Assembly: GCA_016763695.1 (NCBI GenBank)
Contig: JAESTH010000158.1
Span: 225-64,224, forward strand
Reading direction: 5' to 3'
DNA from: Alcanivoracaceae bacterium
GTDB taxonomy: Bacteria; Pseudomonadota; Gammaproteobacteria; Xanthomonadales; Marinicellaceae
Length of the DNA stretch: 64,000 nucleotides
Of this stretch, positions 1-64,000 are shown piece by piece. Both the position numbers and the translations under genes were made by a program. How positions within the stretch are numbered: the first letter of the stretch is position 1; every line of letters begins with the position of its first letter. The notes beneath the pieces were generated by a model. The model saw only the letters and a list, made by a program, of their open reading frames with translations, did not search any database and was not told where the DNA came from.

Positions 1-1
1 A

Positions 2-697
2 TTGGGCGTTTTTTTGAACCGGATGAAATCAAATGCTGGCGATTTGATGAAAGCAAATGAAAAGCATTTAAAACAGGTTGGATCGACAGCAATTGGTGCA
101 GCAGGTAAAGATTATGATCAGATTTTAGAACACCATATCAATAAAAAAGTAGTTGTTTCCATAGATGATGGGACCAGTAAGCAAGAATATACGGGATTTC
201 TTGGAGAATATTCGGCTAAATGGCTAGCACTCATGGATTGTGTGATTGAACAAGACTGGCATTTGCCTTTAAATGACATGAATAGACTCATTTTAAATCG
301 TAATATTGATGTCGCATTCAAAATTATTTATGAAGATGAAGAATTTGGCCTGGAAATGGAAATCAGTAACTTTAGTCAGGAAGAGATAAGACTAAAAAGA
401 ATCAAAGGCGAGGAGTTCAGTAAAAATATATACAAATCTATCAAAAGTAAAGAGACCATCAATTTGCTGTTAACTAAATTACCCAATAAACTGTTTCCTG
501 AACAGTGTGATCAGATATTAGATAAAAAGATTGAGAATATTGCTCCTGAAAGAGGCGGACATTATCATCCTGATTTATGGCGAGAACTTAAAGATAAACT
601 ACCAGAGCTTGATTTGATCTACAGTTGTAAAAGAAATGTCGATGTTTATTTGTCTCGTTCTATGGCGACAGTAAGACACAGCGTTGTAATGAAGTAA
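2..697 (+). CDS. hypothetical protein (5' end may lie outside the window)
   Basis: Long uninterrupted ORF running from the window edge. It has no motifs I recognise. It is followed by a convergent hairpin shared with rnt. Confidence 0.5.
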   Translation: MGVFLNRMKSNAGDLMKANEKHLKQVGSTAIGAAGKDYDQILEHHINKKVVVSIDDGTSKQEYTGFLGEYSAKWLALMDCVIEQDWHLPLNDMNRLILNRNIDVAFKIIYEDEEFGLEMEISNFSQEEIRLKRIKGEEFSKNIYKSIKSKETINLLLTKLPNKLFPEQCDQILDKKIENIAPERGGHYHPDLWRELKDKLPELDLIYSCKRNVDVYLSRSMATVRHSVVMK

Positions 698-701
698 CTA
701 G

Positions 702-755
702 CCTGAATATTTCATTATTTCCCCCCTACTACCACTCTTGTATGAAATATTCGGG
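702..755. terminator. hairpin between convergent genes (14-nt arms CCTGAATATTTCAT / ATGAAATATTCGGG), possible bidirectional terminator; also one copy of a repeated element
   Basis: The inverted arms lie at 702-715 and 742-755, with one G-U position. The hairpin sits between the stop of ORF 2-697 and the stop of rnt. The same arm sequences recur at 62306-62319 and 62514-62527. Confidence 0.4.
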
Positions 756-1367
756 TTAGTGATTAAGTTCGTGCCAGGTATTGTGGATTTTGCAAAATAA
801 CTCTGCAGTTTTTTCTGTATCGTACATCGCTGAATGCGCACGATCATTATCCCATTCAATTTTGGCTTCGGCAATGGCTCTGGCCAAAACGGTTTGTCCA
901 TAGACTAAAGCTGAAAGCGTGACCGTATCTAAACAGCTAAACGGGTGAAAAGGATTACGTTTTATACCTGTTCGTTCAACTGCAGCATTCAGAAACCCCA
1001 GATCAAAGTGTGCGTTATGACCAACCAAAATTGCACGATTACAACCAGCATCTTTTATGGCTTTTCTGATGGGGGTAAATATTTTACCCAATGCCGCCGT
1101 TTCGTTCATTGCCATTCTCAGCGGGTGATCAAGATCAATTCCTGTGATTTCAAGTGATTTGGGATCAATATTGGAACCTTTAAATGGTTCCACATAAGCG
1201 GTATTAACATCATCAAAAAATAACAGGCCACTTTCGTCCTGTTGAATAACAACAGCAGCAATTTCAAGTAGTGCATCAGTACGTGAATTAAAGCCACCTG
1301 TTTCTACATCGACCACAATCGGTAGAAATCCTCTGAATCTATTTTTTATATTTGTCATAAGCTGCAT
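756..1367 (-). CDS. rnt: ribonuclease T (DEDDh 3'-5' exoribonuclease)
   Basis: About 200 aa. Motifs: [10 protein letters not shown] (ExoI), [11 protein letters not shown] (ExoII), [14 protein letters not shown] (ExoIII with His). This is the typical RNase T architecture. Confidence 0.85.
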
Positions 1368-1535
1368 TTTATCTCATTTGAAAATAAAAACCACAAATCA
1401 TCAATGTTCTTTGTCTACTTTCACGCTGTTATTGGATTTGACAGTAACAAATCGTAAGAAATTGTTAAGTTTTTTGAATTAGAAAATTATTATGTTACAA
1501 TCGCAGTCATTGATATATTAATTTGGAGAGTTGAA

Positions 1536-2642
1536 ATGAAAAAGATAGTAATGGCTGTGAGTTTAGCACTTGCGACTGGTTTAGCGGTAGCAGAAGATCA
1601 TGATTTTGATCATCGCTGGTATGTAACACCTAATGTAAGTTTTGTCGAACCAGACGATGATAAAAATGCAAATTCTGCCTTAGCTGTTGGTATTGGATTT
1701 GGTCGATTTTTTACTGAAAGATTGTCGGTAGACTTGGAGTTTTCAAGAGCCAGATTTGATTTGGTAGATGGCGGCAACCTGACACAAAATACACTGGGTT
1801 TGATGGGACGTTATTATTTTGATGAGCAAATGGGCTTAAAACCTTATTTAGGATTGGGTGTTGGCTTTTTAAGAACGCAGAGACCAACAGAATTTAATGC
1901 AACATTGGATTTAGCTGCTGGTATATCAAAAAAATTGACTGATAGAGTGAGATTGAGAACAGAGTTAAGATATCGTCTTGAGAATGCCAATGATACTAAT
2001 CCTGCTGAAGATATTTTTGGAGATTATTTATTTAATGCTGGCTTAAGTATTGCTCTTGGTGATGCATCAGAGCAAAAATCAGTAACAAAACTGGTAGAAC
2101 AAGCACCTCAGCTAGATGGTGATAATGATGGTGTCAGCGATGCCAATGACAGATGTCCAAATACACCAGCAGGCACTAAAGTGGATGCCACTGGTTGTGC
2201 AATAGTTGATGGTGATGATGATAAAGATGGTATTGCTAATTCAAGAGATGCATGCCCACATTCAAAACCAGGTGCCGTTGTTGGTAAAGATGGTTGTGAT
2301 GTACAGGTTGTTATAGAGTTACAGGGTGTTCACTTTGCTACTGATAAAGCCACATTGAAGCCAGAATCAGTTGCGATTTTAAATGCCGCAGTTAAAACTT
2401 TAGGTGCACATGGGACTATTTTAGTCGAAGTTGCGGGTCATACCGATTCAACCGCATCTGATGAATACAATCAGAAGTTATCGGAAAAACGTGCTAAAGT
2501 TGTATACAGCTATTTGGTAGATCATGGTATCAGTGCTGATCGCATGACCTGGAAAGGTTATGGTGAGTCTCAGCCTATTGCAACTAATGATACTGAAGAA
2601 GGCAAAGCCAGAAATAGACGCACAGAGCTTATTGTTAAATAA
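1536..2642 (+). CDS. OmpA-family outer membrane protein with thrombospondin type-3-like Asp-rich repeats
   Basis: Signal peptide MKKIVMAVSLALATGLAVA. Asp-rich repeats DGDNDGVSDANDRCPNTP and DGDDDKDGIANSRDACP. C-terminal OmpA peptidoglycan-binding domain (GHTDSTASDEYNQKLSEKRA ... NRRTE). Confidence 0.85.
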   Translation: MKKIVMAVSLALATGLAVAEDHDFDHRWYVTPNVSFVEPDDDKNANSALAVGIGFGRFFTERLSVDLEFSRARFDLVDGGNLTQNTLGLMGRYYFDEQMGLKPYLGLGVGFLRTQRPTEFNATLDLAAGISKKLTDRVRLRTELRYRLENANDTNPAEDIFGDYLFNAGLSIALGDASEQKSVTKLVEQAPQLDGDNDGVSDANDRCPNTPAGTKVDATGCAIVDGDDDKDGIANSRDACPHSKPGAVVGKDGCDVQVVIELQGVHFATDKATLKPESVAILNAAVKTLGAHGTILVEVAGHTDSTASDEYNQKLSEKRAKVVYSYLVDHGISADRMTWKGYGESQPIATNDTEEGKARNRRTELIVK

Positions 2643-2671
2643 TTTGTGTTCTTTCTTAATGAAATTAAAAG

Positions 2672-2696
2672 AGCCTGCTGATTGCAGGCTTTTTTA
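2672..2696 (+). terminator. rho-independent terminator after the ompA-family gene
   Basis: Stem AGCCTGC / GCAGGCT with a 5-nt loop, followed by TTTTTT. Confidence 0.65.
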
Positions 2697-2710
2697 ATTT
2701 TGGAATAATC

Positions 2711-3025
2711 ATGTCACCATTCTCACTTAAAGTAATTGCTTTAATCAAATCAATACCAGCAGGTAAGGTTGCAAGCTATGGACAAATTGCCTTTCATGCA
2801 GGTAATCATCGAGCTGCCAGACAGGTATCCAGAATTTTACATAGTTGCAGTAAAAAGTACCAACTCCCATGGTATAGAGTCATTAATTCACAAGGAAAAA
2901 TATCATTAAGCAATGATGGATTTGAACATCAATACCAGCTGTTAAAACAGGAGGGCATTGAGTTTGGTCTGAGCAAGAAAATTGATATGGGACGATTTGC
3001 TTATGATTTTGAATTAGAAAATTGA
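2711..3025 (+). CDS. MGMT-family DNA-binding protein, alkyltransferase-like (ATL; active-site Cys replaced)
   Basis: 104 aa. It has the YGQIA helix-turn-helix region, and PWYRV in place of the PCHRV alkyl-acceptor motif. Confidence 0.7.
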   Translation: MSPFSLKVIALIKSIPAGKVASYGQIAFHAGNHRAARQVSRILHSCSKKYQLPWYRVINSQGKISLSNDGFEHQYQLLKQEGIEFGLSKKIDMGRFAYDFELEN

Positions 3026-3295
3026 TTTTTTAATTAAGTACAGCATGCTATTAGGAATTCTGCTGATTCCAGTTTTAGAATAGTTCTATCTCTACAATTT
3101 TTTGCAAATGAAATTTCCAGGGTCTATGCAAATAAACATCCTGATATTATTTTATGACCTGTAGAAATGAATGAAGCAGTAGAAATGATGGTCAATAGAG
3201 CCATTGCAAACAAGATTTAACCAATAAATCTCATTAATTGTAAAAAAGCCATAATTTTACAATGAATGCAAAATTTATGACTCTTTTTATGATTA

Positions 3296-4738
3296 TCATT
3301 TTTTGTTCAAAATCAAATACAAAGCACCTGCAATAAATAAACCAACAAACCATGCGTAGCTGTATATTGTATCAAAAATAGCAGGGACAGTTTCAACAAT
3401 ACCAGCGGCGTGTAGAAATCCTGGTAAATTGGGTAATATGCCAACAATCAAGGCGATAATGCCTGCCCAGTTCCATGCACCATATAGGCCTTTATGATTG
3501 AATAATGATTCTGCATCCAATTCACTTTTTCTGACGAAGAAATAATCAGCAATCAAAATGCCAGCTATTGGACCGAGTAGGGCAGAGTAACCGATAAGCC
3601 AGACAAATATATAACCACCAGCAGTTTCTAATAATTTCCATGGAAAAATGGCAATGCCAATACCAGCAGTGATATAACCACCCATTTTAAAACTGATTTT
3701 CTTTGGGTTGAGATTAGAGAATCCATAAGCAGGAGCAACCACATTGGCTGCTAGATTGGTGGTTAATGTAGCAACAACCAGTGCCATTAAGGCAACAATT
3801 ACACCAATGCCACCCATCTTGCTAGCCAAGACAACGGGATCCCAAATGGCTTCACCGAAAATTGTTACGGTAGCCGATGTGACCGCCACACTGATAAACG
3901 CGAATAGTGCCATAGGCAAGGGTAGACCAATGGCCTGTCCGATGATTTGATCTTTTTGTGATTTGGCAAAGCGGGTAAAGTCAGGAATGTTTAACGCCAT
4001 GGTTGCCCAAAAACCGACCATAGCGGTCAAACTGGCAATAAATACAACAAAAAATTCGCCTTCTCTGGGACCACCTGCGGCAAATTTTGATGGCGCAGAA
4101 AGCATTGCACCAAAACCACCAGCAGTAAAATAAGCCCAGGCAAGCAGTACTAAACCCATACCTATCAGAAAGGGCGCAGCGTAGGTTTCTAACCAGCGAA
4201 TAGACTCAGTACCATGTTTGATAAAATATAAATGCATAAGCCAAAAGCCGATAAATGAAGCAAACTGACCAATGCTTATACCCAAAAATGGTAAAGCCTC
4301 ACCAACTATGGCGTTGTCTGTCAGGGTGTTAATAATAACAAAAATGGCAGAACCACCAACCCAGGTATTAATGCCAAACCAGCCACAGGCCACCAAGCCA
4401 CGTGCCAAAGCAGGAATACGCGCACCTTTGGTACCAAAAGAAGAGCGTAACAATACAGGAAAAGGAATGCCATGTTTGGCTCCAGCATGACCAATCAACA
4501 TCATCGGTACCAAAACGATTACATTACCAAGTAATATGGTGATAACCGCTTGCGACCAGTTCATGCCCTCAGCGATCAGGCCACCTGCCAGCATATAGGT
4601 TGGTACGCAAACTACCATGGCTACCCACAGAGACCCGTAGGCTTTCCAGTCCCAGGTGCGTTGTTCTACCGTTGTTGGCGCGAGGTCTTCGTTCCATAGG
4701 TCGTCTGCTTGTCTGCTATTTTTCATTATCATCCCCAT
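3296..4738 (-). CDS. NCS1-family nucleobase:cation symporter (uracil/allantoin/cytosine permease type)
   Basis: 480 aa with about 12 predicted TM helices. The N-terminal DLAPT motif region is typical of NCS1 permeases. It is clustered with pyrimidine catabolic genes. Confidence 0.8.
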   Translation of the reverse strand: MGMIMKNSRQADDLWNEDLAPTTVEQRTWDWKAYGSLWVAMVVCVPTYMLAGGLIAEGMNWSQAVITILLGNVIVLVPMMLIGHAGAKHGIPFPVLLRSSFGTKGARIPALARGLVACGWFGINTWVGGSAIFVIINTLTDNAIVGEALPFLGISIGQFASFIGFWLMHLYFIKHGTESIRWLETYAAPFLIGMGLVLLAWAYFTAGGFGAMLSAPSKFAAGGPREGEFFVVFIASLTAMVGFWATMALNIPDFTRFAKSQKDQIIGQAIGLPLPMALFAFISVAVTSATVTIFGEAIWDPVVLASKMGGIGVIVALMALVVATLTTNLAANVVAPAYGFSNLNPKKISFKMGGYITAGIGIAIFPWKLLETAGGYIFVWLIGYSALLGPIAGILIADYFFVRKSELDAESLFNHKGLYGAWNWAGIIALIVGILPNLPGFLHAAGIVETVPAIFDTIYSYAWFVGLFIAGALYLILNKK

Positions 4739-4829
4739 ATTACTATTGTAGAATAGGCTTTGCCCATCATTTTATTATTGTTTCATTATCCAGGTTTAGC
4801 AATGGTGGGTAAGACCCACCTTACAAAAG

Positions 4830-5702
4830 CTACTCGCCATCTGTGAGTTTTGTATAAGTGCTCGGCCTACGATCACGGAAAAACTGCCAGGTATTACGTA
4901 CTTCTTGTACCATGCCCATATCTAAATCGTGAATTAACAACTCATCCTGATCTCGACTGGCTTGTTTTTCGATTTGTCCTCTTGGATTGACGAAATAACT
5001 TTGACCGTAAAATTCACCGATATTCCAGGGTTCTTCCACACCTACACGATTAATCGCGGCAATCCAGCAACCATTGGCTGCTGCTGAGGCTGGCTGTTCC
5101 AGTTTCCACAGGTATTCGGATAATCCTGCAACTGTGGCAGATGGGTTGATGATATACTCAGCACCATTAAGTGCCAATGCACGCCAGCCTTCAGGGAAGT
5201 GACGATCATAACAAATATATACACCTAATTTACAATATTGGGTTTGAAAAACTGGCCAGTTTGATGCGCCTGGTTTAAAGTAAAATTTCTCCCAAAAACC
5301 AGCGACTTGAGGAATGTGGGTTTTACGGTATTTGCCTAAATAGCTACCATCTGCATCAATTACAGCTGCAGTGTTGTAATACACACCAGTGACATCATCT
5401 TTTTCGTAAATGGGAACCACAATCACCATTTTGTATTTAGCCGCATACTCTTGCATTAATTGTGTGGTTGGGCCGTTGGGAATGGATTCAGCGCTGGCAT
5501 ACCACTTGGCATCTTGAGATGGGCAGAAGTAGGGTTGGGTAAAGACTTCTTGGAAACTTAATACCTGCACACCTTTTTCTCCCGCTTCCTCAATCATAGG
5601 AATGTGTGCTTCGATCATGGCTTTTCGTATGGTTTCTGGATCATTGTCAGTTGAAGATTTTAATCCCATCTGAATGACAGCTGCTTTTAATGTTGATTTC
5701 AT
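4830..5702 (-). CDS. beta-ureidopropionase / N-carbamoyl-beta-alanine amidohydrolase, nitrilase (CN-hydrolase) superfamily
   Basis: Sequence contexts around the CN-hydrolase Glu-Lys-Cys triad: FQEVF, YRKTHIP, ICYDRHFPE. There is extended resemblance to the eukaryote-type UPB1 enzyme (NPSATVAGLSEYLW). Confidence 0.75.
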   Translation of the reverse strand: MKSTLKAAVIQMGLKSSTDNDPETIRKAMIEAHIPMIEEAGEKGVQVLSFQEVFTQPYFCPSQDAKWYASAESIPNGPTTQLMQEYAAKYKMVIVVPIYEKDDVTGVYYNTAAVIDADGSYLGKYRKTHIPQVAGFWEKFYFKPGASNWPVFQTQYCKLGVYICYDRHFPEGWRALALNGAEYIINPSATVAGLSEYLWKLEQPASAAANGCWIAAINRVGVEEPWNIGEFYGQSYFVNPRGQIEKQASRDQDELLIHDLDMGMVQEVRNTWQFFRDRRPSTYTKLTDGE

Positions 5703-5876
5703 ATTTTTTTCTCTATTATTCTTGTTTTTTTATTTTTTCATCATGAAGACCCTTTTAATCATGATAAATGTTTCTCTTAACTTATATTATGGTGTTTTCG
5801 GTTTGGCCTATAATTGTTGATAAATTGCAAGTATCACCGAGAGCTACAGAAATGGCACAAAATTTTCAATGAGATT

Positions 5877-6176
5877 TTACACTTTGATTAGTCTCTTTCT
5901 TACCCATGCCGGTTTTTGTCTGCAATCCAAAATTGCTGCAACTTTGATTATGTTGCTTTCTATTGTGTAAAATACAGCAAATGGAAATCTTTTTGATAGC
6001 ATTCGAAAATATTTATTAAACACAATGTGCTGAATTCCTGCTGTAATTATTAATGAATCGATGTCAGAGTATAATGAGTCAAGAAAATAATTTCCAATAC
6101 TTTGAGCTCGGTTTTCATAAAAAAGGTATCCATCAACTAAATCTTTTTTAGCTGAAGAAAGGATATTAATTTTCAT
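5877..6176 (-). CDS. type II toxin-antitoxin system toxin, RelE/ParE family
   Basis: 99 aa. It shows a 4-nt ATGA overlap with the upstream small gene. The sequence is ParE/RelE-like (FPFAVFYTIESNIIKVAAILDCRQKP). Confidence 0.7.
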   Translation of the reverse strand: MKINILSSAKKDLVDGYLFYENRAQSIGNYFLDSLYSDIDSLIITAGIQHIVFNKYFRMLSKRFPFAVFYTIESNIIKVAAILDCRQKPAWVRKRLIKV

Positions 6177-6391
6177 TCAATTTCTTTCTTAATATCCTTT
6201 CTAACTGTTTCCCAGTCTAAATACTCTGCTTTACCTTCTTTGACCATTTGCTCTCTGTGTTGTAGTTCATCTAAATGCCAGGAAGGTGACTCAAATTGTT
6301 CAGGCTCTTTACATAAATCATTCCATAATAATTCCATGGTTTGTATTTTTTCAGCAAAGGACATTTTTTTTAATGGCAATGATACTGCCAT
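6173..6391 (-). CDS. addiction-module antitoxin (Unstab_antitox-like)
   Basis: 72 aa, acidic. It has the LSFAEKIQTMELLWNDL motif typical of the putative addiction module component family. It is translationally coupled to the toxin gene. Confidence 0.65.
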   Translation of the reverse strand: MAVSLPLKKMSFAEKIQTMELLWNDLCKEPEQFESPSWHLDELQHREQMVKEGKAEYLDWETVRKDIKKEIE

Positions 6392-6429
6392 CTTGTTTCT
6401 CGTTTAATTTTCTTTATTCTATCATATTT

Positions 6430-6559
6430 GTAACTAATCACCTCTCTGGTCATTAGTGTGAAGGCGGGAATCTCACAATATCACTGATTACTCTCACTAA
6501 GTCTAGTAACTTTTGCAATAGATTTCCGTCTTCGTTGGAATGATGGGGTGAATAGCTAC
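6430..6559 (+). repeat. MITE-like repeat, full copy a (~130 nt; ~45-nt imperfect terminal inverted repeats starting GTAACT, each with an internal hairpin)
   Basis: It aligns along its whole length with 52090-52221, and in reverse orientation with 58110-58245. It is intergenic, between the TA pair and mmsA. Confidence 0.65.
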
Positions 6560-6578
6560 TTATATTATCTTAATAGGC

Positions 6579-8075
6579 CTAATCCATACTTGGAAAATTA
6601 AACTGTGCACCCGACCTAATACCTGTCGGCCATCTTGTGGTGATGGTTTTTAGTTTGGTGTAAAAATGTACCGCTTCAGGGCCATATATGCCGTGGGCGC
6701 CGAATATAGATCGTTTCCAGCCACCGAAGCTATGGTAAGCCACAGGCACTGGGATTGGGACGTTGATGCCAACCATACCTACCTGTATCTTGGTGGCAAA
6801 ATCTCGTGCAGCATCACCATCACGGGTGAATATGGCAGTACCGTTACCGTATTCGTGTGAGTTGATTAAATCTACTGCTTCTTCATAACTCTCTGCTCGT
6901 AGTACCGAAAGCACAGGGCCGAATATTTCCTGTTTGTAGACACTCATATCAGATGTGACATGATCGAGTAGGGTGGCTCCTACCCAGAAACCATTTTCGT
7001 AACCTGCAATTTTGAGGTCTCTGCCATCAACCAGCACTTTTGCACCTTCGCTTTCGCCTTGGCTGATTAAACCTTCTATGCGTTGTTTGGCATCTAGGGT
7101 AATCACAGGTCCCATTTCTGCACCTTTTTTATCATAAGGGCCGATATTGAGGTTTTGTACCTGTGGAATCAGCTTTTCAATTAATCTGTCAGCTGTTTCT
7201 TTGCCAACTGGCACAGCCATGCTGATTGCCATACAGCGTTCCCCTGCTGAACCAAAACCAGCGCCCATCAGTGCATCTGCGACTTGATCCAGATCAGCAT
7301 CTGGCATAATGATCATGTGGTTTTTGGCGCCTCCCAGGGCTTGTACTCGTTTACCAGCCGCACAACCACGAGTATAAACGTATTCGGCAATGGGAGTAGA
7401 ACCAACAAAGCTTACAGCGTGTATGTCTTTGTGGTCCAGGATGGCATCAACTGCATCTTTGCCACCGTGTACAACATTGAGTACACCAGCGGGCAAACCT
7501 GCTTGAGCAAATAAATCATGAATGAGGTTGGCGCTGGATGGATCACGTTCGGATGGCTTGAGGATAAAGGTATTACCACAGGCAAGTGCCATGGGTATCA
7601 TCCACAGGGGCACCATCGATGGAAAGTTGAAAGGCGTGATACCGGCAACCACTCCCAGTGGCTGTCGGTTGGAATGGGTGTCAATGCCTGGGCCCACATC
7701 ACTGTTAAAATCACCTTTGAGTTTTTCGGTAATACCACAGGCATATTCAACCACTTCTAATGCTCGGGTAACTTCTCCTAGGGCATCATCGTGGGTTTTG
7801 CCATGTTCTTTACTGATGGTTTCGGCTACTAAATCTTGATTGTCAATGAGGATTTGACGCATATTAAACATGACTTTAGCGCGTTTAGCTGGTGATGTGG
7901 TAGACCAACCTTTGAAAGCCTGCTTTGAGTTTTCAACCGCTGTGTTGATGTCAGCTAAACCACCGAGTACTAATTCGGCAGTTTGTTCACCTGTTGCAGG
8001 GTTGTAAACTGCTTGTGTTTCTGTGGAAGCTCCAGAGGTCGCTTCTCCGTTAATAATGTGTTGTATTTTTTTCAT
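6579..8075 (-). CDS. mmsA: CoA-acylating methylmalonate/malonate-semialdehyde dehydrogenase
   Basis: 498-aa aldehyde dehydrogenase. Motifs: ILKPSERDP, the catalytic Cys region GERCMA, and a C-terminus typical of MmsA. It is adjacent to a beta-alanine transaminase gene. Confidence 0.85.
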   Translation of the reverse strand: MKKIQHIINGEATSGASTETQAVYNPATGEQTAELVLGGLADINTAVENSKQAFKGWSTTSPAKRAKVMFNMRQILIDNQDLVAETISKEHGKTHDDALGEVTRALEVVEYACGITEKLKGDFNSDVGPGIDTHSNRQPLGVVAGITPFNFPSMVPLWMIPMALACGNTFILKPSERDPSSANLIHDLFAQAGLPAGVLNVVHGGKDAVDAILDHKDIHAVSFVGSTPIAEYVYTRGCAAGKRVQALGGAKNHMIIMPDADLDQVADALMGAGFGSAGERCMAISMAVPVGKETADRLIEKLIPQVQNLNIGPYDKKGAEMGPVITLDAKQRIEGLISQGESEGAKVLVDGRDLKIAGYENGFWVGATLLDHVTSDMSVYKQEIFGPVLSVLRAESYEEAVDLINSHEYGNGTAIFTRDGDAARDFATKIQVGMVGINVPIPVPVAYHSFGGWKRSIFGAHGIYGPEAVHFYTKLKTITTRWPTGIRSGAQFNFPSMD

Positions 8076-8169
8076 AATATAGTGTTTTGTGTAAGATGGG
8101 CTCTGCCCATCATTAGATTAATTCTTTTTTTGATGGGCGAAACCCATCTTAGGTTAATTCTTTATAATC

Positions 8170-9483
8170 TTACGCTAGGTTCTTTATAATCTCTCTTAAT
8201 GTACCAAAGGCAAAATCTATTTGTTCTTTCTCAATGATCAATGGTGGGGATAATGCAATGGTATCGCCAGTGGTACGAATCAATAGTCCAGCATCATAAG
8301 CTTTCAAAAAGGCCACAAATGCTCGGGCTGTTGGTTGTCCTGCTCTAGGTTGTAGCTCAATACCTGCGATCAAGCCAAGATTTCTGATATCAATAACGTG
8401 TTCCAAGTCACTGAGAGAATGAGCGGCTGCCTGCCAGTAGTCTGAGAGTTCTGCACCACGGGTCAACAGGCCGTCTTCTTCATAGGTATCTAAAGTCCCT
8501 AAGGCTGCAGCACATGCCATGGGATTGCCAGAAAAGGTATAGCCATGGAAAAATTCTACGGCATTATCTGGGCCAGTCATAAAGGTGTCATAGATTTCAT
8601 CTTGAACAAAAACAGCACCCATGGGGATAACGCCATTGGCAAGACCTTTGGCGGTTGTGATAATGTCTGGTTCAACGCCAAAGAAATTCGTGGCAAAAGG
8701 AGCGCCTAAACGACCAAAACCAGTAATGACTTCATCAAAAATCAATAAGATGCCGTGTTCATCACAAATTTTACGTAATCTTTGTAGATAACCTTTAGGT
8801 GGTAATATGACTCCTGCTGAACCAGCCAGTGGTTCTACAATAACAGCAGCTATGGTTGAGGCATCATGCAATTCCACCATGCGGATTAAGTCATCGGCCA
8901 GTTCTTCACCATATTGTGGCTGCCCTTTTGAAAAGGCATTGCCTTCAACACCATGAGTGTGGCGTAAATGATCCACGCCCGTTACTAAAGAGCCAAACAT
9001 TTTACGGTTAGCTGGCATACCGCCAACTGCCATGCCTCCAAAGTTAACACCGTGGTAGCCTTTTTCTCTGCCAATTAAACGTGTGCGTTGTCCTTCCCCA
9101 CGTAAGCGGTGATAGGCTATCGCCATTTTTAATGCTGTTTCTACTGATTCAGAACCAGAGTTGGTAAAAAACACCTTGTTTAAATCACCAGGCATTAAAT
9201 TAGCCAGACGTTCTGCCAGTTCAAACTGTTTTGGATGACCCATTTGAAAAGCGGGTGAATAATCCAGCTCACCTGCCTGTTTACGAATAGCCTCAACGAT
9301 ACGTGGTCTATTGTGTCCAGCGTTACAGCACCACAGTCCAGCGATACCATCCAGTAATTTTCGCCCATCGGTCAGGGTAAAATACATGCCATCGGCACTG
9401 GCTACTAAACGGGGGTTTGATTTGAATTGTCTATTTGCCGTAAAAGGCATCCAGTAGTTTTCTAAATTTAGTTTGTTTGTCAT
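8170..9483 (-). CDS. class III PLP aminotransferase, beta-alanine (omega-amino acid):pyruvate transaminase type
   Basis: Motifs: WMPFTANRQFK, LWCCNAGH, FDEVITGFGR, and the TTAKGL Lys region. The context is pyrimidine/beta-alanine catabolism. Confidence 0.8.
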   Translation of the reverse strand: MTNKLNLENYWMPFTANRQFKSNPRLVASADGMYFTLTDGRKLLDGIAGLWCCNAGHNRPRIVEAIRKQAGELDYSPAFQMGHPKQFELAERLANLMPGDLNKVFFTNSGSESVETALKMAIAYHRLRGEGQRTRLIGREKGYHGVNFGGMAVGGMPANRKMFGSLVTGVDHLRHTHGVEGNAFSKGQPQYGEELADDLIRMVELHDASTIAAVIVEPLAGSAGVILPPKGYLQRLRKICDEHGILLIFDEVITGFGRLGAPFATNFFGVEPDIITTAKGLANGVIPMGAVFVQDEIYDTFMTGPDNAVEFFHGYTFSGNPMACAAALGTLDTYEEDGLLTRGAELSDYWQAAAHSLSDLEHVIDIRNLGLIAGIELQPRAGQPTARAFVAFLKAYDAGLLIRTTGDTIALSPPLIIEKEQIDFAFGTLREIIKNLA

Positions 9484-9729
9484 AATTTTATTCTTTTCAT
9501 TATATATTTAAGCATAAATATTTGTTTTTGTAGCGGCACCCTTGCAGGGTATCTACGATCTTACAAAATCCATAATTCTGATTCTTGACTCCCACAAAGG
9601 AAGCTCATTATTTATATGTTCTTATGGATTATTTGCTATTCATCGGGTTAAGCGGATTGTCCGGCCATGCCATATAGGGCAGGTTATTTTCAACTTCCAC
9701 CATTTCAATACAGTTTGGTACGGGACAAA

Positions 9730-10899
9730 TCATTGCACATAGTCGCAGCCGACACACTCATCATTAATGACTCTAAAGATACGCTTGCCATCATCATTTA
9801 CTGAAAACTCTATCGCCTGATGGCTGGTGTCTTCACAGGCAATATGACAACGACCACATTCGATACAGCTATCCTGATCTATCACTGCCTTTGTATCGAA
9901 GTTCATGTTTAATTCATTCCAGTCAACGGTATTGGGGACTGCCATACCACGAAAATCTTCTATGGATTGATAACCTTTGTCATCCATCCAATTGCTTAAG
10001 CCTTGTATCATGTCATCAACAATACGGAAGCCATATAGCATTGCCGCCGTACAAACTTGCAGGCCAACGGCACCAAGTGCAATAAATTCTGCCGCATCAC
10101 GCCAATTTTCAATGCCACCAATGGCTGATATTTTTAAATCTTTGGTATCACTATTACGGGCTATTTCTGCCACCATGTTTAAGGCTATGGGTTTGACCGC
10201 AGTACCGCAGTAACCACCATGCGTACCTTTGCCGTCAACTATAGGGTTAGGTGCCATTTTATCCAAGTCGACTGAAACGATGGAATTAACTGTATTGATT
10301 AAGGCAACAGCATCGGCCCCACCCTTCATGGCTGCTTCCGCTGACCATAATATATTGGTAATATTGGGTGTCAGTTTAGTAAAAACTGGAATATCCACGA
10401 CATCTTTGACCCAACGGGTGACTTTTTCGACCATTTCTGGCACTTGTCCAATGGCTGAACCCATACCACGTTCACACATGCCATGTGGGCAACCCAGGTT
10501 CAGTTCTATGCCTTGTACGCCGGCATCAGCTATTTTTATCGCCAACTCTTTCCATGCTCTTTCTTCTATCACTGCCATCATTGAGCCGATAATAACCCGG
10601 TCAGGCCATTCTTTTCGGACTTGGCGAATTTCATCCAGATTGGTTTGTAGCGGTCTATCACTTATTAATTCGATGTTGTTTATACCGACTATGCTGCGAT
10701 TATTATTTTTATGAACGCCATACCTGCTGGCAACATTGATAACTGGTGGATCTTCGCCCAATGTTTTCCAGACAACGCCGCCCCAGCCTGCTTCAAAGGC
10801 GCGTACTACATTGGTGTATTTATCAGTTGGGGGAGCTGATGCCAGCCAGAAAGGATTGATGCTTTCTATACCAGCGATATTACATTTTAAATTGGCCAT
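9730..10899 (-). CDS. preA: NAD-dependent dihydropyrimidine dehydrogenase subunit PreA; the C-terminus appears frameshifted, with the conserved end continuing in another frame to 9629
   Basis: DHOD/DPD-type TIM barrel (GIELNLGCPHGM). The first ferredoxin motif CIECGRCHIAC is intact. The second motif starts CVGC and then the ORF stops. In a second frame of the same strand the next 40 codons read RLCAMICPVPNCIEMVEVENNLPYMAWPDNPLNPMNSK. Confidence 0.85.
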   Translation of the reverse strand: MANLKCNIAGIESINPFWLASAPPTDKYTNVVRAFEAGWGGVVWKTLGEDPPVINVASRYGVHKNNNRSIVGINNIELISDRPLQTNLDEIRQVRKEWPDRVIIGSMMAVIEERAWKELAIKIADAGVQGIELNLGCPHGMCERGMGSAIGQVPEMVEKVTRWVKDVVDIPVFTKLTPNITNILWSAEAAMKGGADAVALINTVNSIVSVDLDKMAPNPIVDGKGTHGGYCGTAVKPIALNMVAEIARNSDTKDLKISAIGGIENWRDAAEFIALGAVGLQVCTAAMLYGFRIVDDMIQGLSNWMDDKGYQSIEDFRGMAVPNTVDWNELNMNFDTKAVIDQDSCIECGRCHIACEDTSHQAIEFSVNDDGKRIFRVINDECVGCDYVQ

Positions 10900-10900
10900 G

Positions 10901-12247
10901 TTATTTCTCCTCCTGAGTTAAATATGCATCCATTGCGTGTGCTGCCTGTTTGCCATCTTCTACGGCCTGTACAGTTAAATCTTCGCCTGTATTTATGGCA
11001 TCTCCTCCTGCGAAGACTCCTTTTAGTGATGTTTCATAATTTTTATTGATAATTATTTTTCCTCTTTCAATACTTACACCTTTAAGTGCAGAGTTATTAA
11101 GCTTTTGGCCAATGGCTTTAAGTATCATGTCAGCTTTAATGGTATATGTGTCATCGGTAGGCAGTAGTTTTCCATCTTTTATTATTGTCTTGTTGAGCTC
11201 GATGGCTGTGACTTCTGTATCACCGATAATAGTTGCAGGTGCTGACCACAATTTGATATGGACATCATTGCTACGGGCAAGATTAACTTCATATTCGGTT
11301 GCACTCATTTGTTCTTCACCTCGTCGATATACTAAGGTGACATTCTCTGCGCCCAGGCGTTTGGCTTGTACCGCGACATCAATAGCGGTGTTGCCTGCGC
11401 CGATAACAATCACATCATTACCAATCTTGACTTGTGCTTTGTCTGTGCTTTGTCTGAGTGTTTCAATAAAATCAACAGCATCACTGATTCCTGTTAAATT
11501 TTCCTTTTCTAAACCTAAATTATAGGTCTGACCCAGGCCAATCCCAATAAATACCGCATCATGATTTTGCTGTAAATACTGTAATGAAATATTATCACCC
11601 ATTATTTGATCGTGTTTAATTGTTATACCACCGATGGCAAGTAAAAAATCAACTTCTGTCTGTGCCCAGTCATCAACCATTTTATAGGCAGCAAGGCCGT
11701 ATTCATTTAAGCCACCTGATTTGGCTTTTGCTTCATAGATTGTCACTTGATGACCTAATATGGCTGCTCTGTGTGCACAGGATAATCCAGCTGGGCCGGC
11801 ACCAATTATGGCAATGTGTTTGCCCGTATCTTTTTGCCTTGTAAAAGGGTGGGTATCATTATGACTAATAAAGCTATCAACGGCGTGACGCTGCAATAAG
11901 CCAATTTCAATGGGTTGTTCTACAGCGCTATTTAATACGCAAACTTCTTCGCATAGTACCTCTGTTGGGCAGACACGTGCACATGTTCCACCCATAATAT
12001 TTTGTGACAGTATTGTTTTTGCGGCACCATTGATGTTCTCGGTACGAATTTGATGAATAAAAGTAGGAATGTCTATTGATGTAGGACAAGCCTGTATGCA
12101 TGGGGCATCATAGCAATAAAGACATCGATCGGATTCTGCTATTGCCTGTTGTAAGTTCAGTGGTTTATGTAAATTATCGAAATTGTTATTGATCTTTGCT
12201 GTAGTCAACGGCCTTCCATTGACAGTATTGCACGGTTCTGGTGCCAT
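10901..12247 (-). CDS. preT: NAD-dependent dihydropyrimidine dehydrogenase subunit PreT (GltD-like)
   Basis: Fe-S motifs CLYCYDAPCIQACP and CARVCP. Dinucleotide folds IAIIGAGPAGLSCA and VIVIGAGNTAID. It lies directly upstream of preA. Confidence 0.85.
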   Translation of the reverse strand: MAPEPCNTVNGRPLTTAKINNNFDNLHKPLNLQQAIAESDRCLYCYDAPCIQACPTSIDIPTFIHQIRTENINGAAKTILSQNIMGGTCARVCPTEVLCEEVCVLNSAVEQPIEIGLLQRHAVDSFISHNDTHPFTRQKDTGKHIAIIGAGPAGLSCAHRAAILGHQVTIYEAKAKSGGLNEYGLAAYKMVDDWAQTEVDFLLAIGGITIKHDQIMGDNISLQYLQQNHDAVFIGIGLGQTYNLGLEKENLTGISDAVDFIETLRQSTDKAQVKIGNDVIVIGAGNTAIDVAVQAKRLGAENVTLVYRRGEEQMSATEYEVNLARSNDVHIKLWSAPATIIGDTEVTAIELNKTIIKDGKLLPTDDTYTIKADMILKAIGQKLNNSALKGVSIERGKIIINKNYETSLKGVFAGGDAINTGEDLTVQAVEDGKQAAHAMDAYLTQEEK

Positions 12248-12466
12248 ATGTTGTACCTCTATTGTTTTTTTTATTTATTTTTTTATATTCTTCGATCAGT
12301 GACGATATTCAATTTGTGGCATATTGTCAAGCACAAATTATTATGAAAACAAATAGTCGCACAATATTTAGAGAATCTGTATCTGCTTTTGGGATATATT
12401 AATGATTATTACAGATTGGTTCATTGTCTGTTCAGTTGAAAAAATGTAGTATTCTGACTATAAGCA

Positions 12467-12970
12467 TTGTTAGGAGATGATATTATGCAAATTATTAAAC
12501 TATTTAGCTTGGTATTAATTTTTACCATTAATACTGCCTTGGCAGAAAAACCAGCAACAACTGTAAATTTTAATAACCCTGAGAAGTTCACGGATTTTAA
12601 AACCAGGATACATAGCACAGTTATAGATCGTGAGAAATTGATGGAGCAGTTACAGGGTTTAATGATTAAGTCTGCTGCTAATATTCTTAGCAATGATAGC
12701 AGTCTGCAAATTGTGGTCAACAATATTGATATGGCTGGTGGTTTTTTATATGGTGGGCATCACTTGTTCAGAGTGATCAACGATACTGATAGAATCAGGC
12801 TTGAATTTTCTTATCGTTTGCTTGATATCAGTGGCAGTGTGCTTAAAGAAGATCATGTTAATTTAACCACCAGAAACCCGCGTCTGCTTAAACGGGAAAC
12901 CAAAAAATATAATCATAGCTATTTTTCCAATGAAATGCTTTTGTTTGATAATTGGCTTAGTGGTCTGTGA
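12467..12970 (+). CDS. secreted hypothetical protein (possibly DUF3016 family)
   Basis: Signal peptide (LVLIFTINTALA). About 167 aa. It contains the VNFNNPEKFTDF motif that I associate with DUF3016. The family assignment is from memory only. Confidence 0.5.
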   Translation: MLGDDIMQIIKLFSLVLIFTINTALAEKPATTVNFNNPEKFTDFKTRIHSTVIDREKLMEQLQGLMIKSAANILSNDSSLQIVVNNIDMAGGFLYGGHHLFRVINDTDRIRLEFSYRLLDISGSVLKEDHVNLTTRNPRLLKRETKKYNHSYFSNEMLLFDNWLSGL

Positions 12971-12981
12971 CTTCTCAGGCA

Positions 12982-13998
12982 CTAATTGGTTTGATTTTTA
13001 TGATGGTGGTTTTTGATACCAATGTGATCTGAATAATGTTCTATTTCAATTAGGGTATCGCAGTGAGGGCATGTTAATTCGGTTATTTTTAATTGCATTT
13101 TCTTTAGTTCCCAAATAACTGTTTTTGCATCCTGATTGGAGATAGCCAGCTCATTGGCTAATATACGTAGTTTTTTACGCTCATCCTTATCCAGAATACC
13201 ATCAGATAAATAATTGATAACCCTGTGTCTGAATTTTTCCTTTCTGCGATTGATTTCCTTAGTGAAACCAGAGGCAAGAATACCAGCAGGCAAGGCAGCC
13301 ATACCAATGCCAGACATAAGAATGACAATGCCAAATATTTTGCCAGCAGCACTTAAGGGTACAACATCACCATATCCTACGGTTGTTAGTGTCACAGTTG
13401 CCCACCAAATGGCTTTTGGGATGGTGCCAAAGGCTACTGGCTGGTTATTACCTTCAACTATGTGCATGCCTGTGGCGGCAATGATGATTAAAATTGATAA
13501 AACAAAAAAGGCCGAAAAAATATTGGCACTTTCCTGCTTCAGTACCGAGATTAATAAGTTCATAGATCGAGAATAGCGGGTCAGTTTAAATACCCTGACT
13601 AGTCTTAAGCCTCTTAAAATCATTAAATCTCTATAGATAAAGAAGCCAAACCACACGGGTAATATAGCCATAAGGTCAATGATGGCCATCGGCGTAAAAA
13701 TGTACTTTATCCTGCCTCTTAATGATCGATATTTCTTGATTTCTCCACTTGACCAGACCCGAAATATATATTCTATGGTAAATACACCTAAAGAAATGGC
13801 CTCTAATACCCAAAAAAATAATTGATAGCGGTGATAGATTTCGGCATCACTTTCTAGAATGACTGCAACGACGGTTAACAATATTAAAATCATTAAAAAA
13901 TAATGTATGAGTTCTGCAAATTTAGAATGGGTTTCCCGCTCTAATATCATATATACTTTTTTTCTAAATGATTTATTCTGTTGTTTAGTTACGTTCAT
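12982..13998 (-). CDS. voltage-gated-type potassium channel
   Basis: S4-like Arg repeat LRGLRLVRVFKLTRYSR. K+ selectivity filter TTVGYGD. Six TM segments plus a cytoplasmic tail. Confidence 0.8.
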   Translation of the reverse strand: MNVTKQQNKSFRKKVYMILERETHSKFAELIHYFLMILILLTVVAVILESDAEIYHRYQLFFWVLEAISLGVFTIEYIFRVWSSGEIKKYRSLRGRIKYIFTPMAIIDLMAILPVWFGFFIYRDLMILRGLRLVRVFKLTRYSRSMNLLISVLKQESANIFSAFFVLSILIIIAATGMHIVEGNNQPVAFGTIPKAIWWATVTLTTVGYGDVVPLSAAGKIFGIVILMSGIGMAALPAGILASGFTKEINRRKEKFRHRVINYLSDGILDKDERKKLRILANELAISNQDAKTVIWELKKMQLKITELTCPHCDTLIEIEHYSDHIGIKNHHHKNQTN

Positions 13999-14039
13999 GA
14001 TTTATTCTATAATTATAAAAGATAATTTTATACGACCAT

Positions 14040-14889
14040 TCATGTGGTTTTCTTTAAAAATATCCCACTAATAAAAATTAAACCAATGATAATGATAGGT
14101 ATGGTTAAAACTTGTCCCATTGTCATCCAGTCAAATGCAATAAAACCGCGATTGGCATCAGGTTCTCTGAAAAACTCTACACTAAACCTTGATACACCAT
14201 AGCACAATAGGAATGTTCCAGCGGCTATACCATTTCTGCTGAATTTTCTAGCCACAAGCCAGACAATGATAAAAGTAATAAGACCTTCCAGAAAAGCTTC
14301 ATATAAAGGTGATGGGTGTCTGGAATTCATTTAATAAGCCCTGTTGATTTAATACCTGCAATTTCTCTATGGGTTGATTCCACAGACTTGCAGGTAATGA
14401 GTCAGGAAAAATCATGGCCCAGGGTTTATCAGTTAAGCGTCCCCATAATTCACCATTAATAAAGTTTCCTATTCTTACTGAGCCTATCCCAAGGGCACCA
14501 AGAGGGGCAACAAAGTCAGCAATTTCAAAAAAACCTTTTTGAGTCTTGTGTTTGAAATAAAACATGGCAATGATGACACCAGCCAAACCACCATGAAATG
14601 ACATGCCGCCACCCTGTACTTTAAAAGGCAGTAGCGGATCATCCATTAATGATATGTCGCTATAAAACAGTACCCAGCCAATCCTACCACCAAGAATAAC
14701 TCCCAAAGCACCATAAAATAGAAAGTCGGAGACATGTTCTTTAGTCCACGATGTATTGTAATTTTTAACTTGATAATTACCCAATAAGATAAATAGGCCA
14801 AAGCCAATTAAATAGGTAATGGCATACCAGTGAATTTTTATTGGGCCAAGATTAAGGAAAACAGGATCGAAGCTAACTAAATAATGCAT
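14040..14889 (-). pseudogene. lgt: prolipoprotein diacylglyceryl transferase, split by an apparent 1-nt frameshift near 14324-14330
   Basis: The N-terminal part (ORF 14299-15078, likely true start ATG at 14889: MHYLVSFDPVFLNLGPIKIHWY ... GGMSFHGGL ... GNFINGELWG) stops at 14299. The C-terminal part continues in another frame from the overlap region (SRHPSPLYEAFLEG ... EFFREPD). Joined, the two parts are collinear with full-length Lgt. Confidence 0.8.
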
Positions 14890-14935
14890 ATAATTGTAGA
14901 TAAAGACAAAATTATATTTTACCCTGAATTCTTGC

Positions 14936-15460
14936 CTAGTTACAAATATTGTTAGAAATTGGTTTGGATTGTTTAATTCTTCCTGCATTGTTGATAATGA
15001 TAGATTTGGCAAATTTCTTGCCTCTTTCATCACAGAAGTTGATGGATACATTGGTTCCTGGCGAAAATCCGAGAGCATTATAACGAATTTTTTGTCTGTA
15101 AATTGATGATGTGGCTTTGACTTCCGTTTTCATGGCATCTTCGTAGCGAAGCAATAATTCATCATCATCCAGTGCTCTGTTTCTATTATTATCAACAAAT
15201 ACAATCCAACCTTGATACCAGTTAGACTGGTTATCGCAATCTGCCCCAGAAATACTGGGGCAGATAATGACTTGCCTCTGTTTGGATATGGCATGGTATC
15301 GGGCAAAATTTAGTGATGTAGTTAAACGGTTTCTTTCACTGTTCATTATGGTGTTTAGTCTCAATTGGTAGAAACTTGGTAATGCGTAGCTCATTAATAT
15401 TACCGCAATTGTTAAGGTGATCATGAGTTCTATGATGGTGTACCCTTTATTGATTTTCAT
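14936..15460 (-). CDS. GspH/FimT-family type IV minor (pseudo)pilin
   Basis: N-terminal prepilin cleavage/methylation motif KGYTIIELMITLTIAVIL. About 170 aa. Confidence 0.7.
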   Translation of the reverse strand: MKINKGYTIIELMITLTIAVILMSYALPSFYQLRLNTIMNSERNRLTTSLNFARYHAISKQRQVIICPSISGADCDNQSNWYQGWIVFVDNNRNRALDDDELLLRYEDAMKTEVKATSSIYRQKIRYNALGFSPGTNVSINFCDERGKKFAKSIIINNAGRIKQSKPISNNICN

Positions 15461-15634
15461 TTATTAATCCTTTTTTTTAGGTTACCCCCTATTGTATTTA
15501 TAAATTAATTTAATGGTATAGGTAAAAACAGTTGGATTTGTAGGAATTTACCAATATGTTTGTAGTAAAAACTCTACAAACGGGGAATATAATGTATGAT
15601 AATATTATTGATGAATACTTATTTGGAATAAAAC

Positions 15635-16870
15635 ATGCATGACATTGCCATACTTGCCATTATTTGGTTTAGCGTTTTTGTTGCGTCCTATCTGGCTTAT
15701 AAAACCAGATTGACGCCAGTACTTTGGTACTTGTTTTGTGGGGCTATTTTGGTTAATCTGGGTGTGGTTCCAGTTGAAATGCCTGTATTTATTGATGATT
15801 TTGCAGAACTGGGTATTATTGTTATTATGTTTGCGCTAGGTTTTGAAGAAGAAACAGATAATTTTATCAGTGGTATCAAGCGAAGTTGGGGTATTGCCCT
15901 GTTTGGAGCAATAGCTCCGTTTGTTATTGCTTATTCTGCAGCTTTAATATTTTGGGGTGATAAAAGTATGGCGCTTTTATGTGGTTTGGCAATGACTGCG
16001 ACAGCGGTCTCATTAACCATGGTGTCATTGAAAAGTGAGGGTTTGAGTAAATCACCTGCTGCTACGGGGATAATGACTTCTGCCATATTGGATGATATCG
16101 CCTCGTTGGCATTGGTGGCGATACTTGTGCCTATTGCCGCAGGTGAGGCTTCTCTTACTGTATCAGGTGTTTTATTTATACTGGGTAAGGCTCTGGGTTT
16201 CTTTTTGACGGTTGCTGTTATTGGTAAATGGGTATTTCCTTCTAGTAAAGGTATATTGAAAATAATACCTGTTGTGGGTTGGTTCAATTTGCGCAAGGTT
16301 TTAGCGATGGGTCATGGCGAATATGCGGTACTGGCATTATTGCTTATTGCTGTTAGTGTTGGTTTACTAGCACATTACTTTGGCTTTCATCCTGCTATTG
16401 GTGCTTATATGGCTGGTTTGGTCATACACAGAGATTATTTTGATTTTAATGAAGAGAAAAGAGTGGACTACTTTAAACAGGCACGTGAGATCATTGATAA
16501 TGTTGCATTTACCTGGATAGGCCCAGTATTTTTTGTTACTTTAGGTACTAAACTTATCTTTGATCTTGAACTTTTTACTTCTGTTTTACCAGAGGCTTTT
16601 ATTTTGTTTGTTGCCCTATTTATTGGTCAGGTATCATCTGCATCACTGGCAGCACGTTATACTGGAAAGTTTGACTGGCCATCCAGTTTGATGATTGGTT
16701 TTGGTATGTTAGGCAGAGCGGAGCTGGCCTTTGTGGTGATGAATATTGCTTTTGTGCAGTATAGTATCATGTCCGTTGAAGCATTTTATACATTAATGCT
16801 GACTACTTTTTTCTTAAATATATCTGTGCCATTGACCATCCGCTGGTGGAAGTACAAGTTTCAGAGTTAG
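15635..16870 (+). CDS. cation:proton antiporter (Na+/H+ exchanger family, CPA type)
   Basis: 411-aa polytopic membrane protein. Its features are typical of Na_H_Exchanger proteins (ILDDIASLALVAILVPI, GAYMAGL). Confidence 0.75.
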   Translation: MHDIAILAIIWFSVFVASYLAYKTRLTPVLWYLFCGAILVNLGVVPVEMPVFIDDFAELGIIVIMFALGFEEETDNFISGIKRSWGIALFGAIAPFVIAYSAALIFWGDKSMALLCGLAMTATAVSLTMVSLKSEGLSKSPAATGIMTSAILDDIASLALVAILVPIAAGEASLTVSGVLFILGKALGFFLTVAVIGKWVFPSSKGILKIIPVVGWFNLRKVLAMGHGEYAVLALLLIAVSVGLLAHYFGFHPAIGAYMAGLVIHRDYFDFNEEKRVDYFKQAREIIDNVAFTWIGPVFFVTLGTKLIFDLELFTSVLPEAFILFVALFIGQVSSASLAARYTGKFDWPSSLMIGFGMLGRAELAFVVMNIAFVQYSIMSVEAFYTLMLTTFFLNISVPLTIRWWKYKFQS

Positions 16871-16890
16871 CATGATAAGAGCTCTGAATT

Positions 16891-16936
16891 GTAACTACCC
16901 ACCCCGCCATTCCCCCAAAGGTGGGGATCTATTGGT
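16891..16936 (+). repeat. half copy (one terminal arm) of the MITE-like repeat family
   Basis: GTAACTACCCACCCCGCCATTCCCCCAAAGGTGGGGATCTATTGG aligns with the arm at 58110-58158 and with the reverse complements of the 6559 and 52221 ends. Confidence 0.55.
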
Positions 16937-16951
16937 GAAGTTTGCCAGGAT

Positions 16952-18040
16952 TTAAGATTTTCTTGACAATATGTATTGTTGTGCTTTCGTCATTATATTA
17001 ACAAAGGCCTGTTCCTGATCGTTATTAACCACAGTTATGATTCTCTGTACGGCATCACCCAAAGCATTTAATGTTGATTTGGAATAATTATTTAATTTCT
17101 GTATCTCGAAGTATAGGTGTGGGTTTTCTGCCACCACATTCTCTCCGATTGATAATTGTGCATCAAAAGTGGTGCTAGAAAGCCTGGATAGTGTCTCTGC
17201 AGCCTCGCCAGATTCTGATAATACAGTCATGAAGGCAATGTTGATGACATGTGATAAGCCGAGTATGTAAGCAATGAGCCTGTCATGATCTTCAAGTTGC
17301 ATATCAATTTGTTCGACCATGGTGGGTTGAAACAGTTGCTTAACTTTTAATACAGATTCTGAGTCGCCTAAATTAATGAAGATGACATGCTTGTTTGATA
17401 ATAATTTGATACCTGGGCCAAACATGGGATGAATTGAAACCACCTTACAACCAGAGTCAACCAGCTGCATTAATGGTAGTTTTAATGGACTCTTAATTGA
17501 GCCAATATCCAGTACAATACCCAGGGGGTTTAATTTTGACAGATCCTGTAAAATTTGTGCGCTGGCAGCAATTGGTGCTGCTACTATTATGTATTCATAA
17601 TCCAGTTCTGAATTTTTATAATCGATGTTATTGTGATCATTATTTATATCAGAGATATCGACCTTAAATCCCTGGTTATTCAAAAATTGTGCAAACCATT
17701 GTCCCATTTTTCCCAAGCCGCCAATGATTAATGCTGATTTACTTGAACCATATCCCGAGGTGTTGATCTTTTGATTTTCTTGTTTTTCAAGGGAAGTCTT
17801 AATGATTAGGGTAAATATCTGTTTTGCAATTTCTGGGTCGACTTTTTTAGCTTTGGCAAAATTCATAATATTATCAATGACTTGCTTTTCTCTTTGGTAG
17901 TCCCTTGTTGGTGACTTTGTGTTAAGTTTCACAGAACCGATGGCATCAACATTCATTTGTCGTTCAGCCAATAGGCTTATAATTTGTTCATCAATTAAAT
18001 CGAGGTTTTTGCGGAGTGTATCAAGTTTTGAGTTTTCCAT
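16952..18040 (-). CDS. tyrA: bifunctional chorismate mutase / prephenate dehydrogenase
   Basis: N-terminal chorismate mutase helices (LRKNLDLIDEQIISLLAERQ). NAD fold ALIIGGLGKMGQWFA. Prephenate dehydrogenase region SIHPMFGP. Confidence 0.8.
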   Translation of the reverse strand: MENSKLDTLRKNLDLIDEQIISLLAERQMNVDAIGSVKLNTKSPTRDYQREKQVIDNIMNFAKAKKVDPEIAKQIFTLIIKTSLEKQENQKINTSGYGSSKSALIIGGLGKMGQWFAQFLNNQGFKVDISDINNDHNNIDYKNSELDYEYIIVAAPIAASAQILQDLSKLNPLGIVLDIGSIKSPLKLPLMQLVDSGCKVVSIHPMFGPGIKLLSNKHVIFINLGDSESVLKVKQLFQPTMVEQIDMQLEDHDRLIAYILGLSHVINIAFMTVLSESGEAAETLSRLSSTTFDAQLSIGENVVAENPHLYFEIQKLNNYSKSTLNALGDAVQRIITVVNNDQEQAFVNIMTKAQQYILSRKS

Positions 18041-18123
18041 CTTGTTTATGGTTTATCTTCGTAATCAAATAGGGTAAGATTGTAACAATTATTTATAGAA
18101 AAATTAATATTTGGGGAAATTTT

Positions 18124-18825
18124 ATGAAAAAAATAATGTTTATGTTGATTGTTTCACTATTGGCATCAGTTGCTTTTGCAAAAGATGATCGACCAGTGGT
18201 AGCAGTTTTAGAGTTTAAAAATGAAACATCAGCTTCCTGGTGGTATTCAGGAGTGGGTAGAGAATTAAGTGACATGCTTTCTAATGAGCTATTGGGAACA
18301 GGCGTATTTAAAGTTGTTGAAAGAAAAAAATTAAACAGTGTTTTATCAGAACAGGATTTAGGTGCTTCAGGTAGAGTGTCCAAGAGTTCAGCCGCTAAAA
18401 TGGGTAAAATTACCGGGGCTCAGTATTTAGTTACCGGTTCTGTTTCTCATTTTGAAGAATCAGGCAAATCTGGTGGTGGTTTAAGTTTTAAAGGTTTTTC
18501 AGTTGGTGGTAAAAAGAAAACCGCTTCATTGGCGATTGATATCCGTGTTATCAATGCAACCACTGGTGAAATTGAGTATGCTCGCACAGTTGAGGCAACT
18601 TCTAAAAGTGGTGGTATGAGTCTTGGTTTTAATAAAAGAGGGTTTGGCGGCAAGTTAGGTAAGGAAAAGAAAACACCTACAGGTAAGGCCATTCGTGCTG
18701 TGTTGATCGAAGCCACTGACTATTTAGCCTGTGTGATGTATGATCAGGATAGTTGCATGAAAGAATACAGAGCAAAAGAACGCAGAAGAAGAGCAAAAAC
18801 TAAATCTGCTGTTGATTTGGATTAA
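18124..18825 (+). CDS. CsgG/HfaB-family secretion-component-like protein
   Basis: Signal peptide, then VAVLEFKNETS ... GRELSDMLSNELLGTGVFKVVERKKLNSVLSEQDL, which is typical of the CsgG family. It has a basic C-terminal tail and no lipobox Cys. Confidence 0.6.
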   Translation: MKKIMFMLIVSLLASVAFAKDDRPVVAVLEFKNETSASWWYSGVGRELSDMLSNELLGTGVFKVVERKKLNSVLSEQDLGASGRVSKSSAAKMGKITGAQYLVTGSVSHFEESGKSGGGLSFKGFSVGGKKKTASLAIDIRVINATTGEIEYARTVEATSKSGGMSLGFNKRGFGGKLGKEKKTPTGKAIRAVLIEATDYLACVMYDQDSCMKEYRAKERRRRAKTKSAVDLD

Positions 18826-18844
18826 TAGTTGTTTTTGATTTAAA

Positions 18845-18874
18845 AGAGACCAGAGTTATCTCTGGTTTTTTTTT
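18845..18874 (+). terminator. rho-independent terminator
   Basis: Stem ACCAGAG / CTCTGGT with loop TTAT, followed by a run of 9 T. Confidence 0.7.
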
Positions 18875-18971
18875 GCTTGGTTGTTTTTGACTCTGGAGGT
18901 TGCAAAAAAAATGGGTGGTTAATCTAAAGATCAACCACCCATCATTTTATCACATATTGTTATGCTTTAGC

Positions 18972-20879
18972 TCACAACATTAATCTGTTCATTCTTTTTA
19001 CAAAAGCAGAAGGATCTTCCAGTTGACCACCTTCTGATAATAAAGCCTGGTCAAATACCAAAGAAGTCCAGTCAGAAAATTTATCATCATCTTTTTCAGT
19101 TTGCAATTTTTTGAAAAGTACGTGATCAATGTTGATTTCTAGTGTAGGTTTACTACTTGGAACTGCTTGACCTGCCTGTTTCATTAATTGTTGCATATAC
19201 AATGCCATGTCCTGATCATTAAGTACAATGCAGGCTGCTGAATCAGTCAAACGTGATGAAATCTTGATTTTCTCTACTTTATCGGTTAAGATTTTTTCCA
19301 TTTTTTCAATCACATCCTTATGATCTTTTTCAGCTTTTTCTACTGCTTTTTTGTCTTTGTCAGTGTCCAGCTTATCTAAATCACCTTTGGCAACAGACTG
19401 CAATTTTTTACCGTCAAATTCGGTTAAACCATTCACTAACCACTCATCAATGCGATCATGTAACAATATGACTTCAATTTTCTTTTTCTTGAAGACTTCA
19501 AGATGAGGACTGTTTTTTGCTGTGTTATAACTATCAGCAGTGATGTAATAGATGTTTTCCTGATCGGAACCCATTCTTGCAACATAGTCTTCCAGCGATA
19601 CTGTTTGTTTATCATCGTCATTATGAGTTGAGGCAAACCTTAACAACTTAGACAAGTCTTCTTTGTTGCTGAAATCTTCCTGAATACCTTCTTTCATAAC
19701 AGAACCAAATTCATTCCAAAACTCTTGATACTTGGCAGCGTCACTATTCGCCATTCTCTTTAATAGAGTCAAAATCTTTTTAGTTGAGGCCCGTTTGATA
19801 GAGTCAATTACTTTGTTGCTCTGTAATATTTCGCGGCTGACATTCAATGGCAAATCGTTAGAATCAATAACGCCTTTAATGAAACGTAAATACCTTGGCA
19901 ATAGATTTTTGCTATCATCCATTATATAAGTACGTTGCACATAAAGCTTTAAGCCATGCTGAGCTTCTGGCTCCCATAAATCAAAGGGCGCTTTAGCAGG
20001 GATGTAAAGTAATGAAGTGTACTCATACTTCCCTTCAACTTGACTATGTGACCAGGTTAGTGGTTCGTTCCAGTCATGTGAAACAGTTTTATAAAATTCC
20101 TTATAATCTTCATCTTTTAGCTCGGTTTTTGGCAATGTCCACAATGCTTTGGCTTTATTGACCTGTTTCCATTCAGTTATTGTGGCTTTTTCTTTATTTT
20201 CATCTGCTTTTTCACCGTCCTTCTCATCATCACTTTCAACTTCAGTTGTTTCAAGCATCATAATAGGTACCGACAAGTGATCGGCATATTTAGTGATAAT
20301 TGACTTTAATCTGTATTCAGCAGCAAATTCCTTCTCATCATCTTTTAAGTGTAAAGTTACTTCGGTGCCTTTACCTTCATAGTTGGTTTCTTCAATGGTG
20401 AATTCGGACTCACCTGTTGATTCCCATAATACGCCAGTTTTCTTACCCGCTTTGCGGGTTCTTAATGTGACTTTATCCGCAACAATAAATGAAGAATAAA
20501 AACCAACACCAAACTGTCCAATCATTTGTGAGTCTTTAGCCTTATCACCTGTTAATTTATTCAAAAACTCTTTGGTTCCTGATTTTGCGATGGTGCCGAT
20601 ATTGTCAATCACTTCGCTGCGAGTCATTCCAATACCATTATCACGGATGGTAACAGTGTTTTTATCTGCATCAAACTCGATTTCAATTCTTAGCTCTTTG
20701 TCGCCTTCATTTAAGGAATCATCACTTAAAGCGGCAAAACGCAGTTTGTCACAAGCATCACTTGCATTAGAGATTAACTCACGTAAAAATATTTCTTTGT
20801 TTGAATACAGAGAATGTATCATCAAATGTAATAACTGACTCACCTCAGTTTGAAACTGTAAATTTTCTTTTTTAGCCAT
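18972..20879 (-). CDS. htpG: molecular chaperone HtpG (Hsp90)
   Basis: Motifs ELISNASDACDKLR and GQFGVGFYS. About 635 aa counted from MAKKENLQFQTEV. The ORF-track start at 20936 adds 19 non-conserved residues. Confidence 0.9.
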   Translation of the reverse strand: MAKKENLQFQTEVSQLLHLMIHSLYSNKEIFLRELISNASDACDKLRFAALSDDSLNEGDKELRIEIEFDADKNTVTIRDNGIGMTRSEVIDNIGTIAKSGTKEFLNKLTGDKAKDSQMIGQFGVGFYSSFIVADKVTLRTRKAGKKTGVLWESTGESEFTIEETNYEGKGTEVTLHLKDDEKEFAAEYRLKSIITKYADHLSVPIMMLETTEVESDDEKDGEKADENKEKATITEWKQVNKAKALWTLPKTELKDEDYKEFYKTVSHDWNEPLTWSHSQVEGKYEYTSLLYIPAKAPFDLWEPEAQHGLKLYVQRTYIMDDSKNLLPRYLRFIKGVIDSNDLPLNVSREILQSNKVIDSIKRASTKKILTLLKRMANSDAAKYQEFWNEFGSVMKEGIQEDFSNKEDLSKLLRFASTHNDDDKQTVSLEDYVARMGSDQENIYYITADSYNTAKNSPHLEVFKKKKIEVILLHDRIDEWLVNGLTEFDGKKLQSVAKGDLDKLDTDKDKKAVEKAEKDHKDVIEKMEKILTDKVEKIKISSRLTDSAACIVLNDQDMALYMQQLMKQAGQAVPSSKPTLEINIDHVLFKKLQTEKDDDKFSDWTSLVFDQALLSEGGQLEDPSAFVKRMNRLML

Positions 20880-20966
20880 GGTTTTCCATATATTAATTAA
20901 TTGCGGATAATATAAGGACAGGCATTTATTTATCAAGCGTAAAATTTCATAAAGATGGTCAATATA

Positions 20967-21230
20967 TTAATTGCCACCAATTGTATAAGCAATAACAATT
21001 GTTGAACAAACTGTTGTTAACCAACCATACATGATAACACGCCATAGCAGAGAAACACCTCGCAGCTCCATAAATTCTCGCATGATCAATAGGCCTTTTA
21101 TAAAAGCACTGATAATTAAAAATAGTACGACGAGTAAACCGCTGGAGTTAAAATGACCAAACATGTAGGTACTTATTGTTAGTAGGATAAGTAATATCAA
21201 AATGGTGTGAATATTGTAGATTTTTTTCAT
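20967..21230 (-). CDS. small membrane protein, prokaryotic cytochrome c oxidase subunit IV-like
   Basis: 87 aa with 3 TM helices. It lies directly downstream of a subunit III-like gene. The family call is tentative. Confidence 0.45.
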   Translation of the reverse strand: MKKIYNIHTILILLILLTISTYMFGHFNSSGLLVVLFLIISAFIKGLLIMREFMELRGVSLLWRVIMYGWLTTVCSTIVIAYTIGGN

Positions 21231-21245
21231 GATTTGAAGACTTGT

Positions 21246-21812
21246 CTATCGAATAATATAAATTAAGGGGAATAATATGATCCAAACCAGGTCAACCATA
21301 TGCCAATAGGCGCCACCTGTTTCAACACCAATATAATCTTGTGAACTATATTTGCCTCTTTGGGCTTTTATAGCGATAGCCAGTAAAATGATCATCCCCA
21401 AGATAACATGCATATAGTGAAAAATGGTTAATGACAGGTAGAACATATAGAAAGTGTTGGTATCCAGACTAATTCCTGCAGAAAATTTATCCTGAAATTC
21501 ATAAGTCTTGAGAACTAAAAAAAGCCCACCACAGATTAACGCAGCATAGATAAAATGGTAGCATTGTTTGATCTGGTTTAATTTAATAGCCCTAACAGCT
21601 CTGACCACAAAATAACTGGAAGTGATTAATAAAATGGTGTTTATTGCACCAGTTTCACGATTTAAGCTTAATTGATAATGATTGAACATGTCAATATTTT
21701 GTACGCGCACCACAGCATAGCTTATAAAAAATATACCAAAGACCAATAATTCTGCAAAGATAAAAATCCAGATAGCAAAATCTCCAGGCAGCAACCTGGT
21801 TTCATTTTTCAT
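21246..21812 (-). CDS. heme-copper oxidase subunit III family protein (NorE-like)
   Basis: 188 aa with 5 TM helices. It has an N-terminal PGDFAIWIFIFAELLVFG and a C-terminal WHMVDLVWIILFP, both typical of COX3/NorE proteins. Confidence 0.65.
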   Translation of the reverse strand: MKNETRLLPGDFAIWIFIFAELLVFGIFFISYAVVRVQNIDMFNHYQLSLNRETGAINTILLITSSYFVVRAVRAIKLNQIKQCYHFIYAALICGGLFLVLKTYEFQDKFSAGISLDTNTFYMFYLSLTIFHYMHVILGMIILLAIAIKAQRGKYSSQDYIGVETGGAYWHMVDLVWIILFPLIYIIR

Positions 21813-21975
21813 CGTTTAAAGACACCGTAAATAATAGTTATGTGTCGATTATAATGTACTGCAAAAAAATAATATTGATATTGATCAAGAGATAAAATTG
21901 ACAAAGAAAAAATAAAATCAGGATCAGAATAAAATTAATGATTGAAATGTCATTTTTCCCTCTAATCCCCGTCAT

Positions 21976-24900
21976 TTAGTTATTGGCTTTATTACCAAAT
22001 CTGGATAAATACCAAAAATACAATACAGGTATCAATATCAGGGTCAGCATGGTGGATATCAATATGCCGCTGATTAGTGAGACGGCCAAACCATTGAATA
22101 TAGGATCGTCAAGGATGAAGAAAGCCCCCATCATGGCAGCCACGCCTGTTAGAATAATTGGCTTGGCACGGACTTTGGCGGAGTCAATAACAGCTTGCTC
22201 TAATGGATTTCCTGCATTCACCTGTATGGAAATAAAATCCACCAGTAATATAGAATTACGTACTATTATGCCTGCCAGTGCGATCATACCAATCATAGAC
22301 GTCGCTGTGAACTGTGCACCAGCAATCCAGTGACCTGGCATGACACCAATAATGGTTAATGGAATCGGTGCCATGATAATAAGTGGCACAAAATAGGAGC
22401 TAAATTGAGCCACGATCAATAAATAAATTAAAATCAGGCCAATGCCATAGGCGATACCCATATCTCTAAATGTTTCATAGGTAATTTGCCATTCACCTTC
22501 CCATTTAATCTTGGGTTGATTAACAAATTGTGGAGCGTCAATATATAATTGTTTGATTGTTTCATGCTCATTAATTTTATCGACCAGATCAAACATCCCA
22601 TATAATGGCGAATCCTGAAACCCTGACATATTGGCAGTGACAAAAGACACGGGCAATAAATCCTTATGGTAAATGGTGTTTTCCCATGTACTTTGTTGAA
22701 TGCTGATGACCTCATCTAAAATAACACTGTTACCCGATGTATTTTGAATGGGTATATTTAGTAGCGTTTGTAAATCATTTTGCCTATTGGCGGGGATTTC
22801 CATCCGAATAGGGGTGCTGTATTTGTTATTTGGGTTGTGTAGAAAACTAATATCTGTACCACTCAGAGCGGTTTGTATGGTTTTTGCTATGGCGGCCTGT
22901 GAAATTCCCAACTGGCTGGCCTTGGCTCTATCTATAACAATTATTTCTCGTAAACTGGCAGTCTCTATTGATGTGTCAACATCCACAATACCTTGAGTTT
23001 GTTTAAATATCTGTTCCACACTTTGTGCTGTTACTTTCCTCATGGCATCTGATTGTCCATAAATTTCAGCAACTATGGGGGATTGTACTGGCGGTCCTGG
23101 TGGAACTTCGACAATTTTCGCTATGGCGTTATGAGACTGGGCAATTTTGGTGATTTCTTCTCTCATTGCTACGGCTATTTCATGGCTTTTTCTAGTGCGT
23201 TGATGTTTGTCAGTCAGGGTGACCTGGATATCACCCATGTTGGGCGCTTCTCTGAGAAAGTATTGACGTACCAGGCCATTAAAATTAATTGGGGATGCCG
23301 TTCCTGCATAGGCAACCATGTGTTCTATTTCTGGAATACTTTTAAGGTATTCGCCCACTTCTATCATTACCTGATTGGTGGTTTCCAGTGTGGTTCCTTC
23401 TTGAGTATCCACTACAACCTGTATTTCTGATTTATTATCAAAAGGCAACAATTTTAAAATAACTTGTTGGTTCGGTACCAGTAATACTGATAAAAGCATA
23501 AGGAAAACAACCCCAATAACCAGTAAATAACGGTTGAGTTTACCTTGTTTGTTAGTTTGTAAAAAGGGCGTCATGAGTTTACTAAATATACTCGTTTTAC
23601 TGTTATCTTTTTCACTGTGATGGATTTTGTTACCAATAATTTTTCTAAATAACCAGGGAGTCACGATCAGAGCAATGATCAATGATAATAACATTCCCAT
23701 ACTGGCATTGATGGGGATAGGGCTCATGTAAGGACCCATCAAACCTGTGACAAATGCCATTGGCATCAGTGCGGCTATCACAGTAAAAGTGGCTAATATG
23801 GTTGGCCCCCCGACTTCATCAACTGCCAATGGGATGAGTTCTGATAATTTCCTTTTCCCCAATGATAAATGTCGGTGAATGTTTTCAACAATGACCACAG
23901 CGTCATCAACCAAAATTCCAATAGAAAATATGAGGGCAAATAAAGATACGCGATTTAAAGTAAAGCCATATGCCCATGAGGCAAACAGTGTCACGGCTAG
24001 GGTGATTGATACTGCCAGACCAACAACGATGGCTTCACGCCAGCCCAAAAATATCATGATCAGCACTACCACTGATACTGTTGCAAAGGCAAGTTTAGTC
24101 ATTAGCTTTTTGGCCTTGTCATCCGCTGTTTTGCCATAGTTACGGGTGATTTCTACATGTACATCATCAGGAATATAGCTGGATTTCAATTGCTCAGTAG
24201 CATTGATAACGGCATTGGCAATGTCAACCGCATTGGTGCCTGCTTTTTTACCAATTGCATGAGTTACAGCTGGCGCAAAATTAGGTTTTCCAGCCCCTTT
24301 CCATGCCGAACCAGCCGTTATCCAGACATAGTTTTCAGGGGTGTCAGGGCCATCTTTGATGGTAGCAATGTCGGTTAAATAGACAGGCATGCCATTTTTT
24401 ACGGTGACCACTAAATCTTTGATGTCTTCAATGTTGGCCAGCAATGTTCCCGTTGCCACTGGTATGGTCTGATTGTTGGTGACTCTATAACCAGAGTGAG
24501 TGGCCATATTGTTGCTTTTTAGGGCTTGTTCTATGCTGTTGAAATCCAGATTGTAGGCAGATAAATCTTCAGGGTTAAGTAATATATGCACCACATGCTG
24601 TGGGCCTCCTGTCGTCTGCACCAGTCTGGTATCGGAAATACGCTTGATTTCGGCCTCTAAGGCATGGGAAACCTGTTGTAATTCATAACTGCCTTTTTGT
24701 GGGTTGTCACTCCAGAATGTTACGGTGTCAATGGGTACGTCATCTATGCCCATGGGTTTTATTAGGGGTTGTGATGCACCCAGTGCAAGAGGCAGCCAAT
24801 CTGAATTGGAGTGGATTTCATTATACAAGCTGACTATGGCATCTTTTCTTTTTATGCCCACTTTAAACTGCACACTGATAATGGCCATACCAGGTTTAGA

Positions 24901-25164
24901 GGTTGAATATACATGCTTGATGTTGGCAATTGAGTCTAATACCTGTTCAGCTGGGTAGGAGATTAAATTTTCCACTTCTTTGGCACTGGCTCCTGGTAGG
25001 GCGATATAGACATTGGCAAAAGTGACATCTATTTGTGGCTCTTCTTCTCTTGGTGTCACATACACCGCAAAAATCCCAAGAAGTACCATAACGATTGCAA
25101 TCAAAGGTGTAATTGGGTTGGTCTGAAACTTATCAGCCAGTTTTCCTGAAAGTGAATATTTCAT
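21976..25164 (-). CDS. RND efflux transporter permease (AcrB/AcrD/AcrF family)
   Basis: 1062 aa with 12-TM topology and two large periplasmic loops. It has conserved RND TM4 (ALIFSIGILVDDAVVIVENI) and TM10 regions. Confidence 0.9.
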   Translation of the reverse strand: MKYSLSGKLADKFQTNPITPLIAIVMVLLGIFAVYVTPREEEPQIDVTFANVYIALPGASAKEVENLISYPAEQVLDSIANIKHVYSTSKPGMAIISVQFKVGIKRKDAIVSLYNEIHSNSDWLPLALGASQPLIKPMGIDDVPIDTVTFWSDNPQKGSYELQQVSHALEAEIKRISDTRLVQTTGGPQHVVHILLNPEDLSAYNLDFNSIEQALKSNNMATHSGYRVTNNQTIPVATGTLLANIEDIKDLVVTVKNGMPVYLTDIATIKDGPDTPENYVWITAGSAWKGAGKPNFAPAVTHAIGKKAGTNAVDIANAVINATEQLKSSYIPDDVHVEITRNYGKTADDKAKKLMTKLAFATVSVVVLIMIFLGWREAIVVGLAVSITLAVTLFASWAYGFTLNRVSLFALIFSIGILVDDAVVIVENIHRHLSLGKRKLSELIPLAVDEVGGPTILATFTVIAALMPMAFVTGLMGPYMSPIPINASMGMLLSLIIALIVTPWLFRKIIGNKIHHSEKDNSKTSIFSKLMTPFLQTNKQGKLNRYLLVIGVVFLMLLSVLLVPNQQVILKLLPFDNKSEIQVVVDTQEGTTLETTNQVMIEVGEYLKSIPEIEHMVAYAGTASPINFNGLVRQYFLREAPNMGDIQVTLTDKHQRTRKSHEIAVAMREEITKIAQSHNAIAKIVEVPPGPPVQSPIVAEIYGQSDAMRKVTAQSVEQIFKQTQGIVDVDTSIETASLREIIVIDRAKASQLGISQAAIAKTIQTALSGTDISFLHNPNNKYSTPIRMEIPANRQNDLQTLLNIPIQNTSGNSVILDEVISIQQSTWENTIYHKDLLPVSFVTANMSGFQDSPLYGMFDLVDKINEHETIKQLYIDAPQFVNQPKIKWEGEWQITYETFRDMGIAYGIGLILIYLLIVAQFSSYFVPLIIMAPIPLTIIGVMPGHWIAGAQFTATSMIGMIALAGIIVRNSILLVDFISIQVNAGNPLEQAVIDSAKVRAKPIILTGVAAMMGAFFILDDPIFNGLAVSLISGILISTMLTLILIPVLYFWYLSRFGNKANN

Positions 25165-25166
25165 TA

Positions 25167-26159
25167 TTATTTTTCCGACAGTGGATGGATGAATACTTGT
25201 TCATTGATATTTAAACCAGCAATAATTTCGATATTTTTACCATGTATTACCCCCGTTTTTACATGCCTGAGTATTTTACTATTACCATGTTTGATGTATA
25301 CCATGGTTAATTCGCTGCGGATGATTAATGCAGTGGCAGGAATTAACAAGCGTTGCGTCTCAGCCACTTTGAACGCTACTTTGACAGTCATACCAGGGAA
25401 AAGCGGTGAGAATTGTTGAGTTTGTGATGTTTCTAGCTCTAATCTTGCTTTAAATGTACGGGTCAGTTTATCAGCATAGGGGAAGATGGTTATCGCTTGA
25501 GTTTGTATTTCATTGCCATCATTGATGATAATGGCTTGCGGATTTGATTTAACTTTATTGATGATTTTTTCAGGAATATTTGTGACTACTCTTAGTTGGT
25601 CGAGGCTCAAGCCTTCCATAATGGCTGTTCCTGGGTTGACTGTTTCACCCAGTTCTACATATCTGTGGATAACTATGCCATCATATGGTGCGCGAATGAT
25701 GGTATATTCCAGCTGTTTTTGAGAACTTATTACCGCAGCCTGTGCGGCTGAAGACTTGGCCTTTAATGCATTACGATTCGATAAGGATCGATCGAGTTCG
25801 CTTTTTGCGATCAATTTTTTGGCATAAATATCTTTAATTCTTACATAATCTGTCTGTGCCTGCTCATAGGCTATTTTAGCTGCTTGGGCATTGGCTGAGA
25901 CTTGTTCTAATTGGGCTTTTTGTTCAGTATTGGTAATCTCTACCACAATAGATCCTTTGGCAACAAAATCATCAACGTCATAGTTGAGTTTTGTAACCCT
26001 ACCGGTAGTTTGTGCAGAAACTGTGGCTTTATTGACGGCTTCCACTTCTCCATTTAATTGTCGATATATGTTTACTTTTTCTAGCTTGGTTACATGCCAT
26101 TGGGCATAAGTGACTGACTGTATTAACACAAGAGAAATTATAGTGATTACTTTTTTCAT
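25167..26159 (-). CDS. RND efflux periplasmic adaptor (membrane fusion protein)
   Basis: Signal peptide, a coiled-coil hairpin region, and beta-barrel motifs of HlyD/AcrA-type MFPs. It lies 2 nt upstream of the RND permease gene. Confidence 0.85.
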   Translation of the reverse strand: MKKVITIISLVLIQSVTYAQWHVTKLEKVNIYRQLNGEVEAVNKATVSAQTTGRVTKLNYDVDDFVAKGSIVVEITNTEQKAQLEQVSANAQAAKIAYEQAQTDYVRIKDIYAKKLIAKSELDRSLSNRNALKAKSSAAQAAVISSQKQLEYTIIRAPYDGIVIHRYVELGETVNPGTAIMEGLSLDQLRVVTNIPEKIINKVKSNPQAIIINDGNEIQTQAITIFPYADKLTRTFKARLELETSQTQQFSPLFPGMTVKVAFKVAETQRLLIPATALIIRSELTMVYIKHGNSKILRHVKTGVIHGKNIEIIAGLNINEQVFIHPLSEK

Positions 26160-26170
26160 GTATTGCTCAA

Positions 26171-26210
26171 TTAAAACGTTATATTAGGGTTAACTAATAT
26201 AACGTTTTAA
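26171..26210. promoter_or_regulatory. perfect 17-bp inverted repeat (TTAAAACGTTATATTAG-N6-CTAATATAACGTTTTAA), candidate operator or 5'-UTR hairpin of the RND operon
   Basis: The arms at 26171-26187 and 26194-26210 are exact reverse complements. The repeat ends 11 nt before the MFP start codon, in the divergent intergenic region. Confidence 0.5.
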
Positions 26211-26333
26211 CTCTTATTTTTCAAGTGTAGTTGTAGATTAAAATTACCTAAAACAGAATATCTGGTAGAAATTTATTTTGCTATTGTAAATACGAACTTT
26301 ATCGTTTATGATAAATTGATTCAATTTCAAGGC

Positions 26334-27443
26334 ATGCATATGTTACGTCTCAGTTTTTCAATGCTAATTATTATGGTATGTTCCAGCGTAACTGCCATAA
26401 CATATACGAATAACGAAATCAGCAATATTATCAACACTGACAATAGAGAAATATTATCCCGAAATTTCGTCAGGGGATTCTTTGTAGCCAGTGATCCAGC
26501 AAAATATATTGATGTTTTTATACAGGATAAAAATTTGACTGACAGTGTTTTGCTTAGGGAGTACCTGTTGAATATTTTATTGACTGAAGTTTCATATCAG
26601 CCCAAGCAACTGTTTCTGCAAAATTTTATTGATAATATGAAACAGTATCAGAGCCAGGCATTTAAAGTTCACCCAGAAGGCAGGATGGAAGTACCCGTCT
26701 ACAATATACAAGCTAGAGCACAGGGGGTTGAAAATATTTGGTCGGCTACAGAATCACTTTATTATTATAGTCATTTATTCAATAAAGATCCCATTCTGGC
26801 TATTGCACAATTAAGAAAAGAGTTTGATTCACTCACTGCGCCACAGTGGCTGGGTCTGAAAAATAGTATCGATAATATCAGTACTGAAAATCACCTTAAA
26901 TTGCAGGATTACTTGCTTGAAGATATTGAGCATTTGTTGGGGTTAGATAAGTTTGTTAGCCATTATGCTTTATTCACGGCAAATAAAGATTTGGTCAGTT
27001 TAGGTTTATTTCATTTTGATAAAAGTAACGGTGAGTTTTTGTTAAGAAGTCTTTCTGATTATTTTGCTGCTGATTTTGTTACGCAGCAACTTATCCATTC
27101 GGTAGCAGACAAAAAAAACCAGACATTCGCTATTTCCATGATGCAAACCTATCTGGATCAACGGGATAATATCAGGGACTCGTTATTTCTGTACCTAAAG
27201 GATAGTCAATTATCCAGTAATGCAGCGTTTGTATTATCAACCACGCAAGATAAAGGTACTTTAAATAGACTAAAAAGCAGCTATATAAACAGCCAATCAG
27301 AAATAGAGAAAAAACAGATTATATTTGCTTTAAAAATGAATAAATTAAATGAATCTGAGGTTATTCTCAACCGCCTCATCAGTAATAAGTCTAAAGCTGA
27401 CAAAAACATATGGCTCAACAGTTTTAAAAGGGAGTCAAAATGA
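26334..27443 (+). CDS. hypothetical secreted protein
   Basis: The ORF runs from TTG at 26316, and the first ATG is at 26334. It has a hydrophobic N-terminus. Its stop overlaps the next gene's start (ATGA at 27440-27443). Confidence 0.55.
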   Translation: MHMLRLSFSMLIIMVCSSVTAITYTNNEISNIINTDNREILSRNFVRGFFVASDPAKYIDVFIQDKNLTDSVLLREYLLNILLTEVSYQPKQLFLQNFIDNMKQYQSQAFKVHPEGRMEVPVYNIQARAQGVENIWSATESLYYYSHLFNKDPILAIAQLRKEFDSLTAPQWLGLKNSIDNISTENHLKLQDYLLEDIEHLLGLDKFVSHYALFTANKDLVSLGLFHFDKSNGEFLLRSLSDYFAADFVTQQLIHSVADKKNQTFAISMMQTYLDQRDNIRDSLFLYLKDSQLSSNAAFVLSTTQDKGTLNRLKSSYINSQSEIEKKQIIFALKMNKLNESEVILNRLISNKSKADKNIWLNSFKRESK

Positions 27444-30049
27444 AGAAGGTTACGGGTCTATTATTGTTAAGTTGTGGTTTTTTTGTACAGGCACAAACCA
27501 TTGTTTCCTGGACTGAAGAGAATGGTACATTGGGCTTGGGTTACCCTGTTCCTATCCCGGTTAATACCATGGAAGCATTTGATGGTTTTCGAAGCTATGA
27601 TGGTTTGTTTGCCAAACACCAGTCAATGGCATTAAACAATCCATATATTACTGGTCAGATTGTTGGTCAAACACATTTTGATCGGGATATTTGGTCATAT
27701 GTACTCAGTGATGAAGATAACTTGACCCAGTATGGTGTTAAAGAAGGTGCCATGTTAATCAATGGTAATATTCATGCACGAGAGTGGCAGTCACCAGAAG
27801 TGCTCACGGGTATTATTGAATTGTTGGATGAAAACTCACAGGATCTTTCTTTACACCAGTTTCTATTAGAAAACACCACAATAGTGACGGTACCAGTTAA
27901 TAATGTTGATGGTTTAATACAAACTCAACGATTCCCTGATCAAAACTGGTTTAATCCCCAGGACAATAATGGCCCGCGAGATGGTCGTATGCGCCGGAAA
28001 AACATGTTAAATGTAGATGAGAACTTGTTGACTCAGTCGGATTATTTATTGGGGGTAGATCTCAATCGTAACAATAATCCTTTTTGGGCTACATCAAATA
28101 ACTCATCACCTATACCTTCATCAATAGTTCATCATGGTGCTTCTGCACAGTCAGAGCCAGAAACACAGGCACGGCTTAATGCTGCCAATTTAGTTGATGC
28201 TGACCAGGTGCGAGTTTATACTGATGTTCATTCATTTACCATGGTACATTTTTCGGTGAGAACTGGTAACCAAAGCAGAAATATTTTACAGGCGAGGTTA
28301 TTACAGGATTTTACTGGACATCATCGAGCCTTTCCTGCCGCAAAAAACTATGTTGACAACCCTAGTGGGCCAGACTTTGGTATTGGTTCTACCGATGAGT
28401 TTTTTGCTACAGTTTATGAGGTGCCTTCTTGGACATTAGAAATTGAACCATCAGGAAATGGAGGCATAGATTATGGTGGTTTTGGCCGTAATGGACATGA
28501 TGGCTTTATTTTGCCTGAGTCAGAAATTACTCGTGTGCGGGAACAATTGGCACAGTCATTCATGATTACCTGGTACGGACAGGCTGGGCCTCCTTCAATT
28601 ACTGAGTTGAAAATTGTAGAAAAGCAAACTTCTACTGTAATATATGATTCAGGCTGGGATATACAAGACAATGGCACCAGACAATTGCTTGAGAACGAAA
28701 TTGACAGTATCTTGCTTGGAGAAGAGTATAGTTTAATAGTCAGTTTTGATAAACCCATGCGCATTCGTGATGAAAATGGGCAGACGATACATTTACAAGG
28801 GCAATCTACCAACTCCAATGTGTTTCCACTCAATCCTAATATTACGGCCAATATCAATGGTAATTTTCTTGATCTTAATTTGTCTAATGGTCACTGGATA
28901 AATCAAAAATCAGCAGATGTGTTTTCTTATACATACTATAAAGACGATACATATTCTGTTGATTTCAGTATTCCTGTGGACGTGATTATTGATGAAGAAT
29001 CAAGACTAAGTTGGTCGATAGATGTGGCTGATATGATCATGCAGAAACTGGATGCTGATCCAGCAACGGTTGTTACCTGGGCAGATGGGCAATGGCAAAA
29101 TTATGAAAATAGTAATGGCCTGGCATCAATATCAGGTGGTACAGATAAGAGCTACTCAATGTCCGTGGCTGCATCAAGTGATCATGCTTTTAAAGCTTTT
29201 ATTCAACCCACAGGTCTATACTTTGATCCGCTGCGAAATGGTGAAGGTTTTTCATATGAACTGCTGCAAAATAATCTGGTTTGGTTACAATGGTTTACCT
29301 ATGATGGTCAAGGTAACCAGCGCTGGTATTCTGGCTTGGGAGAATATCATGGCAATACCATTGTGGTTAATAATCTGACTCAATCCAACGGTGGTATATT
29401 TGGTGAAGAGTTTGATCCTGAAAATATAACATTTGAAACTTTTGGTTCGATAAAAATAGTATTTTCTGGTGGGGAAGTCATTAATCCTGCTATTGGAGTT
29501 CATCAAATAGCCAGGTCGGCACAAGTACTTTTTACTGATGCCAGTGGTAGAAAACTGAGAACAGACCTGCAACAAATCAGTTTTGTAAAGGGAGCCATTA
29601 ATAATCTTGATTTCATTTTCCCAACTGTAGTTATAGAAGAACCCGTTGGTTTAATTACTGGTTCATGGTATGACCCACAGCGCAGTGGTGAGGGTTATAT
29701 CATCGAAATACTGGAAGACGAACGTGCCATATTGATATGGTATAGTTATGATTTGACAGGTAAACATATGTGGTTAATTGATTCGGAAGGAATTATAACT
29801 GTTGAGGGTAATGATATCACTCTGGACTTCAATAATGTTCAGGTAACTAATGGTGGTATATTTGGTGAAAACTTTAACCCAGATGATGTCAACACTCTCC
29901 CGTGGGGCACATTACATTTTGAGTTGAGTTGTCATGGTAGTGGTATAGTTAATTATTCTTCAACTATAGAGGGGTTCGGCTCAGGACAATACAATGTTTC
30001 GAAACTAACTAATCCTTTGTTACGTAACTTTGTCTGTGATGTTGAATAG
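27440..30049 (+). CDS. secreted M14-family zinc carboxypeptidase with large C-terminal extension containing a tandemly duplicated module
   Basis: Signal peptide. Zn-binding HxxE motif (NIHAREWQSPE). Two C-terminal homologous modules (FDPLRNGEGFSYELL ... WFTYD ... NGGIFGEEFDPE, and YDPQRSGEGYIIEIL ... WYSYD ... NGGIFGENFNPD). Confidence 0.75.
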   Translation: MKKVTGLLLLSCGFFVQAQTIVSWTEENGTLGLGYPVPIPVNTMEAFDGFRSYDGLFAKHQSMALNNPYITGQIVGQTHFDRDIWSYVLSDEDNLTQYGVKEGAMLINGNIHAREWQSPEVLTGIIELLDENSQDLSLHQFLLENTTIVTVPVNNVDGLIQTQRFPDQNWFNPQDNNGPRDGRMRRKNMLNVDENLLTQSDYLLGVDLNRNNNPFWATSNNSSPIPSSIVHHGASAQSEPETQARLNAANLVDADQVRVYTDVHSFTMVHFSVRTGNQSRNILQARLLQDFTGHHRAFPAAKNYVDNPSGPDFGIGSTDEFFATVYEVPSWTLEIEPSGNGGIDYGGFGRNGHDGFILPESEITRVREQLAQSFMITWYGQAGPPSITELKIVEKQTSTVIYDSGWDIQDNGTRQLLENEIDSILLGEEYSLIVSFDKPMRIRDENGQTIHLQGQSTNSNVFPLNPNITANINGNFLDLNLSNGHWINQKSADVFSYTYYKDDTYSVDFSIPVDVIIDEESRLSWSIDVADMIMQKLDADPATVVTWADGQWQNYENSNGLASISGGTDKSYSMSVAASSDHAFKAFIQPTGLYFDPLRNGEGFSYELLQNNLVWLQWFTYDGQGNQRWYSGLGEYHGNTIVVNNLTQSNGGIFGEEFDPENITFETFGSIKIVFSGGEVINPAIGVHQIARSAQVLFTDASGRKLRTDLQQISFVKGAINNLDFIFPTVVIEEPVGLITGSWYDPQRSGEGYIIEILEDERAILIWYSYDLTGKHMWLIDSEGIITVEGNDITLDFNNVQVTNGGIFGENFNPDDVNTLPWGTLHFELSCHGSGIVNYSSTIEGFGSGQYNVSKLTNPLLRNFVCDVE

Positions 30050-30100
30050 AGGGTTTGCTAGAGTGTTAAACCAACCGTAGAGACAAGGCATGCCTTGTCT

Positions 30101-33100
30101 CTACTCGTTAGTTTTTTGATTACAAATATTTTGGTATTTCTTTGGTGAAAAACCATATTGAGCCTTAAAACATTGTGAAAAGTATGACAGAGAGTTGAAA
30201 CCGCAATCATCAGATACTCTGCTGACCTGATATCCTGACTTTAATGATTTTGCAGCCTGTTTTAAACGGTAATCGCGCATTAAATCCATTGGATTCATGT
30301 CGATCAGGGCTTTTATTTTTCTTTGTAACTGCTTGATACTGACGGCCATATCACTGGCCATTTGTGGTCTCAAATAGAGTGGGTTATGGTAGTTTTCCAT
30401 GATTATATTATTGAGTTTATCTACAAACTCCTGATCTAATTTGGGTAAGTCTGTATTTGCAGAGCTTTTGCCTGTTTGTATGATTTTACCTGCTTTTTTC
30501 TTAATGATGTTACGAATAACCAGAATGTTTTCCAGTTGCAGCTTTAATTCATCTGCATCAAAGGGTTTGGTTAAATAGATATCTACGTGTTCTCGCCAGC
30601 CTCTGATTCTACTGGCTTTATCATCTAGTGCTGTTAACAGCATCAAAGGGATATGCGAGGTTCTGGTGTCTGAGCGTAAAGCTCTACTCACTTGGAAGCC
30701 ATCCATTCTAGGCATCATCACATCACATATGATCACATCGGGTACATGTTCAATAGCTAAAGCAACGCCATCCTTACCTGCTGCGGCAAGTAGACAATAA
30801 TAATTGTCCTTTAGGGTGTCGGCAATATGCACTCGCATATCCTGATTGTCATCAATAATCAAAATTGTTTCATTGTTTTTACTACCTTTATGTGTATCTT
30901 TCTGATCAGATAGTACGGAGTTTGTGGTGTCATTGACTAGTTGCCTAACTAAGAAATGTTTGCTGTCATCATTTGGTTCTTCAAAATCCAGATCAATTGT
31001 GCTGAAAGCAACTATAAAAGTACTACCAAAACCAACTTTGCTATCAATATTGATAGTGGCATTATTAACCTTCAGTACCTCTTTTACTACAGATAAGCCA
31101 ATGCCGACACCTTCTAAATTTTGATGAGCATCAAGACGTTTAAAACGGTTGAATATTTCAATCTGTTGTTGGGCATCTAAACCTGGACCTGAATCTTTAA
31201 CCTGAATGAATATTTGAGTTTTAGTAGTCTCTGCACTAACCGTTACTCGTCCGCCAATCGGAGTGTATTTAACGGCATTGGAAAGCAAGTTTCCTAATAC
31301 GATATCCAAGGCATTTTTGGTGACCTTTATTGTACCTCTGTCATTTTTTTCGAGTTCCAGAGCTATTTTTTTCTCACTGGCTAAAGGCTTAAATGAATCA
31401 ACAATGGCTTCAATGTGGCTGTGTGTATTGCAGGCGTTAAAAGTAATTTTCTGCTGATCACTGATTTTAGCCAGTTGTAACAATTGTTCAATCATGGTCA
31501 GCAAACGATTTGCATTTCTATTAATCATTTTTAATGAGTTAATATCACTGACACACAGCTTGGATTTTAAAAGTTTATTGACTGGACCTAAAATCAGAGT
31601 TAAAGGTGTGCGAAATTCGTGCGAAACATTGGCAAATAATTCGTTTTTTCTGGTCAATAATGTTTCTACCGTTTGTTTCTGTACCTGTAGTTCATCGGTC
31701 TTTTGTTGTAATGTCTTGGTTTTCTTCATGACTTCCTGTCGTAGCATATTGGTTAATTGGGCATTGGCTTTGGTTTTTCTGTGGATAAACCACCACAATA
31801 TAAGCAGAGTCGATAAAATATAGAGGCTCATTGCCCACCAACTTAACCATGGCGCGGGTAATACTTTTATTTTCAACGATTTGCCTATATTGTTCCAGAC
31901 TCCATCTTTGTTTGAGCCCCTGACTTTAAAGGTATAGTTACCTGATTTAAGATTTGAATAACTAATGCTACGATTATCCGCATTTACATAGTTCCAGTCG
32001 GGATCCTGACCTTCCATTTTATAGGCATATTTATTTCGACTGGGGTCTGCAAAATCCAAAGCCGCAAATTCAAATCCAATCACATAATCCTTATGGCTTA
32101 ATGTTAATTCTTCTAAATCACTTATGTCCTTATTGAGGATAAAATCATCATAGTTTATTCCTGTCTTAATTGGAGTTCCAAATCGGGTTAGTTCTGTTAA
32201 AGCAATCTTTGGTGCTTTTGTATTGATAATAATATCTTGGGGGTTAAATGCATTTAGACCATTACGTCCACCAAAAATAAGTTTCCCAGAAGGAGTTTTA
32301 TAGGATGAAGATTTAGTAAAAAAGTTACTTTGTAAACCATCACTTTTACGAAAGGTATGTGTTTCCTTTGTTGCTAAATTTATATGCTTTAATCCATTAT
32401 CTGTACCTAACCATAAATTGCCATTATTATCTTCTTCTATACTATTGATGGTTATATTTTTTGAGATTCCTTGTTTTTCGGAATAGTGTAAAAGTAATTT
32501 TTCTTTTTCATCGAAATGAAATAGACCGTGTTTAGCTGTACCTATCCACAATTCATTATCATTATTAATGAATATAGATTGAATTTCAGTTTGGGGTAGT
32601 TGACTCTGTATTTTTTTATAAATACTTAATTTTTCATCTTTGCTTAATTTATAAACTCCACCTTTGCCGATAAGTATATGTGCTCCATTTTTGTCAATGG
32701 CAATATCAGAAAAGTCGAGCTTCTCAGTTTGGCTGTTTGTGAGTTTTATTTCCGCTGTGATGTTGTTTTTGATCGTATATTTATACAATCCCTGATTGGT
32801 TCCCAGTAATAGCATATCATGCCTGTATTTTTTGGCAAAGTATGTCCTTATTTTTGTATTATTATTTAACCCGTTCATTTCTCCAGTTATTTTGTTAAAT
32901 AGGATCAACCCTCTGGCAGTAGGTAACCAAAGCATGTTGTCCTTATATTCGATAATATCATATACGATTGTGCGTGAAGATGACTTGTTTCTATGGTCAA
33001 CAGATCCATAAAATTCACATATATTTTTCTCTTTATTGAATTTTATTAAACCATTTTGGCTGGCTACCCATAAATTTTTCTCTAAATCTTGATGGAAACC

Positions 33101-34168
33101 ATAGAAAACATTGTTATCAGAGCAACTAATACTATTTTTTGAGTCTGTTTCCAAACCAAAATTTAAAGTATTAAGATCTAGATAATTAACACCATCATTG
33201 AAAGTCCCAATCCACAAAATACCAGAATTGTCGATAAAAAGAGATAAGATAATATTGTCTGATATCGAGGTGTTTATATGCGAATCATACTCATAATTAT
33301 TTATACTGCTGTCATTCTGTGATATTTTAAATAGACCACTATAAATTGTACCAACCCAAATGTTAAATGCATCTGAGGTAATAGTGAATACGACTTGTTT
33401 TAATATTTTAGGTTTAAACTGGGAGAATGTTTTTTCCGTTGCTGTTTTTCTGAATAATCCCTTATGTGTTCCTACCCAGATAGTATTAAATTGATCTTTG
33501 TGGATTACATTGACAGGTAAATATCCTTTGTTTAAAGATAATTTCTGTCGTGATATTTTCTTTGTTTTACTATTTAATGAAAACAATCCTATGCTGGTGC
33601 CAATTAAAAGCGTTTCTGAGTCTTCCCATAATAACGTTTTAATGGGTTTTGTTAGAGTTCCAACCCCATCAATCACGATTGGATGGCGAGTAAATTTCCG
33701 TGTTTCAGACATAAATGTAAGGCCATTATCTGTACCAATCCATAATCCAGAATCTTTATCTGCTATTAAAGTAGAAATTGAACTTGAGCCAATTGTATTT
33801 CTGTCGTTTTCCTTATATTGATATCTTTGTATTTTTCCATGATCATAGCAAATTAAGCCATTATTCTTAGTGCCTATCCATAATGTATTCCTTACATCAA
33901 TATGCATGGTAACAATTTCTATTGGTTTAGAACTATTGTTAATATTTATGGATTCAAGTTCGTTGCCATTGAATTTGAACAAACCTGCATCTGCTGTAGC
34001 TATCCAAATGTATCCATTTTTATCCTGTAGTATTTTTTTAACGACCTGAATAGGGGTGTTGTCAATGGAGTTTATGAGCTTATTAAATTTCACAACCACT
34101 GCATAACTACAATTCATTGCTAATATAAAAAAAACAAATACAGCTTTACGACTAAGTATAATTGACAT
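30101..34168 (-). CDS. hybrid two-component system protein: periplasmic beta-propeller (Reg_prop repeats) + Y_Y_Y domain + histidine kinase + receiver + AraC-type HTH
   Basis: Many W(I/V)GT..GL propeller repeats. Y_Y_Y region YAYKMEGQDPDWNYV ... GNYTFKVRGSNKDGVWN. A TM segment. H-box SHEFRTPLT. ATPase motifs (DSGPGL, GVGIGLS). Receiver domain (ILIIDDNQD ... CDVMMPRMDG ... KPF). C-terminal AraC HTH (SLSYFSQCFKAQYGFSPKKY). Confidence 0.85.
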   Translation of the reverse strand: MSIILSRKAVFVFFILAMNCSYAVVVKFNKLINSIDNTPIQVVKKILQDKNGYIWIATADAGLFKFNGNELESININNSSKPIEIVTMHIDVRNTLWIGTKNNGLICYDHGKIQRYQYKENDRNTIGSSSISTLIADKDSGLWIGTDNGLTFMSETRKFTRHPIVIDGVGTLTKPIKTLLWEDSETLLIGTSIGLFSLNSKTKKISRQKLSLNKGYLPVNVIHKDQFNTIWVGTHKGLFRKTATEKTFSQFKPKILKQVVFTITSDAFNIWVGTIYSGLFKISQNDSSINNYEYDSHINTSISDNIILSLFIDNSGILWIGTFNDGVNYLDLNTLNFGLETDSKNSISCSDNNVFYGFHQDLEKNLWVASQNGLIKFNKEKNICEFYGSVDHRNKSSSRTIVYDIIEYKDNMLWLPTARGLILFNKITGEMNGLNNNTKIRTYFAKKYRHDMLLLGTNQGLYKYTIKNNITAEIKLTNSQTEKLDFSDIAIDKNGAHILIGKGGVYKLSKDEKLSIYKKIQSQLPQTEIQSIFINNDNELWIGTAKHGLFHFDEKEKLLLHYSEKQGISKNITINSIEEDNNGNLWLGTDNGLKHINLATKETHTFRKSDGLQSNFFTKSSSYKTPSGKLIFGGRNGLNAFNPQDIIINTKAPKIALTELTRFGTPIKTGINYDDFILNKDISDLEELTLSHKDYVIGFEFAALDFADPSRNKYAYKMEGQDPDWNYVNADNRSISYSNLKSGNYTFKVRGSNKDGVWNNIGKSLKIKVLPAPWLSWWAMSLYILSTLLILWWFIHRKTKANAQLTNMLRQEVMKKTKTLQQKTDELQVQKQTVETLLTRKNELFANVSHEFRTPLTLILGPVNKLLKSKLCVSDINSLKMINRNANRLLTMIEQLLQLAKISDQQKITFNACNTHSHIEAIVDSFKPLASEKKIALELEKNDRGTIKVTKNALDIVLGNLLSNAVKYTPIGGRVTVSAETTKTQIFIQVKDSGPGLDAQQQIEIFNRFKRLDAHQNLEGVGIGLSVVKEVLKVNNATINIDSKVGFGSTFIVAFSTIDLDFEEPNDDSKHFLVRQLVNDTTNSVLSDQKDTHKGSKNNETILIIDDNQDMRVHIADTLKDNYYCLLAAAGKDGVALAIEHVPDVIICDVMMPRMDGFQVSRALRSDTRTSHIPLMLLTALDDKASRIRGWREHVDIYLTKPFDADELKLQLENILVIRNIIKKKAGKIIQTGKSSANTDLPKLDQEFVDKLNNIIMENYHNPLYLRPQMASDMAVSIKQLQRKIKALIDMNPMDLMRDYRLKQAAKSLKSGYQVSRVSDDCGFNSLSYFSQCFKAQYGFSPKKYQNICNQKTNE

Positions 34169-34343
34169 TATAATAATTATCTTTAAGAAGGGGAAAATAA
34201 GGAGTACTTATTTTAAATGATAAATTTGGATAAAGCTATGGGGTAGCCACATTTGTTTAATGGTTAATGGCTGGCTTAGACCTGTTTAGAATGATTAGTA
34301 AGCTATATGAAGTGTCATATAACTCACTAATCACATTGAAATT

Positions 34344-34592
34344 TTAATTAATTGGTTTTATTTCTATTAAACATTCTGGATCATTAATTGTATAATGAGG
34401 GTCGAAAACGGTTTCTTCGTGACCGCCTGGATCTGGGCAAGATATGGCACTGGTAGCCAATTGGTAGAATACGCTGTTATGGTAGCAGGCATTTTGCATT
34501 GGGCCTCCTATTTCTCCAAAAGATTTACTGATACCAAAATAAACGGTAGTTGATAACAATATTGCAATTAATAATATTTTGTATGCTTTCAT
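34344..34592 (-). CDS. small secreted or membrane-anchored Cys-containing protein, unknown function
   Basis: 82 aa with N-terminal hydrophobic segment KILLIAILLSTTVYFGIS and three Cys. GGGA lies 5 nt before the ATG. It is preceded by the same upstream motif as the precursor gene. Confidence 0.55.
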   Translation of the reverse strand: MKAYKILLIAILLSTTVYFGISKSFGEIGGPMQNACYHNSVFYQLATSAISCPDPGGHEETVFDPHYTINDPECLIEIKPIN

Positions 34593-34645
34593 ATTTTTCC
34601 CACGTTATAAAAAGAAAAACAAATATAGCTAATTTCGTATGCAAG

Positions 34646-34698
34646 ATCAACCACATGTCCCAGATTTAACTTTTTATGTCCCAGCATATAAAAAAATC
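34646..34698 (-). promoter_or_regulatory. upstream regulatory motif copy A: two 9-bp direct repeats (CTGGGACAT on the minus strand) separated by 12 bp, flanked by conserved sequence
   Basis: On the plus strand ATGTCCCAG occurs at 34655-34663 and at 34676-34684. The whole ~52-nt block aligns with 38349-38399 upstream of the precursor gene. Confidence 0.55.
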
Positions 34699-34713
34699 AT
34701 AAGCTATGAACTT

Positions 34714-37700
34714 TTAACCAAATCCAGCAACGACTTCTTTTCCAATTTTAAAGTCTCTGGCTATCACTGTTCTACTATAACGTGCTAAATAATGGTAAAT
34801 AATCCATTCATTGGCTCTGGGGTTGATGGTAAATATTCTATTACAATCCATATGAATAATACTTTGGATGACTGTTAAAATATCATTCTTATTGATATGA
34901 CATAAACTTTTTAGATTATTTAAGGCATCGTTATATTGAGGGATTATTATTGTGTTTATTTGTTTATTTTGAGAAACATAATAATCAGGTTTTAAACATG
35001 TTGCTACATCTTGCATGGATTGGCGATAATTGTTGCTGAGTTTCTTTCTGCTTGTTGGAGTGCTGCCAAATTCCTGATCATAGGATGCTGCCACTTTTTT
35101 ATAAAACAGTTCCATCTGTTGTAAAGAGTCACAAGCGCCTAGTGCTAACTTCCATGCCAAATGCAGGCACATTTTCCATCTGAGTTCATTTTTATCGCGA
35201 TGTAGTGATGTATTGTTAATAACATCAGTAACAATAACGCTGTTTAAATAAAATAATTCTTCACAGACTGGTAAAATTTCCGTACCACCATATCGGGTTA
35301 TTTCTGGTATGTAACTTTCTTCATTTATTTTTTTGATCAGTCCCTGCGTATATAAAACTCTGAGTGGTTTATATAAATATTTATTCAGCTTAACAGTCTC
35401 AAAATCTGTGTTGAGCTTAAAGCGAGCTCTGATGTGGAAATCAGGGTCGTGGTAACGAATAAAAAACCAGCTATCAATGATGCCTTCTACTATAAGCTTA
35501 TGTGCCAATGGAGCAATATTTTTAGCAATAAGCTTATCTGCACTGGCCTCACCCGTATATATTTTTAAATACTTCCATTTTTCCCCAGGCAAGGATGTGT
35601 TATTTTTGAGGGCTCTGATATTAAGCTGTTGACTGTTAAAATTAATAATGGGTTTAAGTTCGGTAGTTGATTGCACATATGTTGGAATAATAAATTCATG
35701 ACGATAAACTTTGTCATCGTGCTGAAATTGTTTGTCTGAACGACCTTTAACCGATTCACATAAGGTGACCATCGATTTGTTTTTTATTTCATTAATAAAA
35801 AGTAACATGGAAAAAGGCGATTCCAGATCAAATTCCAGAACATTATCTCCTTCTGTCAGGGCAACATACTGGGTGATTGCTTTTTCATGTTTAAGATTTT
35901 TTAACGCCTCTAGCTTGCTATCTATACTGCTTTTTTTATGTAACACCTGCATTTCTGATCTGTTGAGTAACCACCTTCTTTCTGAGATAATAAGGTTGTC
36001 AACCCTGATTTCTGGTATATATGGTAGTGTGGTAAAGACTGTATTTAAGGACATCCCAGTCATCCAGCCATCTACGCCTTGCATGGCATGTAAAAACTGG
36101 TATATCGGTAGATTTAATCCACGGGTATTGTGAGCAGAAGCCAGGCGGGGCTTGATCTCCATCTTTAATTTTTTTGAATATAGACATAAGCGACCATTAA
36201 TGGCTTTTAAATACAGGTCTTCACATTTGATCTGTTTGTCATGGCTTAGGCCTGAATCACCTGGGCCATATACGATTTCATATTCTCTGAGGCTGGGGCG
36301 ACATGAAACATTTGCTGTTATTGCCTGTTGTACATGTACAATTTCTGCGAAAATAGCGTGAGGATTGTTCTTCTTTTCTTGTTGTGCGATTTTTCTACAT
36401 TCTGTAGTTAAAGTGTCATCACCGCAACAGAATCGACCCAAAAGCATAAGGGCAGAGGGGCCAAATATACTTTTGATCTGAAATAAAGGTTCATTGTCAT
36501 CACCTTCAAGTATCATTCCGTGTATTGATGCCGAGCCATCAAAACGATTTTTTGGTTTGGGCAGAAATATTTTATATTTATCGATTTCATGGCTGTTAAT
36601 TTGTACAACTTTATCATTATTACTGATGGCAGCAATGATTCTTCTGATCAAGAATTGATCTAATGGTCGCCAGTCTGTGTTTTTGCTATGATTATGCTTG
36701 TGTGGAATGACACCATTTAACAGGGGCGAACTTCCTCCTCTTGTTTGCCCAAAAGGGATGCCATTATCTATATCCAGGGCTTCTAAAAGTGAAACTTCTG
36801 CATCACCATAACACTCAACAAAATTTTTGGTAAAATTTTCTAGCAGCTGATTGGGTTGCCAAAAATATTGGGCCATAGAATTAATGGTTTTCAAAAGTGA
36901 TTGTATTTTATTTACATCCATGGCAAAATTCTGACCAGATCTGAAGGAGTCAACATGCAACCAGCGTTTCATTTCATAATCAGGCAATAATAGGCTCAAT
37001 ATCTGTTTAGCCTTCTTCAGATTGTCATTGCTATGGGCATCATGTAAAGATGATATGGAGCCCAATAACTGTAAAATTTCAGCCATCTTTGTGCTGATAT
37101 CATGATTGAGTTGGGATGCTTCTAGCCTCTGATGAAGGGCTTTAAATGAGTTCTTTGAACTAACAACAATGGTTAGATTACTTTCTAATAACTGATTGTT
37201 GATTAAATCAAAAACAAAGTCGCTTAACTGCGAGATCTTAACATCTGGATAAATAGTTGTTAGTTTACTAACGAGATTTGCAACCGTAACCCAAATTGAT
37301 GCCATGCTTAATGTTTGTTTTATGGCTTGGCTAAAGGTGACTGAATCCAATTTAAAATCATTCAGTTTATTGACTGTGTTTTTTGCCACAAAGCGTACTT
37401 CATCAGCAATGGTATACAGGCTGCTGTTTTTTCTTATCTTCAGGTTTACATTTCTGCTTTCGATAGCTAAAACCTCTGCCTGTTTGGCAATTTCCAGTAC
37501 ACAGGCATTATCTACCCTTAAATATAGTCTTTGTTCAGGATTAATGTCCATAATTGCCGGCTCTTTATTTGTAACTGTCATAACACTGGAGAATGCACCA
37601 AATGGAGTGGAGCGTGTAGACATACGCACCAGATATTTATAGATTGATGCAGCTAACTTTAAGTTTTCTATTGTTAATTCATCTGTCAAATCGGTGATTT

Positions 37701-37920
37701 TTGCTGCTAAGTTTTCTGAAGCAAACTCAATGGCCTGAACAATATTTTTGTTATTGCTCAATTTGATTAATTGACGTAAAGACTGTCTGATACTTGCTTC
37801 ATTATTTTCTTTGCTCTCAAGATGTTCATCATGCTGCGCTAATACATCTATGGTATTTTCTGGTAAGTACGGAAGCCGAAAAACCGAAAAACCTAATTGT
37901 TTAATTGCCCATTCTGTCAT
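34714..37920 (-). CDS. full-length class I lanthipeptide dehydratase (LanB family: N-terminal glutamylation domain + C-terminal SpaB_C/elimination domain)
   Basis: 1068 aa. R99-x3-R103-x-T105-PFG (VRMSTRSTPFGAF) has the spacing of the NisB Arg/Arg/Thr glutamylation motif. The C-terminal domain carries KYLKIY ... WFFIRYHDPDFHIRARFK, typical of the elimination domain. Confidence 0.85.
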   Translation of the reverse strand: MTEWAIKQLGFSVFRLPYLPENTIDVLAQHDEHLESKENNEASIRQSLRQLIKLSNNKNIVQAIEFASENLAAKITDLTDELTIENLKLAASIYKYLVRMSTRSTPFGAFSSVMTVTNKEPAIMDINPEQRLYLRVDNACVLEIAKQAEVLAIESRNVNLKIRKNSSLYTIADEVRFVAKNTVNKLNDFKLDSVTFSQAIKQTLSMASIWVTVANLVSKLTTIYPDVKISQLSDFVFDLINNQLLESNLTIVVSSKNSFKALHQRLEASQLNHDISTKMAEILQLLGSISSLHDAHSNDNLKKAKQILSLLLPDYEMKRWLHVDSFRSGQNFAMDVNKIQSLLKTINSMAQYFWQPNQLLENFTKNFVECYGDAEVSLLEALDIDNGIPFGQTRGGSSPLLNGVIPHKHNHSKNTDWRPLDQFLIRRIIAAISNNDKVVQINSHEIDKYKIFLPKPKNRFDGSASIHGMILEGDDNEPLFQIKSIFGPSALMLLGRFCCGDDTLTTECRKIAQQEKKNNPHAIFAEIVHVQQAITANVSCRPSLREYEIVYGPGDSGLSHDKQIKCEDLYLKAINGRLCLYSKKLKMEIKPRLASAHNTRGLNLPIYQFLHAMQGVDGWMTGMSLNTVFTTLPYIPEIRVDNLIISERRWLLNRSEMQVLHKKSSIDSKLEALKNLKHEKAITQYVALTEGDNVLEFDLESPFSMLLFINEIKNKSMVTLCESVKGRSDKQFQHDDKVYRHEFIIPTYVQSTTELKPIINFNSQQLNIRALKNNTSLPGEKWKYLKIYTGEASADKLIAKNIAPLAHKLIVEGIIDSWFFIRYHDPDFHIRARFKLNTDFETVKLNKYLYKPLRVLYTQGLIKKINEESYIPEITRYGGTEILPVCEELFYLNSVIVTDVINNTSLHRDKNELRWKMCLHLAWKLALGACDSLQQMELFYKKVAASYDQEFGSTPTSRKKLSNNYRQSMQDVATCLKPDYYVSQNKQINTIIIPQYNDALNNLKSLCHINKNDILTVIQSIIHMDCNRIFTINPRANEWIIYHYLARYSRTVIARDFKIGKEVVAGFG

Positions 37921-37965
37921 AAAAAGTGTGCCTTATATATTGTTACATTATTAATTTAATTGAAA

Positions 37966-37990
37966 GGAAAAAAGAATGATTCTTTTCTCC
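37966..37990 (-). terminator. intergenic hairpin between the precursor gene and lanB (candidate partial terminator/attenuator)
   Basis: The minus-strand RNA reads GGAGAAAAGAAU-C-AUUCUUUUUUCC. The arms are 12 nt with one G-U pair, followed by UUUC. It is AU-rich, so it is probably weak. Confidence 0.4.
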
Positions 37991-38015
37991 TTTTTAAAAA
38001 GTTATACTTTCTTAC

Positions 38016-38189
38016 TTATTTGACATCACCATTATTGCTTGTGCACATAAGTGTAGTGATAGTAAGACTGGGTGGTGGTGGATCGTTAGGGTCTCCGATT
38101 GTTCCACCAGCAACTAGATCCAGTTCTGAAGGAGTGAGATCCCGAATAGTGGTTTTTTCGATCGCAAATTGATTGTTTAAATCTTTCAT
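38016..38189 (-). CDS. RiPP precursor peptide (LanA-like), 57 aa: 29-aa leader ending in a double-glycine motif plus 28-aa Thr/Ser/Pro-rich core with one Cys
   Basis: Sequence MKDLNNQFAIEKTTIRDLTPSELDLVAGG|TIGDPNDPPPPSLTITTLMCTSNNGDVK. AAGG lies about 9 nt upstream of the ATG at 38189. The gene is 95 nt upstream of lanB on the same strand. Confidence 0.75.
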   Translation of the reverse strand: MKDLNNQFAIEKTTIRDLTPSELDLVAGGTIGDPNDPPPPSLTITTLMCTSNNGDVK

Positions 38190-38291
38190 AATGTTTACCT
38201 TTTTAGTAATTATTTTAATATGCCTAATAAGTAATTTAATTATCACCTTTAAGCAGTTAACTATGAGTTGTCTAACTCAAGAGCAATACCT

Positions 38292-38310
38292 GATAACAGT
38301 TGTTGTTATC
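38292..38310. promoter_or_regulatory. 7-bp inverted repeat GATAACA-N5-TGTTATC upstream of the precursor gene (candidate operator)
   Basis: The arms are exact. The site lies about 100-120 nt upstream of the precursor ATG. Confidence 0.35.
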
Positions 38311-38348
38311 AAGTAGGCAAACGGAATAATAATATACTTAACGATTAA

Positions 38349-38399
38349 ATCAACGACATGCCCTAATAGTGATATTTTTAGTCCCAATATATAAAATTC
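38349..38399 (-). promoter_or_regulatory. upstream regulatory motif copy B (paralogue of 34646-34698)
   Basis: The minus strand reads TTGGGACT-N-TAGGGCATGTCGTTGAT with the same 21-bp spacing. Shared flanks are TTTATAT and CATGT(G/C)GTTGAT. Confidence 0.5.
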
Positions 38400-38521
38400 A
38401 ATTCTTTTTCCTGTAATGGTTGATTATCCTGTGGCATTAATATTAAACAGATAGTTCAGCTAAAATTTATCTAACTTTGTTATAATACTGTTTTTGAAGG
38501 CATAGCATCGAGAGATAAAAT

Positions 38522-39100
38522 ATGAAAAAAATTAATTTAGTCATTATTTCAGGCGTATTTCTGTTTGTGAGTGCCTGCGTCACTATTAATGTATATTTTC
38601 CTGCGGCTGAGGCTGAAAGTGCTGCTGCAAAAATTGTCAATAAAATTATTGGCGAAGACGATAATGCAGGAGTCAGTGATGATGGTAATCCACAAAGTTA
38701 TCATTTTAATCCGTTAAACTGGTTTATTTCGTCTGCTCATGCAGAGGTGAATATCAATATTTCTTCACCTGCTATAACTGAAATTACCAACAGAATGAAA
38801 GGCCGCTATGATAATGATCTAAAGATTTATTTAGATAAAGCCATTATTGGCTTCACTAATCAGGGTTTTATTGAGATTCTGGAAATCAAAAAACTGGGTT
38901 TAAAAGACAGACAAAGAATTAAAAAACTGGTTGCTGATGATAACCATGATCGTGAGGCATTGTATCGTGAGCTGGCGGTGGCAAATGGTCATGCTGACTG
39001 GGAGGATTCAATACGCAATGTCTTTGTCAAAACATGGAAAAATCAAGCGCATAAAGGTTGGAAATACCAGAATGCAGATGGTTTATGGCAAACTAAATAA
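38522..39100 (+). CDS. YdbL-family periplasmic protein (DUF1318)
   Basis: Signal or lipoprotein-like N-terminus (FLFVSAC). The C-terminal DNHDREALYRELAVANGH ... WKNQAHKGWKYQNADGLWQTK is typical of DUF1318. Confidence 0.65.
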   Translation: MKKINLVIISGVFLFVSACVTINVYFPAAEAESAAAKIVNKIIGEDDNAGVSDDGNPQSYHFNPLNWFISSAHAEVNINISSPAITEITNRMKGRYDNDLKIYLDKAIIGFTNQGFIEILEIKKLGLKDRQRIKKLVADDNHDREALYRELAVANGHADWEDSIRNVFVKTWKNQAHKGWKYQNADGLWQTK

Positions 39101-39111
39101 ATAAATTCTAC

Positions 39112-39146
39112 AAAAGTGGTGTTTTACTATAAAATGCCACTTTTTC
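39112..39146 (+). terminator. possible rho-independent terminator
   Basis: Stem AAAGTGG / CCACTTT with a long loop, followed by TTTTC. Confidence 0.35.
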
Positions 39147-39165
39147 ATTCACACAGTAGAATAAT

Positions 39166-40491
39166 ATGGCACGTCAACGCAAAAGAAAATTAATGGAACA
39201 GCCCATAGAAGTCACCATTGAAGATTTAAGTCATGATGGACGTGGTATTGCTCGTATTGAGGGCAAGGTGATGTTTGTTAATGGTGCATTGCCTGGTGAA
39301 AAAGTGCTGGTAAAACATATAGGTGGCAATAAAAATTTTGAAGAAGGCATTGCTATTGAGGTTTTGCAGGCATCAGTAGACAGGGTTGAGGCACAATGCC
39401 AGTTTTATGATGTGTGTAATGGTTGTACCATGATGCATTTGGCACCCGAAAAGCAAATTGCATTTAAGCAAAACACATTAAAACAAAATTTGTTGAAAAT
39501 GGCGAAAATTCAGCCAGAATCATGGTTGCAGCCATTAACGGATAAATCTTGGCATTATCGCCGTCGTGCAAGGCTTTCGGTGCGTTGGGTGATTGCCAAG
39601 GATAAGGTGTTGGTTGGATTTAGAGAAAAAAATGGTCGTTATGTGGCGGATATGGATTATTGTGAAATTTTGCATGAGCCATTAGATGCTTTGTTAAAGC
39701 CACTGTCAACAATGATTGCACAATTAAGAATCAGACAGCATATTGCTCAAATTGAAGCATCTGTAGCCGATGATGATGTGGCTTTGATTATTAGACACCT
39801 CAAGCCAATTGGTAGCGAAGATGAAAAAATTATGCTTGATTTTGCTGAAAAACACAATGTACGCATTTACTCGCAATCAAAAGGACCAAAAACAATCTTC
39901 GAAATGACGGCAAAGCAAAGACCGTTGTATTTTGATATGGCTGAATATAAAATCAGAATGGAGTTTTTACCCAGTGATTTTATTCAGGTTAATGCTAAAA
40001 TGAATATCAAGATGATAGCACAAGCCATGTCTTTATTAAAAATCAATAAAGATGATGTGATTCTGGATTTGTTTTGTGGTTTAGGGAACTTTACTTTGCC
40101 ACTGGCAAAAAATGTCAAGACGGTTGTTGGTATTGAAGGCGAAAAATCATTGGTACAGCGCGCCATGCATAATGCCAGTTTGAATAAACTGGATAATGTC
40201 AGCTTTTATGAAGCCGACTTACGTAGAAATCATGAGAATTCAGAATGGTTTCAGAAGGATTACACAAAGGTGTTGATAGACCCACCGAGAAGTGGAGCAT
40301 GGGAAGTGTTGCCGCTTATAGCATCTACCAATGCAAAATATTTACTTTATGTATCATGCCACCCTGCCAGTCTGGCTAGAGATGCAGATAGATTAGTGAA
40401 TGAGTTAGGCTATAAACTAGTTAATGCGGGTGTGATGGATATGTTTCCTCATACTTCACATGTTGAATCAATGGCTTTATTTGTCAGATAA
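39166..40491 (+). CDS. rlmD: 23S rRNA (uracil1939-C5)-methyltransferase RlmD
   Basis: N-terminal TRAM domain (IEDLSHDGRGIARIEGKVMFVNGALPGEKV). Fe-S Cys cluster (CQFYDVCNGC). SAM fold DLFCGLGNFTLPLA. Catalytic region SCHPAS. Confidence 0.85.
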   Translation: MARQRKRKLMEQPIEVTIEDLSHDGRGIARIEGKVMFVNGALPGEKVLVKHIGGNKNFEEGIAIEVLQASVDRVEAQCQFYDVCNGCTMMHLAPEKQIAFKQNTLKQNLLKMAKIQPESWLQPLTDKSWHYRRRARLSVRWVIAKDKVLVGFREKNGRYVADMDYCEILHEPLDALLKPLSTMIAQLRIRQHIAQIEASVADDDVALIIRHLKPIGSEDEKIMLDFAEKHNVRIYSQSKGPKTIFEMTAKQRPLYFDMAEYKIRMEFLPSDFIQVNAKMNIKMIAQAMSLLKINKDDVILDLFCGLGNFTLPLAKNVKTVVGIEGEKSLVQRAMHNASLNKLDNVSFYEADLRRNHENSEWFQKDYTKVLIDPPRSGAWEVLPLIASTNAKYLLYVSCHPASLARDADRLVNELGYKLVNAGVMDMFPHTSHVESMALFVR

Positions 40492-40563
40492 CAATTGCAT
40501 TCAGTTTTATTTCAGCAGGTTTATGTTAATATATTTTAAACGTTATTTATTTAAGGATTTCAT

Positions 40564-41349
40564 ATGAAATTATTGGCACTGATTTTTGCTTATGCGATAA
40601 GTCACTTTATTACCAAGCCACAAAGATTTCGGCTTTTTGGATGGTTTAAATCCTGGTCTGTGTGGTTAAGTAAAAAGCTGCACTTCATGCAAAATGAATT
40701 CATCATTATCATTATTATTGCGCTACCAGTGATGGTTATCAGTGTGTTTTTAATGAATATCTTTACCTCTGTACTAGGTGGTTTGTTGGTTGCAATAATG
40801 GTGTTGAGTTATTGTATTGGTCCAGAAAGTTTAGAAGAAGACTTTGAAAGTGGTGAGTTACGTAAAAGGATCGGGGTAAGAGCCAACGCCAAGATACCAG
40901 TATTGATAAAGAAAATTACGCAGGTATCATTACGACGCTGGTTCGGTGTGTTTTTCTGGTATGTATTATTGGGTATTGCTGGAGCATTAATATATAGATT
41001 CAGTGAAAGATTAGATGCTTTTACTAAGAATGATGAGGAAATAAAACCAGCAATAGACAGGCTAATAAAAATACTAAATTATCCCGTTGCATGGATGATG
41101 GTGGTTTCACTTGCTATTGCCAGTGACTTTGAGCGTATATTTAAGAAGTGTAAGCCATTTATGAACCTGAATAATCTAACATCTATGGATGACTCATTCC
41201 TATATGAAGCAGCAGACTTTGCGGTGGAGAATTGTGAGGTTGAGTCTGATGAAGAAAAGTGTATTGAGCATGTTTCTATCCGTGTTTTAAAAAGAATGCT
41301 GGTGGTTTGGCTGGTTTTTGTATCTATATTAGTAATTTTGGCAGTTTGA
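40564..41349 (+). CDS. AmpE-like inner-membrane protein
   Basis: 261 aa. Its TM layout and motifs (RRWFGVFFWYVLLGIAGALIYRF, ILNYPVAWMMVVSLAI) resemble AmpE/CobD-type proteins. The call is from memory. Confidence 0.45.
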   Translation: MKLLALIFAYAISHFITKPQRFRLFGWFKSWSVWLSKKLHFMQNEFIIIIIIALPVMVISVFLMNIFTSVLGGLLVAIMVLSYCIGPESLEEDFESGELRKRIGVRANAKIPVLIKKITQVSLRRWFGVFFWYVLLGIAGALIYRFSERLDAFTKNDEEIKPAIDRLIKILNYPVAWMMVVSLAIASDFERIFKKCKPFMNLNNLTSMDDSFLYEAADFAVENCEVESDEEKCIEHVSIRVLKRMLVVWLVFVSILVILAV

Positions 41350-41359
41350 GGATTTTTTA

Positions 41360-41980
41360 ATGAGTAAGATTTTAATTATAATAACGTTTATATTTGGTTG
41401 CATGAGTAGTGATGTGTTTGCCAAGAAAAAACTCTATAAATGGGTCGATGACAAAGGGCAGGTTCATTATAGTGATCAGGTACCCCCTGATCAAATAAAG
41501 AAGAAGCATGAAGAGTTAAATGAACAAGGTGTGGTTGTGGAAAAAGTAGCAAATGCCAGAACCAAAGAAGAAATACAGGCAGAAAAAGATATAAAATTGG
41601 CGCAGATTGAGGCTGATAAGTTGGCAGCATTCAAGCAGAAACAACGGGATATTGTCATCAAATCTTACACAAATGAGAAGGAGATAAACCGGTTGAAGAA
41701 TGAAAGACTGGCAGCACTGGAGAGAAATATTGAACTGGCTCGTCAAAGTCTGGATTTTCAAAAAAATAGTAAAGAGCAGTTGCTATCAATGGCTGCAGAT
41801 AATGAAAGAAATGGCATAGAAGTGTCTAAAGCTTTAAAATCAAGAATAAGGACTATTAAAGAAAAAATTGATTATCAGATCAAGTTTATTGTGACTAAAG
41901 AGGGTGAAATTGAGAAGGTGAAAGATAAATTTTTAAATGATCTGAAAATTTACCGTGAAGCGGTCGGCGGCAATGACTGA
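41360..41980 (+). CDS. DUF4124 domain-containing protein with coiled-coil C-terminus
   Basis: Signal peptide, then the KLYKWVDDKGQVHYSDQVPPD motif characteristic of DUF4124. Confidence 0.65.
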   Translation: MSKILIIITFIFGCMSSDVFAKKKLYKWVDDKGQVHYSDQVPPDQIKKKHEELNEQGVVVEKVANARTKEEIQAEKDIKLAQIEADKLAAFKQKQRDIVIKSYTNEKEINRLKNERLAALERNIELARQSLDFQKNSKEQLLSMAADNERNGIEVSKALKSRIRTIKEKIDYQIKFIVTKEGEIEKVKDKFLNDLKIYREAVGGND

Positions 41981-42157
41981 TTTTTATTGGCAGATGTGGG
42001 TTATAAAAGACGCCAATAAAGCTATTGTTCAAAAGGATTATTTGAAAATTGTATGGATAAACCAATTAATCGTCATATAAAACTGGATTATTATTTTATC
42101 ATTGCATAAAATACCTACCGATTATTTATATATACACCACAAGAGGTACAAAACAAC

Positions 42158-42397
42158 ATGAGCGATTATGAAAAACGCGTAAAAGATATTATTGTAGAGC
42201 AATTGGATTTAGACGTAGATGTGTCTGAATTAAATAACAGTTCTTCATTTGTTGATGATTTAGGAGCTGATTCTTTAGATACTGTTGAATTGGTGATGGC
42301 GCTGGAAGAAGAGTTCGATTGTGAAATTCCTGAGTCAGATGCAGATAAAATTACTACAGTTCAACAAGCTATAGATTACGTATCAGCTAACGCTTAA
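42158..42397 (+). CDS. acpP: acyl carrier protein
   Basis: 79 aa with the phosphopantetheine attachment motif [20 protein letters not shown]. Confidence 0.95.
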
Positions 42398-42422
42398 TTA
42401 TATAAACTATAGAAACATTAAA

Positions 42423-42452
42423 AAGCTGCGTAAAAAACTACGTGGCTTTTTT
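42423..42452 (+). terminator. possible terminator/attenuator between acpP and fabF
   Basis: Imperfect stem AGCTGCGT / ACGTGGCT, followed by TTTTTTT. Confidence 0.35.
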
Positions 42453-42504
42453 TAATTTTGGGGGTTTTATGTAATGCCCTCTTTATTAAGGAGACATAAA
42501 TATT

Positions 42505-43743
42505 ATGAGCACTCGAAGAGTAGTTGTTACAGGTATGGGAATTGTTTCCCCTGTTGGAAATTCATTAGATACTGCCTGGACTAATATCAAAGAAGGTAAT
42601 AGCGGCATTGGTCAGCTTAGTCATTTTGATGCCAGTGATTTTGCATGTACAATTGCAGGTGAAATTCGGGATTTAGATGTCGAAAAATACATAAAGAAAA
42701 AAGATATAAAAAAAATGGATCCCTTTATGCATTATGGAATTGTCGCAGGGGTCGATGCGATAAAGGATGCTCAATTAACTGTCACTGATGAGAATGCACA
42801 TAGAATAGGGGTCTATTTAGCTGCAGGTATTGGTGGTATTTATGGAATCCAAAAAACCACAGAAACTTGGATGGCCAAAGGCCCAAGAAGAATATCTCCC
42901 TTTTTTGTACCAAGCACAATTATAAATATGGCAGGTGGGCACTTGTCTATTATGTATGGGTTGAAAGGGCCGAGTTTATCAGCAGTGAGCGCCTGTTCTA
43001 CCGCTACACATAATATTGGTCTGGGTTTTAGAACCATTGTCTATGGTGATGCGGATGTGATGATTTGTGGGGGCTGCGAATATGCAACTACTCCACTGGC
43101 TATTGGTGGTTTTGCTTCGGCTAAAGCACTTTCTACTCGAAATAATGATCCGCAAGCAGCATCTCGTCCATGGGATAAAGATCGTGACGGCTTTGTTTTG
43201 GGTGATGGAGCGGGTGTTTTAGTGTTGGAAGAATATGAATATGCAAAATCCAGGGGAGCTAAAATTTATGCAGAAATTTCAGGATTTGGTATGAGTTCAG
43301 ACGCCTATCATATGACCTCGCCAGCTCCTGGTGGAGAAGGTGCGTCCCGCTGTATGGTCAATGCCATGAATGATGCAAAAGTCAATCCAGGACAAATAGA
43401 TTATATCAATGCGCATGGTACTTCAACACCATTAGGAGATAGAGGTGAAAGTGACGCCATCAAAGTGGCATTGGGTGAATCTGCTTACAAAACGGCAGTG
43501 GGCTCTACAAAATCCATGACGGGACATTTATTAGGGGCGGCTGGAGGTGTTGAAGCAATATTTAGTTTAATGGCAATTAAGGATGGTGTCATGCCAGGTA
43601 CAATTAATTTGGATAATCCTGGTGAGGGTTGTGATTTGGATTATATAGCCAATGAATCAAGAGATGCAAATGTGAATTTTGCCATGTCGAACTCATTTGG
43701 TTTTGGTGGCACTAACGCTAGCTTAGTATTTAGAAAAATTTAA
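42505..43743 (+). CDS. fabF: beta-ketoacyl-ACP synthase II
   Basis: 412 aa. Active-site Cys context SAVSACSTATH. His motifs NAHGTSTPLGD and GHLLGAAG. C-terminal NSFGFGGTNASLVF. Confidence 0.95.
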   Translation: MSTRRVVVTGMGIVSPVGNSLDTAWTNIKEGNSGIGQLSHFDASDFACTIAGEIRDLDVEKYIKKKDIKKMDPFMHYGIVAGVDAIKDAQLTVTDENAHRIGVYLAAGIGGIYGIQKTTETWMAKGPRRISPFFVPSTIINMAGGHLSIMYGLKGPSLSAVSACSTATHNIGLGFRTIVYGDADVMICGGCEYATTPLAIGGFASAKALSTRNNDPQAASRPWDKDRDGFVLGDGAGVLVLEEYEYAKSRGAKIYAEISGFGMSSDAYHMTSPAPGGEGASRCMVNAMNDAKVNPGQIDYINAHGTSTPLGDRGESDAIKVALGESAYKTAVGSTKSMTGHLLGAAGGVEAIFSLMAIKDGVMPGTINLDNPGEGCDLDYIANESRDANVNFAMSNSFGFGGTNASLVFRKI

Positions 43744-43751
43744 GGGTCTAA

Positions 43752-45053
43752 GTGTCAACAAAACATAGAGTCAAGTTACAGCATAAACCTGACCTAGTCA
43801 ATTTAGCTCGTTTGTTCCCTGAAAAGTTTCCAGCGTTACTTAATAGCCATATTCACAATAATAAAACGGGTCGATTCAGTATTCTTTTTGCTCAATCTGG
43901 TCAACTGATCAAGGCCTCAACCTTAACTGAATTATCTGATTTGTTTACAGGTTTTGATAAAGGAATAAAAGCCAGTGGTGAAGATGATTTGCCTTTTAAT
44001 TCTGGCTGGTTTCTTTATATGGGTTATGCCAGTATTATGGCTTGGGAACATTCACTCACTGAAATAAAACATGATGAAAATCAGCCCTTGGCCATTGCTA
44101 TCCGCTGTCAGTCTGCAATAATTATTGATCACATTAAAGATGAATCGTGGCTTGTGGCCGATTCAGAGGCGAGGGTTTTAGAATTAGAGAAATTGTTGGA
44201 TAAACCAATAAAACATTACCGCCTTACAGAAAATAGGCTCAAAGTCTTCGCTGATGATGTGAAAGCTTACATAGACAATGTCAAAATTGCTAAGGATTAT
44301 ATAAAGTCAGGAGATGTCTATCAGGTTAACTTGTCTAGAAAATGGAGTCTTGAGTCTTCCAGAGATATCGATGTTTTTTCTTTGTATGAGTCATTATCCA
44401 GGCACAATCCAGCTCCTTTTGCTGGTTTGTTACAAATCCCTGGTTTTGCGGTGATCAGTTCTTCTCCTGAAAGGTTAATTAAAGTCAATAATAACACTAT
44501 TGAAACGCGGCCAATTGCAGGTACCCGACCAAGAAGCGACAATAAGCTGGAAGATCAGCAGTTGATAAAGGAATTGATCAATCACCCGAAGGAGCAGGCA
44601 GAACACATTATGTTGATTGATCTTGAAAGAAATGACCTGGGCAGAGTGAGTCAAACTGGTAGTGTTAAGGTTGATGAGTTTATGGTTATTGAGTCCTATG
44701 CAAAAGTCCATCATATTGTTTCAAATATCACTGGCAAACTGGCTGGAGGAACTACCTTCTATGATGTGATAAAGGCATCTTTTCCTGGAGGTACTATTAC
44801 TGGTTGTCCTAAAATAAGATGTATGCAAATCATAGATGAACTGGAAAAACAGCCAAGAGGCGCTTATACTGGATCTATGGGGTATATAACTGATGATGGA
44901 AGAATGGATTTAAATATCCTGATAAGAACATTCACCTTATCTGAACAAGAGCTGTCTTTTCATGCAGGTGCGGGAATAGTGCATGATTCAATTGCCGAAA
45001 ATGAAGCACAGGAATCATATTATAAGGCGCAAGCCTTGATTAATAGTTTGTGA
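43752..45053 (+). CDS. pabB: aminodeoxychorismate synthase component I
   Basis: Chorismate-binding family motifs (SSSPERL, RPIAGTRPR, LIDLERNDLGRV, FPGGTITGCPK, GAYTGSMGY). GTG start. It is adjacent to pabC. Confidence 0.8.
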   Translation: MSTKHRVKLQHKPDLVNLARLFPEKFPALLNSHIHNNKTGRFSILFAQSGQLIKASTLTELSDLFTGFDKGIKASGEDDLPFNSGWFLYMGYASIMAWEHSLTEIKHDENQPLAIAIRCQSAIIIDHIKDESWLVADSEARVLELEKLLDKPIKHYRLTENRLKVFADDVKAYIDNVKIAKDYIKSGDVYQVNLSRKWSLESSRDIDVFSLYESLSRHNPAPFAGLLQIPGFAVISSSPERLIKVNNNTIETRPIAGTRPRSDNKLEDQQLIKELINHPKEQAEHIMLIDLERNDLGRVSQTGSVKVDEFMVIESYAKVHHIVSNITGKLAGGTTFYDVIKASFPGGTITGCPKIRCMQIIDELEKQPRGAYTGSMGYITDDGRMDLNILIRTFTLSEQELSFHAGAGIVHDSIAENEAQESYYKAQALINSL

Positions 45054-45059
45054 AATATA

Positions 45060-45854
45060 ATGAAATTTTATGCATCATTTCAAATAACTGCTCAAAACTG
45101 TTTAATAAATAGAGCTATTAGTTATGGCGATGGTGTGTTTGAAACAATGCTGATTTGTAAGCATGATATTCCTTTATGGGCGTTTCATTATCAAAGATTA
45201 GAGGCAAGTATGATCCGTTTACAAATTCACCCTCTTGTTGAACATGAAATTCATCATAAAATAATGTCATTAATTGCTGATGATAAGTTATATATTGTAA
45301 AATTGGTGGTCTTCAGAGATGATGTTAAAAGAGGATATGCCAGTGCTTCAAATGATGCAAAATATTTTATAACGGTCAATCCGTATCAAAAAGCTGTAGT
45401 ACAGGATAAGCTTACCATCAGTCGTGTAAAGCTCTCCAGGCAAAAGAAATTAGCAGGGCTAAAACATTTAAATCGTCTGGAGCAAGTATTGGCAGCACAG
45501 GAGCTGACTGGTGGTCATTATAATGATGCATTGATGTTAGATAAAGACAATATCATCATCGAGACAATTAGTAAAAACATTATTTTAATAAAAGGTGAGC
45601 AATTATATACGCCAAAACTGAATAAATGTGGTGTTTATGGAGTTGCTCTGAGATGGTTGCAGGCTCAAGGTTTTAAATTAAATTGGAAAAAAATTGAATT
45701 TAAAAGCCTTGCTCAGTATCATGGCTTTATGGTTTGTAATAGCATTCAGGGCTTTAATGAAATAAAAAGTATTGATGAGAGGTTTCAATTTAAATGCAAT
45801 CACGCTATTGTAGAAAAAATAAAGCTTAAATGGCAAAGACAGGTAAATACTTAA
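45060..45854 (+). CDS. pabC: aminodeoxychorismate lyase (class IV aminotransferase fold)
   Basis: 264 aa with N-terminal YGDGVFET and a KHLNRLEQVLA region. It occupies the conserved fabF-pabC-mltG position. Confidence 0.75.
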   Translation: MKFYASFQITAQNCLINRAISYGDGVFETMLICKHDIPLWAFHYQRLEASMIRLQIHPLVEHEIHHKIMSLIADDKLYIVKLVVFRDDVKRGYASASNDAKYFITVNPYQKAVVQDKLTISRVKLSRQKKLAGLKHLNRLEQVLAAQELTGGHYNDALMLDKDNIIIETISKNIILIKGEQLYTPKLNKCGVYGVALRWLQAQGFKLNWKKIEFKSLAQYHGFMVCNSIQGFNEIKSIDERFQFKCNHAIVEKIKLKWQRQVNT

Positions 45855-46858
45855 TGAAAAAAATCGTCTATATTATCCTATTCACGACGGTCGTTTTATT
45901 CGTAATAGCCATCAGTTATTATCAACAGTATCAGCAATTTCTTAGTGTCAGCGTTTTCCAAAAAAATACAATTTTGACGATAAAAAGAGGACAAAGCTTT
46001 AAAGGTTTTGTTTTTGATATAAAGCACAATCAGGCTAACGGCGAAATTTGGCAGTGGCGATTATTCGCCAAAATAGAGGCCGTAGGTACATGGTTAAAAG
46101 TTGGAGAGTTTGAAATTGATGCCGAGTTAACTCCCATGCAAATGATGGAAAAAATAAAATCTAATCAGGTTGTTAATTATCAATTCACCATCATTGAAGG
46201 AATGAACTGGCGTGAATTGAAGAAAAAAATATTACAGGACCCTGTGCTGCGGCATTCATTGAGTGATATTAGTGACCAGCAATTATTGCTTGCTTTGGAT
46301 TCAAACAAAACTTCGCCAGAAGGCCTGTTTTTACCAGAAACCTACCAATTTGTTCGTGGTGACACTGATATAGATGTCTTAAAGAGAGCTCATTCTGCTT
46401 TAAAGTTGAATGTGCAAAAATATTGGCAGGAAAAGAATGATAATCTACCATTTAATGACTCTTACCAATTGTTGATTATGGCATCAATTGTTGAAAAAGA
46501 AACGGCTCAGGTACATGAACGTAATAAAATAGCTGGTGTTTTTGTAAGGAGATTACTGCTAAACATGAGGTTGCAAACAGACCCTACTGTTATTTATGGT
46601 TTGGGATTAAATTATGATGGTGATATTAAAAGGAAAGACTTAACCACAGATACCCCATATAACACTTATACCAGAAAAGGTTTGCCACCTACACCTATTG
46701 CCATGGCGAGTATAGGTGCCATAGCAGCCAGTGCCCAACCCGAAGATGGTAAGTCCTTATACTTTGTGGCAAATAATAGAGGTGGTCATTATTTTTCTGA
46801 TACTTATGAGCAGCATCGAAAAGCAGTGAAAAATTATTTAAAAGGAAACAAGTTGTGA
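45854..46858 (+). CDS. mltG: endolytic murein transglycosylase MltG (YceG)
   Basis: N-terminal TM. YceG motifs (ASIVEKET, LQTDPTVIYG, YNTYTRKGLPPTPI). There is a TAATG overlap with pabC. An alternative ATG lies at 45830. Confidence 0.85.
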   Translation: MKKIVYIILFTTVVLFVIAISYYQQYQQFLSVSVFQKNTILTIKRGQSFKGFVFDIKHNQANGEIWQWRLFAKIEAVGTWLKVGEFEIDAELTPMQMMEKIKSNQVVNYQFTIIEGMNWRELKKKILQDPVLRHSLSDISDQQLLLALDSNKTSPEGLFLPETYQFVRGDTDIDVLKRAHSALKLNVQKYWQEKNDNLPFNDSYQLLIMASIVEKETAQVHERNKIAGVFVRRLLLNMRLQTDPTVIYGLGLNYDGDIKRKDLTTDTPYNTYTRKGLPPTPIAMASIGAIAASAQPEDGKSLYFVANNRGGHYFSDTYEQHRKAVKNYLKGNKL

Positions 46859-47493
46859 CTTCAATAAATTCAAAAGCGCGACTAATAACACTAGAAGGAT
46901 CAGAAGGTGCGGGAAAGACGACTGCTTTAAATGTTATTTGTGAGATTCTTCAACAATGGGATATTGATTTCATTCGTACCAGAGAGCCAGGAGGAGAACC
47001 AACCTCAGAAAAAATCCGTGATATTTTATTGCACTCAGAACATCTGCACGCAAAAACAGAATTGTTACTGATGTTTGCCGCACGTAATGAACACATTGAA
47101 AATGTGGTTAAGCCAGCATTGGCGCAGGGGAAATGGGTGATATCAGACCGTTATGTTGATGCCAGTTATGCTTATCAGGGTGGAGGGCGAAAACTGGGGT
47201 TTGAAATAGTGCAATGGATGGATAACTTTATTGTGGCAGATATTCAGGCTGATTTTACCATCCTGATGGATATCGAGCCAGAAATAGGTTTAGAGAGAAT
47301 TAAAAATCGAGGTCAAGCTGATAGAATCGAACTGGAAAGCATGGACTTTTTTCATAGAATTACCAATGCCTATAGAGAAAAAGCCGCGGAAAATCCAGAT
47401 AGATATGCGGTGATAGATGCTTCCAAAACAATCAGGCAAGTCACTCGTTCAATTCAACTGGCTTTTATACAACACAGAGATAAACTGCTATGA
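46855..47493 (+). CDS. tmk: dTMP kinase
   Basis: P-loop LEGSEGAGKTT. TREPGG motif. DRY region (SDRYVDASYAYQG). Confidence 0.9.
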   Translation: MTSINSKARLITLEGSEGAGKTTALNVICEILQQWDIDFIRTREPGGEPTSEKIRDILLHSEHLHAKTELLLMFAARNEHIENVVKPALAQGKWVISDRYVDASYAYQGGGRKLGFEIVQWMDNFIVADIQADFTILMDIEPEIGLERIKNRGQADRIELESMDFFHRITNAYREKAAENPDRYAVIDASKTIRQVTRSIQLAFIQHRDKLL

Positions 47494-48458
47494 ATACTTT
47501 ACCATGGTTAAATGATAATATTGTTCAGTGGCAAAAAATCATTGCAGCAAAACAGGTTCCGCATGCCATACTGTTGTCAGGTAGCAAGGGTTTAGGAAAA
47601 ATAGAGTTAGCACATAGGATGGCACATATTGCATTGTGTGAAAATTTATCTGCAAATGGAGTTTGTTATAAATGCAGTGGTTGTCTATTGATTAAGGTGG
47701 GGAATCACACTGATTTGTCAGTAATTAGAGCGGAAAAGTCTGTTATTAAAGTTGATCAGATACGAATGTTAACAAAAAAAGTGGTACTGAGCTCTACCAG
47801 AAACCAGTACAGGGTTATTATTATTGAAAATGCGGAATTAATGAATATGGCTTCTGCCAATGCGCTTTTAAAAACATTGGAAGAACCACCAGGAAAAGTA
47901 ATATTGATACTAACCACCAATGATTTTGGCAGTATATTAGCAACCATAAAAAGTAGATGTGTTAAAATCAGTGTTTCTCCTCCTTCTTATGATATCGCCT
48001 TTGGCTGGTTAAAAAATCAATCAGAACAATCAAATGAAGATATTCAATCAAGTCTGATATTAGCTAATGCAGCGCCACTAGTTGCTATAGACCTTCTACA
48101 AAACAACACCCTAAATACCGTGCGTGAGATGTTGTCAGATTTAAATCAACTGACTAAAAACACCAAATCTATATTAGACGTCAGTAAGCATTGGTGTATA
48201 AATGAGTTGTATTTTAACCTTCCTTATATGGGCGCCTATTTTTTCACAATGTTAAAAGCGAGTCTAAATATCAATACCTTGCATAATAATTTCCATTTAA
48301 ATTTGCAAAGCAATTATGCACATGTGAAAGATTTAGACAGCAAAATTTTGAAATTTTTGAGTCAAATAAATAAATTTATCAAGCGCAGCGAGACAGCCTT
48401 GAAAACAGAATTACTGGTTGAAGAATTGTTAATTAATTGGAGAAATGATTTTAAATAA
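47490..48458 (+). CDS. holB: DNA polymerase III subunit delta'
   Basis: HAILLSGSKGLGK. Zn-module Cys (CYKCSGC). SANALLKTLEEPP and SRC motifs. Confidence 0.85.
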   Translation: MNTLPWLNDNIVQWQKIIAAKQVPHAILLSGSKGLGKIELAHRMAHIALCENLSANGVCYKCSGCLLIKVGNHTDLSVIRAEKSVIKVDQIRMLTKKVVLSSTRNQYRVIIIENAELMNMASANALLKTLEEPPGKVILILTTNDFGSILATIKSRCVKISVSPPSYDIAFGWLKNQSEQSNEDIQSSLILANAAPLVAIDLLQNNTLNTVREMLSDLNQLTKNTKSILDVSKHWCINELYFNLPYMGAYFFTMLKASLNINTLHNNFHLNLQSNYAHVKDLDSKILKFLSQINKFIKRSETALKTELLVEELLINWRNDFK

Positions 48459-48629
48459 ACATGTTCTTATTATAATTTCCAGTACATATCAAGATGGAGC
48501 TTACTGAAAAGTATTTTAGTATCATAACTGATGATTACATTCAAAAATAAAATCTAAAATATAGCAATGAATTAGATTCACATTAGGGTATAATATTAGC
48601 TCAAAAATAAAATTCGGAGGGTAGTATCA

Positions 48630-48989
48630 ATGGCATTTATGGGTGCAGGAATGGGAAAGAAAGGAATATTGTCTTGTGTAATCAAAGATGTTACGGAGCT
48701 TCATAAGTTGTATATGCCATTTATAGAGAATGGTGGAGTTTTTGTTAAAACAAAAAATATATATAAGCTTGGTGACGAGGTGTTTTTACTATTATCTTTG
48801 ATGGAAGAAGAAAAGTTCCCCGTTACTGGCAAAGTTATCTGGGTCACACCACAGGGCGCTAGCGGGCTCAAGCATGCAGGCATAGGCGTTCAATTTTCAG
48901 ACAACAGTGACATGGAACAAGCTCGGACAAAAATCGAGACCATCTTGGCTCCTTATAAGGGTGAGCATTTGCCCACCGAAACAATGTGA
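48630..48989 (+). CDS. pilZ: type IV pilus assembly PilZ-domain protein
   Basis: 119 aa. PilZ fold motifs (LYMPFIENGGVFV ... GDEVFLLLSL ... GKVIWVTP). It occupies the conserved position after holB, as in Pseudomonas and Xanthomonas. Confidence 0.75.
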   Translation: MAFMGAGMGKKGILSCVIKDVTELHKLYMPFIENGGVFVKTKNIYKLGDEVFLLLSLMEEEKFPVTGKVIWVTPQGASGLKHAGIGVQFSDNSDMEQARTKIETILAPYKGEHLPTETM

Positions 48990-48993
48990 TATT

Positions 48994-49485
48994 ATGTTTA
49001 AATTATCGTTGTCTACAGTCAATAATATTGAAAAAAAAATAAGAAATGCACAGGTGTTTCAATATATAGCCAGTGATAACTCAGAAGAGATCATCGAATC
49101 TCTTCGACAAATATCAGTCCGTTCAGGAATGGCAATATATATTTGGTCATCAGAACTGGGTTTAGTTAATATTAAATCGAGACAAACACCATTGCCAGCT
49201 ACCAGATCTATTTTAGAGGCGCTAAAGTACGCTAATAAAAATCACTACTTTGCAGTTTATGTGTTCCCAGCAGTTAACACAGTAGATTTGCTGGAAATTA
49301 AATCAACTTTACCATCAGCTCAGATCTATTTAAATGTAAATGATAATACCCGTTTTTTATTTTTGATTAATGAGGATGCAAGTTTTAATTATTTAGCCGT
49401 GAGTGGGGAAGAAATAGAATTGGTTAACAAACACACCAAAAAATATAAACTCAGAGATGGTAAATGGGTATTATCAGATGTTTGA
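48994..49485 (+). CDS. hypothetical protein
   Basis: A 163-aa ORF starting at ATG 48994. The longer track ORF from 48907 overlaps pilZ. Its 3' end overlaps the following GGDEF-EAL gene. Confidence 0.5.
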   Translation: MFKLSLSTVNNIEKKIRNAQVFQYIASDNSEEIIESLRQISVRSGMAIYIWSSELGLVNIKSRQTPLPATRSILEALKYANKNHYFAVYVFPAVNTVDLLEIKSTLPSAQIYLNVNDNTRFLFLINEDASFNYLAVSGEEIELVNKHTKKYKLRDGKWVLSDV

Positions 49486-52063
49486 TTTAACAGAAAAAAG
49501 TGCCCTTATTTGCAGTAATCTAAAAAATGAAAGGTTACTGAGTTTTAACTTTTTTGACAACAACGAATCAGCCATGATTCATACTGCTAAAAATGTAAAA
49601 TCTTGTGCAGAAATACTGGCAAGTGAAGAAATAGACTATTTTATAATTGAATGTTCGAAAGAGCTTATTCACAATCCTCAACAGTTAACTGTATTAATAA
49701 ATAAGTATTCAGCAATGAAAGTTGTATTGTTGATAAACAAAAAAATAACCTTACATGAAACTACTTTTACTCAATTTCAGGAGATAACAGACGTTATTTT
49801 ATTTGAGCCACTATCGCCATTGGAAATTGATAGCAAACTCACCCAACTGTGTAGTCAAAATGGTGAAGAAAAACCTCAAACCATGAAAGTGCCTGAAATA
49901 ATGGACAATGCAAGTGATGCTGAAAACTCACAAGAACTGTGGAACATGTTCTTTATTGATTCATTACAAGCAAAACTGATCGTTAATGCTGTTGATCAAA
50001 AAATCATGCATGTTAATGATGCTTTGTTAGATTTTTTTCAACAAAAAGAACGTAATATAGTTGGTAGATCATGGAAAAGTTTAGATAATAAAGTTAATCA
50101 TGCTCAATATCAACAGTACATAAAGGAAATTAATTCAGAAGAGAAAACCAGATTTATTATCAATAATACAAATGCCAATAAAACCCAGAACTTTGAAGCA
50201 GAGTATCAAATGGGCGTGTTAAATGGAGAAATAATATTTATGGGTGTGATAACACCTGAAAATATACGGGGTATTTCTAATGAAGTTTTTCTGGATATTG
50301 AAAAAATTAATCAAACAGAGGTCTTTTCTGCAGAATTTCCAGCATTATTGGATGACATAAGAAAATCTTTAAAATTTCGTTTCTTAATGTTTTTTGAATA
50401 CAGAAAAAGGAAACTTTTAAAACCAGTTATTTCTGGTGATAAAAATTTTGTTAAAAAGTTCTTAAATCGATCCATAGAACCTTTGTTAGTGCTTATCAAT
50501 AGCAATAACGAGTTGCAAATCGACCGAAACAATAATCGCATGAGTGAGTATTTTGAAATTCTGGATGCTAACAGTCTACAGTCAATATGTGTGTATCCAA
50601 TTTTTCATCAAAATAAAACCTATGGCTCAATTATTGCAGGAGGTTTAACCCCAATTGATAACTGGCAAACTATATCGGTTGTCTTAAAGTCACTGGTCTA
50701 TCAATGCAGGTTTAGCTTATTTCAAAAAACTATTGTTGACCAAAGAGAAATAGAGGGGCAATTAGATAGCCTGACAGGCCTACCAAATAGAAACTCAATG
50801 ACCAGTAAGTTTACACAAATCATTGAAAAGGGCATAAGCTCAGAAAAATACATTTCCTTAATGATCATTGATATAGAAAAGCTGAATTATCTCAATAAGA
50901 ATCTTGGTATTGAGTTAACGGATGAAATCATAGTCTGTACTGCAAAAATACTGAAGCAAGGGGTGCGTGGTGCTGGGCAGGTCTATAGGCTTTCTGGAGA
51001 TGAGTTTGTTATACTCATGCATCCGCATACAGATAAAAAGCTGGTAGAGTTTAAGGTGGTTGACCTTATTAAAAAAATGAACCATCCTATTTTATTAAGT
51101 AATGGAAAAAGTATAGATATTAATTTTAATATCGGCATTTCTGTTTTCCCTGATGATGGCCAAACTGTTTCTAGTATGATGAAAAATGCAGACTTAGCCA
51201 TGTATGATGCCAGGCTTGCTGGAAAGAATAATTATGTGATATTTAAATATTCTGAAACTGGACAGGCATTGAAACAAAAAATAGAAATGGAAGAAAATTT
51301 AAAAAAAGCCATTGATGAAGACCATATAAAAGTTTTTTTTCAACCCAAAATCAATGCTGCAACAGAAGATATCATCGGCTTTGAGGCACTTGTTAGATGG
51401 ATAGACCCTGATATTGGTATGATAAATCCGGGGCATTTTATTCCCCTTGCTGAGGAAACTGGGCTCATTAATGAAATTGGTGAATATGTAGCAAAACAGT
51501 CTTGTAAACTGATTGTTGATTGGCAAAAAAGATATGGTTTGACACTGACATGTTCAATTAATTTATCTGCCGTGCAGTTAATAGATCCTGAATTGCCAAA
51601 AAAACTTGAGGCGATTATTAATTCGTCAGGTGTCCATCCACATTATATTGATTTTGAAATTACAGAAACCATCAGTTTGGATGTGGTGCCAAATTTAGTT
51701 GAGTCATTAAATGAGATAGTTGCCATTGGCTGTACATTGTCTATAGATGATTTTGGCACAGGACACTCCAGCTTGGACTATATAAAGAAAATTCCTGCGC
51801 AGTTTATTAAAATTGATCAGTCATTTGTCTGTAATATCGGCTTGAACCCAGAAGATGAAGCAATATTGGATGCGACCATTGATATTGCAAAGCGTCTTAA
51901 TCGTCAGATTGTGGCTGAAGGGGTTGAAACAGAAGAGCAGAGAGAATATTTGTTGGAGAGAGGGTGTGATTATTTTCAGGGTTTTTTATTTGCACGACCC
52001 ATGCCTGAAGAAGAAATAGAGAAACTTTTGCAACAACGAGTTAAGCTCATGGGTACAAATTGA
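49457..52063 (+). CDS. multidomain c-di-GMP signalling protein: N-terminal unknown/receiver-like region, PAS-like, degenerate GGDEF (SGDEF) and EAL domains
   Basis: DSLTGLPNR ... YRLSGDEFVILM (GGDEF-domain A-site reads SGDEF). EAL domain motifs EALVRW, DDFGTGHSSL, EGVET. An alternative start lies at 49478. Confidence 0.8.
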   Translation: MVNGYYQMFDLTEKSALICSNLKNERLLSFNFFDNNESAMIHTAKNVKSCAEILASEEIDYFIIECSKELIHNPQQLTVLINKYSAMKVVLLINKKITLHETTFTQFQEITDVILFEPLSPLEIDSKLTQLCSQNGEEKPQTMKVPEIMDNASDAENSQELWNMFFIDSLQAKLIVNAVDQKIMHVNDALLDFFQQKERNIVGRSWKSLDNKVNHAQYQQYIKEINSEEKTRFIINNTNANKTQNFEAEYQMGVLNGEIIFMGVITPENIRGISNEVFLDIEKINQTEVFSAEFPALLDDIRKSLKFRFLMFFEYRKRKLLKPVISGDKNFVKKFLNRSIEPLLVLINSNNELQIDRNNNRMSEYFEILDANSLQSICVYPIFHQNKTYGSIIAGGLTPIDNWQTISVVLKSLVYQCRFSLFQKTIVDQREIEGQLDSLTGLPNRNSMTSKFTQIIEKGISSEKYISLMIIDIEKLNYLNKNLGIELTDEIIVCTAKILKQGVRGAGQVYRLSGDEFVILMHPHTDKKLVEFKVVDLIKKMNHPILLSNGKSIDINFNIGISVFPDDGQTVSSMMKNADLAMYDARLAGKNNYVIFKYSETGQALKQKIEMEENLKKAIDEDHIKVFFQPKINAATEDIIGFEALVRWIDPDIGMINPGHFIPLAEETGLINEIGEYVAKQSCKLIVDWQKRYGLTLTCSINLSAVQLIDPELPKKLEAIINSSGVHPHYIDFEITETISLDVVPNLVESLNEIVAIGCTLSIDDFGTGHSSLDYIKKIPAQFIKIDQSFVCNIGLNPEDEAILDATIDIAKRLNRQIVAEGVETEEQREYLLERGCDYFQGFLFARPMPEEEIEKLLQQRVKLMGTN

Positions 52064-52089
52064 TAGTTAATACCTTTTAAAAATAAAAA

Positions 52090-52221
52090 GTAACTGCTCA
52101 CACCTTGAGTCATTAGCCACTAAGGTGGTAGTTTCATAAATATTGTTGATTATTTTCATTAAATTTAGTCGTTTTTTCGATAAACTCCTGCTTTTGCAGG
52201 AATGACAGGGTGAGTAGTTAC
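52090..52221 (+). repeat. MITE-like repeat, full copy c (~132 nt)
   Basis: It is collinear with 6430-6559. The terminal arms are GTAACTGCTCACACC ... and ... GGGTGAGTAGTTAC. It is flanked on both sides by AATAAAAA. Confidence 0.65.
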
Positions 52222-52278
52222 AATAAAAAAACATAATATGTTAAACTTTCCCAAAGTATCAATGTCATAGAAGCAACA

Positions 52279-52914
52279 ATGAAAAATAAACAGGATAAAA
52301 ATACTGATATGTCTGAAAAGGCGATAGATTTGGAGCTGGTAAAACAAGCGCAAAAGGGTGACATTAAAGCCTTTGAACTGTTGGTGCAACGCTACCAGCA
52401 AAAGGTTGGTGGTGTTGTATCAAAACTTATTAAAGATTATCACGAAATACAGGATATTACTCAGGATGTTTTTATCAAAGTGTATAAGGCATTACCAAAA
52501 TTTAGAGGTGACTCTGCTTTTTACACCTGGATTTATAGAATAGCAATTAATACAGCTAAAAATCATTTGGTTGCAAAAGGCAGGAGAATTCAAAATTCTG
52601 ATATTGAACCTGCCGATGCTGAAAATTTCCCCAGCAGTTTTGAGCACCAAAATTTTGATACACCAGATGCAGAATATGAGCGTCAGGAAATAGAAAAGGT
52701 TGTTCATGACTCAATAGCAGATTTACCTGATGACTTAAAAAAAGCAATTATTTTAAGGGAGGTAGATGGTTTGAGCTATGAGGAGATTGCCAAGGAAATG
52801 GACTGCCCAATAGGGACAGTCAGATCAAGAATTTTTAGAGCGAGAGATGCAGTTGATAGTGCCTTGAAACCACTATTACAGAACGAACAGAAGAGAGCAA
52901 ATTATGTCAGATAA
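52279..52914 (+). CDS. rpoE: RNA polymerase sigma-E (ECF sigma-24)
   Basis: Region 2 (QDITQDVFIKVYK ... FYTWIYRIAINTAKN). Region 4 (LSYEEIAKEMDCPIGTVRSRIFRAR). It is followed by an rseA-like gene. Confidence 0.9.
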   Translation: MKNKQDKNTDMSEKAIDLELVKQAQKGDIKAFELLVQRYQQKVGGVVSKLIKDYHEIQDITQDVFIKVYKALPKFRGDSAFYTWIYRIAINTAKNHLVAKGRRIQNSDIEPADAENFPSSFEHQNFDTPDAEYERQEIEKVVHDSIADLPDDLKKAIILREVDGLSYEEIAKEMDCPIGTVRSRIFRARDAVDSALKPLLQNEQKRANYVR

Positions 52915-53527
52915 ATCAAATGAACAGATTTCAAATTTGATGGATGGTGAGTTAGAAATTAATGCCAGCAAATTTTTATTGAAGCGAATGGCAACGGATG
53001 AATCCTTGTCTAATACATGGGATAGTTATCATTTAATTAAATCATGTTTACAAAAAGAATCCCGAGAGCCTCTAATTATAGATGTTGCAGGACTTGTGTG
53101 TCAGCAACTAAGCCATAAAAAATGTAGCTCTATTAAACATGAAATTATCTCAACACCCCCCCATATTCATCGATGGTTGAAACCAGTGATTGGTGTTGGT
53201 ATCGCTGCCAGTGTGGCTATTATGTCAGTGTTTATGCTTCAAAATCAACAGGTTGATGGTTTGCAGTCCGAGTCATACATAAATGTTGCTCAAAATAATG
53301 TGGTCAAGCCAATTAAAACCACTATTTCTGCAAATGTTGCAACAAGTGGTAAGATCATAGTTCCGCCTCCTTCATTGAGCCGTTTCCCATCCGTTTCTGC
53401 TGGTAACTCATATAATTACAATCAAGATTTTTCACACACTGTGAATATGCCATATTTGCTTATTATTAATCAGAAAAGTGATAACAGACAATTGAGTCCA
53501 ATGCGGATTAAGGATGTTAGTGATTGA
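52904..53527 (+). CDS. rseA: anti-sigma-E factor RseA/MucA family
   Basis: N-terminal ISNLMDGEL ... W.SYHLIKSCL anti-sigma domain, a central TM segment and a periplasmic tail. It overlaps the rpoE stop. Confidence 0.75.
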   Translation: MSDKSNEQISNLMDGELEINASKFLLKRMATDESLSNTWDSYHLIKSCLQKESREPLIIDVAGLVCQQLSHKKCSSIKHEIISTPPHIHRWLKPVIGVGIAASVAIMSVFMLQNQQVDGLQSESYINVAQNNVVKPIKTTISANVATSGKIIVPPPSLSRFPSVSAGNSYNYNQDFSHTVNMPYLLIINQKSDNRQLSPMRIKDVSD

Positions 53528-53994
53528 TTAAGCTGGCAAAAATCATCAATATCAATAAGCATGATGTTACTTTAAGGCTGGAGCAGGAGCGGCAATGCTC
53601 AGGTTGTAAAAGTCACTGCAAAGATGGGTTTATGAATTTTTTGTTTCATAAATCAAATGAAGATACATTAATAGTTGCACGAAGTAATAAAAGTACAGAT
53701 AAGCATCATTTAGTTGATAATGGTGCTTTTTTTTCGAGTGATTTCAAAATAGATGATGTAATTGGTATAAAGTTCAATGAGTCCGAATTGTTTAAATTAT
53801 CTTTATTGCTCTATGGGCTACCCATTATATTAATTGTATTAACTTTGATAGGTGGTTATTTAATATTTGCTGGCTTAGGCCTTAATGCTGATATTGGGGG
53901 AATAGCAGGGCTTGTTATGGGTTTGCTTTTTTCTAAATATTTGATTAAATCAAGCAGCCTTAAGGCCATGCCTCGTGTAAAGTTTTTTAGGTAA
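53524..53994 (+). CDS. rseC: RseC/MucC family (SoxR-reducing system) protein
   Basis: N-terminal Cys cluster CSGCKSHC and two C-terminal TM helices. Non-ATG (TTG) start as drawn in the ORF track. Confidence 0.65.
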   Translation: MIKLAKIININKHDVTLRLEQERQCSGCKSHCKDGFMNFLFHKSNEDTLIVARSNKSTDKHHLVDNGAFFSSDFKIDDVIGIKFNESELFKLSLLLYGLPIILIVLTLIGGYLIFAGLGLNADIGGIAGLVMGLLFSKYLIKSSSLKAMPRVKFFR

Positions 53995-54057
53995 GGAAAT
54001 GCACTTTTTAATAATTTCACTGTCGAAACGGCTATTAATTTTGGAGATTTCAATCAC

Positions 54058-55440
54058 ATGAAAAAAGATTTCATAATATCATGTTGTATTTTACTCATTG
54101 GTTTTTCTAACCTGCTACAGGCAAAACAGGCTTCTTTACCAGATTTTACCGAGTTGGTAGAACAAACTGGAGCTGCTGTGGTTAATATCACAGCAAGACA
54201 AAATGCAAATGATAAAAATAATTTTCGTCAGCCATCAAGGCCGACCAATCCTCTTGAAAGGTTTTTTGGTATTCCACAAAACCCGCAAAACCCACAGGGA
54301 AGGGATAGTGTTTCTGGAGGCTCTGGATTTATTATTTCTACGGACGGATATATATTAACTAATCGACATGTCATTCACGGTGCCGATGAAATCACTGTAA
54401 CATTGGTAGATAGGCGAGAATATTCTGCAGAACTTATAGGTGAAGATGAGGCCAGTGATATAGCCGTATTAAAAGTGGATGCAGAAAATTTGCCCATATT
54501 GAAGATAGGAAAAACAGAAAACCTTAAAATTGGTGAGTGGGTTATGGCTATTGGTTCACCATTGAGTTTTGAGCACTCTGTAACCAAAGGAATCATTTCA
54601 GCAAAGGGTCGCTCCTTGGGTGGGCAGCAATATATACCCTATATCCAGACAGATGTGCCGATTAATCGAGGTAACTCTGGGGGGCCATTGATAAATATGC
54701 AGGCAGAAGTCATAGGGATTAATACCTTAATATTGTCAAATACTGGTGGTTATATGGGGTTATCTTTTTCAATACCCATAGATATTGCGATGTCGGTTGT
54801 TGAGCAATTAAAAACTTCAGGGTCAGTTAAGCGAGGTTTATTAGGTGTGAATATTCAACCAGTAACTCAGAAAATGGCTGATTATTTGGGGTTGGATAAT
54901 CCTCAAGGTGCGTTGGTTACCAATGTAAATAAAAATTCATCAGCAGATAAAGCGGGTATATTGGTGCAAGATGTTATTGTTAAATTCAATGGATCAAATG
55001 TTGAAACATCAAGTAGCTTGCCTCCGCTAGTTGGTTCGGTTAAGCCTGGTACAAGTGTTGAGTTGAATATTGTCAGGGATGGCAAAAGCAAAATTATTAA
55101 AGCAGTTCTAGATGGGTTAAATGGTGAGGAAAATGTGGCTGAGTTCACATTGAAGTCATCTGATGAATTGTCGCTCGGCTTTGAAATAGCCAGCTTATCT
55201 GATGAATTAAAGGAACAATTGGAAATTGAATCAGGAGTGGTCGTCAAAAAAATAAATGATAGAAATATACAAAGAGCGGGTTTGCGTGTTGATGATATCA
55301 TTATGAAGCTAGGTAAAAATAAAGTAAAAAGTGTTAATCAATTTAAAAAAGAATTGAAGAAAATAGAAAAAGGCGAGCCAATTGTTCTTTTAGTTAAACA
55401 AGCTGGAGTAAATAGATTCATTGTTATTGAACGAGATTAA
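54058..55440 (+). CDS. DegP/DegQ/MucD-family periplasmic serine endoprotease
   Basis: Signal peptide. Trypsin-like catalytic motifs (TNRHV, SDIAVLK, GNSGGPL). Two PDZ domains. Confidence 0.9.
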   Translation: MKKDFIISCCILLIGFSNLLQAKQASLPDFTELVEQTGAAVVNITARQNANDKNNFRQPSRPTNPLERFFGIPQNPQNPQGRDSVSGGSGFIISTDGYILTNRHVIHGADEITVTLVDRREYSAELIGEDEASDIAVLKVDAENLPILKIGKTENLKIGEWVMAIGSPLSFEHSVTKGIISAKGRSLGGQQYIPYIQTDVPINRGNSGGPLINMQAEVIGINTLILSNTGGYMGLSFSIPIDIAMSVVEQLKTSGSVKRGLLGVNIQPVTQKMADYLGLDNPQGALVTNVNKNSSADKAGILVQDVIVKFNGSNVETSSSLPPLVGSVKPGTSVELNIVRDGKSKIIKAVLDGLNGEENVAEFTLKSSDELSLGFEIASLSDELKEQLEIESGVVVKKINDRNIQRAGLRVDDIIMKLGKNKVKSVNQFKKELKKIEKGEPIVLLVKQAGVNRFIVIERD

Positions 55441-55473
55441 AGCTTTCTGTACAATATGCCATTAACTTTTATT

Positions 55474-55498
55474 AAATCCCGTGTATAGCGGGATTTTT
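55474..55498 (+). terminator. rho-independent terminator
   Basis: Stem AAATCCCG / CGGGATTT with a 7-nt loop, followed by TT-G-TTT. Confidence 0.65.
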
Positions 55499-55516
55499 GT
55501 TTATACAGGAACTTAA

Positions 55517-57298
55517 ATGCAACATATTCGTAACTTTTCCATTATTGCACATATTGACCATGGCAAATCCACTTTAGCAGATAGATTTATTCAGCATTGT
55601 GGTGGATTGTCCGAACGAGAAATGGAAAAACAAGTTCTGGATACAATGGATATCGAAAAAGAGCGAGGGATAACGATTAAGGCTCAAGCTGTCAGTCTGG
55701 ATTATACTGCCAAAGATGGTATAACCTATCATTTAAACTTTATTGACACCCCTGGGCATGTTGATTTTTCTTATGAAGTGTCACGTTCATTAGCGGCTTG
55801 TGAGGGGGCGTTATTAGTTGTAGATGCAGCCCAAGGTGTTGAAGCACAAAGTGTGGCTAACTGTTATACCGCAATTGAGCAGGGCCTAGAGGTTTTACCT
55901 GTTATTAATAAAATTGATTTACCTTCTGCTGATATAGAAAAAGTCAAACAGGAAATAGAAGATGTGATAGGGATTGATGCCAGTGAAGCCACTTTAACCA
56001 GTGCAAAAACGGGTGCTGGTATTGAAGATGTATTAGAAGCCATAATCAAGCATATTCCTCCACCAACAGGTGATATCAATAAACCATTACAGGCATCCAT
56101 TATTGACTCATGGTTTGATAATTATTTAGGTGTTGTTTCTCTGATACGTGTATTTAATGGCAAGCTACAGAAGAAGGATAAAATTAGAATCATGTCATTG
56201 AAGACAGATCATGTGGCAGATAATATAGGTATATTTACTCCCAAAAGATTAGAAACTGCTATGTTGACTTGTGGGCAAGTGGGTTTTGTTTCGGCCTCAA
56301 TAAAAAATGTGCATGGTGCTCCAGTTGGAGATACTATTACATTGACTAAAGATCCAGCAAGTGAATCTCTGCCTGGTTTTATGGAGTCTCAACCCCGAGT
56401 ATTTGCAGGTTTGTTTCCTACTTCAGCGGATGATTATCAGGGTCTCAGAGAGGCGCTGGATAAATTAAGACTAAATGATGCAGCCCTGGATTTTGAGCCA
56501 GAGTCATCAACAGCACTGGGTTTTGGTTTTAGATGTGGTTTCCTAGGCATGTTGCATATGGAAGTCATACAGGAAAGGATTGAACGTGAGTTTGACATAG
56601 ATTTAATTACCACCGCACCAACAGTAATATATGAATTAGTCAATAATAAAGGCAATCTTGAAAAATTGGATAACCCTGCTGATTTGCCAGAGTTCTATCA
56701 GGAAATTCGTGAGCCCATGATTATTGCCAATATATTGCTGCCCAATGATTATGTCGGTAATGTTATTGGATTATGTATTGAAAAACGTGGCATACAGAAA
56801 AATATACAATACATGGGTACTCAGGTCTCATTACAATTTTTGCTACCATTAAGTGAAGTGGTACTGGATTTTTTTGATAGATTAAAATCTGTGTCTCGTG
56901 GTTATGCATCATTTGATTATGAGTTCAGTCATTTTGAAACTGGTGACTTAATCCGTTTGGACATACTCATCAATGGTGAGCTTGTAGATGCTTTATCTGT
57001 TTTAACTCACAGAGCAAAAGCACAAAAGCGTGGCAGAGAATTAGCCGATAAACTGAAAGAGCTAATACCCAGGCAAATGTTTGATGTCGCGATTCAGGCT
57101 GCAATAGGCTCACATATTATTGCCAGAACTACAGTTAAAGCATTAAGAAAGAATGTAACGGCGAAATGCTATGGTGGTGATGCCAGTCGTAAAAAGAAGT
57201 TATTGGAAAAACAAAAAGCGGGCAAGAAACGCATGAAGCAGATTGGTAGGGTAGAAGTGCCTCAGTCAGCATTTTTAGCCATTTTAAAAGTAGATTAA
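55517..57298 (+). CDS. lepA: translation elongation factor 4
   Basis: [21 protein letters not shown]1 motif. [13 protein letters not shown]. LepA-specific C-terminal domain. Confidence 0.95.
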
Positions 57299-57312
57299 TA
57301 AGAAGAATAAAC

Positions 57313-58101
57313 ATGAATGAAATACATTTCGATTTTGAGGCATTTTTAGCCATAGCAAGCTTAGTAACTGGGCTATTATGGATGATGTCTTTTTATTTTA
57401 GAAAAAAAAATACAAAGCTTACATTTGCAGTAAACACCATAGAGCAAGTCGGATCATTTTTTCCGGTTCTTATTTTTGTATTGGTGGTCAGAACATTTGT
57501 TTTTGAACCATTTAGAATCCCCTCCTCATCCATGATGCCGACACTGTTAACAGGAGATTTTATTTACGTAAATAAATTTGCTTATGGACTTAAAGTCCCT
57601 GTTTTTCATGACACAATACTGGAAATAGGCGAGCCAGAAAGAGGAGATATTATTGTTTTTAGGTTTCCTGAAAATCAATCAGTGGATTATATTAAAAGAG
57701 TGGTGGGTCTGCCTGGGGATAAAATTCGTTATGATATACGCAAGAAAGAATTGTATATAGATGGTAAATTAATCAAACAGGAATTAGTAGGTTCGTATCA
57801 GGGTTTAATGGATGATCCGAATTCAAAAGGTTTGATAATGAAATATGAGAACCTGGGTGAGAAAAAACACATGATGTTTACTCAAAACTATCGATATGGG
57901 CCGACAAAATTTTTAAATGTGACGGTACCAGAAGGACACTATTTCGCATTGGGAGACAATCGTGACAATAGCGCGGATAGTAGAGATTGGGGCTTTATTC
58001 CCCAAAGGAACCTGGTTGGAAGAGCTGTATTTATTTGGATGCATTGGCGTACTTCAGACTTCATTGAAGGTTTAAAACGTATTGGAACAAAATTAATCTA
58101 A
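57313..58101 (+). CDS. lepB: signal peptidase I
   Basis: Catalytic Ser box IPSSSMMPTL. Lys box YIKRVVGLPGD. GDNRDNSADSR box. Confidence 0.9.
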   Translation: MNEIHFDFEAFLAIASLVTGLLWMMSFYFRKKNTKLTFAVNTIEQVGSFFPVLIFVLVVRTFVFEPFRIPSSSMMPTLLTGDFIYVNKFAYGLKVPVFHDTILEIGEPERGDIIVFRFPENQSVDYIKRVVGLPGDKIRYDIRKKELYIDGKLIKQELVGSYQGLMDDPNSKGLIMKYENLGEKKHMMFTQNYRYGPTKFLNVTVPEGHYFALGDNRDNSADSRDWGFIPQRNLVGRAVFIWMHWRTSDFIEGLKRIGTKLI

Positions 58102-58109
58102 AATAGAAG

Positions 58110-58245
58110 GTAACTACTTCGCCCCCCCCATCATTCCTGCGAGGGCAGGAATCTATTGGAAAAAGTGACTAGATTGAGTGAGAATGATCAGTATTATTTG
58201 TGAGGTTACCGCCTTCGAGGTAATGGCTAGAGGGCGAGCAGTTAC
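58110..58245 (-). repeat. MITE-like repeat, full copy d (~136 nt, inverted relative to copies a and c)
   Basis: Its reverse complement is collinear with 6430-6559, including the central CTCACAA-ATA-ACTGAT-TCTCACT-TCTAGT core. Confidence 0.65.
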
Positions 58246-58353
58246 TGGTAATCTATGATTAGCGGGTTTTTTGTTTGCATACAAGTAGCAAATAATTGAA
58301 AACTTGTCAGGCCATTGCTAGAATGACAATAATGACAGAAGAGAATTAATAAA

Positions 58354-58719
58354 ATGAAATTAAAAACAAAACAAAAAGGCCTATCCTTAATCGGCTTGTT
58401 GATAGTCATGAGCTTTATTGGATTTTTTGCTTATGCTGGTATACGCTTAGGTCCAATATACAATGAATATTATTCAGTTGTAAAAGCGATGGAATTAGTT
58501 GCAAATAAACCAGGTGCAGCCAATAAATCACCTTCAGTAATTAAGACAGAAATGCTGAAGAGCTTCTATACCAGTTATGTGGAAAGGGTAAAGAAAAAAG
58601 ACATTAAAATCCTCAGAAGCCGTGGTAAGCAACTACAAGTAAAGTATGAAGTAAGAGAACCATTTATTGGTAACCTAGATTTTTTAATACATTTTGAAAA
58701 AACAATTCCACTGAAATAA
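58354..58719 (+). CDS. DUF4845 domain-containing protein
   Basis: A pilin-like N-terminal hydrophobic segment (KGLSLIGLLIVMSFIGF). It sits in the conserved lepB-rnc intergenic position seen in other gammaproteobacteria. Confidence 0.6.
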   Translation: MKLKTKQKGLSLIGLLIVMSFIGFFAYAGIRLGPIYNEYYSVVKAMELVANKPGAANKSPSVIKTEMLKSFYTSYVERVKKKDIKILRSRGKQLQVKYEVREPFIGNLDFLIHFEKTIPLK

Positions 58720-58744
58720 TATGGAATGACTCTTTTTTGTAATT

Positions 58745-59413
58745 ATGACTAAAATACTAGGCCAAGATATAGAGTTTAAGGATTCAAATATATTAAAACA
58801 GGCACTCACACATAGAAGTGCTGGAAAAAATAACAATGAAAGGCTGGAGTTTTTAGGGGACAGCATCTTAAGTTTTGTCATAACTAAATGGTTATTTCAT
58901 CATTTTAGCGATTTATCTGAAGGCAAACTAACAATAATACGGGCAAGTCTAGTTAAAGGAGTAACATTGGCGGATATTGGTAGGTATTATAATGTAGGTG
59001 AACAAATGATATTGGGTGTAGGCGAACTAAAATCAGGAGGGTTTAACCGCTCGAGTGTATTGGCAGATATGGTGGAGTCAATATTTGCTGCGGTATTTAT
59101 AGATAAAGGTATTGATGTTGTTGAGAAATTTATTCTTGATGTTATGCACTTGTGGCTGCAAAAAGTCGATCCAACTATTAGTGATAAAGATGCCAAGACA
59201 AGGTTGCAGGAATATTTACAAAAACAGGGTTTTTCAACGCCTTGTTATTCTCTGATTGAAAAATCTGGTAAAGATCATCTACAGACCTTTAAAATGAAGT
59301 GTGCTGTTGTAGAGTTACAGCTGGCTGAAGTAGCGGTAAACAGAAGTCGCAAAAAAGCAGAACAACAGGCAGCAGAAAAGATTCTCAATAAAATTGAAAA
59401 ACATCATGAATAA
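58745..59413 (+). CDS. rnc: ribonuclease III
   Basis: Signature NERLEFLGDSIL and a C-terminal dsRBD. Confidence 0.95.
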   Translation: MTKILGQDIEFKDSNILKQALTHRSAGKNNNERLEFLGDSILSFVITKWLFHHFSDLSEGKLTIIRASLVKGVTLADIGRYYNVGEQMILGVGELKSGGFNRSSVLADMVESIFAAVFIDKGIDVVEKFILDVMHLWLQKVDPTISDKDAKTRLQEYLQKQGFSTPCYSLIEKSGKDHLQTFKMKCAVVELQLAEVAVNRSRKKAEQQAAEKILNKIEKHHE

Positions 59414-60296
59414 ATGTGGTTACGTAGCTGTTATTGGTAGGCCTAATGTGGGTAAATCAACCCTGATAAATAAAATAGTGGGCGAAAAGGTAAGCATAGT
59501 CACTGCAAAACCCCAAACCACTAGGCATCAAATTCTTGCTATTGAGACCAGTAAAAAAGGACAAATTTTATTTATTGATACCCCTGGTATGCACGTAGGT
59601 CATAAAAAAGCCCTCAATAAATATATGAATAGAGCCGCAGCATTATCAGTATTTAATGTTGATCTGATTCTGTTTCTGGTTGAATCCCTGAAGTGGACCA
59701 GAGATGATGAACAAGCCTTGAAGGCACTGGAAAATGCTAAAGCCCCTGTTATTTTGGTTATCAATAAGGCTGACCTCATTAAAAATAAAGAAAAATTACT
59801 ACCTTATGCTAATAGTCTGTGTCAGCAATATAATTTTAAGGAAATATTTTATATTTCTGCAACAAAAGGCAAAGGCACAGGTGATTTGGAAAATAAAATA
59901 TACCATTATCTTCCAGAGTCAGAAAACTTTTTTGCAGAAGATCAATTAACAGATAAATCAACCAAATATTTAATTTCCGAATTAATTCGTGAACAACTGA
60001 TGCTGCGTTTACATCAGGAGTTGCCTTATAGCCTGACGGTTGAAGTTGAGTCATATAAAGATAAGGGACATATTGTCCATATTCATGCACTGATATGGGT
60101 GGAAAGGGAAACTCAAAAAAATATGTTAATAGGTAAACATGGAGCATCATTAAAACATGTTGGCATAGAGGCCAGAAAAGAAATTCAGAACCTTGTTGGT
60201 AAGAAAGTTCATTTAAAATTGTGGGCAAAAGTTAAATCTGCTTGGGCAGATAATGATAGGCTTTTGCAGCAACTGGGTTATAAAGATGATTTTTAA
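59394..60296 (+). CDS. era: GTPase Era
   Basis: G1 GRPNVGKST, G3 DTPG, G4 NKAD, C-terminal KH domain. An alternative start lies at 59406. Confidence 0.9.
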   Translation: MKNIMNKCGYVAVIGRPNVGKSTLINKIVGEKVSIVTAKPQTTRHQILAIETSKKGQILFIDTPGMHVGHKKALNKYMNRAAALSVFNVDLILFLVESLKWTRDDEQALKALENAKAPVILVINKADLIKNKEKLLPYANSLCQQYNFKEIFYISATKGKGTGDLENKIYHYLPESENFFAEDQLTDKSTKYLISELIREQLMLRLHQELPYSLTVEVESYKDKGHIVHIHALIWVERETQKNMLIGKHGASLKHVGIEARKEIQNLVGKKVHLKLWAKVKSAWADNDRLLQQLGYKDDF

Positions 60297-60979
60297 TGAG
60301 TTTTTATAAAGAAACAGTTGGCTATATAATACATCAGAGAAATTTCAAGGATACAAGCTTAATTATTGAATTTTTTAGTCAAGAGCAAGGAATGATTCAC
60401 TTGATTGCCAAGGGTGTTAAAAAAAACAAAAAATTAAAATCACAAATACAGCCTTTTTGTTTATTAAAGGTTCAATATTTTGGGCGGTCACAATTAAAGA
60501 CAATTTCTCAAATCAATATACTCAAAAATCATCAACAAAATGGCCTTATTGAAAAAACTGCAGGGCAGTATCTAAACGAACTCATACACTATAGCCTAAC
60601 CGAAAATGATAATGCAGAACCATTATTTGCATGTTATGAAAATATTCTGACCAAGCTTGGTCAATACAAATTAACTCCCTTATTGAGGTTATTTGAAAAA
60701 GAATTGCTGAAATATAGTGGCTTTGAACTTAATGTGGATGCTTTTACAGAGCCAGATAATTGGTTAACTATTGATGAGCAATTAGGTTTAATCGAGACAA
60801 ATATTGATTCTCAAAAAATTTGCAAGGTAAGTGATCTGAAATTATTTCTTGATGGTGATACACTAGATTTTGTATCGCAAAAAAGATTGAATAAGATTAT
60901 GTTACGTACTATCGATATGAGCTTGTCCTATAGAAGAGTTTATGCTCGTGAGCTTTTGCGTTCAATCATGACTAAGTAG
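60296..60979 (+). CDS. recO: DNA repair protein RecO
   Basis: 227 aa. TAATG overlap with era. Conserved rnc-era-recO synteny and an N-terminal OB-fold region. Confidence 0.8.
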   Translation: MSFYKETVGYIIHQRNFKDTSLIIEFFSQEQGMIHLIAKGVKKNKKLKSQIQPFCLLKVQYFGRSQLKTISQINILKNHQQNGLIEKTAGQYLNELIHYSLTENDNAEPLFACYENILTKLGQYKLTPLLRLFEKELLKYSGFELNVDAFTEPDNWLTIDEQLGLIETNIDSQKICKVSDLKLFLDGDTLDFVSQKRLNKIMLRTIDMSLSYRRVYARELLRSIMTK

Positions 60980-61183
60980 TGTCTGAGCAAGATAGGATAA
61001 TCTACTGCGAAAAGCTGAATTTTGTCAAAACATCCTGCTATTTTCCTCAAACCATGAAAAATTATTGCCTCAAACCAGACTTTTTCTCGCTACGACTACT
61101 TTCACTGTCAAGCACTAAATAATGAGTTGTTTTGCTCAAAACCAGGATTTCTCTCATTACGATTCCCTTTCTCGTTCAGGCAC
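60979..61183. repeat. cluster of three ~50-55-nt imperfect repeats (one forward, two inverted) plus a fragment
   Basis: Unit 1 at 60979-61031 (GTGTCTGAGCAAGATAGGATAATC ... TTTTGTCAAAAC) aligns with the reverse complements of 61066-61115 and 61129-61183. Confidence 0.55.
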
Positions 61184-61330
61184 TATGTCGCATTGTTATT
61201 TTACGGTTTTTATATTGTATAGAGGTCGATAAATAAAATTAACATGTGGTAATATAAACGGATTAGGAGGTAATGATCTATAGCAATATATGTTTTCTAC
61301 GATTAAAAATTAATCATTATATAAAATAAA

Positions 61331-62305
61331 TTGAAATTTAATATAAAAAATAGAAGAGCTCAATCAAAAATACTGTTAGTGTTGTCATTTGGTACCGCTA
61401 TTGGTATTTTGCCATTTACCATATTCAGGCTACTGCAACATGACTGGTATGTGGCTATTCTTGATATGGTTGTTTTAACAAGTATGAGTTCTATATTCTT
61501 CTATGTATATATAACGGACAATATAAAAATTGCCAGTTTGGCCCTCATTCTGGTAGCATTGGTTGGCACTGTTGTTTCTTTTTACTTAAAAGGCATTAGT
61601 CAAGTCACCTGGATTTACCCAGCCATGTTGTCAGCGTACTATATAATGAGTCCTAAAAAAGGCATGTATGTGAATTTACTCATGCTTACTTTTTATATAC
61701 CAAAATTAATTTCCACACTTGAAGTGGTCAATGTTGCTACCATTCTTTCAACAATCATTATTACCAATATAATTGCTTATGTTTTTGCTTCAGAACTAAG
61801 AAAACAGGCGATAGTTTTAAAAGAACTAGCATCTGTTGATTATCTGACTGAAACGGGGAATAGGCGGGCATTAGATGAAAAATTGGATCTGTTGCATATA
61901 ATATTAAAGAATCATGATAAAACAGCATCGTTAGTATTATTGGATTTAGATCATTTCAAAAAAGTAAATGACAGGTATGGTCATATCAAAGGTGATGAGG
62001 TTTTGGTGAAACTATCAAAATTATTAATTAAATATTATGAGGATTTTGGCACGGTGTTTAGATATGGTGGCGAAGAGTTTCTGGTTGTTTGCCCAAATAA
62101 AAATAAGAATGAAGTTTCAACAATGGCAGATGAATTGAGGGAAATTGTTAAAAAAGAAATCATCATGAAAAATAATGGACAGACAATATCTATTGGTGTT
62201 GCTGAATATGTGAAGGAAGAAAGTATTGATGACTGGGTTCATCGTACGGATCTGGCACTCTACCAGGCAAAAAATGCAGGCAGGAATAGGCTGGTAAAGG
62301 CTTAG
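61331..62305 (+). CDS. membrane-anchored diguanylate cyclase (GGDEF domain)
   Basis: About 5 N-terminal TM helices. DYLTETGNRR. Active-site RYGGEEF. The TTG start is as drawn and remains uncertain. Confidence 0.8.
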   Translation: MKFNIKNRRAQSKILLVLSFGTAIGILPFTIFRLLQHDWYVAILDMVVLTSMSSIFFYVYITDNIKIASLALILVALVGTVVSFYLKGISQVTWIYPAMLSAYYIMSPKKGMYVNLLMLTFYIPKLISTLEVVNVATILSTIIITNIIAYVFASELRKQAIVLKELASVDYLTETGNRRALDEKLDLLHIILKNHDKTASLVLLDLDHFKKVNDRYGHIKGDEVLVKLSKLLIKYYEDFGTVFRYGGEEFLVVCPNKNKNEVSTMADELREIVKKEIIMKNNGQTISIGVAEYVKEESIDDWVHRTDLALYQAKNAGRNRLVKA

Positions 62306-62572
62306 CCAGAATATTTCATACAATTGGAATAAAATGACTATATTTATTTTATATTTCATATGCTTAGATCTAAATTGTTACGCTTAAAGTTTGTACCTAA
62401 ATGGTTTTATGAAAAAAAATGATTTCATAGCTTAGGGAAAATTATGAATAACTAGGTATGAAACGATTTTACCCAATCTATTTTGTCGCTTTTCCCACAA
62501 ATTCCATTCTTGCATGAAATATTCGGGTTAGGATTAAGGTATAATGCCCCTATTTAATTATACCAGAAACAC

Positions 62573-64000
62573 ATGACGTCAGAATATAATCCGCGAATCT
62601 TGGAAAAAGCCATACAAAAAACATGGGATCAAGAAAAAACCTTCGAAGTAAAACCAGATCCAGCAAAAGAAAAGTTCTATTGTTTAAGTATGTTTGCTTA
62701 CCCAAGTGGAAACTTACATATGGGTCATGTCCGTAATTACACCATTGGAGATGTGATATCGCGCTATCAAAGAATGCTGGGTAAAAATGTTATGCAACCT
62801 ATGGGCTATGATGCTTTTGGATTGCCTGCGGAAAAAGCTGCAATAAACAATAACACAGCACCTGCCAAATGGACTTATGCAAATATGAATTATATGACCA
62901 ATCAATTTAAACAGTTGGGTCTGGCTTATGACTGGTCTAGAGAATTGGCGACATGTGATCCTCAATATTATAAATGGGAGCAGCAAATATTTGTTGATTT
63001 AATGCAAAAAGGGCTAGTTTACCGTAAAGATGCAACGGTTAATTGGGACCCTGTCGATCAAACTGTCCTTGCCAATGAACAGGTGATTGATGGTAGAGGC
63101 TGGCGTTCTGGTGCAATCGTTGAAAAGAAAACCATTCCACAATGGTCAATGAAAATAACTGCTTATGCTGAAGAATTATTGTCAGAGCTTGATAACTTGC
63201 CTGGTTGGCCTGATTCAGTTAAAACCATGCAAAGAAACTGGATAGGAAAGTCTAAGGGCATTGAGCTGGACTTTGAGGTAGAAGCCAATAAGTATTATGC
63301 AGATAAACTTTCCGTCTACACCACCAGGCCAGACACCTTATTTGGTGCCAGTTATTTAGCAGTTGCTCCAGAGCATGAATTAGCACTTAAGGCTGTAGAA
63401 CAAAACCCCGATTTACGCACTTTTCTGGATGATTGCAAAAAAGAGCAAAGCAATGAAGCGGCGATGGCAACAATGGAGAAGAAAGGTCAATTCAGTGGCT
63501 TCTATGCTATTCATCCATTTACTAACAAAAAGATCCCAGTGTGGATTGCCAATTTTGTGTTGATTAGCTATGGAACCGGTGCTGTAATGGCTGTTCCTGC
63601 ACATGATTTGAGAGATTGGGAGTTTGCCAATAAATATGATATTGCTATAAATCAGGTGATAGAGCCTCTTGATGGATCTGTCATTGATACCAGTAAAGCC
63701 GCTTATATTGAAAAAGGCCGATTGATTAATTCGGGTCGATTTGATGGTATGGATTTTGATCAGTCCTTTACAGCTATCAAACAGTATTTAGAAGGAAATA
63801 ATATTGGTAGAGAACAAATTAATTATCGTTTACGTGACTGGGGAGTCTCTAGACAGCGGTATTGGGGTTGTCCAATACCTGTGATCTACTGCGATGATTG
63901 TGGTACGGTTGCCGTGCCTAAAAAAGATCTTCCTGTGGTTTTACCTGAGGATGTGGTATTTGATAAAGAAGGTGGTTCACCCATTAAGAAAATGCCAGAT
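62573..64000 (+). CDS. leuS: leucine--tRNA ligase (3' end beyond the window)
   Basis: I translated this myself; it is not in the ORF track because it has no stop in the window. [26 protein letters not shown] ... [26 protein letters not shown], which contains the HIGH-type motif. Confidence 0.9.

What the first reader, a model, noticed from the sequence alone, without database searches (positions are those of the whole stretch)
34714..38189. Minimal LanB-plus-precursor RiPP locus with no cyclase, exporter, protease or immunity genes
A full-length class I dehydratase has both the tRNA-Glu-dependent glutamylation domain (R99/R103/T105-PFG spacing as in NisB) and the elimination domain (WFFIRYHDPDFHIRARFK). 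It sits 95 nt downstream of a 57-aa precursor-like gene on the same strand. Canonical class I lanthipeptide clusters pair LanB with a LanC cyclase. None of the other ORFs in this 64-kb window shows LanC-like GxAHG/WCxG/CHG motifs. There is also no PCAT/LanT, LanP, LanFEG or tailoring enzyme. The core has 7 Ser/Thr but only one Cys. The product may therefore be a largely linear poly-dehydroamino-acid peptide with at most one, possibly spontaneous, (methyl)lanthionine ring (for example Thr16 or Thr17 to Cys20). It could also be the substrate for chemistry not encoded by known partners. I know of no characterised example of such a LanC-less full-length LanB locus in a gammaproteobacterium, so I consider this the candidate novel system in the window.
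Basis: partly seen in the sequence, partly recalled or inferred. Interest (0 to 1): 0.9.

Follow-up and report, generated by a model that had tools for sequence, protein, structure and literature searches.

The report
Cyclase-less LanB dehydropeptide locus, exporter lost
A marine gammaproteobacterial genome fragment carries an intact peptide dehydratase (LanB) next to a threonine-rich precursor peptide; it belongs to a small, uncharacterised family that never has the ring-forming cyclase, so it most likely makes largely linear dehydrated peptides rather than classical lantibiotics.

Summary
A full-length LanB (34714..37920, -) lies 95 nt downstream of a 57-aa precursor (38016..38189, -). No LanC, LanT/PCAT, LanP, LanFEG or tailoring gene occurs anywhere in the 64 kb.

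The locus is not an isolated minimal pair. It belongs to a rare, monophyletic LanB clade from marine MAGs: about 16 proteins, and 49 precursors among 5.8 billion protein clusters.
- None of the 10 family loci has LanC within about 10 kb, against 35 of 43 other LanB loci that do.
- The precursors share a conserved double-glycine leader.
- Cores are hypervariable, rich in Thr/Ile/Leu/Val and poor in Cys (23% have none, 54% have one).

Most relatives also carry HlyD plus a C39 PCAT exporter, a small exported 3-Cys protein, and a hybrid sensor kinase/AraC regulator. The window keeps the last two but has cleanly lost HlyD-PCAT. LanB is still under purifying selection (dN/dS 0.13), and all nine catalytic-equivalent residues are invariant.

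Best reading: a LanB-only pathway that makes mostly linear Dha/Dhb peptides, with cleavage and export supplied in trans in this lineage. I found no characterised counterpart. I rate it a new variant of class I lanthipeptide machinery, interest about 0.6.

The parts
38016..38189 (-). Precursor peptide gene, 57 aa plus stop: MKDLNNQFAIEKTTIRDLTPSELDLVAGG|TIGDPNDPPPPSLTITTLMCTSNNGDVK
   Evidence: ORF and sequence. Scores 63 bits, E 1.9e-17, against the leader HMM of the family. It is one of 49 family members. dN/dS against L008 is 0.14.
38103..38189 (-). Leader region (aa 1-29), ending in the double-glycine motif LVAGG
   Evidence: Conserved leader MK.LNN.F.I.KTTMRDLTP.E...VAG(G/A) in alignment A3. 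It weakly resembles class I lanthipeptide leaders of LanC-containing loci.
38019..38102 (-). Core region (28 aa): 7 Ser/Thr, 1 Cys, a PPPP stretch. The C-terminal C-T-S-N-N-G resembles the C-G-T-N-N-G of relatives.
   Evidence: Sequence. Comparison with cores of L002, L007, L009 and L010. Only one amino-acid change (V to I) against L008.
37963..37993 (-). 14-bp hairpin between the precursor stop and the lanB start; attenuator-like
   Evidence: RNA fold with z-score -2.75. Hairpins of 12-14 bp sit at the same position in L008, L007, L009, L002 and L010, with different sequences. The simple terminator scan did not flag it because it is AT-rich.
34714..37920 (-). Full-length class I-type dehydratase LanB (1068 aa)
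   Evidence: Pfam and NCBIfam hits. Best solved relative is MadB 9g04, E 1.5e-49. dN/dS is 0.128 against L008. NCBI names it lantibiotic dehydratase, MBL4660256.1.
35800..37749 (-). Glutamylation domain (aa 58-707), with R99, R103, T105, D137, D324 and R496
   Evidence: Pfam PF04738. Residues mapped through the MadB alignment and the MadB paper. They are invariant in 11/11 family LanBs and 76-77/77 other LanBs.
34777..35577 (-). Glutamate-elimination domain (aa 782-1048), with R833, R876 and H1023
   Evidence: Pfam PF14028 and TIGR03891. The residues are invariant.
34593..34713 (-). Intergenic stretch where relatives carry HlyD plus PCAT (about 3.4 kb missing)
   Evidence: DNA alignment A2. 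The window matches the end of L007's lanB up to the stop codon, and then matches L007's sequence downstream of the PCAT stop.
34344..34592 (-). Small exported protein (82 aa): a signal-like N-terminus and three conserved Cys (C36, C52, C74). Conserved partner of unknown function.
   Evidence: Present in L007, L008 and L009 (one copy), L002 and L010 (three copies), and L003. Alignment A4. No Pfam, NCBIfam or PADLOC hit. dN/dS is 0.16.
30101..34168 (-). Hybrid sensor kinase/response regulator/AraC-type regulator (1355 aa; Reg_prop, Y_Y_Y, HisKA, HATPase, REC, HTH_18). Conserved partner.
   Evidence: Pfam. Orthologues adjoin LanB in L002 (49% identity), L003 (39%), L007, L008 and L010. Their divergence tracks that of LanB.

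Best explanation
The locus is a reduced member of a small clade of LanB-only RiPP clusters from marine Gammaproteobacteria.

Proposed mechanism:
1. The precursor's conserved leader docks on LanB.
2. LanB uses Glu-tRNA(Glu) to glutamylate Ser/Thr side chains of the core, then eliminates glutamate to give Dha/Dhb.
3. No cyclase is involved. The product is therefore an essentially linear, multiply dehydrated peptide (up to 7 dehydrations here). At most one thioether could form non-enzymatically from the single Cys20.
4. If Thr1 is dehydrated, leader removal would leave an N-terminal 2-oxobutyryl cap.
5. In most relatives, the leader is cut after the GG/GA motif and the peptide is exported by an adjacent C39-peptidase ABC transporter (PCAT) with a HlyD-type adaptor.
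6. In the window's lineage these two genes were deleted. Processing and export must then come from a PCAT encoded elsewhere.
7. The hybrid kinase/AraC regulator probably controls the operon. The small exported 3-Cys protein is a conserved accessory of unknown role, possibly immunity.

Shown here: gene content, family membership, absence of LanC, conservation of catalytic residues, the deletion, and purifying selection.

Inferred only: the dehydration itself, the linear product, trans export, the N-terminal cap, and the roles of the regulator and the small protein.
For: - LanB domains and catalytic-equivalent residues are intact and invariant.
- The family is a long-branched monophyletic clade in which no locus has LanC (0 hits at E<=10). 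By contrast, 35 of 43 other LanB loci with at least 8 kb of flank on both sides do have LanC.
- The sister lineage L093 also reads HlyD-PCAT-LanB-precursor, with a Cys-free core and no LanC.
- Across 48 distinct cores: 11 have no Cys and 26 have one. Thr is 27% of residues and Cys 3.3%, against 18.7% Cys in cores beside LanC.
- The leader is conserved and ends in GG or GA.
- The relatives L002, L003, L005, L007, L009 and L010 carry HlyD plus PCAT immediately after LanB.
- The deletion junction is clean.
- L008 (LanB 92% identical) shares the PCAT-less layout. Between it and the window, dS is 0.28 with dN/dS of 0.128 for LanB, 0.14 for the precursor and 0.16 for the 82-aa gene.
- A hairpin after the precursor gene is conserved in position.
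- The hybrid kinase co-diverges with LanB.
Against: - There is no chemistry: dehydration, product structure and bioactivity are all untested.
- 77% of family cores keep at least one Cys. The Cys in the C-[GT]-[TS]-N-N-G motif is conserved across several sub-lineages. A specific thioether or other Cys chemistry may therefore matter, possibly catalysed by something not recognised here.
- The window is a 64.5-kb contig of a MAG, so a LanC or PCAT elsewhere in the genome cannot be excluded.
- Only about 10 kb on each side of related loci was examined.
- The roles of the kinase and the 82-aa protein rest on co-occurrence alone.
Confidence: 0.62

Rival explanations
1. This is an ordinary split class I lanthipeptide system. 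LanC (and LanT) are encoded elsewhere in the genome and form a methyllanthionine ring with the single Cys, so the locus only looks cyclase-less.
For: - The window is one contig of an incomplete MAG.
- The core Cys is conserved in the three closest variants and lies in a motif shared with more distant relatives.
- 37 of 48 cores have at least one Cys.
- The leader weakly resembles leaders of LanC-containing class I loci.
Against: - No LanC lies within about 10 kb in any of 10 family loci or in the sister lineage. Those same loci keep the transporter genes tightly adjacent, which argues for compact clusters.
- 11 cores have no Cys at all.
- Cys density is about six times lower than in LanC-linked cores.
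- Loss of LanC coincides with the whole clade on the tree.
Confidence: 0.13
2. The window's locus is an inactive remnant. After deletion of the exporter/peptidase genes, the precursor can no longer be matured, and LanB and the precursor are on their way to becoming pseudogenes.
For: HlyD and PCAT are cleanly missing relative to L007. No other PCAT lies in the 64 kb.
Against: - All ORFs are intact.
- The same PCAT-less layout is shared with L008 at dS 0.28, with dN/dS of 0.13 (LanB), 0.14 (precursor) and 0.16 (82-aa gene).
- The GG cleavage motif, every core Ser/Thr/Cys and the intergenic hairpin are retained.
- A second sub-clade (L001) also lacks an adjacent PCAT, yet it has expanded to two LanBs and eight precursors.
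Confidence: 0.08
3. The LanB homologue does something other than dehydration. It might leave stable O-glutamyl esters, or add an amino acid as PEARLs do, so the product is not a dehydropeptide.
For: The LanB superfamily is known to have diversified into peptide aminoacyl-tRNA ligases (PMC11002830). The clade sits on a long branch.
Against: - PEARLs lack the elimination domain. This protein has it.
- The residues equivalent to the essential NisB/MadB elimination residues (R833, R876, H1023) are invariant, as are the glutamylation residues.
- Cores are rich in Ser/Thr, the canonical substrates.
Confidence: 0.05

Closest known systems
Class I lanthipeptide biosynthesis (NisB/NisC type; closest solved LanB is MadB of the maddinglicin cluster, PDB 9g04)
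   Same: - Full-length LanB with glutamylation and elimination domains.
- All residues reported as essential in NisB/MadB are conserved.
- Ribosomal precursor with an N-terminal leader.
- Precursor gene followed by a hairpin and then lanB.
   Different: - No LanC in the window or in any family locus.
- Cores are Cys-poor or Cys-free and dominated by Thr plus Ile/Leu/Val.
- No LanP, LanFEG or LanI.
- LanB is only about 25-30% identical to other LanBs.
Class I lanthipeptide clusters of Gram-negative bacteria with PCAT plus HlyD export (for example the Pseudoalteromonas, Rheinheimera and Chitinophaga loci L039, L054, L081 and L013 seen here; pinensins and Thalassomonas viridans VdsA as published examples)
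   Same: - Double-glycine leaders of the K-x-T-L/M-R-x-L ... GG type.
- The family's PCATs score highest against the Pseudoalteromonas ones (over 1000 bits).
- The HlyD-type adaptor is shared.
   Different: - Those loci carry LanC next to LanB, and their cores have 4-6 Cys.
- The window additionally lacks the PCAT and HlyD.
[quoted passage not shown]
   Same: By its title, the concept matches: lanthipeptide-type machinery yielding linear peptides that carry dehydroamino acids rather than rings.
   Different: - The paper is not held in the library. I could not check which enzymes make myxopeptins, their precursor type, or any homology to this clade.
- The organism and phylum differ.
LanB-type dehydratases in non-lanthipeptide RiPPs (thiopeptides, pyritides, goadsporin) and short LanBs/PEARLs (pearlins)
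   Same: tRNA-dependent LanB-superfamily enzymes working without LanC, on cores that need not contain Cys for ring formation (PMC11002830; PMC7268733).
   Different: - Those systems use split or truncated LanBs together with YcaO/azole enzymes, a [4+2] cyclase or other tailoring genes.
- None of these is present here.
- Here LanB is full-length and is the only modifying enzyme.

Membership tests
Class I lanthipeptide gene cluster | Full-length LanB dehydratase (PF04738 plus PF14028) with catalytic residues | tested here: met
   Pfam E 2.4e-96 and 9.7e-52. R99, R103, T105, D137, D324, R496, R833, R876 and H1023 are invariant.
Class I lanthipeptide gene cluster | LanC cyclase (PF05147) encoded in the cluster | tested here: not met
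   A LanC HMM from 8 Pfam-verified seeds gives no hit at E<=10 in the 64-kb window or in loci L001-L012, and none at E<=1e-3 in L091-L094.
Class I lanthipeptide gene cluster | Core peptide with several Cys positioned to form Lan/MeLan rings | tested here: not met
   The window core has one Cys. Family cores have 0 Cys (11), 1 (26), 2 (8) or 3 (3). The Cys fraction is 3.3%, against 18.7% in LanC-linked cores.
Class I lanthipeptide gene cluster | Thioether (Lan/MeLan) present in the mature product | not testable with these tools
   Needs MS/MS and thiol-alkylation of the peptide.
Double-glycine (PCAT-processed) exported peptides | Leader ending in GG/GA preceded by a conserved hydrophobic pattern | tested here: met
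   The window has ELDLVAGG. In alignment A3, the V and the first G of the V-x-G-(G/A) motif are invariant in all 15 aligned leaders, and the last position is G or A. The same motif was located in all 49 retrieved precursors.
Double-glycine (PCAT-processed) exported peptides | C39-peptidase ABC transporter (with HlyD adaptor in Gram-negatives) encoded alongside | tested here: not met
   None in the window, L001, L004 or L008. Present in L002, L003, L005, L007, L009, L010 and L093.
Thiopeptide / pyritide / LAP-type clusters using LanB-like dehydratases | Split LanB plus YcaO/azoline enzymes or a [4+2] cyclase (an extra stand-alone elimination-like domain) | tested here: not met
   LanB is a single 1068-aa protein. 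Pfam scans of 50 of the 56 window ORFs of at least 120 aa show no YcaO, no second Lant_dehydr_C and no dehydrogenase partner near the locus.
PEARL / pearlin systems (short LanB) | LanB homologue lacking the elimination domain | tested here: not met
   The elimination domain is present at residues 782-1048 with conserved catalytic residues.
Myxopeptin-type linear dehydroamino-acid peptides | Defining enzymes and precursor features as published | not testable with these tools
   The paper is not held. Only the title is known, from reference lists.

The most novel reading that the evidence does not exclude
The clade defines an unrecognised RiPP class. PCAT-exported peptides have Thr-x-Thr-x cores (x = Ile/Leu/Val), which a lone LanB converts into linear, highly electrophilic poly-dehydrobutyrine chains without any cyclase. 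A dedicated periplasmic-sensing hybrid kinase and a small exported protein accompany them. The odd (third) conserved cysteine of the small protein would capture or neutralise the Michael-acceptor peptide as immunity or as a carrier. The window's lineage would then be a 'cheater' or modular variant that relies on a shared exporter.
Probability: 0.3. Interest if true: 0.8.

Novelty: new variant of a known kind. Interest (0 to 1): 0.6.

Why it matters
Genome-mining pipelines for lanthipeptides usually start from LanC. The large RODEO survey, for example, began with LanC-domain proteins (PMC7268733). A LanB-only clade like this one is therefore invisible to them, and its precursors are annotated only as hypothetical proteins.

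If the prediction holds, the family offers three things:
- a natural set of about 50 very diverse Thr-rich substrates for one dehydratase type;
- a route to linear poly-Dhb/Dha peptides, which are reactive, protease-resistant scaffolds;
- a test case for what dehydroamino acids do biologically when they are not used for ring formation.

It also shows RiPP clusters shedding their exporter while the enzyme and substrate stay under selection. That bears on how such clusters are shared or complemented within genomes.

Tried and rejected
- RND efflux pump as part of the system. An AcrB/MFP pair lies near LanB in the window, L002, L003 and L010, but the proteins are only 22-24% (AcrB) and 25-33% (MFP) identical, so they are not orthologous. 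I rejected it as a conserved component.
- M14 carboxypeptidase-like protein (27440..30049) and the unknown 375-aa gene as tailoring enzymes. They are absent from all other family loci, so I treated them as unrelated neighbours.
- Structure of the 82-aa protein. The AlphaFold2 model on a 4-sequence alignment gave mean pLDDT 44.5, which is unusable, so I ran no fold search.
- Word-indexed homology search with the 82-aa protein found only 3 close relatives. I recognised the wider family only by reading related loci.
- Anti-phage defence: PADLOC gave no hits for LanB, precursor, 82-aa protein, kinase or neighbours.
- NCBIfam has no model matching the precursors.
- Literature: ten full-text searches found no description of a LanC-less full-length LanB family with Thr-rich cores. 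The myxopeptin paper and two reviews could not be opened.
- My first regex for the leader was off by one and found only one precursor. It was corrected.
- My first dN/dS attempt on the kinase N-terminus was out of register and is not used.
- I could not find precursors in the other LanC-less outgroup loci (L022, L046 and others) with a simple pattern, so their nature is left open.


Full report
**What is there**

On the minus strand, the window encodes a 57-aa peptide (38016..38189) and, 95 nt later, a 1068-aa protein (34714..37920).
- The large protein matches Pfam Lant_dehydr_N (residues 58-707, E 2.4e-96) and Lant_dehydr_C (782-1048, E 9.7e-52). It also matches TIGR03891.
- Its best solved relative is the class I dehydratase MadB (9g04, E 1.5e-49), followed by MibB (9g04 identified through PMC12241602).
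- The MadB paper lists the residues essential for glutamylation and elimination. Through the MadB alignment these map to R99, R103, T105, D137, R496, R833, R876 and H1023 of the window protein.
- The remaining Asp is best assigned to D324 in the HVD motif. HMMER placed MadB D308 six residues earlier, in a poorly aligned stretch. D324 is invariant in all 88 LanBs I aligned, whereas K318 is not.
- All nine positions are invariant in 11/11 family members and 76-77/77 other LanBs.

**Absence of partners in the window**

- I built a LanC HMM from eight neighbours of other LanBs, each verified as LANC_like by Pfam. I searched every stop-to-stop ORF of at least 60 aa in all six frames. The window gives no hit even at E<=10.
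- HMMs of the family's own PCAT and HlyD proteins also find nothing in the window.
- I scanned 50 of the 56 window ORFs of at least 120 aa with Pfam. The exceptions are five overlapping or internal ORFs and the FabF-like ORF, which NCBI names. The scans show housekeeping or unrelated genes. These include pyrimidine catabolism, an ion channel, TyrA, HtpG, an RND pump, RlmD, PabB/C, MltG, Tmk, HolB, RpoE-RseABC, DegP-like, LepA, LepB, Rnc, Era and RecO.
- There is no LanP-type subtilase, LanFEG, LanM/LanKC or tailoring enzyme.
- The window is nearly the whole of a 64,551-nt contig of an NCBI MAG labelled 'Alcanivoracaceae bacterium' (locus tags JKY19_078xx). There, LanB is named lantibiotic dehydratase and the precursor is a hypothetical protein. 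The rest of the genome cannot be inspected here.

**The locus belongs to a family**

- A search of 5.8 billion protein clusters returned only 16 LanBs at 43-92% identity, then a drop to 27%.
- An exhaustive profile search of 1.84 billion 50%-identity representatives shows the same picture. The clade occupies two full-length representative clusters (1770 and 1570 bits) plus two fragments. A few intermediates score 640-844 bits. The general LanB plateau lies below about 600 bits, with more than 5,500 proteins at E<1e-30.
- Among GTDB species representatives, only Marinicella/Marinicellaceae genomes carry close relatives.
- I read the DNA around ten distinct family loci.
- Each has one or more small genes with a strongly conserved leader, MK(D/N)LNN.F.I.KTTMR(D/E)LTP.E...VAG(G/A), followed by a hypervariable core.
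- A profile of these precursors retrieves 49 proteins in the 5.8-billion-cluster collection. All are unnamed or annotated as hypothetical.

**Nature of the cores**

- Across 48 distinct cores, 11 have no Cys, 26 have one, 8 have two and 3 have three.
- Thr is 27% of residues, Ile/Leu/Val 23% and Cys 3.3%. The first core residue is Thr or Ser in 29 of 48.
- Many cores are alternating Thr-hydrophobic runs, such as PIPITITITITITITTTVVEIEK or TTALTTLTIIPTTITVTTVTITTITFNNEK. Marinicellaceae members have GPTG collagen-like repeats.
- For contrast, eight precursors found beside LanC-containing LanB loci with the same leader HMM have 4-6 Cys each (18.7% Cys).
- The window's core tail, C-T-S-N-N-G-D-V-K, looks homologous to the C-G-T-N-N-G-Q-M-L tail of L002, L010, L007 and L009. 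Its single Cys may therefore be functionally retained.

**No cyclase anywhere in the clade**

- None of the family loci has a LanC hit within the roughly 10 kb of flank available.
- By contrast, 35 of 43 other full-length LanB loci with at least 8 kb on both sides do have one.
- On a neighbour-joining tree of 88 LanBs, the family is a long-branched monophyletic group that is uniformly LanC-less.
- P0117 is one of the intermediate-scoring proteins. It comes from a 61% GC organism and sits in HlyD-PCAT-LanB-precursor order, again without LanC. Its core is Cys-free and hydrophobic: LSASDVVATVGIAAAGAYEVFVSSSWVLVL.
- Loss of LanC and loss of Cys from the cores thus go together over a substantial evolutionary depth. 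This is the main argument that the products are not classical polycyclic lanthipeptides.

- In L002, L003, L005/L006, L007, L009 and L010, LanB is followed directly by a HlyD-type adaptor and a C39-peptidase ABC transporter. NCBIfam recognises the latter as a peptide cleavage/export transporter. This fits the GG/GA leaders.
- After the transporter come one to three copies of a small exported protein with three conserved cysteines (motifs C[YW]H, CP, DPxC).
- Next comes a roughly 1350-aa hybrid sensor kinase with periplasmic Reg_prop/Y_Y_Y repeats, HisKA/HATPase, a receiver domain and an AraC-type HTH.
- The kinase is orthologous across loci (49% and 39% identity to L002 and L003). Its divergence parallels that of LanB (51% and 44%).
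- The window has the 82-aa protein (34344..34592) and the kinase (30101..34168) in the same order and orientation as L007, but nothing between LanB and the 82-aa gene.
- The DNA alignment shows the window following L007's lanB to its stop codon, then continuing with L007's sequence downstream of the PCAT stop. The roughly 3.4-kb HlyD-PCAT segment is cleanly absent.
- L009, L007, L002 and L010 all have it, and the window plus L008 are nested among them. Loss in the window/L008 ancestor is therefore the parsimonious reading.
- A second sub-clade (L001, probably L004) also lacks an adjacent PCAT. L001 nevertheless carries two LanBs and eight precursors.

**Is the reduced locus alive?**

- L008 is a metagenomic contig with a LanB 92% identical to the window's. 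It has the same PCAT-less layout.
- Between the two, synonymous divergence is 0.28 with dN/dS of 0.128 for LanB. It is similar in both domains (0.12 and 0.13), and is 0.14 for the precursor and 0.16 for the 82-aa gene.
- The GG motif and every Ser, Thr and Cys of the core are unchanged in the window, L008 and a third variant, P0095.
- A 14-bp hairpin lies between the precursor stop and the lanB start (37963..37993; z -2.75). Hairpins of 12-14 bp occupy the same position in five relatives despite different sequences.
- From general knowledge of lantibiotic operons (not tested here), I read this hairpin as the usual lanA-lanB attenuator, which keeps precursor transcripts in excess.
- These data argue against a decaying remnant. 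They imply that cleavage and export are provided from elsewhere in the genome.

**Mechanism proposed**

Shown here:
- an intact tRNA-dependent dehydratase;
- a cognate leader-core substrate family;
- no cyclase;
- PCAT/HlyD in relatives;
- selection on the reduced locus.

Inferred from established LanB enzymology (NisB, MibB, MadB):
- LanB binds the leader, glutamylates core Ser/Thr using Glu-tRNA(Glu), and eliminates glutamate to give Dha/Dhb.
- With no cyclase, the product stays linear.
- The single Cys20 could add non-enzymatically to a Dha (Ser12 or Ser22) or, more slowly, to a nearby Dhb.
- A dehydrated residue 1 would hydrolyse to a 2-oxobutyryl cap once the leader is removed, as known for other lantibiotics with N-terminal Dhb (my own knowledge, not tested).

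Guesses from co-occurrence only:
- the hybrid kinase may regulate the operon;
- the 3-Cys exported protein may serve in immunity or handling of an electrophilic peptide.

**Comparison with known systems and novelty**

- The enzyme is a bona fide member of the class I LanB family. The cluster fails two defining features of a class I lanthipeptide cluster: LanC and a Cys-rich core.
- It is not a thiopeptide, pyritide or LAP system (no split LanB, YcaO or [4+2] enzyme). It is not a PEARL system either, because the elimination domain is present.
- LanB-type enzymes acting without LanC are known in those other RiPP classes (PMC11002830; PMC7268733).
[quoted passage not shown] I could not read that paper, so I cannot say whether it involves a LanB-only cluster.
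- The major lanthipeptide mining study started from LanC domains and would not have seen this clade.
- Ten literature searches found nothing on it. That is absence of evidence within the held library only.
- About one in five other full-length LanB loci in my sample (8 of 43) also lack a nearby LanC. Cyclase-less LanB loci as such are therefore not unique.
- The new elements are this coherent clade, its Thr/β-branched-rich Cys-poor cores, and its conserved kinase and small-protein partners.
- I rate it a new variant of a known kind, with interest 0.6. It is a solid, testable lead for RiPP discovery, but it rests on known dehydratase chemistry and has no product data.

Noticed in passing
window 34344..34592 (-); also L002 16723..17601, L010 16703..17608, L007 10253..10501, L009 16726..16971, L003 9252..9563 (-): A family of small (82-103 aa) proteins with a signal-like N-terminus and exactly three conserved cysteines (C[YW]H, CP, DPxC). 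They always accompany this LanB clade, sometimes in three tandem copies. No database family matches. An odd number of Cys in an exported protein suggests a free thiol.
   Followed up: partly
window 26316..30049 (+): Two overlapping genes of unknown role lie between the hybrid kinase and an RND pump: a 375-aa protein with no Pfam hit, and an 869-aa secreted M14 carboxypeptidase-like protein with a long C-terminal extension. They are not found in other family loci.
   Followed up: partly
L001 4919..14089: On a 1.56-Mb metagenomic contig, two paralogous LanBs are interleaved with eight precursor genes. The cores range from ITITITIT runs to C-terminal ...RDPC, and a transposase follows. This is an expanded, PCAT-less version of the system.
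   Followed up: partly
L003 13332..13622; L005 12929..13201: Marinicella/Marinicellaceae members place the precursor downstream of LanB. Their cores are long, with collagen-like G-P-(T/S)-G repeats (for example TGPGGITGPSGPTGFTGP), unlike the Thr-Ile cores of the other members.
   Followed up: no
L093 6465..13527 (GCA_054605695.1, 61% GC): A more distant LanB (844 bits to the family profile) sits in HlyD-PCAT-LanB-precursor order. It has a related leader (…TTLRELGPTEVDNVSGG), a Cys-free hydrophobic core and no LanC. The cyclase-less arrangement therefore extends beyond the marine low-GC clade.
   Followed up: partly
L022, L041, L046, L047, L051, L073, L075, L087: Eight of 43 other full-length LanB loci with complete flanks also lack a LanC within 10 kb, in Chitinophaga, Geothrix, Parapedobacter, Polyangiaceae and others. 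Two of them have a PCAT. I could not identify their precursors with a simple pattern.
   Followed up: partly
L092 2027..5095 (protein P0015): One family LanB (1022 aa, from a different 'Alcanivoracaceae' MAG, GCA_016764615.1) carries a precomputed Pfam hit to an acetyltransferase family (PF13673) in addition to the two LanB domains.
   Followed up: no
window 42158..42397 (+) and whole window: NCBI labels the MAG 'Alcanivoracaceae bacterium'. However, the acyl carrier protein's 90% cluster also holds Marinicellaceae, Xanthomonadales and unclassified Gammaproteobacteria entries. The only GTDB species with close LanB relatives are Marinicella/Marinicellaceae. The family-level label may be unreliable.
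   Followed up: no
window 37963..37993 (-) and equivalent positions in L002, L007, L008, L009, L010: A purine-rich/pyrimidine-rich hairpin of 12-14 bp sits directly after every precursor stop codon. Its position is conserved but its sequence is not. The simple terminator scan misses the window's copy because its stem is AT-rich.
   Followed up: yes

Follow-up and report, generated by a model that had tools for sequence, protein, structure and literature searches.

A probable precursor gene for a LanB-dependent ribosomal peptide of a rare family in marine Gammaproteobacteria

The window analyzed here, a 64-kb stretch of DNA, carries on its reverse strand a 57-aa ORF (lanA) whose stop codon is separated by 95 nt from the start of an intact, full-length gene for a LanB dehydratase. 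These are accompanied by a gene for a small secreted protein, designated p82, and a gene for a hybrid two-component system (Table 1). No RNA genes were detected in the window with Rfam or by tRNA scanning. The locus was compared with 11 related loci (L001, L002, and L081 to L089), which together with the window are referred to as the clade loci, and with 78 outgroup loci.

Table 1. Features of the locus, with positions in the window
Feature	Position	Strand	Remarks
Precursor ORF (lanA)	38189..38016	-	57 aa; translation MKDLNNQFAIEKTTIRDLTPSELDLVAGG followed by TIGDPNDPPPPSLTITTLMCTSNNGDVK
Leader	38103..38189	-	29 aa, MKDLNNQFAIEKTTIRDLTPSELDLVAGG; F-x-I-x-K-x5-L box and Gly-Gly end
Core	38019..38102	-	28 aa, TIGDPNDPPPPSLTITTLMCTSNNGDVK; 7 Ser/Thr, 1 Cys
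lanA stop codon	38016-38018	-	
Ribosome-binding site AAGG	38198..38201	-	8 nt before ATG
Conserved block GGTGATAATTAA	38236..38247	-	invariant in four loci; includes GTG of the 76-aa ORF
Palindrome TACTTGATAACAACAACTGTTATCAGGTA	38287..38315	-	in predicted 5' UTR; from terminator-like scan
Sigma-70-like promoter of lanA: TTGATT, 16-nt spacer, TATTAT	38326..38353	-	from consensus scan; putative function
Promoter/operator motif of lanA, TGGGAC-N17-GGGCATGTCGTTGAT	38349..38386	-	direct repeat about 21 nt apart; 3' end overlaps -35
Perfect 14-bp hairpin between lanA and lanB	37963..37993	-	
LanB dehydratase, full length	34714..37920	-	1068 aa; PF04738 2.4e-96, PF14028 9.7e-52
Second motif copy before p82 gene, TGGGAC-N17-GGACATGTGGTTGAT	34646..34683	-	
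p82 promoter: TTGATC, 17-nt spacer, TATATT	34650..34622	-	after second motif copy
Small secreted protein p82	34344..34592	-	82 aa
Hybrid two-component system	30101..34168	-	1355 aa; Pfam

The initial annotation had described the 57-aa ORF from the ATG at position 38189, and this ORF is present in the sequence and was judged to be a genuine gene. AAGG does lie upstream of the ATG, at a spacing of 8 nt, and a longer ORF of 76 aa, starting from a GTG at position 38246, also exists. The preference for the ATG over the GTG was upheld by the N-terminal MK found family-wide, by a conserved AAAGGTAAACATT-ATG block that is identical across four loci, and by the NCBI call of a 57-aa protein (MBL4660257.1). 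The block GGTGATAATTAA looks like an extended -10 element. Orthologs of lanA with 89 to 95% identity were identified in L086, L087, and P0043. In comparison with an ortholog, the dN/dS of lanA was 0.09 to 0.14, with values of 0.13 for lanB and 0.16 for p82 in the same comparison, in which dS for the three genes was about 0.17 to 0.28. As these ratios point to purifying selection, and as the ribosome-binding site, the promoter motif, and the hairpin between lanA and lanB are conserved as well, lanA is on present evidence a real gene and not a chance ORF. A lack of conservation of the small ORF beside homologous lanB genes had been set beforehand as a refuting outcome; the ORF was found to be conserved there, and the claim survives.

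The leader contains the box F8-A-I10-E-K12-TTIRD-L18, in which F and I replace L of the LxLxKx5L motif. In an alignment of 22 family members, R16, L18, T19, E22, V26, and G28 did not vary at all, F8, I10, and T14 hardly varied, and K12 was the majority residue. FAIE, which had been read as a recognition-type box, indeed belongs to a conserved hydrophobic box of the family, in which F8, I10, and L18 are nearly or fully invariant. The end of the leader is VAGG here and V-[AG]-G-[GA] across the family. The proposed match of the last 12 residues, L-T-P-S-E-L-D-L-V-A-G-G, to the double-glycine consensus was borne out, and the suggestion that the Gly-Gly end serves a C39-ABC exporter agrees with the presence of such an exporter gene beside LanB in relatives. 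Both features of what had been called a "hybrid" leader are therefore present, but the claim of novelty was overstated, as the leader is of the LxLxKx5L...GG type already known from Gram-negative class I lanthipeptides. In Walker et al. 2020 (PMC7268733), LxLxKx5L followed by GG, together with a C39 protease, is described for class I lanthipeptides of Bacteroidota and Gammaproteobacteria, and a further source (PMC9680876) gives double-glycine leaders for the viridisin, thalassomonasin, and Ped15 precursors as well. The NCBIfam model NF038153 (lant_leader_L1a) scored 15.8 bits against the window leader (E = 0.012), short of its cut-off of 22 bits, and matched 5 of the 22 family members at an E value of ≤1 (best, 0.0017). 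Weak matches of NF033629 (RiPP_CPAC) to two family members fell far under its 60-bit cut-off.

The composition previously given for the core (five Thr, two Ser, one Cys, and a PPPP tract) is correct, and the core has five Pro in total. Its description as a polyproline core applies to this peptide, which does contain PPPP, but not to the family, as the tract is confined to three near-identical variants of the lineage. Three natural core variants retain PPPP, TITT, and the Cys. Thr-richness is a family trait, with Thr making up 26% of the cores. Exactly one Cys is present in 29 of 40 cores and none in 7 of 40 (range, 0 to 2); thus, not every family member needs a ring. The single Cys of the window core, Cys20, has Thr at positions -3, -4, and -6 relative to it, a thioether-compatible placement. 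Across 36 nonredundant cores, all 33 Cys have a Ser or Thr at -2 to -5; shuffled cores gave a mean of 23.0, and none of 2,000 shuffles attained 33, although this control overstates independence, as the sequences are related.

Both the glutamylation (PF04738) and the elimination (PF14028) domains of LanB are present next to the precursor. Residues Y80, R83, R87, T89, and D121 of NisB align with Y96, R99, R103, T105, and D137 of the window LanB, and R786, E823, R826, and H961 align with R833, E873, R876, and H1023. All nine were invariant or nearly so in a 17-member clade alignment. Catalytic roles have reportedly been assigned to NisB T89, D121, R786, E823, and R826 by Ortega et al. 2015. The window LanB is intact with all catalytic residues, from which its competence is predicted. 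For Y80, R83, R87, and H961 of NisB, the source is the abstract of Khusainov 2015. The closest solved relative of the window LanB is MadB (9G04). LanBs of the clade are 43 to 92% identical to it and the next relatives at most 30%, while the best LanB in 185,579 species genomes was 44% identical. A match to TIGR03891 corresponds to the C-terminal domain of LanB. Assignment of this protein to the PEARL type (small LanBs with a glutamylation-type domain only) was rejected, as this LanB has an elimination domain as well, complete with catalytic residues. A thiopeptide- or pyritide-type RiPP was likewise rejected, as Pfam searches of the window ORFs and the related loci found no YcaO/azole-forming or [4+2] cycloaddition families.

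Approximately 40 peptides were found to have the same leader as the window precursor. Those whose genomic context was inspected are adjacent to LanB genes of one small clade, and such peptides adjoin clade LanBs in all 11 related loci. A profile search with the precursor family identified 31 proteins among 5.8 billion, the few named members of which are labeled hypothetical. The hosts are MAGs labeled Alcanivoracaceae, Marinicella, and Marinicellaceae, and the family is rare and, as far as sampled, limited to marine or hydrothermal Gammaproteobacteria. The clade was not described in the literature covered on LanB-only or cyclase-free Thr-rich peptides (coverage of subscription journals was incomplete), and the precursor family is apparently undescribed so far.

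No LanC (PF05147) was found in the 64-kb window using Pfam searches of the large ORFs, a motif regex, and tblastn, and the same approaches found none across the 11 related loci, where the Pfam analysis covered the neighbors in L001 and L002 and the precomputed annotations of L081 to L089. The LanC motif regex matched in 0 of 12 clade loci versus 50 of 78 outgroup loci, and tblastn with 48 LanC-like queries gave no match in any clade locus; several of the clade loci checked span 10 kb on either side, and their architectures differ. The initial annotation had missed the absent LanC, along with the lost exporter pair, the Cys placement rule, p82 and the regulator, and the shared promoter motif.

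It had correctly stated that the window has no C39-ABC exporter: Pfam analysis of all large ORFs and tblastn with the PCAT and HlyD of a relative detected none across the 64 kb. HlyD and a C39-ABC exporter (PCAT) follow LanB or lanA in L001, L002, L081, L082, L085, and L088. In relatives the pair sits between LanB and the small-protein gene, and it is missing between lanB and p82 in the window, L086, and L087. The identity between PCATs was 53 to 73%, the same range as for LanB, and the lanB-to-p82 spacer of the window can be aligned to the stretch that separates PCAT from p82 in relatives. These comparisons indicate that the HlyD-PCAT pair is lost from the window lineage. A search of 5.8 billion proteins with the PCAT of a relative gave no close match labeled Alcanivoracaceae in the best 120.

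The promoter motif matches at exactly two sites across the 64 kb, against a chance expectation of 0.00. It was identified upstream of lanA in L081, L082, L085, L086, and L087, occurs in the clade loci before lanA and p82 genes only, and was absent from the 78 outgroup loci. The lanA copy is conserved relative to L081 despite a dS of >2, and both hexamers of the lanA promoter fall inside the block conserved with this locus. The second copy aligns with the intergenic region between PCAT and the small-protein gene in L081, L082, and L085. The palindrome TACTTGATAACAACAACTGTTATCAGGTA, only partly conserved in L081, may form a hairpin or serve as an operator. A 100-nt stretch holding the hairpin between lanA and lanB folds at -16.5 kcal/mol (z = -2.75), and hairpins of 10 to 14 bp with other sequences are found at the same place in L081, L082, L085, L087, and L088.

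Most clade loci carry one to three copies of p82. At its N terminus the protein has a signal-like helix; three of its Cys are invariant and two of its His nearly so. No match to it was found in Pfam or NCBIfam. Genuine representatives numbered approximately four among 1.84 billion proteins; matches of 2982 and 1013 aa were rejected as spurious, being adhesins rich in repeats of the Big_9, cadherin, or Flg_new type. A single-sequence AlphaFold model reached a pLDDT of 50, with the N-terminal helix alone confident. The regulator combines a periplasmic Reg_prop/Y_Y_Y sensor with HisKA, HATPase, and receiver domains and an AraC-type HTH. Such a hybrid two-component system also lies beside the cluster in L001, L085, L087, L088 (partial), and L089, and its identity to the window protein tracks that of LanB (48.6% versus 51% for L085 and 38.8% versus 44% for L001). 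Their co-occurrence is the basis on which the promoter motif is tentatively assigned to the AraC domain. RND efflux pumps are encoded close by in the window, L001, and L085/L088, but were rejected as part of the cluster: they are mutually only 22 to 26% identical, so their proximity was treated as coincidence. An M14 carboxypeptidase and a 375-aa ORF, which lie beside the regulator in the window and L087 and in no other clade locus, were also rejected.

Taken together, we consider it probable that the ORF is the lanA of a LanB-dependent ribosomal peptide belonging to a rare family of marine Gammaproteobacteria. In the mechanism proposed, the hybrid two-component system would sense a periplasmic signal, and its AraC-type domain would bind the direct repeat TGGGAC...GGRCAT, which overlaps the -35 of both promoters. 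More lanA than lanB transcript may be made, with the intervening hairpin acting as a partial terminator or a stabilizer. LanB would bind the F-x-I-x-K-x5-L box of the leader and, with Glu-tRNA(Glu), glutamylate the Ser/Thr of the core, seven at most, and eliminate glutamate to give Dha/Dhb. Cys20 could then add to Dhb16 or Dhb17 and close one small methyllanthionine ring; with no dedicated LanC, this would happen spontaneously, directed by the substrate, or with the help of an unlinked enzyme. Spontaneous addition of Cys is slower to Dhb than to Dha, and as the residues near Cys20 are Thr, the proposal is weakest where it has the ring close without LanC. The product would be a largely linear, Dhb-rich and Pro-rich peptide with at most one ring. 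A C39 peptidase-ABC exporter and its HlyD partner would remove the leader after Gly-Gly; as the exporter genes appear lost in the window lineage, cleavage and export would have to come in trans. p82 may be a coregulated periplasmic accessory, whose part, speculatively, could lie in immunity or the handling of signals.

An ordinary class I lanthipeptide, with LanC and a C39-ABC exporter encoded elsewhere in the genome and a conventional one-ring product, is an unlikely but possible alternative. The core Cys does have Thr at -3 and -4, LanC substrates show the kind of Cys placement that holds family-wide, the leader belongs to a LanBC type known in Gram-negative bacteria, and the visible part of the MAG is limited to 64 kb. 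However, a LanC-like gene is present in none of the 12 clade loci versus 50 of the 78 outgroup loci, outgroup precursors with the same leader style have 3 to 10 Cys against 0 to 2 in the clade, and the 7 cores of 40 that carry no Cys also speak against it. We regard as distinctly unlikely a further-reaching version of the favored reading, in which a LanC-independent RiPP family, using a single full-length LanB, turns Thr-rich cores into poly-Dhb peptides that have at most one thioether ring, closing by itself, and the exported peptide is the cognate signal of the regulator in an autoinducing AraC circuit acting on the TGGGAC...GGRCAT promoters, with p82 as a dedicated partner. There, p82 would confer immunity, bind the signal, or even help to close the ring, and the exporter-less window lineage would respond to the signal or borrow another exporter.

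The missing HlyD and PCAT in the window, L086, and L087, when most relatives have the pair, could also mark a decaying remnant in which the precursor is no longer processed or exported and the cluster is becoming a pseudogene. This is very improbable, as lanB, lanA, and p82 have stayed intact since the split between the window and L086/L087 (dS, 0.28), both of which are without the exporter; dN/dS has remained at 0.13, 0.09 to 0.14, and 0.16, respectively, and both promoter motifs, the ribosome-binding site, and the hairpin are retained. Scarcely credible is a chance ORF or a miscalled start, with the 76-aa GTG ORF, or nothing, as the true gene. The GTG-initiated frame is open in the window and in L081, but the residues of the extension differ between the two (alignment read by eye), whereas the 57-aa part is conserved. 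Moreover, all family members found by scanning the clade loci, and most database matches, start with MK or have MK a few residues in, the ribosome-binding site is conserved 8 nt before the ATG, and the family was found beside LanB only.

Among known systems, Gram-negative class I clusters with Gly-Gly leaders (pinensins, Ped15.1/15.2, thalassomonasins A/B, and viridisins; PMC9680876 and PMC7268733) share with the window family a full-length LanB, an LxLxKx5L-type box, and Gly-Gly, as well as frequent multiple precursor genes and hosts among marine Gammaproteobacteria. All members of that group have LanC and Cys-rich cores, whereas none of the 12 clade loci has LanC and their cores have 0 to 2 Cys. 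The group also has its C39-ABC exporter within the cluster, while in the window family only relatives have one, and the hybrid regulator and small secreted protein of the window family are not mentioned in the accessible text for the group. The nisin operon (NisA/B/T/C/P/R/K) resembles the locus in LanB chemistry and catalytic residues, in having the precursor just upstream of lanB, and in control of the cluster by a two-component sensor. The stem-loop between precursor gene and lanB is a feature of the nisin operon too. The window leader differs in having no FNLD box or NisP-type site, the locus has no NisC and no lipid II-binding motif, and its regulator is a one-protein hybrid with AraC output, in contrast to NisRK.

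Linaridins such as cypemycin are linear dehydrated peptides, and the product predicted for the window, largely linear and rich in dehydrobutyrine, would be a functional analog. Linaridin dehydration is not known to use LanB; the window has no linaridin-type genes, the leaders differ, and the hosts of linaridins are Actinobacteria. Thiopeptides, goadsporin, and dehydrazoles (PMC10676384) likewise involve tRNA-dependent Ser/Thr dehydration and free dehydroamino acids without LanC, but YcaO/azole enzymes, a [4+2] cyclase, or both occur in their clusters, in which LanB is often split, whereas the window has one full-length LanB only. The L(-12), E(-8), L(-7), V(-4), G(-2), and G(-1) residues of the leader are shared with class II bacteriocins, microcins, and class II lanthipeptides. 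With PCAT-exported double-glycine peptides, the window's relatives share adjacent PCAT and HlyD genes; the window leader differs in that it must also recruit LanB, and its locus is without PCAT and HlyD.

What is unusual here is the missing LanC, the Thr-rich cores that usually have one Cys, p82 with the regulator, the promoter motif confined to lanA and p82, and the lost exporter pair; the "hybrid" leader is itself already textbook. In Walker 2020 (PMC7268733), LanC served as the bait for large-scale lanthipeptide mining, by which LanB-only clusters are invisible by design, consistent with the hypothetical label of the named family members. Should LanB suffice to make the product, Dhb-rich, Pro-rich peptides could be obtained from nature in this family, which would also allow cyclase-free thioether closure to be put to the test. 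The hybrid regulator, the small Cys/His protein, and the cluster-specific motif would together form a testable RiPP regulatory circuit in Gram-negative bacteria. The calculated monoisotopic mass of the window core is 2897.38 Da unmodified and 2771.31 Da after seven dehydrations.

The cluster, in which the precursor gene is followed on the minus strand by lanB, the 82-aa ORF and the regulator, with spacers of 95 and 121 nt on either side of lanB, is an unannotated variant of the class I lanthipeptide system, of which the literature that could be searched apparently holds no description. It is distinguished by the lack of LanC, by cores rich in Thr, most of them with a single Cys, and by a regulator, promoter motif and secreted partner of its own; the window lineage additionally has no exporter at the locus. 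The flanking genes are gammaproteobacterial housekeeping genes (rlmD-like, fabF, pabB, pabC-like, mltG, lepA, degP-like and htpG). From approximately 38 kb onwards the large genes are all on the plus strand and GC skew is strongly positive; the turn in skew reflects this switch in gene strand.

Features of the cluster, its surroundings and related loci (window coordinates unless a locus is named; L, loci of relatives; P, family peptides from the profile search)
Feature	Location	Strand	Remarks
Precursor gene (lanA)	38189..38016	-	leader MKDLNNQFAIEKTTIRDLTPSELDLVAGG, core TIGDPNDPPPPSLTITTLMCTSNNGDVK
Precursor-lanB spacer, 95 nt		-	holds perfect 14-bp hairpin
LanB, full-length, 1068 aa		-	PF04738 2.4e-96, PF14028 9.7e-52
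82-aa ORF, 121 nt after lanB		-	no family match
Regulator (hybrid two-component system), 1355 aa	30101..34168	-	Reg_prop/Y_Y_Y sensor, HisKA, HATPase, receiver, AraC HTH (Pfam)
TGGGAC-N17-GGRCATGTNGTTGAT	38386..38349 and 34683..34646	-	only two exact matches in window; 0 expected
Predicted promoters			TTGATT-16-TATTAT (lanA), TTGATC-17-TATATT (82-aa gene)
Palindrome TGATAACA...TGTTATCA	38287-38315		12-bp stem
DUF1318 gene	38522-39100	+	intergenic region 38190-38521
375-aa ORF and 869-aa M14 zinc carboxypeptidase	26316-30049	+	beside regulator, opposite strand; no Pfam match for 375-aa ORF
RND pumps (AcrB and membrane-fusion protein)	21976-26159; L001:17134-21434; L085:5321-9404; L088:5242-9421		near cluster
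Tandem LanB paralogues	L084:4800-14100		nine precursors, then transposase
Outgroup precursors	L034:4791-5650		three, Thr/Ser-rich, one Cys each
Collagen-like repeats (GPSGPTGFTGP...)	L001:13332-13622; L002:12929-13201; L089:14467-14673; P0058; P0061		subset of cores
Acidic core tail DDGIFDDGFDE(Q/R)P	L089:13802-14002; P0056; P0057; P0059		conserved

The initial annotation had chosen a precursor ORF preceded by AAGG over a longer ORF of 76 aa, and had counted five Thr, two Ser and one Cys in the core. All of this was found in the sequence, with the AAGG 8 nt upstream of the ATG, a GTG start for the 76-aa ORF and five Pro in the same core. An identical peptide is deposited in NCBI as hypothetical protein MBL4660257.1, which adjoins the "lantibiotic dehydratase" MBL4660256.1 on a contig of 64.5 kb; the MAG to which the contig belongs is labelled Alcanivoracaceae bacterium. 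The ORF is a real LanB-dependent precursor. Similar small ORFs beside LanB homologues, the check proposed in that annotation, were identified in the clade loci using a leader pattern search. Together with the matches of a family profile among 5.8 billion proteins they make up approximately 40 distinct peptides, and the few that are named are called hypothetical.

The family leader reads M-K-x-L-x-N-x-x-F-x-I-x-K-T-T-M-R-D-L-T-P-x-E-x-x-x-V-A-G-G, in which six positions do not vary (R16, L18, T19, E22, V26 and G28) and three more hardly do (F8, I10 and T14). This "hybrid" of box and Gly-Gly is of a type already known: Walker et al. 2020 (PMC7268733) describe an LxLxKx5L...GG leader with a C39 protease for Bacteroidetes class I precursors, and PMC9680876 reports double-glycine leaders in the gammaproteobacterial viridisins and thalassomonasins and in Ped15. 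The window precursor scored 15.8 bits against NF038153, below its cut-off of 22 bits, and even weak matches were confined to 5 of 22 family members. Judged from these leaders, the family is a distant branch of the LxLxKx5L...GG type.

Among solved structures, MadB (9G04), a class I dehydratase, is closest to the window LanB; NisB and MibB come next. The 2015 NisB structure paper by Ortega et al. is reportedly the source for the roles of T89, D121, R786, E823 and R826. In pairwise HMMER alignments, NisB Y80, R83, R87, T89 and D121 correspond to window Y96, R99, R103, T105 and D137, and R786, E823, R826 and H961 to R833, E873, R876 and H1023; all nine positions are invariant or nearly so across a 17-member clade alignment. 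Of these, Y80, R83, R87 and H961 are given as essential in NisB by Khusainov et al. 2015. The window LanB looks catalytically competent, and dehydration of the core by it is well supported. Only 16 among 5.8 billion proteins are 43 to 92% identical to it, with the next at 27%, and among 185,579 species genomes clade LanB was found only in an uncultured Marinicella (44%) and a Marinicellaceae MAG (43%), the rest being ≤30% identical.

A scan for the WCxG...CHG motif identified a LanC-like ORF in 50 of 78 outgroup loci, which encode more distant LanB, versus none of the 12 clade loci. Using 48 LanC-like outgroup proteins as tblastn queries gave no match in any clade locus, window included; Pfam searches of sufficiently large ORFs likewise revealed no LanC in the 64-kb window, nor did Pfam annotations in the other clade loci. 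Absence of LanC is, at the level of the loci read, a property of the clade. The outgroup Chitinophaga MAG locus L034 (LanB 28% identical) lacks any LanC-like ORF within the stretch of contig examined and may represent an independent LanC-less lineage in Bacteroidota.

Family-wide, cores consist of 25.6% Thr, 10.5% Gly, 10.4% Ile and 8.9% Pro, with one Cys in 29 of 40, two in four and none in seven; outgroup precursors of like leader style from LanC-bearing loci, in contrast, carry 3 to 10 Cys. Across 36 nonredundant cores, all 33 Cys have Ser/Thr 2 to 5 residues N-terminally, a count reached in 0 of 2,000 shuffles (mean, 23.0; standard deviation, 2.6; independence is overstated, as the sequences are related), and no bias exists C-terminally. 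Such placement is the signature of a small ring between Dha/Dhb and Cys. In the window core, Thr residues precede Cys20 at -3, -4 and -6. Most likely the product would be rich in Dhb and contain no more than one ring; the least firmly inferred steps are closure of such a ring in the absence of LanC and removal of the leader in trans. The PPPP tract is restricted to three near-identical variants of the window lineage. Cores of L084 contain ITITITITITTT-type runs, several ending ...DPC with Cys terminal. The L001 precursor and one other family member match NF033629 (RiPP_CPAC) weakly and far below threshold. The acidic core tail may serve as a follower or for recognition.

Contexts were read for 11 related loci (L001, L002 and L081 to L089). 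A typical full cluster comprises at least one precursor gene, LanB, HlyD, a C39-ABC exporter (PCAT), one to three small secreted proteins (82 to 103 aa) and the regulator. The set is complete in L085 and L001, while L081, L082 and L088 agree within reach of their contigs and L002 has HlyD and the exporter; L089 carries six precursor genes and L084, on a 1.56-Mb metagenomic contig, nine together with two LanB paralogues. No C39-ABC exporter was detected in the 64-kb window by Pfam scans of all sufficiently large ORFs or by tblastn with a relative's PCAT and HlyD, bearing out the initial annotation. The near relatives L086 and L087 (LanB >90% identical; L087 syntenic) share its reduced layout, with the 82-aa gene directly after LanB. 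Six relatives carry HlyD and PCAT after LanB (or lanA) and ahead of the small-protein genes, and the PCATs are 53 to 73% identical to that of L081, a range like that of LanB. As the window lanB-82-aa spacer aligns with the PCAT-82-aa spacer of L081, L082 and L085, including the promoter, the simplest reading is that HlyD and PCAT were lost in an ancestor that the window shares with L086 and L087. The genes still present show no decay, as dN/dS between the window and L086/L087 (dS, 0.28) is 0.13 for lanB, 0.16 for the 82-aa gene and 0.09 to 0.14 for lanA (two to three nonsynonymous and six synonymous changes). The 375-aa ORF and carboxypeptidase pair also occurs in L087 and was found in none of the other clade loci. 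RND efflux pumps were considered as part of the cluster; they are only 22 to 26% identical to each other, so their proximity is probably coincidence.

Upstream of lanA, one block differs very little between the window and L081, though lanB synonymous sites are saturated between them, and it recurs ahead of the 82-aa gene. In pattern form this block is TGGGAC-N17-GGRCATGTNGTTGAT; relaxed matches to it in L081, L082, L085, L086, L087 and L088 were confined to the regions preceding lanA or small-protein genes, and 0 of 78 outgroup loci had one. At both window sites the motif's 3' end forms the -35 of a sigma-70-like promoter, and its two GGGAC-like half-sites, 21 nt apart and overlapping the -35, look like an activator site. 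Since regulator identity tracks LanB identity, the AraC domain of this co-inherited regulator is the obvious candidate binder, a prediction from co-inheritance only.

The 82-aa protein has a signal-like N terminus, three Cys that are invariant and two His that are nearly so. It has no match in Pfam or NCBIfam and about four genuine representatives among 1.84 billion proteins, and a single-sequence structure model was uninformative. Perfect stems of 10 to 14 bp lie 15 to 25 nt past the lanA stop in the window, L081, L082, L085, L087 and L088; their sequences differ in each lineage, and it is therefore structure, not sequence, that is conserved. Hairpins in lantibiotic operons limit read-through to the dehydratase gene or stabilize the precursor transcript, and by analogy this one may reduce read-through into lanB or stabilize the lanA transcript. 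The DUF1318 gene is divergent from the precursor gene, and the palindrome in the predicted precursor 5' UTR is partly kept in L081.
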